Positions 1 to 64,000 of a stretch of DNA of 64,000 bases are shown here, in pieces (within the stretch, counting starts at the first letter, position 1; each line of letters begins with the position of its first letter). The stretch covers positions 11,966,001 through 12,030,000 of the forward strand of contig OZ059897.1 of NCBI GenBank assembly GCA_964057225.1. Reading direction: 5' to 3'. Below the pieces are notes generated by a model. That model worked only from the letters and a program-made list of their open reading frames with translations, was not told the DNA's origin and did no database searches. The DNA is from Auanema rhodensis (lineage: Eukaryota; Animalia; Nematoda). The position numbers and the translations under genes are program-made.

Positions 1-468
1 CATTTGATTCTCATTCGAAAGTATCTGCATAGAGGATAATTAAAAATCTAATTAATTCTTTTAAAATTATATGCAAAGAATAATAACAGAGCATAAAGAG
101 AAAAAGTAACAAAAATTGTCAACATACCGTAACTAATTTTTGCTCAACTCCATTGTGGACTTCACACACAACGAAGAACATCCCTTCAACCAAATAATAT
201 AGAAGCTCAAGCTTTACCACGTTCCATCCTTTTTCAAATAATTTAGCCATGTTTTAATAGTGTTTTACTTGAGTACGAATAATAAATTTTTAAATACTGC
301 CTCATTTAATGAATGATGTTATTAACCAATTTAAACAACAAAATCTATTAAATTTATATAAGAAGTATTATAACAGTCCAGAATCGTTTATGTAAATTCT
401 TGTTAAATCTATAGTTTGCATTATATTTTTGAATTTTATAATTAAATCAATTTCAGCGTTTTAATTAT

Positions 469-2424
469 ATGTTTTATACACTTGTATTAAACTTATGTAC
501 TCCGATCACCATAATCAGTTTTCTATTATCATCCTTCTCTATTTCTCTTCATTCCCCATCACAAATGAACACTGGATTTAGGATTTTGTTAAGTTTAGAA
601 TGTTTTATGTAAGTTTTATTAAGAATATATTTCTAAAATTCTTACTTAAGTGGCTCATTATTCTCCTTACTGATATGCGCTGCAAAACCAAAATTTTTAG
701 CCCCTTGTTTCGGAGGATTTTATACAGGATTTTTTGTATATTTTCAAGTAACACCTATAAAAACAACTATATTTCTTATTTCTTTAGTATATTGTAAGTT
801 TTGAAATAAGGAAAATCTTGACTCTAGTGCAGTTTCCCCCTCCCCCACGGCCGTAAGCTCCTTTTGTCAAACGGTGCACACTTTTTGTCAATCTGCATAA
901 TTTTGAATGGGCGAGAGATATATCTTTCAGAACAGGGATTTGGGAAGAGGAGGGATGTGTAACTCGCTTCACGTGAAAGATAAAGAGATGCGGTTTTCAA
1001 AATTAGATTCCCCATGTCCATATTAATCTGAAAACATAATTTTATTGATATAGGTTCATGGTACCCATGTCTTTGAAATTTACGTGAACTTTAATTTATG
1101 CTAATTTAATGTACACGTGGTGTGCACATGGTATGTAACTCGCTTCACGTGAAAGATAAAGAGATGCGGTTTTCAAAATTAGATTCCCCATGTCCATATT
1201 AGTCTAAAAAAAAATTTTTATTGATATTGGTGCATGGTAACCATGACTTTGAAATTTACGTGAACTTTAATTTATGCTAATTAAGTGTACACGTGATGTG
1301 CACATGGTATGTAACTCGGTTCTCGTGAAAGATAGAAAGATGCAGTTTTCAAATTTGAATTTCCCGTGACCATATTAATCTAAAAACATAATTTTATTGA
1401 TATTGGTGCATGGTAATATCGGTTTTTAGCAAATTTTTTGTCATAAATAATAATCATTCATAAATTGAGCAATTTCACGTAAAATGGTTTCAAAAAGGTA
1501 TATTATTTTATTTTATTTTTAAATAACTGTGTGCAATTCGGTAAAAGGGGCGGGGCTTACGGTTTTGGGGGGTTAATTACGGCGAGGGGTGTGGAACTGT
1601 ACTCAAGCCAAAATCTTTGTTAATAGATAAAAACTTTACAATTTATGAAGTTTATGCTGGATTAACCATCTTTATGTTCTATCAGCGATATAACGCTTTA
1701 CAATTACGACCACGACGACAACTTAACTATATTGTATATTTTGTATTATGTTTCTTATATTGTGTGAATCCTGTGATATTTCTTATTATAACAAAATTAG
1801 AAAATGTTGAAGAAGTTAACAATGACTGTTTAAAGGTTTTTCATGTCTTATACTTCAATATAATCTGTTTTTAGATGTATTTGGGTGATCCCAAAGATGT
1901 CATCTCAGAAAATAGTATAGTAATATCATATACTAAATCTGGATGGAAAGTTATTACTTTTCTATTCTCTAACATGTTGCATGTTTTTTTCTTTTTTGTT
2001 CAAATCAGTTCATTAGGAATACTCATTATATTGAAATTTGAAAAGTTGAAATCAAGCATGTCGCAACAAACTATTAATTCTCACAAGCTATTTATGAAAA
2101 TTAATTTCATCCAGGTAATAATGATGTTGAACTTAATTAATTAAATATACTATTAAGCTCATTGTTTTAATAATAGCAGCTTGTTTGACTTTTGTTTTTT
2201 TTCTATTTCCATTTCTAAATATTAATATATTAGGTAAGATAGTAGTTATCCTTAAATTATTTGATGTTACATGGTTTTTAGAAATTCAACATTTTCTCAT
2301 TGGTATGTTAAGTATACTCTTCGTATGTGGATCAATGCTAACCATATATTCAGTACCATCTTATAGAAAATCAATTATAAATCTTTTTACACTGAAATCC
2401 CGTGTACATCTGATTTCTATGTAA
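469..2424 (+). CDS. Nematode serpentine (7TM) chemoreceptor, srh/str-superfamily-like
   Basis: Spliced exons give seven hydrophobic segments with family-like motifs: SPSQM after TM1, KPKFLAPCFGGFYTG, FYQRYNAL after TM3, MSQQTINSHKLF..IQ, and TIYSVPSYRK in TM7. ATG 469 follows tttcag at 451-456. A possible upstream exon (309-391, ..YYNSPESF) does not splice in frame, so the 5' end is uncertain. Confidence 0.75.
820..1609. mobile_element. Non-autonomous TIR DNA transposon, Merlin-like, in intron 2 of the chemoreceptor
   Basis: Identical 8-bp flanking repeat AAAATCTT at 812-819 and 1610-1617. Degenerate TIRs: left GACTCTAGTGCAGTTTCC..CCGTAAGC..GCACAC versus reverse-complemented right GGCTTGAGTACAGTTCC..CCGTAAGC..GCACAC. 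Internal tandem repeat; no transposase ORF. Confidence 0.8.
959..1415. repeat. Tandem repeat, 176-bp unit, about 2.6 copies
   Basis: GTAACTCG(C/G)TTC..GTGAAAGATA recurs at 959, 1135 and 1311 (period 176) with high identity across the unit. Confidence 0.95.
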
Positions 2425-2763
2425 CAAGAGATTTTATAATTTAAATATAAGATTTTCAATAATGATTGTGTACTATAGTAGTATAGAATGTAGAATAGCA
2501 TGTATTCTAAGTGGTAGTAATAGGAATAAAGTCTTAATTATCTAAAGACGACTTGAATACGATAACGTATAATTGTCGTACAAGTACTACAATTGAAAAA
2601 AAAATTGGTTATTCAAAATTGAATTCAAAGAATTGTTGCTGAAAAGGAAAATTTGTTAGTGAAAAAAATATTTATAAAACATTATCTATAAACAATAAAC
2701 TATGAATTGTCCTGAGCATGCGTTTAATGCGTATATACATACATAGATATATGATGAATATCA

Positions 2764-5152
2764 TCAAGATAATATCGTCGGAGATAAAACATTTGCCATT
2801 AACACGCTTTTTGATAAAACTGAGGGTGATAAAACTCCTGGAGACAAGATCGGTCCTCCTAAAACCATTGGAGATAAAACATCCGGACACAGTACTAAAG
2901 GTGATAACACAAGAGGTGAGAGAATATAAGGATTAATAACATTGGGAGATAATACATATGGAGTTAAGATAAACGGAGCCATGACTAATGGAGAAAGAAC
3001 ATAAGGAGAAAGTAAATAAGGTGATAAGATGAATGGTAAAGGTACTGAAGGGGACATTACCCATGGGCCGAGAACTGATGGATTCAGAATCAGTGGTGAG
3101 AATATGTTAGGAGATAGAACGACAGGTCCTAATATAGATAGGCCAAAAACAGGAGCAAACGCATATGGCTGTAATACTACTGGTGATAATACGGATATAG
3201 GAAAAATTGTATTTCTAGTAGAATCTGGAGCAAGTTGTCGTTTAACACGTCGCTAAATTCCGTAAAAACAAATATTTCTCATAGATTTAGATGTAACATA
3301 CCTTACCATATGCAAGTTCTTCAACAGTATTCCATAGAGCACTCCAACGTTCAGAACTTGTTTTTTGCTTATAATCCGTTATATTAAATCCTGTATTATA
3401 ACGATCTAGACCTAATAATTATATTTGTTAACTTATAATAATAATAATTATAATAATATAAAATAGTACCATATTCTGAATGAAGTTTTTCTATTTGATC
3501 TGATTCAAGAAATGATATTCCAGATTGTTTATAATCTTTTTTTTGAACAGAGTTGAATGATTTTTTCATACTTTTAAAGCTTTTTGTTATATTTTGTGAA
3601 ACTTCTATAAGACTGTTAGATATTCCAAAAGAATACATGTGATTCAAAACCTGAAGATATTTGAAAAAAATTTATAATATCATCAATCAATCACTTACTT
3701 TCATCGCACTTTCAACAGTTTTTCTTGCACCCGATAATTCCATAATCATATGAAGTACAGTGTCTCTATCTGATTTATCCATTCCGCTCTTATCTAATAT
3801 CTAAAATATTTAATTTAATTAAATAATTATTTAATTAATTATTATAATTATACCTCCGGAATTGGTAATATTTGTTGTTCTGCTGAATCTTTATACATAG
3901 GAAAGATAGCTGGAGATAAAAACTTCTTCCGCTCCTTATCATCGCTCACAATTGGAAATATCCTGGGACTGAGAACACGTATATTATCATTTTTACTTAT
4001 TTTTGCGAATTTGTTTATAAAGCTCATAATGCCATTTAAATCGAAATCCATCTAAATTGAAAGTAATCTAAAATGCATTTAAAATTGAAATTGTGCCTTC
4101 TGAGCATCCTTAGAATCTGGTGGTTCCATGACAATGTCATACATTCTCTTAGTATATACCATTGTTGATTTCTCAGGTTTCGGTTTATCAATCTTTTTCT
4201 GCATTTTAAGAAGATTTGCATAAGTTTTTATCCAAGTTTCAGAATTATGAGTATTATTTGTTTGAGCAAATATATTTAAAAAAAGGTTTGTTATTGTTTT
4301 CACAGGTTTATTATCTGTTGATAATAAACTTGGCATTTTATCTAATCGTTTTATCTGAAATATTATTTTAATAATCTTATTAATTAATAAATAGAAAAGT
4401 ACTTGTGAAAATTTAGGTTCAATCAGACGATGAGGGCTCCGTTTAGCTCTTCGCTTTTTATACCACAATTCTTTATCTTTATCTGGGAATCTATATGGAA
4501 TTCTGAAAATATTTCCTTTTTCTGTTGAAAGACATAATGTTTCCAGAAATATATAGAAATATGAAATATATATTTAACTGAAAACAATTTTAAAACTATA
4601 TTGTAAAGTGAACAATAGAAAATCTGATCAATTGATCTTAAATTTAATGGAAAAATCGAAATAACAAGACAAGCTAAATAAGCAAATAAGTACCGTCGGC
4701 GGTTTAAAGAGATTAATGAATGTTCTAGAAGATGACGTTGTCTGGCATCGAATAAGCACTTAGCAGATAAGCTTAAATCTTTAACTATTTTAATTTTTTT
4801 CAAACACAATCCTAGAGCATTTGAATTTCCTTAATTTTTTAAATATTGATTATAGAAAGAATAAATAAATATAAAACATACCATAACTAATTTCTTTTGT
4901 TAATCTTTTTCCTAGTTGTCCTAGTATTGCTTTAAGAGAATATAAATACCAATTATGATGAAGTTCTTTCATATTTTTAACTCCTTTCTCATCTAATTGA
5001 ATATCTTTTATACGTTTATCAATTAAATCGCCTAAATTACTTGATAGAAGCATTTAAAATTAAAATTTAAACAATAAATAATCATAAATATACTTACTTG
5101 TAATTAATGGTAAAATGAGAATTAGAAAAAAAATAGAAAATAGACTCTGCAT
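2764..5152 (-). CDS. MLT-10-family moulting/cuticle protein (copy A)
   Basis: Signal peptide MQSLFSIFFLILILPLITS; HHNWYLYSLKAILGQLG; RVLSPRIFPI..KFLSPAIFPMY; basic sites RRAKR and RVKR; C-terminal proline repeats (VLSP/ILSP/LLSP) ending VLSPTILS. Which mlt-10/mltn paralogue is not determinable. Confidence 0.93.
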
Positions 5153-5362
5153 AGCATCAAACTTACAAATGTACTGATTTTCTTGCGCCTTTTGTTTTTT
5201 GTTGAAAAGAGAGAGTAATTAACCCAGAAAAACTTCATGCGGTATGAAGTAATATGAACCCCTTTTCGTATATATCCCAGACTGTTGATATCTCAATAAA
5301 ATGTACTTAATATACGATATATCCAATAATCTTACTTGACAAGTTTAGGCAATATTTCTATG

Positions 5363-5529
5363 AGGTCAGAAAACCGTTATAATAACCAGTATATCCAGGA
5401 AAATAGCTACTAATTTATACGAAAATTATTTTATTCCTTTTTTTTGTAATTTTGATAAATAAACTGAGCAAGAAAATGCAACCAATTCACTTGTTTCGAA
5501 AAGTAAAATGATAACATTGCGCATGACCT
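5363..5529. promoter_or_regulatory. Candidate nuclear-receptor half-sites upstream of mlt-10 copy A
   Basis: AGGTCA at 5363-5368 and TGACCT at 5524-5529 lie within 400 bp of the ATG. NHR-23 (ROR-type, binds AGGTCA) regulates mlt-10 in C. elegans. Hexamers are short, so support is weak. Confidence 0.35.
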
Positions 5530-5927
5530 CTTCACGTGCTTGGAGCAAATCTTTTGAAAATTTGAAAAGAAAAAATAATATTTATCGATCTTGAGGACAT
5601 AATAAGGAATGTTTATTGAGTTTACATATTAGTATGTGAATTTATAATTGTAACATGTTATTGAGAAAATCTGGTTTTTTTTAAATATTATTGATGTTGT
5701 GCTTCACTCTTTTCTTCTTCTAGTTGTTCATCAAGATTAAAATGAAAGGTGAAAAAACTAAAGATTGTAAGAACAAACGTTTAATAAACAAATGACGATA
5801 AGATTATCTTTATCCCAAAATGAGAGAAACAATAAAAAAATGAATACGTAGTAGACCAAAATGATTAAGACAAATATATAGATTAGTAGTTTAATTATTT
5901 ACAGAAATAAATTTATTATCATGATTG

Positions 5928-6356
5928 TCTTACGGTAGGTCCGAGAACTGAAAAACCGTAAACGGGTGAGAACATATATGGAGAGAGTACAGTTGGATTG
6001 AGAACTGAGATCCATCTTTTAGATCTTCGGGCTACTTCATTCTATGAACGAGAAAATTTGAAACAAAAATTCCTATGATTTGGCTTACTGTGGAGTTTCT
6101 TGCAATCAAACGAACTCTATCCCAAAGACCATTTTCTCTTTGTTCAGTTGTTTGATTACGGTATGTATCAAGATTAAATCCATTATCATCATCCAATTTC
6201 ATACCTTAAGCAATAACAAAGTTGAAAATTTAGGTTTCACAAGTAAAAGCTTGTTTAACCTTGTTTTGAATATAAATCTTCAATTTGATTTGTTTCTAAG
6301 AAAGTAAATCCACGATTTTTCATATCTGTATGTTGTAAACCATTGAATGACTAAAA
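5928..6356 (-). pseudogene. Duplicated three-exon fragment of mlt-10 copy B
   Basis: Matches 8018-8446 (offset 2090), including two introns; the only mismatch seen is 6030 G vs 8120 T (synonymous Ala). No intact upstream exons or terminal repeat exon. Confidence 0.85.
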
Positions 6357-6596
6357 TATGAATCTTATCCTTAACTCATTACAGGTAGTTATTCAAATAA
6401 CTTTAAAATTATAAAATTACAGTTCTTATTCTTAATTAATTTGAGAAAAATATATCATTTTGATCTTCTTTTAATGTTGATGTTCTTTGTCTTCTTATTC
6501 TGATATGCTTAACGGACCTTATGCAACACACATCCTTTCTTCTTTAATATCTATGACGTACGTATAACGAATTCAAAAGTTCAAATAACGTGAAAA

Positions 6597-7055
6597 TTAA
6601 AATTTTGAACTGGAATCCAAAATTTTGATGGGGAAGAATCGTAGAAGAAACCGAAGTTTATTCTGTTTGATTTGAATATTAAGAATGAACTTATTGTTTC
6701 AAGAAATGTGATGATATATGTATGTGAAACGTAATATCTCTGATCAAAGAACTGAGCTATAACACAAGCAAAGACTGTCCAATCAAAAGGATCCAATTCA
6801 TTACCGTATTTATCAAATAAAGTTATTATAAGCCTATACCATAATGCAAAATATGTTGAAAATTACATTTGCATATCTACAAATTCTTTACGAACAAGTA
6901 TTTTGGATTGTTTTAGTTTGCGATTGAGTGTTGGAATTTCGTAAAGTATCAAAGATTCAAAAATTTTTCTTTAATTCAAACGGGGCATGTACACAAGTGT
7001 TGAATGTGGAAGGTTTACTGTACATGGCTGTTCGTATGTGTTATAGCCTTCAGAA
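6597..7055 (-). CDS. Tentative unassigned small gene or pseudogene, 5' end not found
   Basis: Four putative exons joined by GT-AG introns (6969-7018, 6834-6866, 6663-6730) stay in frame: ..HVQKIFESLILYEIPTLNRKLKQSKILVRKEFVDMQMLIITLFDKYGNELDPFDWTVFACVIAQFFDQRYYNKLRFLLRFFPIKILDSSSKF*. One intron is only 33 nt; no recognisable family. Confidence 0.3.
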
Positions 7056-7618
7056 ACTTTTCACATATAACCAATTAATTTCTAAATGATTATTTCATAT
7101 TGTTTTAAAAAATTGAAAAACTTAATCTATATTTCATTTAAACTTGTATTATCAACCAGTGTTATCACATACAAAGGTGATTTGTGTTGACATAAATAAG
7201 ATTTCGGCGAACTTTAAAGATTGAACGGTGTGCCATGGTTCATTTATGAATTCATACTTATTTGTAACTAATCTATATGTATATATTATAATAACTAGAA
7301 AACTTCAAACTTAAGTTTTATTATAAAAATTTTTATGAAATTCTAGTATTAAATACATTTTTTACTTTTTGTATATTAATGTATATATTTATATTTAAAA
7401 TATAGTATAACATATATCAACTGTATAAAAGACTTACACGCATAATATTGGGATATTGCATGAGACCTATCTCAAAGATAGTTAAAAACAGAACAAATAA
7501 AACAAATTAATAGATTAGATTACAATATTATATATGTATAATTATTAAATAAGTTTCTTCTTATTATTATAGCTCAAAAAATTATTAATTTTCGATAATT
7601 AAGGTGAAAGCTGATCAA

Positions 7619-10600
7619 TTAAGAAAGAACGGTAGGAGAAAGAACTGATGCCATAAGAACTGATTTTGATAGAACTGATGGTGAACCTACTCCAGGTGAG
7701 AGAATTGCACCTCCGAGGACCATAGGAGATAAAACATCAGGGCATAGCACTGTTGGTGAAAGAACAAGAGGAGATAGAACATAAGGATTAATAACATTGG
7801 GAGATAATACATATGGAGTTAAGATAAACGGAGCAAAAACCAAAGGTGAAATAACATAAGGAGAAAGTAAATAAGGTGATAAGATGAAAGGCATTCCTAC
7901 GGCTGGAGATAGAACATATGGTGAAAGAACTGAAGGATTCAGAATGAGAGGAGAGAATAAAGATGGTGAGAGTACCTGGAAAACATTTCTACATTATATT
8001 ATGAAACAATATTATAATCTTACGGTAGGTCCGAGAACTGAAAAACCGTAAACGGGTGAGAACATATATGGAGAGAGTACAGTTGGATTGAGAACTGAGA
8101 TCCATCTTTTAGATCTTCGTGCTACTTCATTCTATGAACGAGAAAATTTGAAACAAAAATTCCTATGATTTGGCTTACTGTGGAGTTTCTTGCAATCAAA
8201 CGAACTCTATCCCAAAGACCATTTTCTCTTTGTTCAGTTGTTTGATTACGGTATGTATCAAGATTAAATCCATTATCATCATCCAATTTCATACCTTAAG
8301 CAATAACAAAGTTGAAAATTTAGGTTTCACAAGTAAAAGCTTGTTTAACCTTGTTTTGAATATAAATCTTCAATTTGATTTGTTTCTAAGAAAGTAAATC
8401 CACGATTTTTCATATCTGTATGTTGTAAACCATTGAATGACTAAAACATCAATCTTATTTTTAATTCTAGTTCAAACTTATTCCCACCTTTTCTAATTCC
8501 TTAAAGTTTTTTTCAATTCGTTGAGTTACTTCTAGTAATTCTCCTTCCAATCCGAAAAAGTTCATGTTTTTAAGTACTTTTAGAGCATCATCAATTGTTT
8601 CTCTAGCTCCAGACAGGTCCATTACGAGATCAAGAACCAAGTCTCTGTCTTTTCCTTGAAGACCAGTGACTTCCAACAGCTGAATATTGAAATTGTACTT
8701 TTTATTTGAAAAACTATATGAATTTGGCTTTCAATGATATAATAGATGGTGATAAACTTTCGTTTTTATAATTATGATATGAAAAATGTTGCAAAGTGTG
8801 AACCATCTAATGAAGTTCAACACCATTTATCTTGAAATAAGGTTGCGGCGAACACATAATAGATAGAATCTATCTCATTTGGTAATAGTCAAAGAAAAGG
8901 TTGGCTAAAAGTGAGAGAAAATATCTGTATCTAAACTACTCCCACAACTTTTTGTTCGAACGATCAGTCTTTTAACCTTTACATCTTTTTGTCTTTTGAT
9001 GTATTATATAATACGGTTTTGCTCTTTTATAAACTGTAAACTCAACATTTCACAATTTCTAATGAATTAATACCTTAGGGATTGGGAGAATTTGATTTTC
9101 AGTATCATCATTATAAAATGGTAGAATAGATGGTGATAAACTTCCTTTGATTTCTGATTTATCTGGCATAACTGATGCGAAACGTGGGCTAAAATTCGAT
9201 ATTTTTAGTTTCCTTTTTATATTTCTGTATCATCACTCACCTCAAGAACTTGATGTTTGCATTTTTCTTGAAACTTCCTTTAGAGTTTTCAATAGTTCCT
9301 ATCAATTCATAAGCTTCTCGTACAAGTGGGGGTAAAAATTGCTAAAACATTATATATTGTTTATAGGCTGAATATTTGGAGAAATTCTTCTTTTTTTTTT
9401 TTCAAATATTTGATATCTTATAATCACATTTTGATCGCATTCAATAAATTGTAATGGAAAGTGAAAATTCCTATCAACTGAGCTCAAAAATGTGATTGAA
9501 ATCTCATGAAATAAGAAAAAATACATATAAGTTATTTGAATTTTTTTGTTTAAAAAAAAACATTCGAAACTGGGGCTGAAAGCCGTTATCTATCATATCC
9601 AAGAGATCAACTAATCAAACGTCCAGACAGTTGATGTGATGATGACAGTTGTGATTTTCATTTTCAAGTTTAAATATGGATAAGGTGGATGGAGAAGAAA
9701 ATGAGATATGGAAGAGATCATGCATATGCATGTAGATTTAATAGACAATTATACACAAAAACCTTTAAAAATTTTTGAAAAAGGTCAAGAAAACTAATAG
9801 GTTGCTACCTTAGTATCCTGCATTTGTGATGGTTCTTCATTTCCTAAAACCAAATCAAGCATTCTCATATCATAGATTTTTGCTCCTTTTTCCTTGGCTC
9901 GAACATCCATAGCTTTTTTAACATCTAAAAGATTTTTATAGCTGTCGGTCCATTTCTTTCTGTAAAAAGATCGAGATTTTTAAGAAACATCAAGTGTATT
10001 TGCCTTTTCTCTTCGTTCTCTTTCTTTTGAATTAATACACGTATCATGTTTACGACCTTTTCAATGACGCTTCGATCAGCTGATTTCATGTTCGGGACTT
10101 TCTCTGTTTTTTTGACCTAAAGCAATGAATGGCTTTTAAAGACATAAGAAAGGGGGAACTTACAAAGAAACCTTCAACTCCATCACTCTTGCTCACAACA
10201 TCAGTAATCAAACGATATGGACTTCTACGTACTCTTCTGCTTCTATATTCCCAGAATTTGGTTTTTCTGACTGGCGTATGATTCAAATTTCCTTGTTGCT
10301 CCAATTTCTGATAATGATGAATTTAAAATAGTAAATTAGATAATGAACTACCTTAAGTAGCTTCTTGAGTTTTTGAATTTTTGATTTCGTTGATACTTTT
10401 TTAATTTTATGCATTATTAGAGGTTTTCTTTTATACTGAACGGATTCATTTTTTTTGTTTTCAACAGTATTTCTGAAACAAATGAAACGTTATGAAACAT
10501 TAAATTAGATAATATATAACTTACTTTTCCATAATAAATGAAATATTTTTAGTTTTATTATCTTCTTTAATTTCAGTTTTAACTTGTTTAGTTCTGAAAA

Positions 10601-11088
10601 TATTAAAAGAAATAACAATTTGAAACTTTAGTTTAAAAAACCTTTTAATGGGTTGAGAATCAAGTATATCTTTAGCATCAACTATACATTGAGCTGAGGT
10701 TACTATATCTCTATTATCTTTTATTTTATTTAAACATTTATACAATTTTCTTCTATCATCTGAAATATAAACATATGATGTTATTGAGGACTAAACAATG
10801 CAACTTCGCTCTAATTGATCATAAACATCTTTTCCTAATTGGCCAATAATAGCTTTAATTGAATGAAGATACCAATTATAGTGCACAGTTTTCACTCTAT
10901 CAAAACCTTTTTCATCTAAACGTATTTTTTCTATAACTTCCGCTTTCTTTTCATAACTATTTAATGTATCTGAATTGCATAAACCTGAAAAAGAACAAGC
11001 ATTTGATTAACTTTCAAACTTAATAGAAATGAAACTCACCATAATGAACAAGGAAAAGAAGAAGAAACCAACTCTGTCTGAGCATCAT
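7619..11088 (-). CDS. MLT-10-family moulting/cuticle protein (copy B)
   Basis: Signal peptide MMLRQSWFLLLFLVHYG; VHYNWYLHSIKAIIGQLG; SPRFASVMP..GSLSPSILPFY; RRVRR and RRSKR sites; terminal VLSP repeats ending VLSPTVLS. One GC-AG intron at 9960-10003. Confidence 0.93.
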
Positions 11089-12365
11089 TCCGAGTTTTGT
11101 CCTAGTTACAGTATAACCTACAGTACACTCAGACTTGAAGTTTGCAAACTATAGAAACAAACTGAAACGAAGAGGTTATCTGAGATTCTGAAAAATGAAG
11201 CAACGCCTTCAGACTTCTAGATTCGTTTATATAACTTTGAGAAAATTATCCAGCAGGGTAAATTACAGAAATTTAAAAAAAAAAAACAAAAAAAGTTGAG
11301 AGAATAGTTGTTAGGCCATAAAGTCAGATATGATATCACAGAAGCATTGAAGATGAACTACGATGATACCAAGACGTAATTGATACAAAAGAGAACAAAA
11401 TTCTATCTTTGCCCTAAGATAAGAATGAAATTCATGGAGAAAATCCAAGATGAAAGATGAGATGATCAACCTCTTTCTCGTACCCCCACCACCTATCTCT
11501 CTTCTCTTTGAATCCTTCCTTCCTTTCTTTTGTTCTCTTTCTGTAGAGCACTTGTATCAATCGTATTACAGACCAAAGGTTTATAGAAACATTAAGAAAA
11601 TACAAGAAGAAATAGATAAGACGTCACTTAATGTACTCTAATCCGAAATATTTCAAAATGTCAAGACTAACTTTTTGGTCTTTGAAATCTGAGGGAATCA
11701 TATAAAAGTCCATGATTTAAAAAAACCTTTGCGACCTATTTTTCATGATACTTGATAATCATCCTGCATAAGTTCAAAATGTGCCGGCTCCGAAATTATC
11801 GTTTCCTGCAATAAATCAAAAAAAAAAGATAAATTGACAAGAACTTCAATGCATACTTGTTCCACAACTTTATTAAGGTTGGAACTCTAAAAAGGTGTCA
11901 TACAAATTTCATAACGTTTGAAACTGCATTCAAAACCGTGAAAAACTACTTATGACCTTCAATGTACAGACGAGTACACTAGTAATATGGTATCCGCCTT
12001 ATAATTCATTATGTTATTATTTCAATGCTCATTGCTTCATTGCACATTACTTTTTCACTTTTGCATTACTGTAAATCATCAAGTAATTATTAAATAAAAA
12101 TCATTCCGATCATTCTTTAATCCAATTTTATATATAAAAATATCTTTACGATATAGTTAATAATTTTAAAAAATTTATATTATAATATTTAAAATTTACA
12201 TACGTACTTTTGCGAATATACATTTATTAATAAGCTCATATTATTAATTTATATAATATTTGCATGAAAGGCGTTTTCAAAAACATTTAAACAATTTATA
12301 ATAAGAATCTTATTCATTTTTTGTATGTGTATTTGATATCACTATATTATAGATTCAATAGAAAG

Positions 12366-13875
12366 ATGATGTTTGATAGCTCAGACGAAGAAGAAGCAGC
12401 TCTTTTTCTAATAGAAACTGAAAAAAAACCTAAATTAGTGAAAAACCAATATTTCTCTGTAGGAAACAATGACGAAGAAACATGTAACAAAGAGAATGCT
12501 CAAACATCTGGTATTGAGGTATAAACTGTCTAGTATGCATTTCTAGAATTCCTCACAGAACAAAACGTTTGTGTTTGACTCCTGTGGCTACAGCCAAGCG
12601 TTTCAATTTTCTGAAAACACCCGTCCGTTTACAGTCAAACAAGGTGTCAATTATTATAATAAATAGAACAAGCATAATTATTTTTAGACTGTTTTGTATC
12701 TCAGTCAGATTTAGAAAAGACCCTTGCTGAGCAAAAAGTCAGATTCAGCTTTTTTTTTTGCTTTTATTACCTTGGGCTCAACTTCAGAGTGGTTTCTATA
12801 GCTCACATGATTTTGATCCTTTTTCACTGAAATCTGATGGCAGTAAACTGATTCTATATGAAATATGCAACTTCATCTTTGAGATTAACCAGAAGTTTTT
12901 TAAAATTGAAAAAAATCTTATATCTTTGAGGTTATTATTATATTGAGTTTTCAAATATTAATCTCCCATTGTAGGCATCAAGTCTTCGGAGCAAACTGTT
13001 CTCCTCAATTAAAAGTTGGATTTTGTTTTCTTTGCATAAAATCTTGATTTATAGGATTCTAATATTCTCAGTTTTGTAATAGAGAAACTTGAAAAAACTG
13101 TACTTTCCATCAAGAATATTCTGGAATCTATTGAACTACTCATTGATGTGGTGAAGGTAGTTATTACTTGAATTCATATGTTAGATCTAACTACATTATA
13201 TAGAATGAAAAAAGTGAAGAAGAAATTTCAGTAGTCTTGGATAAGCTTGATTTGATCCCGGTAAGAATTCATTTTGAAACTTTTGTTTTATATTCGCTTG
13301 TAGTCTACGTTGGAATTAATGAATGAGGAATGCATTTGGGATACTTCGTACACGTCGAAATCTAAGTTGAACTTGTGTTATAACTTAGAAAACACTTTTG
13401 TTTCAGTTTGGGCTACGAGTTTTCTATGGAAATAAGTTCAACAATCATGCTCTTCAACTCTATTCGGAATACATTCTTGAGTAAAATTGTTAAATATATG
13501 TAAGATTTTAGTATGCTCAACATCCTTACCAAGTTTAACTATATAGTGATAAATTGAAATATCTTCAAACATCTGATTTATATCATCAGAATCTCAATTC
13601 TGTAAGTCTTTTCTTGCTAATCATACTAACTTTTAACTATTAGCAGTGCAGAGAAATCAAAAAAAGCATTGACAGATCAGTATTCCTTTTGAACACAAGT
13701 ATGAGGAGAATGGAAAAAGAAGTGAATACACTGATTGAGACTTTACACGTAAGCAAATTTGTTCGAAACCTTCTAGATTTCACTTTAGAAACGTAAAGAA
13801 GCATTAGGTATATTACCAACCGTATTCAAAAAACCGTATGAATTGCTATTAAAATTGAAAAATTTGTTCTACTAA
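12366..13875 (+). CDS. Multi-exon gene of unknown family with acidic N-terminus and helical C-terminal half
   Basis: About a dozen exons with canonical GT-AG introns splice in frame from MMFDSSDEEEAALFLIE to ..KKPYELLLKLKNLFY* (TAA 13873-13875). No family recognised. Confidence 0.75.
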
Positions 13876-14042
13876 TGTTTATATTTTTTCTGTTGCTGTA
13901 CAATTTCCAAAACTTCACTTATCTTTAATGTTATTTTTATAATAATAAAGTTATTTGAAACTTAACTAGAAAATATTGGCATGAAAGTTTATTTCAATTT
14001 TTTTCTCATTGCATAACACTTAAAAAATATTTGTACTCGTAT

Positions 14043-16645
14043 TTAAACTGTTGAAGAAGGAGGACATTGCTTTTCCATAACATCATATCTGTCAGACAAT
14101 TTCTGCAAACGAGTAGTAATCGCTTCAACTTCACAAGTGCTAAAAACATTTCTATACATAGATCTGAAAGTGAAAAAGTTACAGTTTATTGATTGTGTTT
14201 AATCTTGAGTTTATTGACGGCTCAAATGGAACAGAGGGACCGAATGCTTTCCGCTTCTCATCAGCGATTGCAATAGACAACTGAAATTAAAGTATTTTAA
14301 TAAAGCATTCCGAAATTTTGAAAACCTGTGGCATCTTTACTGCATAGTTCAAAACTTGATTCTTATATTCTTTCAGTACTGATAGCATTTTTTCTTCTTG
14401 GCTGTTGAGAGGCATTGTACCAGCAACTCTTGTAGTGAGCTATAAGACAATCGTAGGATACAAGGACAAGCTACAACGAAAAGTTCTTACGGTCGCAAGT
14501 CTGTTAAATAGTTGTCGGACGGTAGCCTGTTTTTTCTCAACTTTATACTTGATATCAGCAACGCTGTCAAATAACTGAACGAGAATTATTTAAATATTTC
14601 AGAAACCCGTAACGCACATGAAGTAATCTCTCATTTAAACTCTGTCGCAATTTTTCATTTTGTTCAATTTCTGGCTGTATTTCCACTGCTCTGAACATTA
14701 CATACAAAATTTTGAAATCAATTACAAACTCAAAAACCTTTTAATTGCGACTGCTACACTATCCCTCGATATTTTGATATTTTCTGTAAAATTTTTAATC
14801 CATTTTTCTGTTTCCTCTATTCTTTGTAATTCTGGTAACGTAGATATAGATATGACTTTTGGCAAAATATGTTTTTGTGCAAGAATAGGATCAATGTGAA
14901 CTTCTTTAAAAGACCTGAGAACGTCATTCTGCTTTTGAGATCCCACAGGTCTAGTAGAGAGCCCGATTTCACATCTAGAAACATTTAAAAAATTATAAAA
15001 ATCAATCAGCACATACTTCAAAAATGAGGTAACCATGCGTGTTTTTCCGAAAAAGCATACAAACATGGATATAGCATCATCTTCTTCTTGACTCTGACAA
15101 TTGGCTAAAGCAACCTGACCAACATATTTGGAATCTAATGTATGAAGTTCATATAAATTGAAATTATGATATTACCGTCTTCTGTTGTTTCACAAGATAC
15201 AGCCATTGTGTGTAATCTACTATCAGGCAAAGTTAAAGATGCATTGCTTCCACTACAAAAACATTTAATAGTATGCATGTTAGTTAAACTTTTTTACTTG
15301 GTCAATTCCTGCCCATATAACACAATCCATGGTCGAATGTCCATAAAATATAATCTATTTTCAGCCGAGATTAAGTAAGAACATGTGCGATCTGATGATA
15401 AGAAAGAAACTGTCTTTGCTAAAGCTGGTAATTGCATTTGTTCATGAATTGAAACACTAAAAATGCCAAATTACAATGAATATAACATCTTACATACGAT
15501 ATTTCATTTTCAGACTCCACAAGAATCAAATGTGACACAACACCACATTGGGACGGTGTGAAAATAGACAACACGGTGAAAATCTAAAAAAAAAACAATA
15601 AAAGATTATTTTACAAAAAGTTTAAAACTGACATCAGAAAAAGGGTGAAGAACGTTTCTCAATTCGATAGGGTCACATGGTAGGCTTGGAGGAGTTAGAA
15701 GTGGCTTAATTGAGCAAGTAGATTGGCCTAAAAGTAAAATTATCCCAGCTCAGAAATGAGGAATGAACAACCTGATAAGTAAACCATGAACATGTCTCCA
15801 TCAGAATCAATTGCAACTATTTTATCACCATTAGTAGAAACAAAATCGAATGAAGCTAATAAATCTATATTTAGTATTAGAAAGTAAAAACATACTGATG
15901 ACTTTCAGAAATCCCAATCTATTACTACTATTAATGTCACCGCCCATAGACATGAAAGGTAAGAAATCTATATTGAGAGTTTCTGAGTATTCGTCAATTG
16001 CACTAAGTGAAAAAAATCTGAATATTTCACTTGTTGCAGCAAAAAAAGAATAGAGTTTACCTAATAGAAGAATCAGAAAAAAGCACAGCTAACTGAGGAA
16101 CAGCAGAATTAGGAACGATTCGTTCACAAACAGTACTCAATCTATTATTTAATTGCAAACATCGGTGCACTAGAACACATCTACAAAGACTATTCATAGT
16201 TTCTCTTGTAAGATAAAGATAGCTTACTCGCAATAATATTCGGAGCGTAGAGATCTTAGACTTTGAACCTCAGGACTGATAAGTACAACAAAAATTTCTT
16301 TTTCAGAGATGAGTATAACTCTGAAATTTTATTTATAAAACTTAAAGAAACAAATCCACATTAAGCTCACTTTGAACCATCAGTTAAAGCATGTATTCGT
16401 TTAATAACAATACTTTTATCAATAGCCGGAACTGGATTTATTTTCTAAACACTTTCCTAGGAAAATGAAAAGAACTAATAACTAACCACACTATGTATAA
16501 CATCAACAGATTCTTTGTTTCTGTTAAAACCATAAAGAATTGTTAAAATCTGGTCATCATATAAAATGACACCATTTTCTTTATAACTTGACATTTTGCA
16601 GTTCGGAGACAATGATGCTCCAAATCCTTCGAGAGACCATTTCAT
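14043..16645 (-). CDS. Nucleoporin Nup88-like protein (beta-propeller plus C-terminal coiled coil)
   Basis: Spliced product begins MKWSLEGFGASLSP. Beta-rich N-terminal half has VILISEKEIFVV and LAVLFSDSSIRFF (compare Nup88 LTSDN.IR.Y); helical heptad-rich C-terminus. Gene structure is solid; the family call is motif-based. Confidence 0.65.
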
Positions 16646-16806
16646 TTTCTAAAATATCAGTATGATAAAGATTTCTTAATAGTAGGATATCATGTATTGT
16701 ATAGTGTATAACTTGAAAATATGAAAAATAAATAAAGCCACAAACAAAATATGTTTTATATTTGATTCCAGCATATACATGTAATATTATACAATAAGTG
16801 AAAATA

Positions 16807-17190
16807 TTAATCAATGTTATTGTTATTATTATTGTTGTTATTGTTAGCAAGATTATTGCTTGATTCATCCAGAACTACTCTGTGATTTAATACTTGAAGT
16901 GTATTAACTTCAGAAGAACATCGCACACGCTCCCTACGGGGAACCTCTAATCTGCAAAATCATGTGTTAGCCATCATGAAACGCTTGAGATACCTTTTTT
17001 TAGATGGAGATAGAATAGAACCATTATCATTCTTAGGAGTGTTATTAGTGGATGCATGAGACTAAACGCCAGTAAATCTTTCATTAAAAAAAACACTAAC
17101 CTGATTAACTAAGAACTCCCGCAGACTATCCTTCATACATTCCAAATCCTCGCTTTTTAACTCAATAGCAGTTAAAGGGCGTTTCAGCAT
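16807..17190 (-). CDS. cdc-26: APC/C subunit CDC26 (ANAPC12), three exons, about 100 aa
   Basis: N-terminus MLKRPLTAIELKSEDL matches the CDC26 motif MLRRxxTxxELxxxD; low-complexity tail with an Asn run. Not in the ORF track. Confidence 0.88.
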
Positions 17191-17401
17191 ATTTTATTTA
17201 TTATTGAAATATTAGAAAAACTAAATAAAGCCGAGAATATTCAAAATAACAAACTTGACGCTGAATATGTAACTTGATGAATTTACGTACAATTTAAATA
17301 ATAAAGGTCTGTGATGATATGCTCTATTGCTAATTTGACGGTTTCCAGTAGTTTGGATAATAGTTACGATATTATAATTTCTTTTTTTTTATTATTTCAT
17401 A
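17191..17401. promoter_or_regulatory. Bidirectional promoter region between cdc-26 and rbm-28
   Basis: Only 211 bp separate the divergent start codons at 17190 (-) and 17402 (+). Confidence 0.6.
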
Positions 17402-19837
17402 ATGTCTTATCAAAAAAGCTCTAAGTTTGGTGATAAACCAAATTTTGTCAAGCAACAGTATTCTCAAAAAAGAAATTATGAGAATCATACAAACGACGAG
17501 GAAACAGAAGACGTCAATGAGGAGAAAAGTTTACATTTGTATGTGTATTAATCTAATATTTTTATGATAGGTAGCAAAACTGGATATAAGCGAGCCAAGG
17601 TTTATCATATGAATGCGAAACTAAAGCAATGGAGACTAATTGTGAGAAATTTACCCTTCAAGGTTTGAATTAAATTGTCCTTGTATTTAAATTTCATTTG
17701 AACTTAAGACAAATGTTACTGATGTACAAAATGCATGCTCTAAAATTGGCTGTTTTAATGAAGTTGTGTTGCCCCCCTCAAAAAAAATGCCTGGAAAGTA
17801 AGTTCTAGTAAATTTTTGTTCAACAAATTAAGTTGTCTTTTCCAGATGCGCGGGATTTGCATTTGTACAATTTTTGAAACAGGAAGATGCCGAAAAGGGA
17901 AAGGAATGGTTCAACAATAACAAATTTTTAGTAAGTTATTCAATTAAAAATATTACAAATATTTCAGGAATTATAGTTTAATAAAAAATTATTAATTTGC
18001 AGGGAAGAATGGTTGCTGCTGATTGGGCCCTAGATAGGGATAGTTATGAAACTGCAGCTCACGAAGGTTTGTTTATTTTAGAATCTCATGATTTAAATTT
18101 TTTTTTAATTTTCAGAGAAACAGAAGATGAAAGATAAAGTAAAAGAAGAGAAAAAAGAAAACGAGCCTTCTAAAAATTCTTTCAAGACTGATGATGATGG
18201 TAATAATGATGATGAGGAAGAACTAGATGATGAAGAAGTTAGCGATAGGTTAGTTAGTTAATTCTATGCATATAGGTGATAAATATTTAGCGATGCTTCT
18301 GATGAAGAGGATGAGTCTTCTGAAGAAATAGATACTAAAAAGAAACCCAAAAATAAAACGGATCAAGCACTTCTCGAAGAAAGAGTTTTATTTTTAAGGT
18401 ACTCTTTCAAAGCTATGAGTACGTTATGTATATTTTTTAGAAATATCTCGTTCGATTCTACTGAAGAAAGTTTGAAAAAAGCTGTTGAACCTTACGGAAA
18501 AGTCACTCTAGCTCTTATTTGCAAATTCAAAGACAGTGGACATTCAAAGGGAACTGCATTTGTTCATTTTTCTACCGCTGATGAAGCTCAGAAGTGTTTA
18601 GAAGCTTGTGAAGATGGAAAAATTTACTTTGGTTAGCAATAATTGATATAGCATCATAGTTTATCTTTTTTTTTTAGATGGTAGACCTATTAATGCTATT
18701 CTTGCCCTTCCACGAGAAAAAGTCGAAGAAATCGAGAAAAAGAAGCTTACTAAAGTACCTAAGGATAATAGAAATCTGAGACTTCTTCGTTTCTCTCTTA
18801 TTCGAGAAGGTACATCAGCTGCCAAGGGTATGAGTAAGGAAGTTCGTTTATTGTTCAGTTTTAGAAACTTATTATATTTTTTTCAGGATTCCGACAAAAG
18901 AGTAAAGTTGGCAGAAGCAGCTAGAAAAAAATTAGATAACTTGCACATGTATCGCTTAGTATTTTATATATCTTACTATTATTTTTTTCAGGTTTGTATC
19001 TCCTGTAAGAATTGTTGTTCATAATGTACCTCCTAAAATGACAGATGAAAAATTAAAACAGATTTGCAAGTAAGTTTTACTATTATTGCTTGTGTCTAAT
19101 GAAACATTTGTTTTCTCAAGGGAAGCTGGTGGAGTAGGAGCTTGGGTAAATGAATGTAGAATATGGAAAGAGAAATCTGCCACCGATAATACTGTTGGTT
19201 ATGAGATTGAGTTCATTAATATTTAAAATATTTTAGAAGCTTGGTCGTTCTAAGGGTTTTGCATTTGTATCGTTTACAGAGCATAATCATGCCCTTGCTT
19301 GCTTACAAAAATTAAATAATAACGAAAATACATTTACTAAAGAAAAACGCCCCATAGTAGAATTTTCTATTGAAAATCTGGCTGCTTTGCAGGCAAAGGT
19401 CTGCGAATACATATATCAAATCCACATTATATTCATTTGTTTAGGAACGCAGGAAAAACGGTGAAGATAACAAAGTTTCTATTAAAGCAGTTAATGAAAA
19501 AGTTAGAAAACAGGTATCAATGGAAAGCTTGTGCATATTTTTTAAAATAATTTTTTTTTAGATTCAAGAATCTGTTGGCGAAATTCATGCTTCTGGTATG
19601 AAGTTCTTACCTAAGTTCCTTGGTAAAAAGTTAAGACATAGAGATATGAGCAAATCCCAGCAGAAAAAGCTGAACATCAAAAAGAAAGACGTAAAAAAAT
19701 TATTTTCTTTTTTATGGCTAAATTAAAATATTTTCTAGTCTGGCAAGGGCAAAGATGTTAAAAAGAGTGGAGGTGGGGTTGGTAAGAAAGATCGTAAGAA
19801 CAAGAAAGCCGTCACAAAGTATCTAGCTTTGAATTAA
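17402..19837 (+). CDS. rbm-28: Nucleolar multi-RRM protein RBM28/Nop4
   Basis: WRLIVRNLPFK; GFAFVQF; GRMVAADWAL; acidic linker; RVLFLRNISF..HSKGTAFVHF; KDNRNLRLL; SKGFAFVSF; KRPIVEFSIEN; Lys-rich tail. Confidence 0.92.
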
Positions 19838-20110
19838 TACTATTAGCAATTCTATTAACTGTTTTTGTTATTGTTATTGTTGTTGTTGTTGATTTGATAT
19901 ATTATTTTATAAAAAGTTCAGTTATATATCATATAATCTGCTCATAGTTATGCAGTTAAATACTTCAAGAATTTAAGAGTTTTGAATAAACATTTTTTTA
20001 ATGTCATCAGACTGGAAATGAGTAAGTTGTTCTCCACCGAATATATATGGCATGACGTTCTATTAACATATTTTATATTTTTTCAACATTTGACTAAACA
20101 TTAGATGGTT

Positions 20111-20256
20111 GAGCTGTTCCGCGGCTCCCTCTAAGTCTTAAATGAGCTAATTTTATGAACTATGTTTAGTGTAGATTATATATTTGGGTTTACTTTAAAA
20201 ACTGCGATTTTATTTACTGTATACTCTTCATGATCTTAGGGGCTGCGGAACAGTTC
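20111..20256. mobile_element. Short MITE-like inverted-repeat element
   Basis: GAGCTGTTCCGCGGCTCCCTCTAAG (20111-20135) versus GAACTGTTCCGCAGCCCCTAAG (reverse complement of 20235-20256) around an AT-rich core; no clear target duplication. Confidence 0.55.
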
Positions 20257-20342
20257 CAGTTACATAAGACTATATTCAGAAATTATAATCAATTTTTTTA
20301 GACAGAAATATTGCATCTGTCTTCCATTCTTCTCGACGAACC

Positions 20343-21065
20343 ATGAGTACCTTTTACGATTTTGTTGTCAAAAATGCTGATGGGCAGGATGTGAAGCTTG
20401 GAGATAAATACAAGTAATATACAAAATAAGATTTATTGAATGATCGGACTGATGTTTAGGAACAAAGTTGTTGTTGTTGTCAACGTTGCTTCGCAATGCG
20501 GTTTGACTAATTCGAACTACACCCAACTAAAAGTGTCTTTAATTCTATAATTTTTTTATAATTATTGTTCATCTAGGAGCTTCTTGATAAATACAAATCT
20601 GAGGGTTTGGAAGTTGCTGCCTTTCCTTGCAATCAATTTGGTGGTCAGGTAAAAGAATTCATTTTATTTTACGTTAGTGATATTTATATTTCTAGGAACC
20701 AGCGTGTGAGATTGACATCAAGAGCTTCGTTGAAGATAAGTTCAAGTTTGAACCTGATCTGTATTCAAAGATTGATGTTAATGGAGATAATGCAGCTCCC
20801 CTGTATAAATTTTTGAAAAAAGAAAAGGTATACTATAATTATTTTTTTTACACATTTGTTTTTCAAGGGTGGACTTCTCATCGATGCCATTAAGTGGAAC
20901 TTTACCAAGTTTCTCATAAACAAGGAGGGAACTGTTGTTAAAAGATTCGGTTAGTTTTATATTACAATTCTTGAATTTATAGAATTCATTCTAGGTCCCA
21001 CCGACGAGCCTAAAACAATGTTGAAAGACATCGAGAATGCTTTGAAGAGTTCTCCCAAATTGTAA
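20343..21065 (+). CDS. Cys-type phospholipid hydroperoxide glutathione peroxidase (gpx-1/gpx-2-like)
   Basis: [10 protein letters not shown] (TGC Cys, not Sec), [27 protein letters not shown]; six exons; ends SSPKL*. Confidence 0.95.
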
Positions 21066-21578
21066 ATGAGTTGATTCTAACCAACTCTTGGCTCTGCGAT
21101 ACAGATCGAAACCTCAACTTGTAGATTTTTTGTAAAATAGTCATTTTTATATAATGAGCGAGAAGATAAGAGCTTTTCGTTTTAAACTGTAAAACGTTTT
21201 GATTTGCTGGTCTTTTCTTTTTCTCTCTCTATTTTTAAAAAATAAAAGTATTTTATTACTACTTTTTTACTAAAAAGGTATCGAAAACCACTTGAACTAC
21301 TTGAAATTGAAAAGAAGAAATTTTAAAACAAAATTCAGTCGAACAGAACTTCGTTGACGAAACCATTTTAATATACAAGCTCATTAACAGGGCAGTTTGA
21401 AATTCAGCTGAAGAACTGGACTTCACGAAAATTCACGTATTGTACTTTTTAAAATACACCTGGTTATACATATATGTCATGTAATGTACTAGCTGACTAA
21501 TTACATTTATTCTTAAAAGAATACGATTACATATAACTATTGGAACATGAAATGCTAGCTTTACAATCTGGTGTTTAG

Positions 21579-23752
21579 ATGACCAATTCGACAGGAATTA
21601 CCGAAGGATTGAAGAAAATATTCTCCGAGTTCTCCAATCTTGATGAGCTCCCGCATTCTTTTGATGATTCACTTATATCTAAGTTTGTAGATTTTTTAAA
21701 AATTGGTAAATAATGGCTATGTACAACGTTGACATCTTTATTTCCTTTTAGATGAAAATATATGTCATTGCATATTAAAAGAGATTAAAGCCAGGCCTTT
21801 TGGTGATCATTCCAAAATTTCAAGGCTCTTTCTTTCGAAATTAGTCGAAAAGCTGATTATATGCGAAGTTTGTTTCGAGTTTGATATCTGCATTTGAAAA
21901 AGCTTTATAGAATACAGATAAGTATGAGATGACTAATTACATGGAAGAAAGCTTACAATCCATTTTCGATAAACAAGATTCTGATTCATTCTTGGACATA
22001 CTGTCAATATGTATAGCATTTTATAGGTTTACTCCCCCGCCAGATGGTTAGTTTAATAAGATCAGCTCTAATCAAACATGATTTTTAGTTTTGATTGAAC
22101 AATGCATCTCTTTTTTACCTGATGAAGTTTTAAGTATTTTTGCACGAAGAAATATGGAAGATTTAGTGTGTCTAGCTTCTACTAAAATTTTAGAAGATAT
22201 ATTAAACTCAGTTGTTCAAATATTTTGCTCTACTGTATGGCTTTTTATTAATATTTGCTAAGTGCCTAAGTTATTTAGCAATTTCCTCTGATAAGAAACG
22301 GCTTGTGCAGAATTTTGGAAGCGAAGATTGATCATATTTCAAGTAAGGCTAAAGCTGCTTTAATCGAAAATGTGCAAAAGTCGAAAGTTGAAGGAGAAAT
22401 AGTGTATAAGCTCATAGCAAATATACTGTAAGTATTACGAACGTATCTACAAAACTTTATTTCTTTGAGACCTGAACCCCTGATCGCTGCAGATCCTAAG
22501 TTATGGTCTTCAGAAATCGTCAGAACTGCAATAGCTGTGATAATAACTAAAAGGTTTTAATTCCATATAAATGTTACGTATTAATTGTATTATGATTAGG
22601 CTGGAAAGTTCTGATGTGAGAGAACAGTTAGTTTTGTCCATTCTGGACACAAAACGCCCAAAATTACGGCATTTCATTGAGCTTCTACCATCATTGACCA
22701 AGGAGGTTTGGATTGGTATTTTGATTTTCCATATTGGTATTTTTTCAAGGTAATTTCACAGTTTCTTCCTGTTTTCTTGCCGCAGTTGGAAAATAAATCA
22801 CTTTGTCCAATTTCTGATATTGTAAAGTGAGTTAAGTTTTATATAATTGTTCAATACGTATACCTATAGCTTTGTGGGAACTGCTTGTTCTTTATTGGAC
22901 AGAGAAGAAGTTTACACCATTCTACAACAGTGTAAATCAAGATTATTTGTAAGTTTATACATCTTAACAATGTCTGACTTCCTTTTTACAGGACTCGCAT
23001 GCAGTTTTAGAAAAAGTTTACGAATCATACGGCAGCGAAGTCATTGAAGATCCAAAGCTAAATGTAATAAAAGAACATTTGATCTCATCTGTCTCTAAAG
23101 GTGATATTACAAAACGTTTTTTGAAGGTACACTGTTTATTTACAGCTATTGATGGTTCAGAGTGGGAAACAAAAGATACAGCAGTGGAAATTGTGACTTT
23201 GTTCCCTTCATTAAAACCGTTCTTAGGTTTCGAGTTTATAGTTTAATCATAATTTTGTTTCCTCTTGCAGGAAAAATAGAAGATCTTATTCTTGAAGATT
23301 CTTCTCCCTATGTGCGAGCAGCAGCACTACGATGTTTTTTAAAATATGAATCTTCATCAATTCATGTTACAGATCTATGTGCGAAAGTTTTTAATAATGA
23401 TAATGATCATGAGCCTAGAAGAGTAGCAATATTACATTTGGAATCAGTTATGCCTGATTCCTCTGATCAAGCCGTTCTTATTCTTAGCAAAGCATTAGAA
23501 GATCCTGATATTGATATCAGAAATACTATAATTTCAATTTGCGCAAAATATCTAATAGAACATCCGTTGCATCAAAAACTTGTTAAAACCGAATTGCTTG
23601 AATGGGTGGAAGATCCTGAAATAGGCTCCCGTATTCGAGCTCTATTGGGTGTCACTGATGGTGAGAGTACTCAAGATCCTGCTGAACATATTCTTGCGGA
23701 AATGATGATCGGTTTATCAATTGGTTGTGCAGAAGAGATAGATTGCTACTGA
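21579..23752 (+). CDS. BRAT1-like HEAT/ARM-repeat protein
   Basis: N-terminal FDDSLISKFVDFL (compare BRAT1 DDTCLEKLLDWF), SEWETKDTAVE (compare WEVRDSALE), DSSPYVRAAAL, and terminal EEIDCY* (BRAT1 ends in DCY). Confidence 0.85.
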
Positions 23753-24255
23753 TTATTCGATTAATAAATTTTTTTTTTACCAATGTAACTCATTTAGATT
23801 ATATTAGGATAGTAATTAAGTAATCAGGTTATCTCCAATTCTATAATTCACATGTATTTTGATAGCGCATGATTAGAAAAAAGATAATTTATTTGTTCAA
23901 AGCCTAAATCAGATAATAGTAATGATAAGACAGATACTTGAATATTAAAACGTTTTTGTTCACATCAAACTTTCTATTCATTATTTGATGTGGTATTATT
24001 GGAAGTATAAAAAAATTGAGCATATGCACATAAAATATATATATATTAAAACTGATTATAGTCCAACAGGAAACATAAAAAAGGGAATAGAAATCTGATA
24101 ATAATGATTTGATGACTTGAAGTCCATGCTTAATTGAAATAAGAGTATCACTTGAAAACAGTATGAGTTGGATTAAACGAAAATCACCAGAATTACTTTG
24201 TGATTCTGTTCCCGTAAGGTTGCACATTCTTTTATTTAATTTCTTTCTTAAAAAC

Positions 24256-24789
24256 TTATTCGATTTTGGTGGTATCTTTTTTGGGGGTTTTAATCAAATA
24301 TGCAGTATTAAAGAAGCTTGAGAATAAGATTAAGAAACTAGCATAAATGGCAAAGCAAATAGCCAAGTTGTCATAAGACTGTTGGCAAAGCTGAAATCAG
24401 AGTATTCAAAATACGTTCATATCTTTTGACAACTAACCTGTCCATTAAGCTTGATAAAGAGAACAATTACGGAAATGGCAACGCCGATGAGCATCTGAGC
24501 AGTTTGAAGAGCAGTTACAGTCCTGAAAAGAAAAAGAAATACTTGTTGCTAAGTTCAATTTATCTACAGACAGCAGATCAAAGAACTATATCTGAGATTA
24601 ATGTTATATTATTAGTGTAAACGTACATAGAAACTATCTTTGGTAATCGAATTCCTAGTGAGGCAATAGCATAGTATGAGTACATAATGGAATGAACGAA
24701 GTAATTCATCATGATAAACCATCTTCCAGCAGCCGTAAGTTCAACAGCTGTAAATGTATAATTTTATATTTCTTTTTATATTCTATTTG

Positions 24790-24868
<79 letters not shown>

Positions 24869-26832
24869 GCGTTAGTGTACATAAGTAATTTCTTTTCAAT
24901 TGATTGGACGAATAACTCTCTTAGATTAGGCTTCTTTTATCTTTAGTCCGGCTTCATATGATATAATCCTTTCGAATAAGGTAATTCATATAATTAAAAG
25001 ACCAGAGAAATATATATGTTCGAAATGACATAAGAAGCAAACGTAATGAAAACAGGATTTCTGGTGATTTTCTGGTCATGATGTGATGCGTTCATCATCG
25101 TAATTTCTTAAATCTAGAAAATGTATTTTCTAGAAAAATATATAACTCACTTTTCAATTCGTTATACATATATCAGTACTCAATATTTTACGTTCTCTTA
25201 CAAATGTATATCTCCCTTCCAATTTGCTTGTTGTGCCATTCTCTTTCTCAGCAAGTTGTTGTATTTGATTAGACCGTTCGGTTAAGTAAATATTGAGTAG
25301 AAACATAATGATAGAAAATAGTATCGATTGTTACTGACTTCTGGTCAGAGTATTATCTCAACCATACTGTCTTTTATGTTTCAATGGGGTTGAAATGGTT
25401 TAACAAAAAAAATATTCAATTCGCAAGTATTAATATCTTTTTACAGTTTCAAATGTGTCATAGTGTCGTAGTATGGTCAAGAAGTCCAGAAATGTCCAAC
25501 CAAGTTCATTCTTCTTTTAAAATTAGAAAACTTCGCTTTGCTATTAAGCCGATTGGAAGAAATAGAGGGGCAATTCTAGATAACTTGGATGAAAGAACTT
25601 GAGGACTTGTGATAGAGGGACGCGTCGTCGTTTAAGACGAAACAAAACAGGTTTTAGGCTTGATTTTCTGTTAAATTATGTAGTTTCTTTTATTGCAATA
25701 TTTCCAATATTCGCCTTCATTGAAATTTCTGGGAATATAGCTTAAGAGTCAATTCGTAAATTACAAACTATGACCAATTAAACTGTACTAATGAAAACTG
25801 ATAATGATAAATCAAGCTCCAAGTAGTAAGTAACAATAATTGGAATGATAAGAGAAAGATAAAATCATAGTCATTCTTAGTTTCCAAGAAATACCAAAAA
25901 TCAAGGGTCATTAGCAAAAGGAGTCATAGTTCCATATCATTTGATATCATAGTTAATGCTTAACAGCACAAAATGTTAGAAAAGGACGGAGTTTGCAGTG
26001 AACTTAGGTTCATGATTTTCAAATTAAAATTAAGAATAAGATTTGACATGAACGAACCTGAATGCCAACTCAATATAATAACAACTGCATGATGATACCA
26101 ATGAAGAAAAATGACTTTCTTCTTGCGAAGAATTAAGAATAAGGTATCTCCGAACTCAGCAATTTTGGAGAAACTGAAGAGGCAAGCCCAAAAAGCAGCA
26201 GGTGCTCGTGGATCGACAGAGAAACAAATAGAATCCGTAAAAGGTCTAAATCATAAGGATATATTATTATGAATCACCGAACGATTGAATGTTGAACAAT
26301 AATATATTTGTTTGTAAATAATGAATAAATATAAAAACTTCAAACAGATATAATTGACTATTCAAGAATTCTTTACCTAGTAGTTAATATATTCACAAAT
26401 TCTATTCCGAATCGCCATGTACCCATTATACTGAATACAGCTAAGAAGCCATTCCATGCTAACAATAACCGTCGCATACTGAAAAAGGACAAACACATTA
26501 ACGGAAATGGATAATATTTAAATAGAAGAAGCCTAACAAATGTTTTTCTTTAATTGGGCATATGATAGCATGTAAATAAATATTCTGAGAAAATAGTATT
26601 ACCTGTATGGTTTACGAGATTCCATAAATTTTTGAAGCAAATTAACAATACCAACATAAGCCACCGCAAGCCATATGGATGCACTCCAATGCTTAGCGAA
26701 GAATGTATGTACAGCTACATCATCCCATATCTTCTCAGGACCAAATGCTTCGTACTTATAAGGTGCATAAAGAATGCTAACTCCATTTCCGGTCCATACA
26801 GCATGGTTTCCTTTGTCAACTGCAGCCGACAT
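24256..26832 (-). CDS. elo-9: Fatty acid elongase (ELO/GNS1-SUR4 family)
   Basis: SKIAEFGDTLFLILRKK, FLHWYHH histidine box, MNYFVHSIMYSYY, TALQTAQM. N-terminus (NHAVWTGN, HWSASIW, MGTWRFG) recalls C. elegans ELO-9. One intron of about 1.3 kb (about 24750-26057). Confidence 0.88.
24794..24866. repeat. (AT)n microsatellite in the elo-9 intron
   Basis: Uninterrupted AT dinucleotide run of about 36 units. Confidence 0.97.
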
Positions 26833-29318
26833 AACTTACCTGAAGAAGATATTTCTCTATATTTATACATTTATGGGCACAAACATCAACGTTAAAACAA
26901 GAAACACTTGGCGAATAACGGTAGAGTCATCAAACGAATTTAGATTCACCGAATGATAAAGAAACATAGTCATTATCAAATGATGCACAATAGAAAAAAA
27001 TGATGAAAAGGAAAAGAAACAAAGTGCGGAAAGCTAAGAGAGCTATCTTTAAATATCATTCCTGCATATACAGTTGATAACTGTGCCATCTACTTACACA
27101 TAGGGGTGCGGGTTTTTTCGTGCTGTGTGTAGTGGTTAGCACACCAGCACAGTGGCTCTAGTTGGTCTCTTGTCCTATCGTTTCGTGGGGCCCACCCACC
27201 CTCTTGTCACCCCTATACCCCACCTACCTCTTTCTCTCATACACACAGATATAGACACAGATGTATTGAGCAGAAACGGGACCGATACAAAGAGAGAGAA
27301 AGATGAGAAGAAATAAAGAGAAAAGTGGGGGAGGAAGGTAGACAAGAAAGAGAAAGAGAGGGAAAGGGAGAGAGATAGGGGTATAGAGAGAAAACGAAAT
27401 AAAGCGAAAGAGAAACGAACGAACCGACCATCCCAATCAGCAGCTGAAGCACCGCCTCCTATGGACACCTATGCTAATATCGATTCTAGAAAAAGAGAAA
27501 AGCGCTAGTTTTTGTTAATTTTTTTAAATTCACGTGAAAACTATTTAAACCGTATAAGTCTTTTCAATATATGCTAAATATTTAATTTTTTTTGATATTT
27601 TATTAAAATATTGATTAGGCTCATTATAACTGCATACACCTAATATGTATGGATACTGTCTCATTCAATGAATTGAAACGGAAGCAATTGTAGACAACCA
27701 GGACGATTATATCAATGGTTTTTTGAGTTACTGTACACAACCACTTATCACTATCACTACCAACTGTATCTAATATTGAACCCCATACTAAAAATACTAA
27801 ATTTAAAAAAGATTCTACGATTGATTAAAGAACTTTATAAACTTTAACCCTTGGATGTTTCATGTAATTTAATTCGACTAGTTCTATCCCTTTCTAAAAG
27901 ATATTCTAGGGACTGATACGACCAGAAATGTTTTTGTCTGTTTAAATGTTTAAGTTCCAATGTTCAAGAGTTCTCTTGTAGCCAGGGGAGTTTCACGAAT
28001 TGAATTATGATCAACCTTGTCAAAGGGATGACATCTCAATGTTAAACAACAATATTCTAGCTTGAAACTTGATCGACAAGGTATTGCTGATCTTCAAACA
28101 CTATTGCCTAATCACGACAATAGTCTAGTATGTGAAAAATTGTCGATTATATTACAAAACTTTTAGAAAACAGACATTAAGATGAATCGTAAACACAGAT
28201 AGAATAAAAAAGATTGAGAAGATTGTATTATATTTTTAAAATTTTAGAAACGTCTCTAGAAGATTTCTACTGGTTTTGAGTTAATGACTGTAACTTTCCT
28301 AATGTTACAACTTTGCAACTTAGATTCCGGTCTCAACAAACCGTTATTAGAAACTGAACGTTATGACAGCACAAAAAGATAAGACGATCGGATGGATTCA
28401 ATAAAGAAAAAAAAATATTATTATTGAAAGGGATCATACTCTTAGCTATCATAGAGATACTGATTATAGATTAAAATACGGATGTGGTTTAAATTAAAAT
28501 ACGGATTTCCCTCATCCGTCGGAACTGAGAAATTATAGTTAAAAGCCATTATCAACAACTTATTTTGTTATATACGAACTCATATCAACAGATATGTTAC
28601 AAAACGTGTAGATGAATTGAACATTTTATATTCGATTAATTTACAATGACTGATATGGAAAGTATACCGTTATATCTGCACCTATAAATGTGAAGATAGA
28701 AATTATAACTACAAACGATAAAAACCTTTTTTTAACAATGTAACAAAGTTATACTACTAAACTGTTGCGATGTTGCAGCATAATTTTTATTACGATTTGA
28801 TAATTAAATGTTGATAATTGAAAATATATGCCTATGTCTGAACGTTAATCAGAACGAAATGACTGCAAGTACTTCTGAGGTATTCTAGTTTGGAAAGCAG
28901 GCCCACTTTATCCATACAATCCATGTTTAAATCAATGATTCACAGAATGTATTCCCGACAGAAAACGAACTCTATTTTTTTAAGCAGTAGCGCTGTTCGG
29001 TTGTCCTGACGTTTGTATCTAGGATATTTTTCTAAATGACTAATAATACACTACGAACTCTAAAAATAGCATTATTCTTTAGGCTTCATTACCTTTTTTT
29101 CCCATGATCTTGGACATTTCTGTGCCTTATTATTTATTTCGTTCAAATAGCTTGATCATATCAATGGTGCACTTCATGTGTAGTTTATATATTTTCAATT
29201 CAACGGCTGTAATATCAAAAATTCAGCTGAATAAGCAGTTCTTTCAATTTATTTTTTTAATTATGTTTGATGCTTATACTAGGCAATTTTTGAATTTATT
29301 CCGATTTTTCATTTTTTG

Positions 29319-32257
29319 ATGTCCAAAAACGATGAACTCTACTATGAAGTCGCTGAAGTTCTAAGGAAAGTTTCGGAAAAAGAAAAAAGTCTTCAAAATG
29401 CAGTTTACGCCAGTTACTATAAGGTTTGTTTTTTTAATTTGATAGAAACATAAACTTATTTTTATATTTCTTTTTGTATATCCTTGATTCTTGTTCTTTC
29501 TCGTGTTATTTTGTTTCTTTCAATTACATCTTAAACGGTAAAAGGTTCAAGGTTTAATGGAGGGAGAAAACGACGATATTAATCCCAAATGTAACCCCTT
29601 TGGTACCCGTTATCTTGAAGACGAGGCTAAAGTATGGGAACATAATGCATGGGATAATGTGGAATGGAGTGAGGAAATGGAAGAGCAAGCAAAGCAGATT
29701 ATCGAACGCCAAAAGGTGGAAAAAGTTCATGATGATCGTGCTTCGGAGTTGTTATCGTGTCCTGCTCAACAATGGGACTCCTTCTATCAGCAACATGCTG
29801 ACAATTTTTTCAAAGACCGAAATTGGCTTTTGAAAGAATTTCAAGAACTGGACATGCAATATCACAAAGGAGTTAGTTGCAAGCCTCTTTCTTACAGTAA
29901 ATCCAGTCGAGTTTTCCAGGAAACTCCTGTGCGAGTACTTGAAGTTGGATGCGGCGTGGGTAATACCACATTTCCGTTAAAAGACTGGGATTATGATAAG
30001 AAGATGTTCCTGTATAGTTGCGATTATTCTCAAGTTGCCGTTGATGTCTTGAAAAAGCAGGAAAAGTACGATCCCAATTCTATGCTATGTTTCCAGTGGG
30101 ATATTACTCAACCTCCAGTTCCTGAAGCTCCAAAAGCGGGGTCTCTCGATTTCGTTGTTTGTGTTTATGTATTATCTGCTATTCATCCCTCTAAAATTAA
30201 TGACGCTGTAAAACACCTTGTATCTCTCTTAAAACCTGGAGGAATGTTGATGCTTAAAGATTATGGTCGCTTTGATTTAACCCAGCTTAGGTTTAAGAAG
30301 GATAGATATATTGAAGAAAATCTATATTGTCGTGGTGATGGGACTTTGGTTTATTTTTTTGATCAAAATGAGTTGGACCAACTATTATGTAATGCTGGTT
30401 TAACCAAAATTATGAATATCGTTGATAAGAGATTAATTGTTAACAGAGCAAAGCAAGTTAAAATGTACAGGCAGTGGCTACAACTGAAGTATGTGAAACC
30501 TGTATGAGGTTATCTCTTGTTATTTGTTGTTATGTTGCCTTGTTGTTTTATAATTTGAAAACTATTAAAAATTTAACGAAAATTCCTTTTGTTTTATTAA
30601 GAATTTCAGAACAAGAAGACTTTGTTAAAGGTAGCATGTGAAACATTGAAGTTCCAGTCCGTTTTCGATGAAATCATCAAGGTATGATTGGATCTAGGGT
30701 TTGAGTAGTTTTCTGACGATAATTATTTGCTTAGAATCCATCTTTAAAAGTTATTCGAGTTGATCCGATGGTTAAAGGAAACCGCTTTTTACTTTATGCC
30801 TTATTGTATGATTACTTAGCAGGATCAGGATTAAATAGGGTTTTTCTAGCATCAATATAATATATTTAAAAAAATTTTTTCAAGGTTTCTCCTAAATTGA
30901 GATCTCTAATAATGACACATGGAAAGGAAATTAAAGATCAGGTATTTCATTCATATTTTTATTGCAATGTAAAGAAGGATTAAGGAAAAATTATTAGCTG
31001 AGGAAGGTAAAGGTATTTCTGCTATTCGAGATGCTGAAAAGAACAAAAAGGTATTTTTTCCTTTTTAAGGCGTTTTAAATTTTTATTTTTTAGAAAATTA
31101 AAATTCCAAGATATGCTCGTATTAATACTATAAAATGGAGCAAAGATGATGCTTTAAAATCGTTGACTGATGAAAATTGGAAGGTTTAGTGTTTCGATTT
31201 ATTTCTCTATTGTTGTTATTTAGGTATTAGAATTAGAAGAAGGAGATGATTTAGCGAAATGCATTGATGAACAAAAAGATGATGAAGTCATCCTTGATCC
31301 ACATGTTGAAAATTTGCTTTTATTTCCATTTATTGCTGATTTTCATACATATTGGATGGTTACAGATAGATATTTAATATTACAAGATAAAGTATGTTTA
31401 AGTTCTATTACCAAGTTCATATTATCAAACCTAGGCTTCTTGTTTACCTGCTTTTCTGCTTAATCCTGAAAAGGGATCCGACGTTTTTGATACATGTGCT
31501 GCTCCAGGAAATAAGACCAGTCATGCTGCAGCAATTATGGGCAATGAAGGGTACGATATATTATTAAAAATTGTCTATAAATATTATTTCAGAAACATTT
31601 TTGCCATGGATCGTGATAAAGAGAGAGTTGAAGTTATGAATAAATTGTTGGAACAATCGGGCGTCAAATGCGCTCAAGTGACGAATGGTGATTTCCTTCG
31701 TATAGATGTCAATAATAAAAAATATGCAGACGTAATTATATTTCTTACTGCATAGAAAACATTTTTTGAATTTTAGGTTAAATTTGCTATTGTTGACCCA
31801 CCCTGCTCTGGTTCAGGAATAGTCAAGAGATTAGATGAACTAACAGGTGGTAGAAATGATGAAGATCGATTACAAAAATTAAGAAATCTCCAGGTAAATT
31901 AGAAGTTTTTTAATTTGATTTTTTAATTTTTTAATATTGAAGAGTATGATTCTTAAACATGCTATGAAATTTCCAAATTTGAATAGAGTAGTGTACTCGA
32001 CATGTTCTCTACATGAAGAAGAAAATGAACAAGTTGTTGAAGAGGTAACATATGCTTCATTGTATTCTTTAAAGTTTTAATTTAAGGTCTTGAATGATAC
32101 ATATGTACGGGAACACTTCCGTATTTGCGATAACCTTTTACCGAGTTGGAAATCTCGCGGACATTCCAAATATGAAGATGGACCATTCTGTCTTAGAGCT
32201 AATCCTGAAGTAACACGTACGAATGGATTTTTCGTTGCCATGTTTGAAAGAAAATAG
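29319..32257 (+). CDS. nsun-5: Large-subunit rRNA m5C methyltransferase NSUN5
   Basis: Exon 1 (29319-29423) [35 protein letters not shown] joins exon 2 (from 30610) [15 protein letters not shown]. Then [60 protein letters not shown]. Intron 1 (29424-30609) contains another gene. Confidence 0.93.
29557..30507 (+). CDS. metl-2: METTL2-type tRNA N3-methylcytidine methyltransferase, nested in nsun-5 intron 1
   Basis: [19 protein letters not shown] (METTL2-type N-terminus), [70 protein letters not shown]. One probable stop-free 48-nt intron at 29872-29919. Confidence 0.93.
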   Translation: MEGENDDINPKCNPFGTRYLEDEAKVWEHNAWDNVEWSEEMEEQAKQIIERQKVEKVHDDRASELLSCPAQQWDSFYQQHADNFFKDRNWLLKEFQELDMQYHKGVSCKPLSYSKSSRVFQETPVRVLEVGCGVGNTTFPLKDWDYDKKMFLYSCDYSQVAVDVLKKQEKYDPNSMLCFQWDITQPPVPEAPKAGSLDFVVCVYVLSAIHPSKINDAVKHLVSLLKPGGMLMLKDYGRFDLTQLRFKKDRYIEENLYCRGDGTLVYFFDQNELDQLLCNAGLTKIMNIVDKRLIVNRAKQVKMYRQWLQLKYVKPV

Positions 32258-32610
32258 GTTTTTAAATTGTTAAGTTTCCATTGTTTCTGTTATTGTTATT
32301 GATTAAAATTGTTTGGCTCCCTTTACATTCTTCTGTTTTAATTGTCGTTTTCAATGACTTCAATGATTGCCCTCTTTGACCGTATCATATTAAAACTTCT
32401 AAGAGTATACTACTCAAAAAGGGTTAAAGGAAGGAAATAATTCTGACTATATATAGATGAACGTTATGAGGAAGTTGAAAAAAATCTTTTCGTAGCTCAG
32501 AAAGGGTTTTCTTTGTCTGAAAGGAAATTTCGTTCTTCGAAATAGTTTTAACCGAAAATAAAGTTAAACAAGTTTGTGACTCCAAATACTTCAACGATTT
32601 CCCAAGACCC

Positions 32611-32639
32611 GGGTAATTGAGTGTGCTTTTCAATTACCC
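32611..32639. promoter_or_regulatory. Perfect inverted repeat with two TAATTG homeodomain cores upstream of nmr-1
   Basis: GGGTAATTGA-(9 nt)-TCAATTACCC, about 170 bp upstream of the nmr-1 ATG. Confidence 0.4.
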
Positions 32640-32811
32640 TGCTTAGACGAGAAGTTAGCTCATTGCCTCATCGTATGAAGCTATTCAACCTGACTAGTGG
32701 TTGTGCATCTTCTAAGCCTTCTTCTTAGCAATCCAATCATCTAAAACACGTAAGGACAGCCATCATTTTTCTTTTACTTGATGTTCTACAGCTAACAAAC
32801 GCCTAAATTCA

Positions 32812-34686
32812 ATGTATTTTATATTATATCTATTACTAATATTCCTATCTGTTATAATAAATGCTTCAAATGTATTTAAAATTTCTGTTTTAATTTTTGC
32901 TGAGGGTCATTTTGAAGATACTGTGGATTCAGTAAAAGTAATTACTTTTATTTAAATAAATTTAATGAAAAAATACTTTTAGAGTTCATATGAAGAAATA
33001 TTTCAATCAGCTAATTATACAATTGGAACTTATTCAATTATGCCTGAATATGTAGATGGTGGTACATTAAATCATAGAAGGTATATTATATATAAAATAT
33101 TTAAAAAATAATAATTATTGAAGAAGTAGAAATCGTCTTGATTTAACAAATGAAGTGGTATGCCATAAACTTCTTAATAACTCTTTAGCCACAGTTATAT
33201 ATGCTTCATCCTTAAGAAGGTTTATAAAATTGCCAGAATATGTTTAAACTTTAAAATAATTTATTCAGAGAATCACATGAATTATACTTATCATTAGCAA
33301 AATCAACATCGTATGCTTTAGCTTTTTATCAACTTCCTGCTATTGGTGTGATGGTGAGAGAAGCCGAATTTAGTAAAAAGGTTCAAAAAAAGTTCCTGAA
33401 TCAAAACTAAACAAGTTTATTTAGAGAGTTTATAAAACGTTTATACGATCATCTCCAGCATTTTCGGATGAATCATACGTGTTCATGCACTTATTAACTC
33501 GATTGAATTATAGACAGGCATTGAATTCGCTAAATTCATTCCAAATTAATCTGCAATTCTAGGTAGTTGTTGTTAGTGTACGTGGTGATCCTAATGGAAA
33601 TCAATTTGTTGAAATGTTTGAAGAAAAACGATTTAAATACAAAATTCATGTAAAAACATATTTAATACAAAAGAATAAAATAATATTTTATCTTTCAGGT
33701 ACAAAGATATGTTGAAATAGAGATTAATGATGCATTAAATGTTACAATCATGGATCAATTTGAAGAAGTTACTTCAAATATAATAATTCTTTATGCTAAG
33801 TATTACTATTTCCCTTTTTTTAATCATCAATACGTTTTTTTCTTTTAGTCTATTGGATGCTGAAGCAATTTTCGAAGCAGCGAACGAGCTGACTGGAGCC
33901 GGTCGCGTTTGGATTGTGAACGAGCAAGCTAGTAGAGCACGAAACGTTCCAAATGGTTTTCCAAATAAAAGAAATATATTATGTTTATGTTGTTCAGGAT
34001 CTTTGGCAAGTCGTTTATCTCAAAGTCCAGTCTCAGCACTACGGACATCTTTTGAAATTTTAAAGAATGGACTTGAATTTTTGAAAACATTAAATGAAAC
34101 AATCAAGCCTCCTACAAGCTGTAGACGAGAGCATGTTCACTCATCTTGGATAGAAACACATGGACCAATGTTCTATAAGTAAATATAAGTTATCAATTAT
34201 TATATTGGAATATTATTATTTTCAGAACAATCTGTAATACTTCTACTAATAAAATAGAATTTAATGATAAATGTGAGCGTATTAGTGTTAATTATGATAT
34301 TGTTAATTTCAATGAAGAATCAATAGATGTTGGCACATTGGTAATAATATTATTATTATTATTATTGATCATTGATTATATTATTAAAGCTTGGAAATCA
34401 TCTTCGTTTAAATGAGGATTTAATTCATTGGAACGGTGATAAGAAACCTTTGGAAATTTCATTACCAAAACATTTGCGAGCTGTTACAGTTAATGTGAGA
34501 AATTTATTTTATGAAAAATAAAAATATTTTTTTCAGGATCCTCCATTTGTTTATATTACTCCAACTATACATCTAAGTGAATGTAAAAATCTTGGAATTA
34601 TTCCTATTGCTTTAAGTGGAAAAGAAATGATTAATGTGGTAAAATATATTAAAATAAATAATAATAATAATATTATTTATATTATA

Positions 34687-34723
<37 letters not shown>

Positions 34724-37166
34724 GCCAGGACCATGGTATCCATGTCCTAAATTCTCATTTAACTACACTGCTCACTATTGTTGTGCAGGTTATGCTATCG
34801 ACTTACTATCAAATCTTTCAATATCCGAGGTTTTTTTCAAATTATTATATACAGTTTTCTATTTCTAATACAACTTTAGGTTAATTCGAGTATGGATACA
34901 AGTTTTACATTTTCACTTCATTTAAATGATAGTTATGGATCAGTATTATTATCAGATGATGTATTATATTTTAATTTAATTAATTATAAAATAATAATAA
35001 TAATATAAATTATAGATGGGATTTTATTTGACTGGAGCATTAGGAGAGCTTGATAGTGATATTGCTGATTTAGCTATAGGTGGTATGACAATAAATCCAG
35101 AAAGAGAGAGATATATTGACTTTTCTGAGCCATGGCTATATCATGGTATACGAATTCTGGAGAAAACAGTAAAAATAATTCTGATAATCTATTATGTATT
35201 AAAAAATAATTATTTAGATACCAAGAGATTCACCAATGCAATCTTTCTTACAACCATTAAAATCATCTTTATGGACAGCTTTATTAATTTCTGTTTTATT
35301 AGTTGGTTTAGCAATTTATAATTTGGATAAAAATTCACCATTTAACAAATATCATAAGGTATAAATACTTAATTATTATTTAAATAATAAAATATTTTAT
35401 AAAGATTATAAGGAAAAATGAACCAAGAGCCAATTTATTTGAAGATGGACATGAAAATCAACGTGTATCTTTCGAAGAAGCAATGTGGTTTGTATGGGGT
35501 GTTTTACTCAACAGTGGTGTTTCAGAAAGTATGAAAAACTTTAATATTCGTTTCATTATTTCTATATTCCTTTATATTTTAAGAAACTCCTAGTAGTATA
35601 TCTGCTCGTGTACTTGGTATAGTATGGTGTGGATTTTGTATGATTATGGTTGCTTCATATACTGCCAATTTGGCCGCTTTTCTTGTATTAGATCAACCAG
35701 AGAAGGGCTTATCTGGAATAACTGATCCAAGGGTTTTTCTAAAAACAAATGAAAAATATAATAATAATGTTCTTATAGTTACGTAATCCATCAGCCAATT
35801 TTTCTTTTGGAACGGTTTTAAATTCAAATGTGTATCAATACTTTAAACGACATGTAGAATTATCTACAATGTTTAGAAAGATGGAAGCTCATAATGTGAA
35901 ACATGTATCATATGCAATTGATGCTTTGATTAACGGGTATAAACCTATATTCATATTTATAATATAATATTTTGAATATTATAGGTCATTAGATGCTTTT
36001 ATTTGGGATTCCACTAGGCTAGACTTTGAAGCAGCAAGACATTGTGAACTAAGAACAAGGTAAAGTTATAAAGTCATTTCTCAGCTGTTTAGCATCCAAA
36101 ATTCAATTTTAGAGGAGCTTTGTTTGGCCGAAGTGCGTATGGTATTGGTTTACAGAAGAATAGTCCATGGACTCCACATATTACATCAGCTATACTAAGA
36201 CTTACAGAAAGTTTGTTATACATTAACTATAATCATGCTGTATGAATAATAGAAATTTTTAAAATTTATATATTAATATTGATTTAAATCATCTTTTAAG
36301 GTGGAATTATGGAACAATTAGATGCAAAATGGATTGATAATTCAGAATCAAAATGTGTCATAGAAGTACACAAATCACCTGCTAGATTAGGATTAATGAA
36401 TATGAAAGTGATTCTGTTATTTTATTTATCTTAACTATATGTTTCTTCTTTAAAGGATGTTTTCATTTTGGTTAGTGGAGGTGTTGCAGCTGGAGCAATC
36501 TTCAGTGTAATAGAGGTTACGTATGGTCGCCGGAAGGCAGCGAATGGGTCGGTCAGCTAATGCTTATCATTTTTCCAAATAAGAACTAGTCAATACTTTT
36601 AGAAGAAAGAGAGCTCTTGCGATGAGATATGTGGAGAAGTGGAAAGCATTCGTTTACGGTAGATCTCGTCATTCATTTTATAATCTGTCACGACCACTTA
36701 TACGTCGAGCAGTTGGCGGTATAGAATCGATTAATTTAAATGTAAAGTTGAATGATTTTACCGTTTAATTGAAATTTTTTTTATAGAGCATACTATTTCC
36801 TCTACAAGATCATAATCTTCCATGTAGCAGTTCAAACATTGATCCTAGTAGCTTTAGACCAAATCTGAATTTTGGAAGAGATCCTGTAATGGTGTTCTGT
36901 AGCCGATGCCGAGTAAATGATTTTCCGCATCTGTTGGCTTTACTTTTACATCCTATTTTCAGAATTTGGTTGAGACAGATCTTCAACGTGAAGCAGGGCT
37001 TTTTGCTTATTTCTGCTCATTTTTGTTCATTTTGTTTCTATTATGGCCTTGTTCTCCAATACCATGTTATATGGATTGTTTTTGTGATTTTGTTCATGTT
37101 TGTCCATCATGCTCTCATCCTATAGGTCGATATCGAAAGTTTCGAAGTCCAAAATTTTTTGTATAA
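32812..37166 (+). CDS. nmr-1: NMDA-type glutamate receptor subunit GluN1 with C-terminal LITAF domain
   Basis: Signal peptide; [10 protein letters not shown]; [16 protein letters not shown]; M2 [12 protein letters not shown]; M3 SYTANLAAF; GITDPRLRNP; AFIWDSTRL; [16 protein letters not shown]. Spliced tail CSRC..HVCPSC ends FFV*. GC-AG intron at 33518-33562. Confidence 0.95.
34687..34722. repeat. (TAT)n microsatellite in an nmr-1 intron
   Basis: About 12 TAT units just before the tag acceptor; source of the poly-Tyr in ORF 34627-34884. Confidence 0.9.
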
Positions 37167-38168
37167 ATCCATATAGTTATTATAATTTATTGCCTTATGT
37201 ATTTATGAAAATTAAAATTATAATAACCATAGAAAAGAACGGATTAATAGTCTGTCATAAGGACCATAATAAGAATTCTGTTCTTAGATAAACATATAAT
37301 CGCAATTGCTTTGTTTCATCATCAGGATTTCTATAATTATATGATTATATACTATATGGTAATGAGTTTACGGTATTTATATTTGAACAAGGTGTGAGAT
37401 TGTATTGGATATTGTCACGGGTTGCGTATTATTTGAATAGATATTGCATCATTGATGAGGTCAATCCAAGGGATCTATTTCCGCAAACAGTTTTTTTGAA
37501 TATGAACTGCTGACAGATTGATAAACAGTTACATCTGCTCACTTCTTTATTATTAATAAACATTATATTTTAATATAAAAATTTTCTTTTTTTTTTGTTT
37601 TGTTTAAAATATGTCATTGGTGTTCAATGTGATGAAACAAATAGATAAAATCTTCTTCTGTATATAAGCTTTTCTTACGTTAAAATAACTTTTTAGAAGA
37701 AAAAAAACATTTTTTATACTTAATAATCGAAAAATTTTAAACTACGAAGTATAAGAAATCCCGTCACAACAGCACATATGTCAGGAAATACGCATCTCAT
37801 ACATAGCACATATGATACTTCCGGCAAAATGATATGCTTTTCTCTATTTCAATAATTGAAACGATACTATATTCATATAAAATTATTGAGAAATCATGTG
37901 ATATTAAGACTAAAAATCAGAAAAATTATGATATTTAATAATATATAATTAAAATGAATACATACAGTAAATATTATGTATTTATTGATACAAATATAAA
38001 TAATAAGTTTTGACTGATATTTGAAAATATAAAATTTTTTATCAAAAGAAGAAATTTAAATGACTCGAAGCGGTAAAATACAAATAAACGAACGAATGAA
38101 TGTAATAAATAAGGCAAAAATATAATTAATAAGGTATTCACGATTGAATAAAAATAATTTTATAACTT

Positions 38169-39844
38169 TTACTCAAGACTGGCATCAGGAGACATAGAAT
38201 TTGAGCTATTACTATCACTTGTTTTACTGGTGTCAAGCGGTGATGACAATTGAGGTACCATATTAGCCCAGGTAAACGGTAAAAAATTATTGGGGCGAGG
38301 CTAAAAAAAGCTTTTGCTATTAGTTTTTCAAAGTTTCATCTATGACTTACTTGTAATAGGGATTCCATTGAGAAAGCTGGTTTATGTAAATTTTTCATGA
38401 GCATAGAGTAATCCGGAGTTGAAACTTCATCCGTATTAAAAGGATACTGTAATACAAATTATAAAAATATATAAATATAAAAATAAAATTATAAGCTTCT
38501 GACCAAAAACTCACCCGAATATTTTGATTTCTGATTTTTCTAGCGCAAGCAAAATGCTCAATTGCTTGTAAAACATCACCATTACAACCTTAAATGATAT
38601 TAGAAATTAGTTTTTTCTCAGAAATCTTTTGAATAAAACCTTCTAATATTAAATCCAAAACACGCTTTTCTTGATCCTCAAATAATATTTCTAATAGTTC
38701 TATCGGTGACATACGTCCGGTTGATTTCATCTCCTTCGGACTTGTAGATTCTTTTGACTTTTTAGCTGGAGAGCATTCAGGCATAGGAGAAGGTGTTCGA
38801 GAAACTAGAATATAATGATAACTTTTTGAAAGAATTTCAAGTTATTTTATTCATTTGACTTATGTTTATGCTATTATATAGATAACATTTCATTTGTTAA
38901 CCAGATGTGGTATAAGATATTTCTTTTTTTCTGAAATCGTAAACAATCTTACTGTCTATATTATCTTCTTCATCAGCTGATGTATTCCAAACTGGACCCT
39001 GAGGCAATCTGTCTATTTGTTGACCAGAAACAACACTGAAATATTGAAAAGTATGAAAAATTGATGTATATTTATAGATACCGTAATCCTAATGCAATTG
39101 CATCTTCTGTAGCTTGTTTCCGTTTCAAAGCTACCTGAGCAGCCATTACACGTTGTCTTTCAGCAATTAAATTACATTTATCACATACGCATTCCCTTAA
39201 ATATATTATATAATTACTAAATTATTATGTAAATATAGTTTTCAAGTAGTTATCAAGTTATTCATGATTCATCAATAAACCCTACACGCTAACTAACAAT
39301 ATATAACAATCATATCTTATATTATGTTCGAAAAAGTTATCTTGACAATCTCCATATTTGTGCTTCTCATGCCTCTTTTAATCGGCTCATTTTCGAGTGT
39401 CACTACAATTGTCGTCTTTTCTTCTACTTTTCTATTTGTTAAAGGATTACGGTAAGGTGAGAAGAAGGTTTTTCTCTGCCTTTATTGGACAGTCTAGATT
39501 ACACTTGCTATTATCTGGCGCAATAATATCTCTCAATCTTACTCTATATATCTAATAACGTTATTTATACAAATATTAATAGAAAAGTTAAGTTAAACGA
39601 CAGCTTTCTTAATCCTACCACTAATAAGATCATGTTTTCTATATCAATTAAATAAATAACATATTTCATGATCTATACTAATATATTTTTTTTTATAAAA
39701 GTTTAAAACATACTTATACTTGCAATGTCTCTTGTGTCCCTTAAGCCAGGAAACAAGACCATGATTACGGCATCGAGCACATTTTGGTTTTCGTTCGCGC
39801 TCAACTCGCCCTCCAAAACTCATAGGAAACCCTCCTAGAAGCAT
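38169..39844 (-). CDS. dmd-4: DMRT (DM plus DMA domain) transcription factor
   Basis: [53 protein letters not shown]; DRLPQGPVW; DMA domain [30 protein letters not shown]; eh1-like FSMESLL. Confidence 0.92.
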
Positions 39845-41893
39845 TTCTGAAAATTATATAAGTTTTAAAAGTTTAACAAGTTTATTAACTAGATTAATAT
39901 AAAGATATGTAAAGTATATTGAATTACTCAACTACAGATATAAATTGTTACGGTAACTTAATGAATATGAAATCAAACTTCAAGAGAGAACTTAAAAACA
40001 TTGTAATAATTCAAGAACAATGAGTATATCAAGCTAACACAATGAGGAATGATACGATATATCCATATTGTCTCAATCTAAATCTAAGTAGATACGTGAG
40101 CACAAAATGTGGGCGTGGACATGTCCTACGATTGCTCAAATCAGAGCTTAGTAGGCGGAGTTTGTACTATTCTGCAATGTTTATGGGATATGAGCAACGG
40201 AAGAAAACCGGAAATTAACTAGTGACCATATTGTAAGGAAGCTATCTGGTAGAAGAATATGTAAACTGAGATGAGTCAAGATTGGAGACTAATTATACAT
40301 CTGGATTCTGTGTATAAGTCGAAGCAGAAAATGAAAAAGAATATGAAAAGATAAGACACATATAATATATAAAAATATATATATATATTTGTGGAATATG
40401 ATATGGATAATATTACCAAGTTTTATGTTAGAAAGGAAATAAAACAAAATTTAAGTTAAATTTAAGACATACGAATGCAAAACTGTAAAAAACATCATTT
40501 TAAAGTTTCATTGGAAATAGTTAGCAAAGAATTTTGGAAGGAGATTAATTAACGGAATCCGAAGATTTAAAACAAGATTGAAGATGTACCAACTTAAAAC
40601 TTTCTTTTTTATATTTGTATCAGATTAATAAGGTTTTAAGGTAATCGCATAACACGAAATATAAGCTAAAGCTCAACTATTCTCGAATTTAACGATATAA
40701 ACACTGACGATAGTCGATCACTGAATATAAAAGAGGAAAAAAAGATAAGAGCCACGAATAAAATGTGAAATTCTCAAAATTCTATCAACTTTATCAAAAT
40801 TTTGAGGTTTGAGTTACCGTATGCTCGATACACACGCACATACTCTTGTTGTCTTTCCCATGATCGGTACAGCGAAAGAGAAAGAGGAAAGAGAAAACGA
40901 AAAAGAGAAAAGATTTCTCTTTCCAGCTTACAACGTCTCTATACCTATCTAGTTGCTTATTCCATCATATATATAACTAAGTCTCTAGACTTTACATAGT
41001 CTCTACAGCAGATACAAACAAATCAAGGTGTCCAAATAAGAATTCTCTTTTCGAAGCAAAAAGAAGTGCTCTCAAGAGATCACTCAACCTTATCACATTG
41101 TGTGCGAAGAATAGCAAAAGTTCAGAACTGTTACAGGCTGGCATAAATTATTTGATGTTTATATTTTCATCATATCATACAGCAAATTGGTTAAATATCA
41201 CGAAAAAAAAGAATATACTGAAGACCTTTTATTTACTCTCAGTGCAAAGATAGGTAACATCAAAGACCGAACATTTGTAGAAACGGATATGGAATATTAT
41301 ATAAGAAATTTCAAATGCATGTTAGTTAGTTATATTAGAAATAAGAATTTAAATACATATCACAAGCTTCATGAATTTTAGACTTTCTTTTAATTCTACC
41401 GTATACATATTTTTGAATGATAATAATATTCCAATACATTTTATTTATTAATATTATATGTTTAAATTGTTAAATTTTCAGCTCTATGTGTGTTCCATCT
41501 TTATTTTCTTAATATCGTTTAACTTTATAAATTTCAACACTTTTTTATTCAAATTCATTATACTTTATATTGAGATATACATATGTATTATTCCTTTTTG
41601 ACATGAAAACGGTAATATATAGTATTATGTATGTTTTCTCTGATTTCAATTGTGATAGAAATAAGGCAAAAAAATTTATTCCAGGTTCCCAAATGTTAGA
41701 GCGAATCAACTTCGTAGAATGTTATAAATATTAAAATAAAACTTTCGGCGTAAAAATCTACTCTGATCTACTGATAATAAATGGTTTGTTGATAAATTAT
41801 ACAAATACGTAATAAATAAAACCCAATTATAAACACACTAGAATTTAATAATAATGTTATCACATACATACTGAAGTTGAATGGAATAGTTCC

Positions 41894-44230
41894 TCAGTAT
41901 CGATCCTGAAAATAATGAACGTAGAATGGAAATAAAATACAAAACTGGAAACCATAGTGAAAACCCAAAAAAAAAAGCAAACAATGACAGGTGCTAAATA
42001 AATGAGAACACAAATCAAGCAAAACAAAAGCTACAACAATATGATAACCTTACTTAATTTCAAGACTTTGCCGGAGCACGCTAAAAGGGCAGAGGGGTTA
42101 AGATCAGGGATGGGAATATGCTTGTATAAAAATCAACTTACATTCATATATGAAGAGAATGAAGAAGACAAAGTGGAAAATTTTTCAGCTACTTTTGAAG
42201 CTCCAGCTTTTAGTGAATCTTTGATGTCAGACATTTCAGGAACCTAAAAACAAATTTCAGACAAGGTAAACTAGGTCTGTAATACCTGGCTTGAATATGA
42301 ATAGGATGATTGTGGTTGGCTTCCATTACCCCATAGATCAGCAGAGCCAATAGCACTTTGACCTTCAAACTTAGAAAGAGCAGATTTAGTTTCATACTAA
42401 ATATTAAAATTAAAAATAATAGTGCAACAATATTCTTACATCCATTTCATTATTTCCAAAATACATATCACTTGAAATAGCCTTAGCATTACCGAACTTT
42501 TTATGAACATCAACATCATTTGCAGCGGCAGATACTGGAGCTTTACTAGGTGCAGAATAACGAGATTTTCTAGAAGACAACGCGATTAACAGTTAAACAC
42601 AAAAATATCATACTGTGGAATATTTTGCTCCCAATTGTCAAAGAACTCATCTGTATGCGTTGGTGCAGTAGGCTTGAAATCATCCAACTTATCGAAGTTA
42701 TATTTGTCACTTGAAGTTTCTGATTTATTTAATCTAAATCTGCCATAATTATAACGAAATAAACAATGCCTACATACCCTTCATCTACTAATTCCCATTC
42801 ATCATCAGCTCTTGAAGAAGCTGGAGCAGCTCTAGATGATAAATCAGTCTGTTGAATTTTTCGAACTCCAGAAGCTACAGAATGAGCGGCACGTGGTCTT
42901 CCAATACCGGCCATGCCTAATCTATCAACGGCAGCAGCTTTTTGTGGATCAGATGATACTTTAGACTAAATTTGGAAAAAATAGAATAATTCAAAATCTA
43001 TTTATCTTACCTCAATAACTTTCTTCTGAGCGTCAATCTGTTGCATGGCTAACCTAGCACTAAGCTTGGCAACTTCAGGCTCTTTTTGCTCACCATCATA
43101 ATTTAAGTTAATAGGAACAGCTGCAGATTCTTGCTGAAATGAAATTTTGTAAAAAAAGGGTAAGCGGAACAAAATACCATTGATTTTGCTTTTTCATGTT
43201 CTTCAGCTCTTTGTTCCAAATCATCAAAGTTAATCTTAATTTTTTGAGCGCCAAGTCCTCCTTTTTTAGCACCTACCTAAACATTCATCAAATTTTTAGG
43301 AAAATTAGTTAAGCAAAACATACGGCTGGCTTTTTTATCGGTTTCTTCAAGATAACGGATACTGGAGCTACGTTGGATGGGGCTGTATCCAAATGCTCAA
43401 CCTTTGGACCTGAAGTTGAAAATTGGTCAAGAGAATGCCAACAAAACAATCGTTACCAGAAATATCATTATGCTTTTCAGCAGAAATAAATGCATCGCTA
43501 CTAAGAGAAGATGCACTCTGAGAAGTCGGCATTGAACCAAATTCTTGATCAAAGAAATCGTCCTAAACGTATGTATAAAAATGAAGTATGTTATCTAATA
43601 CAAACTTCTTTCTGTGTATCTTCAGCCATGGTTGTTGTCTCAATCATAAGCTGAGTACCATAACGACGTTGAGCATCAGCGCATAAGTTAGCTAGTTTAT
43701 CCTAAAAACAAGAAGGTTCAAAAGAGAGAAAAACAATCAATTCACCTTATAGAGCTGAGCTGCTCGGCTCTTATACTTTACTTGCGCATCAGTGCTGTTA
43801 CATCCGTGTTGTTTGAAGAATTGAACCTATAATTGAAAATTCAAACCCTTATGAAGAATATTACACTTACAGCGTTAGCGTTTCCTCCTACTTGCATAGC
43901 ACGCAACTGAAGCCAATTCCAGTTAGTATCAAGGTTAGTAGAACGAACAAAAGTTAAATGAACACCAAGATTTCTATGTGTTGCAGAGCAGTCAATGCAT
44001 AAAAAAACTCCTATAAAAAGAGAAAAAATAATATGAAAGCAGCATTGAAAGCTAATACCGTAGGTTACTGTGGCCCAAGTGGGATTTCTAGCATTACAAT
44101 CGAAACATAACTGAAATGTAAAGTATACAAATATAGCGATAAAAAGACTAACCTTATTAGCAGGCAAAGATCTCAATTTCCTCATGGCTGTCTGAAGATC
44201 AGCCTTAGAAGGCCCGCTATCATCACCCAT
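41894..44230 (-). CDS. ArfGAP2/3 (Glo3-type) ARF GTPase-activating protein
   Basis: [33 protein letters not shown]; LGAQK; DRLGM; [16 protein letters not shown] and AIGSADLW (Glo3 motif); terminal exon DRY*. Confidence 0.93.
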
Positions 44231-44398
44231 TTCTATAACTTAATTTTTATAGTAAATAGCACTTTCTTACTTATTGCATAATTAAAACATTAATTCGAGA
44301 GTCCTAGAAAGGTGGGAGAGTTAAACTTATTCTATATTATATTTAAATACTAATAATTAACATAGGTATACATTAAACGCAAAAGGATAAATGCTGAG

Positions 44399-44456
44399 TG
44401 ACGTGTACGACAAGAGATTCCAGTGGAGCGTAGCCAATCGCTTTGGAGCGCGCTTG
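44399..44456. promoter_or_regulatory. GC-rich promoter patch of the ArfGAP gene
   Basis: TGACGTGT (CREB3/XBP1-like bZIP site) at 44399-44406 and TGGAGCGCGCTTG at 44444-44456, about 170-230 bp upstream of the ATG, in otherwise AT-rich DNA. Confidence 0.4.
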
Positions 44457-45343
44457 TCTTCGGGAATATATTAGTGTAAAATAATTATGAAGTACTTAAA
44501 GTTCTTATTTTTATTAATTATATCATTGTGAAAATTTATTTTATTTTTTTTGGACGGTAATCATAAATTTATATATAATAAAAAAAGAAAATAAATTGTC
44601 TCCGCTTATTTTTTCAAAAATAAAAAGAATGCAAGTAAAACACGAGTTCTGAATAGTCGTACATAATCGAAATTGATGTTTTCCTTCGATTATAGAATGT
44701 GCTATATTGTATAAAGGTTCAATTTATTCAAAATATTCTATTAAAATAGAAAAAATTAAAATTATGTTATAATAAAACGCGATTTTCTTCATTTGAGATT
44801 TACATGATATTTATTGAATCCTCTTTTAGTTTTCAGGTTTTCATTTCTTAAGGAAAAAGTTTATGTCAAACTGAAATATGAACCTTATAATGCTACATTT
44901 GATATACCTGAATATATTGTAAATATTCCCATGTTATAACATAATAAGAAACCAAAAATAAACATTTATTACCCTTTTTCGTATAATGGCGTATTATAAG
45001 CAATATAAATGAATAAGGAACAATTATATTAAAACATGTAGAAAGCAGCTTTTTTTTGAAATGGCAAATAATACGTGTCATAGTGATAAGTCACAACACT
45101 TCTTTTGAAGCACACCTCGTTTGGAAGTTTTGAAAATTTCTGATCAATTAAGGCAAATACGATTGTAGGAGCATGAGATTCATTTAATGAATATAGTCTA
45201 AATGTAGATTCAACGTCAGTGAAATAACATTTTTAAAGTTTGAATGAAAGTTCATGATGAAAAGAAAACTTCGAAAATGTAAAATGTTAATTGAAGTGCT
45301 TGCAGAAAGTTTCTGCTTGTCAAACGTTTCGAGGAGCATTGTT

Positions 45344-48278
45344 TTAATAAAAATCTTCATAATCCATTGAATTATATTGAGATGTATCAAAATTATAATA
45401 ATTTGGCGGAAGTGAGTTAGTTTTTGTTAAAGGTTGTTGTTGTTGTTGTTGTTGCTGTTGTTGAGAGTTTTGCTGTTGAAGAACTTGTGGAGATTGAGAT
45501 TGTTGATGATGAGCTTGAGTATGATGTGGCAATTGGTTGAAAGAGTTTGATGGATTATGAATTTGATTCATAGGCAATTGACCAGGCATTGAAGTTACGG
45601 GATAATTTCCAGTAGGGTAACTGAAACTAAGTGATTTAACATCCTTCCTTTCATTTTCTTGAAAGCTTACCCATCAAAAGTGGTTACAGCAAATTTATGT
45701 TTGGTGCTTTCGATATAAAAAGTTGGACGCTCAGTGGATGGACTGACTGGCGGTTGTTGAACCATTTGACTATCCGCTTTATAGCAAGATGTATCCATGT
45801 TATGTGCAACAGACATAGCTTGCCTCATATCTACAATATTTTAAAAATAACAATAATATTAAAAATAATTCTTACCACTAAACATATCAGGAGTCAACGT
45901 TACATTATAATCCGGATCACAATCAGTCATTTGTTCTAAATTAGGCATTGATGAAGCTGAATTTAAGCTATTATCGAATTGATTTGGAGTAGCAGGAAGT
46001 GAATTGGATGAATAACTGAAAATAATGTTTTTTATTTTTTTTATGGTTCTGATAATTAAATTTACTTATATGGTAAGCTGCCCTGGTTTTCCGTATAAGA
46101 ATTACTACTACTACTAGGGTAACTAGCAAGAGATTCTATTGAAGACGATGAGGCAGAATGTGACATTCTAGGATCAGAATTACGTCTTACAGCATCAGGA
46201 ATATGTTCAAGCTTAAAATAGACTGTCTTACATACCATATAAGGGTATATTACCTCCTGTGGTCTAACTTGGACACTTTCCTCTTGCTGCAAAAGGCTTT
46301 TTAGCATTAAATCTTGCATTTGTTCAAAATTTGCAACAAACTGCAAATTTTCAAGAACCAATCGACCTAACATCTACAAAAATGATATCATTTTTTTATG
46401 ATGAAAGAGAATAACAAACCATGACATTCGGCACAAAAAGTAAAAGATTTCCAAACCGAGACGATGCAACTTCTTTTGGATGTGTTTCCCGAACAACATA
46501 ATAAAGAGTTTCTTGTATACGATCTCTCATATCAGCTATAGCTTCTGAAGCTTCAGTTGAGAGATTTTTTAAATCTAGAATAAAAATTAATTCTTTAAAA
46601 GAACCAACTAATAAAAACCTACTTGGATTTAAAATAATAATTGCTTTTAATAAAGCGGCTTCTTCTTCTTTCATATTCATTTTTCTTAATGGAATAATAA
46701 GGTCATCTAAAGCTCTTGGAGCAAGGTTGTTGGCGAAATGACTGAAAATAGCTTTTATTTCTTAAAAATAAAATAAAAAGTTGAAAACATACAATGGTTC
46801 CTGCCACTTTTGGCCACAATCTCGTGTTACATAACCATGAGAACAAAGATATATCAGATCTGTTTTCTTACAATTCCTAGCAGTTGATGCAGCAAAATTA
46901 AAAACCATCAAAGGTGCATAAGCATGACGAACCATAGTTAACTAAAATATCAAAAATATAAATATAAATAAGTAAATAAAGAAAAATATAAAATTATAGA
47001 AAAATCAAAAAAAACAATTAAACATCCTGATTAAAATAAAAAAAAAACTTGCCTTATCTTCAAGTCCTTGAATATCCATAACATCAAAAAGATGATCGAC
47101 CCAGTCTATGACTGCAATAAGAGTTCGATGAGCGATCGAAGGCAATTCCTGAGGATTGATTTCTCGATAGCCTTCATATCTCATCTATAAGTCAACTTAA
47201 GTAATGCAAAGTGATGTAAAGATATATGAATTACCTCATTTCTCTTACCATCAAGTATAGATGGATCTTCTAAAGCATGTCGAATAGAATCTATTGAGAG
47301 AGGATACACAACTTTTGAATCTGCTCCTCCATCACCACTTCCTACCTGTAGACTACAGTATACGTTAAAAGGAAAATTAATAGTTTAACTTTCATAAACA
47401 TTGTTTTATTTATGAAAAAAATTAGAAAAAAGGGTAATTTTAAAAATAGAAACTATATCTTACTATGAGATCAATGTTCATGAGTTGAAGTAAAGTTGTT
47501 CGCATATCAACAGGGAGTTTCCGCATCCATTCTGTATCTATTTCTGGTTCTTCTTCAGCATTAATTTTAGATCGACGTTGTCGACCCTGAAAATGCCTTC
47601 CTGTAGCATCCCTATCAGGTCGAACTGCTGAAAATATAAATATTCAGTTAAATAACTTAAAGTTGATGAAACTGAACCTTTAGGATCCATGCCCACTTCA
47701 ATGCATTTCTTGTATCTACAATATCGACAAGAATTCCTCTCATGTCGATCTACAACACAATTACCATTATAACGACATTGATATTCAGATGGACGTTTCA
47801 ACCTGCAAGAAAGAAAAAACGAAATGAGAACAATCCTTTGGAAAACTTCAAAACTCACGTTCTTCTGAAAAATCCTTTACAGCCGAAGCAAGTGACTACA
47901 CCATAATGAGTTTTAGCATTACCGTCTCCACAAACTCTGCATGTTTCCGAGCCTGAATATGGCTATTCATTAATAAAATTCAAATGAAATGAACTCAAAA
48001 TTTGAAACCAAAATTATAATTTATTATATTTGTAATACTATCAGTCATCATGATTGTAACAAAACTTATGATAGTATATAATTAGAAGAAAAGACAAGTT
48101 TCAAGTTCAATGACCTTTTATATAAACCTGTTATATCTTTTTAACTTATGGAATTTAGAATAAAAAATAAATTTTTTTTATTAATAAAATAGAAGAGGTT
48201 ATGCATCATACTTTGTGAAGATAATGAGTTCCTACGAAGTTGTTTTATTTCAGCGTTTGATTCTTCTGACACCGACAT
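45344..48278 (-). CDS. Nuclear hormone receptor, nhr-5-like
   Basis: [31 protein letters not shown]; [25 protein letters not shown]; AVRPDRD; LBD with [28 protein letters not shown]; Gln-rich tail. GC-AG donor at 47052. Paralogue assignment is from memory. Confidence 0.9.
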
Positions 48279-51200
48279 GAAGGATCTTAAATAAATGAAA
48301 TAAATAAATAATATCTACATACAGACATATAGAATTGTCAAAAAATTAAAAAAATATAACAAAAGAAATACAAATATCAATTGATATCATATCATTTCAT
48401 AAAGATATATCTATTCCATCTAGTTAATGGATTATAAGACAGTTGATTGAGATATAGTCACATATACACACACACACACACATACGTATAGAAGACACAT
48501 ACACACAAATGACAGGTAGTAGCAATTCCTTGTCTAATCAAAAATGTAAATATGACAAAAAAATTTAATAAAAAGTAAGAAAATATAAATTCAAATTTAA
48601 AAAAATAAAGGAAATTGATATCAATAGATGATGTGTATTCGTCTTCATCATTGCATGTTAGTGGTAGTGCGGGTAGTAAAAGACTAAGAAAGAAATAACA
48701 TGTGATATGTTGTAGCATGTCAGACACACATACCCATAAACGACTTTTTTCTTCTTTTTTTTTCTTCCTCTTCTTCATCATTTTCTTCGTCTCTTTTTTT
48801 TCTGTTTCGTTGACTAATTTAAGTTGTTATATCACATTTGATAGATTTTTGGTTAAATTAAATATGATCAAAGTTTGATAATCCGTAAATATATAAGACT
48901 AAATTTTGATTTCCAATGAAATATAATAGCATTTCAATCATTTTTTACAAAAAAATATATATATTTAAAGTAGAAGAAAAAGAAGAACACGTGTGTTAGA
49001 TGAACATAGTCGGGAGCAAAATTTGAAAGCAAGTAGTAAGACAAACAAAATGAGATCAAGAAAAAAAGAAAATTGTGATCAAATATTAAAACTAATGAAA
49101 TATTTAAAAATAAGAAAAAAAAAGTTTAATATATTAAACTCAAGTTTAAATTCTGTTAGAAGCAAAAAGGAAGGGGGGGGGGTTGAGAAAAACTGGAATC
49201 ATCATCAATAATTTAAAAAAAAATGTTGCGATAAAATATTAAACTGGAAAACATCCAATCATTTGGTAATCGCTGTCTCAAAAAAAAATTCTTTAAAAAT
49301 AGAAAATGCTATATTCAATCATCTGATAAAATTGGTAGCAAACTGATATGTTATCAACTTCCAAAGAATTATTTTCCAGATTTCAGTTTAACATGTTAAG
49401 GAAAAGTATGGCGAACTTCAAGAACTTGAAGAAAACAAAAAAAAAATAGAAAAACAGTTAAAAATGATGAAAAACGGCAAAATTGGAATATCATAGAGTT
49501 ATTCAAAGGATTGAATAGGTCCTTACGAAATATGAGATAAGCAAAACTAATGACAGTTGGCCACTCGATGACACCTAAGCTTTTTCTTCTTTCAAAACGA
49601 TAAAAAAAGAAATATATCATACTAATGTTCGGTGCTTATAAGAGTATAACAAACTGTAATTGATTAGTAAAATGGAAAAGAAGAAATAATTGTAAGAAAT
49701 TCCTCAATTGTTTTGATAAGAAGACTGATAAGGTGAAAAGTTGAACCAATTGAACGATCATAATGATTTAAAGTAATTAGTTGATGTAAATGAATTGAAA
49801 TTACTATAAATATTTTTTTTTGGTGATTGAGCAAATGACACAAAGTGCAGGATGTGAGTGCTGAAAAGAGAAAGAACATAGAGTATATCTATTGATTGAT
49901 TAGTGTGATCAAGAGAACAGCTTATACTGATAAGATTCATCATCAGATCTTCAAAAGAACTGAAAAATTTGAAAAATTTGAACAAAGCTAGTGCACAGGA
50001 TATACGAAACTAATCTGATCTTCATCTCAACTTAACTCAATACAAATCAAAAAACTAATAAATAAAGGAGGAGCTATGTGTGTGGGAAAGATGAGATACA
50101 ATACATCCTTATATGGTTGTTGCTGAATCAATGATTTATTAGTCAGTCTTTTATGATGGTACACGTGAAAGCGAACATGCTGTTCACGGACAACTTCGTT
50201 TGACACCGTCGACGAATATACTACGAAGAATACGATGATGACGCTAATGATGATGACCGGCTTTGTGAAAATTGAATAAATGCTATTTGTATAATAGAAT
50301 AGTTATGATAAAACATATATATATATATATATACTTATATATATACTTATATACACTTCTATATAGAATTTTAATAAAATAATGTTTAAAAAATAAAAAT
50401 ATTTTCTTGTATCCGGTTATGACGTCTTTCTTAAAATGTTTGAACACTGATTGCATTAGATAGATTGTTATAACACGAATAATATCAAAATTGACAACAT
50501 ATAATGATAAAAATCAAAATTAAACATATAAATTTTATTGAATAATTCTGTTAAAATTTTACAAACGAACAAAAAAAAAGAAATAATTACATAGATCATA
50601 CATTTATTGGATGAGATATTATAGATTGGACCAGTTGTTGATTATATGATAACGGAATCAACGTTTCTTATCGACACTTTTCGACAAGAAATAGGTAAAA
50701 ACGAAGAAAAAGTGACGTGAAATTACAAGAAGGTCAGGCATTTCGAGGCAATTCAACTGTCTGTTTGTTAAATTTTCTTATATTTGCAGGAAAGATTGAC
50801 TTATTCTATGTGATTTAATTCAAAACTGAAACAAAACGACGGGAAGTTTGATGATTGAACGCAAGCAGAACTTCTTATACATATAAGAAATGAATATTGT
50901 TTTCATTTATTTATAACAATATTCTTATAATATTATATATAAATATATATATTAATTTATAATTATATTAATATATTTATTATAAAATGAAATAAGTTTA
51001 TGAAAAGCAAGATAGCTTTTTAGTTATCAGCTCTTTTTGATTTAAAATTGTATTTTCATTCGCTACACACAGTACATGTCATTCGCTCAATTCAGCTCCT
51101 AGAAGTACATCTTAATCAGTAACAATCTATAAACATATATATATAAAATATTATTTATTCATTATATATATATATATATATAGTTATGTATAATATAGTT

Positions 51201-52293
51201 TATAATAAAATATATAAATCAATTTTATTATATGGATTATAATTATTTCATATACAGTACAGTACAATATAGGTGTACTAACATAAGTAACATGTAGTAA
51301 CGTAACAATAAAGTTATTCCTTTGCAATATCTGTTATCAACTTTTATCCATCAAACCAGCCGAATATACATATGTTTGTAGAATACTTTTTGAAAACATC
51401 AATATTTCTAAACATGTTCTGTGTTCCGGACATCCCCTTAATTTATAAATACTATACATCCTTATAGTTAAATAGAAGAAAATTTATACAAATAACTAAT
51501 ATAAATTAAATTTTGATGTTTACACATGTATATACACAATATTCTAATACTTAGATTTAGATATATATCTAAGTATTAGATATTTAAAATCCAAAATATC
51601 TATAAAAACATTCGATTTTCTGTAGAAAGTAGTTGCAGATACATATAGTAGACTAGTGGATACCCATATACATAAATTATATTTTAATTAATATATTTAT
51701 TAATATATTGATTGATTTATAATATTTATTATACATATGCATGTGTTTATAAAGAAAAATGTACCAAATAATAACTAATTATTGAATTGTACATAGACAT
51801 CTATAAAATATAATTATTATAATTATAATAAAAATAAAATATATAACCTCTACATCTTAGTATATTATCATAATCTAATTGAAAATCATTTAAACTTTGT
51901 AAATATGATATTTCATCAAATTGATCCCATATACTATCAATATTTTTGCATCTATGTGCATATGTTGGAATAGATAGTATATCATTATCTATAATTGTAT
52001 TTCTAAAATTAATTTAAATTATTAATAATTATTATTTTTAATTATATTTTACTTATTTAAAGTAATGATTTCATTTGAATTCGTATCAAAGCCAATCGTA
52101 TTTCCATTTGGACAATAAAACGCTTAATTATTCATATAAATTTAAAATATATTTAAATTTTAATCTTTTAAATAAAAAATATAATAATTATATATTTTAT
52201 ATTTCTAAAATATATATATATAATTCTTTATTAATTTAAAATAATATGATTTTGATCTTTTTGATCTCCCCCGACTTCTAAACATAAGCTTCA

Positions 52294-52609
52294 TTAGAGA
52301 TGAGATGCTAACTCTATGTATGTAGGTGCATGCACATCCATACCTGTATATGTTCCAAAATCATTTTGATTATATTCTATTATATATAATTTCAATCCAG
52401 TATGATTTAAAATCATATTATTGACATATACATAAGTAACACATTCTATAAATATGTATATATATATGAATATATTTATGTATTTTAGAGAAAAAGAAAT
52501 TAAAATCTTCAAATTAATTATAAAACAAAAATAAATTACCTTCTGAATTTTCATTTCCATCAGTTGTTAGAAAAGAGTTTAAAAGAAATATGATCAAATA
52601 GATGTACAT
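52294..52609 (-). CDS. Tentative small secreted protein, or 5' exons of a decayed gene
   Basis: MYIYLIIFLLNSFLTTDG signal-peptide-like exon (52540-52609) splices in frame across GT-AG intron 52446-52539 to ECVTYVY..ELASHL*, about 73 aa. Confidence 0.35.
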
Positions 52610-53756
52610 TAATCTTTGTTTTATAGAAATTATAGTTTTAGCAAGTATCTTAGGATTTAGGTAGAACAGAATCTATATTTTAAAGCATTCAACCATATAA
52701 AATAATAGCAAGCTAGTTGCCTTGGATTTTTTTTTTCAAAATATTGCTACAATATATTCAAATATTTTGAATATTATTACATACATATTGGTTGACATCT
52801 TTAAACAACTAAAGTCAAGAAATAATCGAAAGCTATAATATTAAAAGAAAAATTTAAACAAGATATAGGTATAGCTTTAGTATAAATGTAATTTTTTTTA
52901 TAAAAAAAAATAATTAAAAGAATATTTCTCCAAATATACTTTAATAAATTTAAAAAAATATTTTATCTTATCAATATATAATATTTATACATCTAAACGT
53001 GTGTCTATCTGTGTATAATGCTGTTTGCTCTTTGTTCAATCGATTCTCTTGTAAATACACAAAAGGACCACGTTTGTATAAAGTTAAGTACTTTACTAAC
53101 AAATTTCTTGAAAATCTTGTTCACAAACTGCTTTTTTAAAATTAAATTTTTCTCTTCTTCACACCATCATTTCGGAATTAAACGTGAAGTTTAGATTCTA
53201 TGGATTTCTGTTTTTGACTGTTAGATTTAGATTACAATCTCTATGTTTCGTTGACGTGCCTTCAGGTCGTTGTTATTCGAAAATAAACCTATTTGATTTT
53301 ACATATATAGATATAGATATAGATATATTTTATATTTTTTGTATGAAAATATCTTTTATTTTTGTTTTAAATTGTTATTATTTAGCATTTGAGCATTTGA
53401 AAATTGCCTCAAATTGTATGAATTTTGTTGGGATGAAACAAATTTAATTTCCATAATTTTTCTTATATTGTCATGACAACGGTTTCATAATTATTTTGCG
53501 TTATGCTTGAAAAGATATGATAAGTAACTATGTAAAATATTTTTATATTTTGATTTAACTTCTTCAAATTTAATTTTCTTTTTCAATTATAGTTATTATA
53601 ATATATGTAATTTTCATTCAAATAAAAAAGAAAGGCCTTGAGATGAGTAGTATTAACCTGTTTCTATACTTATTTTGATCAAAAGTGTTCTTCTATTCAA
53701 TCTAATTTTATTTATTCAAAATACTATAATTGTCTTATTTTCAGATTTCAAGAAAT

Positions 53757-54978
53757 ATGTTAGAAGTGGTTCATTCAAGATTTAATCCCTCACATCTGTA
53801 TGTATCAGCTGTTTTTGTCATTTTATGTATTTGGTTCTTTATTCGAGATAGTGTAAGTTTATTATTTATATTATATAGTATATATGATTCATATAATCTT
53901 TCTAATCTTTCTATAAAATCTTATTTTTTATAAGAAAAAAATCTTTTTTTTTCCTCAAAAATATTTATTTACGCACTTTAACTTCCAAAGATCTAACATA
54001 TATTGAATACATTTTCTAAAGATCTAACATGAACTTTGCTCTAGTTTTTAAAAATTGTTTCGACAGTTCATTACATACGGTTACAGTAAAGCTTGAACTT
54101 AAACTTTACACCTCTTGATTAATACGTGGAAAATAGAAAATCTTTTATGTTTATTTCAAGGACCTATCACGACATATTGTAGTCAACCATATTTTAGCTA
54201 CAAAACTTTATCTAGTTGATTCAATGATATTATAGAAACACGTGCTAATTTCTGTTATTTCTTATCGTACTTCCTGTTTTTAGATATTTTTAAGATTATT
54301 CAGTTCATTGTTTTATATTTCTTTTCAACATTTTTCATTGTTTAGGATGACGGGTACTTATGGAAGCCATGTGTAGTTGACTACAGATTAGAAGAATATC
54401 ATGAAAAATGGCAAAAATGTGTTCAAGAACATTCAAAGAACTTTGGATATGATGCTCAACAGGTTTAAAACTTATATAGCTTATCCAATGATCATATACA
54501 ATATTTCAGTACTTAGATAAGCTATCAGATATATTACAAACATGTGAATCATCTTATACAATATTAAATTATAGTAAAATATTAAATGGAGAAGTTTGTG
54601 TTTGAGTTTTATTGAAATCAAGAATATTCTTTAAGATCCCTAAAACACAAGCTGCACCTGCTTCATATCTTCCAGATTCACTTTATATGTACTATAGGGG
54701 CAACCCTGTGGCAGATAAAGAAGGTGAAAATACCTGTGTTGTAGAATCAAAGGTAAAAGAAACTTAAAAAATTCCAAAAGATTAAAATAATTTTTTTTTT
54801 GTTTCAGTTTTTATACAAAGGATTTTCTGATGTCGAATATCGTTCAATTCGTAATGCAATTGTCCGAATTATAATTGAAAATCAATTCTTCATATATCTA
54901 AATAATAAAACTTCAACATTATATCTTATAAATGTTTGTAGAAGTGATTGTGTCACACAATATATTGCTCAATATTAA
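53757..54978 (+). CDS. Small type II membrane protein, five exons, about 195 aa
   Basis: MLEVVHSRFNPSHLYVSAVFVILCIWFFIRDS / DDGYLWKPC..YHEKWQKCV / YLDKLSDILQTCE / ..NTCVVESK / ..YLINVCRSDCVTQYIAQY*. All introns are phase-0 GT-AG. Confidence 0.78.
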
Positions 54979-56564
54979 CTATTCATTCTCATCTCATCTC
55001 TTTCTTTTTCTTTTTAATTTTTCTTTTATAAGTTTGTATATAATTTTGTATTTATTTTCTATTTATACGGGTCTTTTACATATCTACTAATCAAAAGCTA
55101 TGTTTCAATTATACAAAGCTTTTACAATATTTTTCTTATTTTAAAGAATTTCCCAATCTTATCAATGTTTCCTTATCTTCATAAACTTTATGTTTCGTGA
55201 TCTCTTGATCGTTTTTTTTTTGGGAAATTCTACTTCAACAACGACATGACAGTTTCAAACATTTTTCGAAAATATTTCAAAACTATCAATTAATATATTA
55301 TTTTTGGTCATTTCCTGTTTATTATCATTTAAAATTAAAATAATATATTAAGTATTACATTTAAAACCCTTAATCAGACATACAAAAAAAGTTTTTGGAT
55401 GACGATGGAAAAGCTGATGATGATACTGAAAAGAGAAACAGGGTTATGTAGTGTTATAGAGAGAATATTGTAGTAATAATGCCGATATATTATTGATTTT
55501 GTAAGACAAAAAGAGCAAATCATTAATGAAAATTGAAATTATTAGAGAATTTACTCGTTTTTCTTCTTCTAAATCAACTAGTTAGTCGCTTTTTTTATTT
55601 TGGAAAACACCATTACAAAATGTCAACAAATCATGTTCAGGTTTGGTGTTTCAATAAAAATGCTAAATCGATTAAACCTGCTAAAACTTTAATGAAATTG
55701 AGCAGGAAAGTATCTGTTTTGCGAGAGGCTTTTTCAAATAATTTTTGAACATTTCTTTGAAAAAGTATTTTTTTAACGGAACTAAATGTCGTCTAACGGC
55801 CTTCGCTCGTATCATTAAGACATCACACCACGTGTTTCAATCGAACAAGTATGAAGACATGAAATGATTTGAAAAATTATATTCTTTCCCTATTTCTTTG
55901 AAAATTCATCTATTATCAGAAATAGAAAATAAGTTGTTTATATGCATTTGTTTCCATCCTCGTACGCAACCCCCCCCACCCCATCACTACCATCATCATT
56001 ACTACCACCCACCCTGTCTTGTCAGCGAGCTTCATCATGGAGCAGGAGTGAAGAGAAGTATGAAAGAGAAGCAAACTGGTTATGGGTCTGTATTATGATC
56101 ATTACTACACATTATTCATGAAACCACGGAAGAAAAGGCTAATTGTCTGTTTTCTTTCAAGGTGGGAAAGTCCAGATACAGAATGAAATGAAATAAACAT
56201 AACTTTTGAATACAAGAAATGATTCAATCACGTAACCCCATGATCATGCTGCTATCTATATCATAGGTGCGTGAGATCTTTAAACTTTGAATGTTCGAAA
56301 AGCGATAATTTTGATCAAACTAACAGTGTCATGTTAAAGATAATTCGATTGTCTTATTTTTTTCGTTTCCTTGAAATTAAGTACAATAAAAGATTTCAGA
56401 GAATGTGCATTAAACCGTAATAATTGCATCATTTTCTCTTCTTTCTAAGTCATCCTCTTTCTACTTATTTTTCTCTCCCTAGCTGTTCGCTCTCTCTCTT
56501 TATCTCACTAATTCCATATTTGCTTTTTTCTCTTCATCGAGAAAACAATAAGGAAAGGAATATA

Positions 56565-56613
56565 AGAGAGAGAGAGAAAGAGAGAGAGAGAGAAAGAGAG
56601 GGAGAGAGAGAGA
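56565..56613. repeat. (GA)n-rich microsatellite
   Basis: Imperfect GA dinucleotide run. Confidence 0.85.
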
Positions 56614-57113
56614 GGGGGGAAGACTGGTAGTTTCGGGTTTTCTTAATAGCCAACTTTCTTAAAGAGATCACAACGATTGTTATTATCCTTCAATATTATC
56701 AGAATACATTGACCAGTCAAGAAGATAGTGAAGATGATAATGAAGAAGAAGCAAATATATTTGTAATTATTTATTATTTTCATAAAAGATTAAAATTTTA
56801 GAGTAAAATAGTTGAAATATTTTTGAGAATACTAATATCATTTGATCATAGCTTAAAGAATTTTAACAAATAAAATTTAAAAAAATGAATAACATAAGAA
56901 TATATAATAGTACATAAATGATAAATTTATAAAACGATTTGTAAGAATAAATAAGTTTTTGTTTGATAAAAAACTATATTATTCAAGTTTTATATGAAAA
57001 AGATTTTTGGCTTAGATTACATTATGACAACGATGACATATATGTCCTTTCATTCTGATGTCTTCATGTTTGTGCTTTGTTCTACATAATTCGTTAATGT
57101 TGATCAAAGTCCA

Positions 57114-57150
57114 AGAAGAAGAATAAGAAGAAGAAGAAGAAGAAGAAGAA
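57114..57150. repeat. (GAA)n microsatellite
   Basis: GAA trinucleotide run with one interruption. Confidence 0.85.
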
Positions 57151-58666
57151 TAATAGAAGAACTTTATTATAAAAATAATTATAAACAAGAATGTATTCTA
57201 GAAATTTCGATTGATCTTACAGATTCTACGTTCAAACTAAGTTTATTATCGAATCTATACAATCATTCGATTAACTCATTTGATTTAATCAGCGTTCCGT
57301 TTTTACTTAATTTCTAACATTTTTCACTTTGAATTTTAAAGAATTATCTAACATTTAACTTCCTAATCATCTTTAGAATTATTTTGAAAATTTTTTTTTG
57401 CAAGATGTCAATCTTTTTTTCGTTTTATTTCAAATTTTTTGAACGCGGATCAATAATCCTCAACGTCAAAATTTTGATCAAATCAGTCAGAGATGTGTTG
57501 ATGTGAGAATGTGAACAATCAAATATAATATGACGTCAATTATTGGATAAACTAATGCTTCATTTCAAAATTCAATTGATCTTTTCTGATCTCTTACTGA
57601 TCTTTTGATAATTTTGATAAGAAATTTTTTGATTTTCTATATATAAATATTTTTTTTCTTTTGAACAAATCAAAATATTTAAAAAACATTCCATTTTTAT
57701 TCAAAAAAACATTCTTTGTTCTTTAAAATTATAAAAAACATTATTTTAAAGATCATTACAGTCTATGTAATTATCTTTGCAAAAAAAAATTTTTTTATAA
57801 AGTTATTTTTAGAAATGCTACTACTAGCATATGCTGCTATGATCCTTCTGTATGTTTTTCAAATATTTTTTTTAAAACAAAATATTAAAATATTTTTATA
57901 AAAACAACTTCAAATAATATTTAAAAGTAATAATTAATTTTTTTTGAGTAATATTCAACGTTCAAATAGATCATTTATTGATTTTTTTTGTGTTAAAATG
58001 CTGTTTGAATGCTCATAAGAGAGATGGTGACAGGCGCTTCGTTCCTCGAACCTTGTCCTCCTATTGAAATTTTCTTAACACTTGCTGTGTCCAATGTCAT
58101 TGAACTCTCAAATTTCTTCAAAATTCTCGATAAAGATAGATTAGAGATTATTGATCTGATATTATTATCTTTAATAATTTACTTCATCATCGTTAAACTT
58201 AATATTCTTTTTTGATTTTCAACGCTTTTCTTGTTTATAACGACTTTTTTAATTGTTCAATAATGAAAATCATAATATTATATTAGTCTTTATTTACTTT
58301 TATTCACTTTTTTCTGTATTTAGAACAATGAAATAATTATCTTATCGTCTAGTTCAAAACGAAAATCAATATTTGGATCACACCATTATTCCACTAGCTT
58401 CGACCACGTGGTCCATCTTCACCTACACCATTTTGATTTAGCCACAAAAAAAAAGTTTTCCATGACATGAAGCTTTAGACATAACGAGCACACATTTGGC
58501 AACGAAATGATTTCGAAAGGGTGGGACACAATTATCTACAGAGAGATAGAAAGAAAAAGAAATGTTTTGCATCATCCATAAAAGAGATGCTTCAAGAATA
58601 ATATTTCAGTTATTATTATTTCTTCATTTTACCTCCTCTCTCTTTCTCTCTCTCTCTCTTTCTCTC

Positions 58667-59430
58667 AACCTGTCAACCTCCCTCTCTCTTTCTCTCTCTC
58701 CTTTTAAGCCAATCATATTACTAATTACTTTGGATTTGTATACAATTGTTTTTGTTTGTTTGAGTTTTTTTTTTGAATCAAAGCATTTTAAAGTTTCAAT
58801 TGTTTATTCATTATAATGAAAACATTCTTCTGTTATTTCATAGGCAATATAACTATCGTACAGCTTGTGTTCTGATGAGATCTTCCGGGTCATATGTCTT
58901 CTTGCAAACGAAACTTTTATTTTTACGTTTAATGCTATATAACTATTCTTAGTACCACTTTTACTAGTACTAGACACTACTAATGCTAATACTACAACTA
59001 CTGTTTGTGCTAATTTCTCAAATTTTAAAGGAAAATTTCAGCAATTTGCGATGAACTTATCGTTGTATGTTTTCTTAAAAGCTATTGTGGGATTGCCCCA
59101 ACTCTATACAAAGATTAAATAGTCGACTTCTCGATCTGTTTCTTTTTTCTTTTTTTTTTCAATTTTCTGATTGTCCTTTCATTTAGGTTTAAACAAATCT
59201 TTTAAGGAACATGTCTTATTCCATTTTTTTTGTCTTTTTTCTAAATCAAGTAAGAGACAAATTAGGTGATCATTACTTTAATTTCAGTAATTTTTTAATT
59301 AGTTTTCTGATTTTTCTGTCTTTTTCTTTGTCTTTTGATTACTCTCTTCTTTTCACTCTACAATACACGCTCTCTCTCTCTTAACCTGTCAACCTCTCTC
59401 TGTCTCACTCTCTCTTAACCTGTCAACCTC
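58667..59430. promoter_or_regulatory. Three copies of AACCTGTCAACCTC upstream of mak-1
   Basis: Exact 14-mer at 58667-58680, 59383-59396 and 59417-59430, each next to a CT-repeat tract; minus strand contains TGACAGGT. Confidence 0.5.
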
Positions 59431-60634
59431 TCATTCTATTTTATGAACAGTTTGAGTCTCCAATTATCTATTTAACAACATTTTCTGCAACATGTTCACA
59501 TCTATCATCATAATAGAATGATGCGATGGTGCCATCTTTTGTTTTATCGAGCACACTCCAATCCTCCTCAACTTCACAACATCATCATCGATTGGCATAG
59601 AACATTTTTTGTGATCATCTGATCAAATCATTTCTTTTTTCATCTTCTCTTTTCACTTATTTTCTACAAAATTTTATTTATTCAAAACATATGTTTGTTT
59701 CTTATTCGATATTATCATCTATATATGGACTTTGTCCTTCATTATACTCCAAATTGCTGTTTTCTCTCGAATCTATCTATACATACAATAGTCTCAGTTT
59801 GTCCTTTCTGCATTGTCCAGCTTTCCGATAAGATTAGCAATCGTACTGATTACTTCACCCACTCTTTGTCTGTATTGCTATCCTCGTGTTTCGCTATCTC
59901 TTCTGATGGACCCAGTACTATTCATATCTTTCATTGTTCATTTGTATATTTCTTTTATTATTTAAATATAAATTATAATCTTTTTTACTTTTAATGTTAA
60001 TTTTTTTATTTGATTTTGCTATGTCTTCATCTTCTTTCTATCTCTATTCATTCGTCTATACTCGGCATTTTCTATGTTATTTTATTTATTTTCAAATTAG
60101 TAAAATGAGCTTAGACTTCTGATCAAATAAACACAATTGAGTACGTTCTGTCGTGTGACGACCCTTAGTAGGTGGAGCTAACTCTGGTCTCCACCCATCT
60201 CCAGGCAGTCTCTATTCCGGTCTTTTCATGTATTTAGGGAGTCCCCCCTTCAAATAGAAGTCAACTTCTTGTTCTCTCTCACTCTCTCTCAATCCTTGTC
60301 TCATATTACCTTTATATTTTTATTTCTATTGCTACATTGCCAGATGATATCCAAAACGTTTAGCTTCAACAATCAATACATTAATCATTTTAGGAAAAAT
60401 TGGTATAATGAATGATTGTACTTTCTTCTCTTTCTCATTGAATTGCTCACTCCACCCCTTTCCTTCTTCTTGCTGTCTCTCTGTTCTTCATGTAGCACAG
60501 CCGTATTCGTTTACACACAGCGCTTCTATTCGTTTTCTCATTATACACAACATTTCGTTTATATAAACAAACTGTTCAGTAATACATTCATTTTAGCTTC
60601 TTCTCCTCCTTCTCTTTCAAAATCTACTTTCAAT

Positions 60635-64000
<3,366 letters not shown>

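What the first reader, a model, noticed from the sequence alone, without database searches (positions are those of the whole stretch)
29319..30680. tRNA m3C methyltransferase (METTL2) nested on the same strand inside intron 1 of the rRNA m5C methyltransferase nsun-5
Seen: NSUN5 exon 1 (29319-29423, 35 codons, donor AAG|gtttgt) continues in frame at 30610 (atttcag|AAC AAG AAG..). The 1186-nt intron between them holds the whole METTL2 ORF (29557-30507) in the same orientation. Its stop lies 102 nt before the NSUN5 exon-2 acceptor, with U/G-rich sequence and an ATTAAA near 30564. Established: nested genes are usually antisense; NSUN5 methylates large-subunit rRNA and METTL2 methylates C32 of tRNA anticodon loops. 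Inference: one pre-mRNA would yield either NSUN5 (intron excised) or METTL2 (3' cleavage inside the intron), a possible RNA-processing switch between two unrelated translation-modifying enzymes. From memory, the C. elegans orthologues and elo-9 are close neighbours, so the arrangement may be old; I cannot confirm this or its novelty.
Basis: partly seen in the sequence, partly recalled or inferred. Interest (0 to 1): 0.9.

Follow-up and report, generated by a model that had tools for sequence, protein, structure and literature searches.

The report
tRNA methylase gene inside NSUN5 intron
A complete gene for a tRNA-methylating enzyme (METTL2) sits, in the same direction, inside the first intron of the gene for a ribosomal-RNA-methylating enzyme (NSUN5); transcripts confirm this, and the layout is old and widespread in nematodes and belongs to a known kind of locus.

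Summary
Spliced RNA contigs from 3 of 4 public runs carry the predicted 29423^30610 junction. With ten further junctions it gives a clean 12-exon, 435-aa NSUN5 ORF. The 1186-nt intron 1 holds a METTL2-type tRNA m3C methyltransferase gene on the same strand. The correction: that gene has a 48-nt in-frame intron (29872-29919), so the protein is 300 aa, not 316.

The order exon 1 - METTL2 - exon 2 is seen at DNA level in Haemonchus, Ostertagia, Auanema, C. briggsae, Pristionchus and Strongyloides. Mesorhabditis and Toxocara have the tandem order METTL2 - exon 1 - rest. Many public nematode "fusion proteins" of 630-810 aa are probably chimeric gene models of this locus.

In C. elegans, one deletion, gk1068, is named for both Y53F4B.4 (nsun-5) and Y53F4B.42. 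No paper I found discusses the nesting.

Making NSUN5 requires reading through METTL2 and its 3'-end signals. That is shown. A regulated switch is not shown: a shared promoter, trans-splicing of METTL2 and its poly(A) site remain inferences.

The closest known loci are C. elegans unc-60 and cha-1/unc-17. This is a new member of a known kind, of moderate interest. The scan had not noted it on other DNA.

The parts
29319..29423 (+). NSUN5 exon 1 (ATG plus 35 codons, phase 0; donor AAG|GTTTGT)
   Evidence: Sequence. Spliced to 30610 in contigs of X2, X3 and X4. Homologous to NSUN5 N-termini from nematodes to vertebrates.
29424..30609 (+). NSUN5 intron 1, 1186 nt (GT..AG). The other ten NSUN5 introns are 40-53 nt.
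   Evidence: Joint; intron table.
29424..29556 (+). 133-nt ATG-free spacer between the exon 1 donor and the METTL2 ATG. It holds 3' splice-site-like AG dinucleotides at 29543-44 and 29550-51 (TTCAAG|GTTTAATG).
   Evidence: Sequence. The X4 METTL2 contig starts at 29550 and nothing in X4 covers 29424-29549. X1-X3 contigs run unbroken from 29394/29398 into METTL2. A 3' splice site lies 1-15 nt before the METTL2 ATG in Auanema, C. briggsae and S. ratti as well.
29557..29871 (+). METTL2 exon 1 (codons 1-105)
   Evidence: Carries the N-terminal FGTRYL...NAWDNVEW motif typical of METTL2 hits.
29872..29919 (+). METTL2 intron, 48 nt, in frame and stop-free.
   Evidence: GT..AG joint 29871->29920 in all four runs.
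29920..30507 (+). METTL2 exon 2 (codons 106-300 plus stop TGA 30505-30507)
   Evidence: Pfam Methyltransf_23/12/25/11. PDB METTL6 at 1.9e-45. Best named hits are METTL2.
30508..30609 (+). METTL2 3' region, which is also the 3' end of NSUN5 intron 1. U/GU-rich, ATTAAA at 30564-30569, acceptor AATTTCAG at 30602-30609.
   Evidence: Sequence. The X2 METTL2 contig ends at 30562 and the X1 contig reads through into exon 2. ATTAAA is also present after the stop in Auanema. The poly(A) site itself is not resolved.
30610..30681 (+). NSUN5 exon 2 (start of the Pfam NSUN5_N domain)
30735..32257 (+). NSUN5 exons 3-12: 30735-30839, 30885-30941, 30985-31050, 31094-31183, 31224-31391, 31435-31550, 31593-31731, 31777-31893, 31943-32044, 32087-32257 (stop included).
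   Evidence: All junctions are GT..AG in contigs of the four runs. They give a clean 435-aa ORF. Pfam NSUN5_fdxn-like and Methyltr_RsmB-F hit the exons. The DPPCSG and YSTCS motifs are present.

Best explanation
This is an ancient, conserved, same-strand nested gene pair in a rhabditid nematode. The closest relative found is Auanema sp. JU1783.

The host gene encodes NSUN5, the large-subunit rRNA m5C methyltransferase. It has 12 exons and encodes 435 aa. Its first coding exon (35 codons) is separated from exon 2 by a 1186-nt intron. That intron contains a complete two-exon gene for a METTL2-type tRNA m3C32 methyltransferase (300 aa), with its own ATG, stop and 3' region.

Shown:
- Exon 1 is spliced to exon 2. 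Transcription that starts upstream of exon 1 therefore runs through METTL2, and the exon 1 donor must skip two internal acceptors and METTL2's 3'-end signals.
- METTL2 is expressed as RNA that keeps its own stop codon. There is no fusion junction.

Inferred (about even odds):
- Both mRNAs come from one primary transcript.
- METTL2 mRNA is released by spliced-leader trans-splicing at the acceptor 5 nt before its ATG, plus cleavage and polyadenylation in the 102-nt tail.
- NSUN5 mRNA needs the long cis-splice, which discards METTL2.
- The two products would then be alternative fates of each pre-mRNA, as in C. elegans unc-60 and cha-1/unc-17.

Whether the ratio is regulated is unknown.
For: - Junction 29423^30610 in X2, X3 and X4, and all other introns, including the METTL2 intron, spliced.
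- Clean 435-aa and 300-aa ORFs.
- Family assignments.
- Exon 1 is the ancestral NSUN5 N-terminus.
- Order exon 1 - METTL2 - exon 2 by tblastn in Haemonchus and Ostertagia, Auanema, C. briggsae and S. ratti, and Pristionchus.
- Chimeric gene models with the order exon 1 + METTL2 + rest in C. angaria, Ancylostoma, Necator, Angiostrongylus and Aphelenchoides fujianensis.

For a shared transcript:
- Only 112-180 nt lie between the exon 1 donor and the METTL2 ATG in the five compact genomes.
- X1-X3 contigs are continuous from exon 1 (29394/29398, which is k-1 before the donor) into METTL2. X1 has one 2431-nt contig running through METTL2 and the tail into spliced NSUN5 exons.

For trans-splicing:
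- A 3' splice site lies 1-15 nt before the METTL2 ATG in four species.
- The X4 METTL2 contig starts at 29550. That is the acceptor minus the two letters (AG) that an SL1-type leader ending in GAG would share with the genome (the SL1 sequence is from my own knowledge).

For analogy:
- unc-60 has a variant PAS about 90 nt before the distal acceptor, and its exon 1 donor is preserved until that acceptor is transcribed.
- unc-17 lies in the first intron of cha-1 (PMC3875643).
Against: - All RNA evidence is from assembled contigs of one study. Contigs can join overlapping molecules, drop rare forms, and show neither true 5' or 3' ends nor abundance.
- No spliced-leader letters, poly(A) tails or loose ends were reported.
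- METTL2 contigs end at 30474, 30505 and 30562 in different runs, so the poly(A) site is unresolved.
- A compact promoter inside the 133-nt spacer cannot be excluded.
- By the established outron rule, an acceptor with a donor upstream is expected to be cis-spliced. No exon 1->29552 joint was seen, and what prevents it is unknown.
- The non-coding spacers are poorly conserved with Auanema. No long-range pairing beyond chance was found.
Confidence: 0.6

Rival explanations
1. Independent nested gene. METTL2 has its own promoter in the short spacer or in exon 1 DNA. The two genes interact only through passive read-through or transcriptional interference, and there is no processing choice on a common pre-mRNA.
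For: In run X4 the METTL2 contig begins at 29550, nothing covers 29424-29549, and the NSUN5 contig passes exon 1->exon 2 without a break. Internal promoters are common in nematode operons (established knowledge).
Against: Only 133 nt are available, and 112-180 nt in four other compact genomes. X1-X3 contigs are continuous from exon 1 into METTL2. Any polymerase that makes NSUN5 necessarily also transcribes METTL2 in sense.
Confidence: 0.3
2. A real bifunctional METTL2-NSUN5 fusion protein is made by splicing from a donor near the METTL2 C-terminus into NSUN5 exon 2. Many nematode genomes are annotated this way, including isoforms of the C. briggsae QX1410 and VX34 loci.
For: Models of 630-810 aa exist in more than 20 species and join METTL2 at about Q284 to NSUN5 exon 2 in frame. 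The window has CAA|GTTAAA at 30456/30457, in phase 0.
Against: No such joint is in any of the four runs, and the contigs keep the METTL2 stop codon. The GT is simply a conserved Val codon, and it is equally present in Acanthocheilonema and Bursaphelenchus, where the genes are unlinked. Models of this type lack NSUN5 exon 1, or in some species prepend it to METTL2, although exon 1 is conserved from vertebrates to nematodes. Separate METTL2-only proteins of 307-313 aa come from about 1.05-kb Logan contigs in the Caenorhabditis cluster.
Confidence: 0.05
3. Shared coding first exon. Exon 1 is also spliced to an acceptor just before METTL2. The AG at 29550-51 would instead give a 37-codon upstream ORF whose TAA overlaps the METTL2 ATG. 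Either way METTL2 would carry or depend on the NSUN5 N-terminus.
For: The acceptor at 29543-44 is in frame. TAATG overlap of the exon 1 frame with the METTL2 ATG occurs in both the window and Auanema. unc-60 and cha-1/unc-17 use a common first exon.
Against: No joint from 29423 to 29545 or 29552 is in any run. In C. briggsae and S. ratti the equivalent splice is out of frame, with a different geometry. AAAAG|G is a poor nematode acceptor.
Confidence: 0.04
4. Ordinary operon or misassembly. NSUN5 really starts at or after 30610 as a downstream operon gene, and the upstream 'exon 1' is a relic or an assembly artefact.
For: The 102-nt distance from the METTL2 stop to the exon 2 acceptor looks operon-like. 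Relatives with the tandem order exist: Mesorhabditis, Toxocara, and oxyurid models. ORFs lacking exon 1 are called on Logan contigs and on a C. briggsae isoform.
Against: The exon 1-exon 2 joint is in three runs. Exon 2 has no start codon. Exon 1 is conserved and lies upstream of METTL2 in six other genomes.
Confidence: 0.01

Closest known systems
C. elegans unc-60 locus (UNC-60A/UNC-60B; Ohno et al. 2012, reviewed in PMC3875643)
   Same: One transcription unit. The exon 1 donor must be kept until a distant acceptor is transcribed. The proximal unit ends with a variant poly(A) signal close upstream of the distal acceptor: about 90 nt in unc-60, and here ATTAAA 40 nt and the stop codon 102 nt before the acceptor. 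The two mRNAs are mutually exclusive products.
   Different: In unc-60 both products are paralogous ADF/cofilins and both use exon 1, which supplies only the start codon. Here the proteins are unrelated enzymes, exon 1 encodes 35 residues of NSUN5 only, and METTL2 has its own ATG and was not seen spliced to exon 1. The unc-60 regulators (ASD-2/SUP-12) and their elements are known; none is known here.
Cholinergic gene locus cha-1/unc-17 (VAChT inside the first intron of ChAT; PMC3875643)
   Same: A complete gene for an unrelated protein lies on the same strand within the first intron of another gene. The two products act in one pathway (acetylcholine there, translation-machinery RNA methylation here). 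The arrangement is evolutionarily old.
   Different: There the shared first exon is non-coding and is spliced to both genes. Here exon 1 is coding and was seen joined only to NSUN5.
Nematode SL2-type operon
   Same: Same-strand genes with about 100 nt between the upstream gene's 3' end and the downstream gene's acceptor. Relatives (Mesorhabditis, with 367 nt between the gene models; Toxocara; oxyurids) have the plain tandem order METTL2 -> NSUN5.
   Different: The downstream gene's acceptor is cis-spliced to an exon that lies upstream of the upstream gene, so it is not, or not only, an SL2 site. Spliced-leader use could not be tested here.
C. elegans Y53F4B.4 (nsun-5) / Y53F4B.42
   Same: Probably the orthologous pair. 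One deletion, gk1068, is named for both genes (PMC12258979). C. briggsae has the nested order. The ELO (elo-9-like) neighbour is conserved.
   Different: I could not fetch the C. elegans locus. That Y53F4B.42 is the METTL2 orthologue and lies in intron 1 is from memory and from the strain name only. No paper in the library discusses the arrangement.

Membership tests
METTL2/Trm140-type tRNA m3C32 methyltransferase | Class I SAM-dependent methyltransferase fold with the EVGCGVGN motif | tested here: met
   Pfam Methyltransf_23/12/25/11 at E 4e-17 to 5e-13. PDB METTL6 at 1.9e-45 over residues 56-315. [10 protein letters not shown] is present.
METTL2/Trm140-type tRNA m3C32 methyltransferase | Closer to METTL2 than to METTL6, with the N-terminal FGxRxL...NAWDxVxW extension | tested here: met
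   The best named non-nematode hits are all METTL2/METTL2A, at 286-314 bits over 95-100% of the query. METTL6 chains score 159 bits and lack the first 55 residues. No tree was built.
METTL2/Trm140-type tRNA m3C32 methyltransferase | m3C32 formation on tRNA-Thr/Arg(/Ser) | not testable with these tools
   Needs biochemistry or tRNA modification mapping.
NSUN5/Rcm1 large-subunit rRNA m5C methyltransferase | NSUN5_N, NSUN5 ferredoxin-like and RsmB/F methyltransferase domains, in that order | tested here: met
   Exon-wise Pfam hits: NSUN5_N in exon 2 (weak), NSUN5_fdxn-like in exons 6 and 7, Methyltr_RsmB-F in exons 8 and 11. The assembled protein is 56-62% identical over 399 residues to strongylid NSUN5 that carries all three domains.
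NSUN5/Rcm1 large-subunit rRNA m5C methyltransferase | Two catalytic cysteines (motif IV PC, motif VI TC) | tested here: met
   VDPPCSGSG and VYSTCSLH are in the transcript-supported ORF.
Complex locus of the unc-60 or cha-1/unc-17 kind (two mRNAs from one pre-mRNA by splice choice versus 3'-end choice) | The exon 1 donor is spliced across a complete proximal coding unit to a distal acceptor | tested here: met
   Joint 29423^30610 in three runs.
Complex locus of the unc-60 or cha-1/unc-17 kind (two mRNAs from one pre-mRNA by splice choice versus 3'-end choice) | The proximal unit has its own poly(A) site upstream of the distal acceptor | tested here: inconclusive
   ATTAAA at 30564, a U/GU-rich tail, and one contig ending at 30562. 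No poly(A)-tailed reads are available, and another contig reads through.
Complex locus of the unc-60 or cha-1/unc-17 kind (two mRNAs from one pre-mRNA by splice choice versus 3'-end choice) | A common first exon is spliced to both units | tested here: not met
   No exon 1->METTL2 joint in four runs. METTL2 has its own ATG. A common promoter remains possible through trans-splicing.
Complex locus of the unc-60 or cha-1/unc-17 kind (two mRNAs from one pre-mRNA by splice choice versus 3'-end choice) | Regulated (tissue- or condition-dependent) choice | not testable with these tools
   Only contigs of one study were available, and contig depth is not informative.
SL2-type operon | The downstream gene receives SL2 at an acceptor about 100 nt after the upstream gene's 3' end | tested here: inconclusive
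   The geometry fits, but the acceptor at 30609 is shown to be cis-spliced to exon 1. No spliced-leader sequence was recovered.

The most novel reading that the evidence does not exclude
The locus is a conserved processing competition, at least as old as the common ancestor of nematode clades IV and V. From one promoter it would reciprocally set the output of a tRNA anticodon-loop methyltransferase and a ribosomal RNA methyltransferase.

It would have arisen from an operon-like tandem pair (METTL2 -> NSUN5, still seen in Toxocara, oxyurids and Mesorhabditis) by relocation of NSUN5's first coding exon to the far side of METTL2.

A corollary: nsun-5 alleles or nuclear RNAi used in C. elegans lifespan and stress studies may also alter METTL2 (Y53F4B.42), and therefore tRNA m3C.
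Probability: 0.2. Interest if true: 0.65.

Novelty: new member of a known kind. Interest (0 to 1): 0.42.

Why it matters
1. Annotation. Dozens of public nematode proteomes, and the UniProt names derived from them, carry 630-810-aa "METTL2/METTL6-NSUN5" proteins. These are most likely chimeras of this nested pair. In Pristionchus mayeri the nested METTL2 is not annotated at all. The transcript-supported model here gives a template for correcting them.

2. Genetics. NSUN5 loss is reported to extend lifespan and change stress resistance in worms (PMC4317494; PMC7957426). If the C. elegans pair is built the same way, deletions such as gk1068, or nuclear RNAi against nsun-5 pre-mRNA, may also hit the tRNA m3C enzyme.

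3. Mechanism. It is a compact, deeply conserved natural case in which a 5' splice site must be held back across two competing acceptors and a 3'-end signal. It also has natural "revertants" in the tandem order, which makes it a convenient system for studying cis- versus trans-splicing and polyadenylation competition.

It is not a new principle.

Tried and rejected
- Long-range RNA pairing between the exon 1-METTL2 spacer and the exon 2 acceptor. A perfect 10-nt inverted repeat (29488-29497 / 30608-30617) looked promising, and CTTGTTCTT recurs in Auanema. But duplex energies against dinucleotide shuffles are at chance in all five species tested (fraction of shuffles at or below the observed energy 0.33-0.998). 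Rejected.
- A conserved fusion donor in METTL2. The GT after Q284 is a Val codon that is also conserved where the genes are unlinked. Rejected.
- Conserved non-coding elements in the two spacers. Window-versus-Auanema alignments show only exon conservation and general T/GT-richness.
- An Rfam family inside or beside the intron. None at gathering score in 26000-33500.
- My own hand-built exon 4/5 boundary had a phase error. The transcript joint placed exon 5 at 30985 and resolved it.
- Finding the C. elegans proteins directly. The clustered protein searches did not list them, so C. elegans rests on a strain name and on C. briggsae.
- The look-up of encoding contigs found nothing for two Steinernema proteins, so Steinernema's arrangement is unknown.
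- The 5' end of NSUN5 mRNA. The X4 contig starts at 29318, 1 nt before the ATG, and there is no AG acceptor there. Unexplained.
Full report
**1. What is in the sequence**

The window is about 30% G+C with 40-53-nt introns, which is nematode-like.

On the + strand an ATG at 29319 opens 35 codons that end at a donor, AAG|GTTTGT (29423/29424). At 30609/30610 an acceptor, AATTTCAG|AAC, continues in frame. The 1186 nt between them hold an open frame, 29557-30507, whose stop lies 102 nt before the acceptor. ATTAAA is at 30564-30569.

**2. Identity of the two genes**

The inner frame is a class I methyltransferase.
- Pfam Methyltransf_23/12/25/11 hit at E down to 4e-17.
- The best solved relatives are human METTL6 chains, at 1.9e-45, but they align only from residue 56.
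- In the large protein search all named non-nematode hits are METTL2/METTL2A, covering 95-100% of the query.
- The N-terminal FGTRYL...NAWDNVEW extension is present.
- I therefore call it a METTL2-type tRNA m3C32 methyltransferase. Activity is untested.

The outer gene is NSUN5.
- Pfam hits exon by exon: NSUN5_N on exon 2, NSUN5 ferredoxin-like on exons 6 and 7, RsmB/F methyltransferase on exons 8 and 11.
- The assembled protein has the motif IV and VI cysteines (DPPCSG, YSTCS).
- It is 56-62% identical to strongylid NSUN5 over 399 residues.
- Exon 1 lies N-terminal to the Pfam NSUN5_N model. It nevertheless aligns with the first 30-35 residues of NSUN5 from other nematodes, a coelacanth, a shrew, Saccoglossus, Lingula and Priapulus (LY..A......S....V....|N.K.L..L.CE). 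It is an ancestral part of the protein, not a fortuitous ORF.

**3. Transcript evidence**

They are recorded as 'RNA?'. Their Logan contigs are spliced throughout, so they are RNA.

Laid on 28900-32400, they show the following.

(a) The joint 29423^30610 (GT..AG, skipping 1186 nt) is in contigs of X2, X3 and X4.

(b) Ten further NSUN5 introns are spliced. With exon 1 they give a 1308-nt, 435-aa ORF without a stop.

(c) A 48-nt intron inside METTL2 (29872-29919) is spliced in all four runs. The real protein is 300 aa.

(d) No joint links exon 1 to either acceptor-like AG before the METTL2 ATG, to the METTL2 internal acceptor, or METTL2 to NSUN5 exon 2. The contigs keep the METTL2 stop codon.

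(e) In X1-X3 the METTL2 contig begins at 29394/29398. That is k-1 letters before the exon 1 donor, as expected when a graph branches there into 'spliced to exon 2' and 'continue into the intron'. X1 has a single 2431-nt contig that runs from exon 1 through the spacer, METTL2 (its intron removed) and the 102-nt tail, then into fully spliced NSUN5 exons.

(f) In X4 the NSUN5 contig passes exon 1->exon 2 unbroken. The METTL2 contig starts at 29550, and my back-calculation from the depth bins shows nothing laid on 29424-29549.

Contigs cannot prove single molecules, ends or abundance, so (e) and (f) are leads only.

**4. What follows firmly**

Exon 1 and exon 2 are joined in mRNA, so RNA polymerase starting upstream of exon 1 transcribes METTL2 in sense. 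The exon 1 donor must stay unused while two acceptors (29551 and 29919) and METTL2's 3'-end signals are transcribed.

Cleavage at the METTL2 poly(A) site, or trans-splicing at the METTL2 acceptor, on such a transcript would separate exon 1 from the rest of NSUN5. Conversely, the long cis-splice discards METTL2 in the lariat.

If METTL2 mRNA derives from the same promoter, the two mRNAs are alternative fates of each pre-mRNA.

**5. What is only inferred**

A shared promoter is suggested by two things. The spacer is tiny: 133 nt here, and 112-180 nt in Auanema, C. briggsae, S. ratti and Pristionchus. And contigs are continuous from exon 1 into METTL2.

Trans-splicing is suggested by a 3' splice site 1-15 nt upstream of the METTL2 ATG in four species. 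It is also suggested by the X4 contig starting at 29550. That is exactly the acceptor minus the two letters (AG) that an SL1-type leader ending in ...GAG would share with the genomic ...CAAG. The SL1 sequence is from my own knowledge.

No leader letters, poly(A) tails or loose ends were returned. METTL2 contigs end at 30474, 30505 and 30562, so the poly(A) site is unresolved. An independent promoter inside the spacer remains a serious rival, which I put at about 0.3.

If a transcript keeps exon 1 and the spacer, exon 1 opens a 45-codon upstream ORF. It is followed by an ATG-free 103 nt before the METTL2 ATG. Such RNAs would translate METTL2 poorly.

**6. Comparative evidence**

tblastn with the transcript-supported proteins gives the nested order, exon 1 - METTL2 - exon 2, in:
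- Haemonchus contortus, where NCBI already annotates METTL2 inside the NSUN5 gene range
- Ostertagia
- Auanema sp. JU1783, C. briggsae QX1410 and Strongyloides ratti
- Pristionchus mayeri, where METTL2 is unannotated

Chimeric gene models with the order exon 1 + METTL2 + rest add C. briggsae CBG20899, C. angaria, Ancylostoma ceylanicum, Necator, Angiostrongylus and Aphelenchoides fujianensis.

The tandem order, METTL2 - exon 1 - rest, is found by tblastn in Mesorhabditis belari and Toxocara canis. Gene models give it in M. spiculigera, Syphacia and Enterobius.

In Acanthocheilonema and Bursaphelenchus no NSUN5 lies within 8 kb of METTL2.

The linkage therefore predates the split of clades III-V. 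The nested state is present in clades IV and V. Tandem and nested states have interconverted at least once. A tandem duplication of [METTL2 + exon 1] followed by reciprocal loss would do this in either direction; that path is my inference.

An ELO gene upstream on the opposite strand is syntenic in the window, Auanema, C. briggsae and Pristionchus.

**7. The 'fusion proteins'**

Two protein searches returned more than 20 nematode models of 630-810 aa that carry both domain sets. They include isoforms of the C. briggsae QX1410 and VX34 loci.

They all join METTL2 near Q284 to NSUN5 exon 2. The 'donor' they use is the conserved Val codon GTN. That codon is equally present where the genes are unlinked.

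Models of this type lack NSUN5 exon 1; in a few species they prepend it to METTL2. In the window no such junction exists in the contigs.

I regard them as prediction chimeras caused by an exon 2 that has no start codon. A minor real fusion isoform cannot be excluded (0.05).

**8. Relation to what is known**

Kuroyanagi's review (PMC3875643) describes two C. elegans loci of this kind.
- unc-60 has a common exon 1, then exons 2A-5A ending in a variant PAS about 90 nt before the exon 2B acceptor. The exon 1 donor is 'preserved' by ASD-2/SUP-12.
- In cha-1/unc-17, unc-17 lies in cha-1's first intron behind a shared 5' exon.

The present locus shares the geometry and the logical competition. It differs in that exon 1 is coding, belongs to NSUN5 only, and is not seen spliced to METTL2.

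For C. elegans itself I found only the strain name 'Y53F4B.4&Y53F4B.42(gk1068)' (PMC12258979), and Y53F4B.42 listed among the ten mRNAs most enriched for FBF-1 (PMC4911911). That Y53F4B.42 is the METTL2 orthologue is from my memory.

No paper in the library discusses the nesting.

**9. Negative results**

See 'tried and rejected'. In brief:
- Spacer-acceptor pairing is at chance level.
- The spacers are not conserved beyond composition.
- No Rfam family is present.

**10. Verdict**

The nesting and the mandatory read-through are real and ancient. The 'switch' is a reasonable but untested model of a known type.

Its value lies mainly in three things: correcting widespread mis-annotation, a caveat for nsun-5 genetics, and a compact conserved model for donor preservation. 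Interest is moderate (0.42).

The scan had not noted this on other DNA. One other note on this window (s1-407199) proposes a shared coding exon, which the contigs do not support.

Noticed in passing
window 27109-27503: Non-coding blocks are strongly conserved with Auanema sp. JU1783 (L006 about 3800-4170), with long invariant runs such as GGGCCCACCCACCCTCTTGTC and GGACACCTATGCTAATATCGATTCTA. They lie between the ELO gene and NSUN5. No Rfam family fits. This could be an unknown ncRNA or a conserved enhancer or promoter.
   Followed up: partly
window 28900-29120 (- strand): A low-depth contig in run X4 carries a minus-strand intron (29032-29092, CT..AC on +). It ends about 200 nt upstream of the NSUN5 ATG. 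This is an unidentified divergent neighbour, so the NSUN5 promoter region is at most about 200 nt and possibly bidirectional.
   Followed up: no
window 26599-26832 (- strand): First exon of an ELO-family fatty-acid elongase (weak Pfam ELO hit). It is syntenic with ELO genes upstream of the METTL2/NSUN5 pair in Auanema, C. briggsae and Pristionchus.
   Followed up: partly
L010 5306-6320 (Pristionchus mayeri GCA_036245805.1): An intact-looking METTL2 coding region lies unannotated inside intron 1 of the annotated NSUN5 gene.
   Followed up: partly
public proteins P0005, P0121-P0124, P0127-P0133, P0135, P0137-P0140, P0143, P0157, P0158, P0160, P0161, P0168, P0169, P0179, P0182, P0243-P0245, P0248, P0257: These are METTL2+NSUN5 'fusion' gene models in many nematode genomes, some named METTL6 by UniProt. 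They are most likely annotation chimeras of the nested or tandem pair.
   Followed up: partly
window 29310-29321: The X4 NSUN5 contig starts at 29318, one base before the ATG. There is no AG acceptor there. The context TTTTTTGATG is conserved in Auanema. The true 5' end, or any spliced-leader site, of NSUN5 mRNA is unexplained.
   Followed up: no
window 30508-30560: The METTL2 3' region is rich in UGU-containing repeats, including UGUUUUAU, which fits the PUF/FBF motif UGUNNNAU as I recall it. The presumed C. elegans orthologue, Y53F4B.42, is listed among the ten mRNAs most enriched for FBF-1 (PMC4911911). This may be coincidence in U-rich sequence.
   Followed up: no
L003 (Mesorhabditis belari) 8001-12531; L009 (Toxocara canis) 1-11446: These relatives have the plain tandem order, METTL2 then a complete NSUN5 with exon 1 downstream of METTL2. 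The gap is 367 nt in Mesorhabditis and about 2.6 kb in Toxocara. The nested and tandem states have therefore interconverted during nematode evolution.
   Followed up: partly
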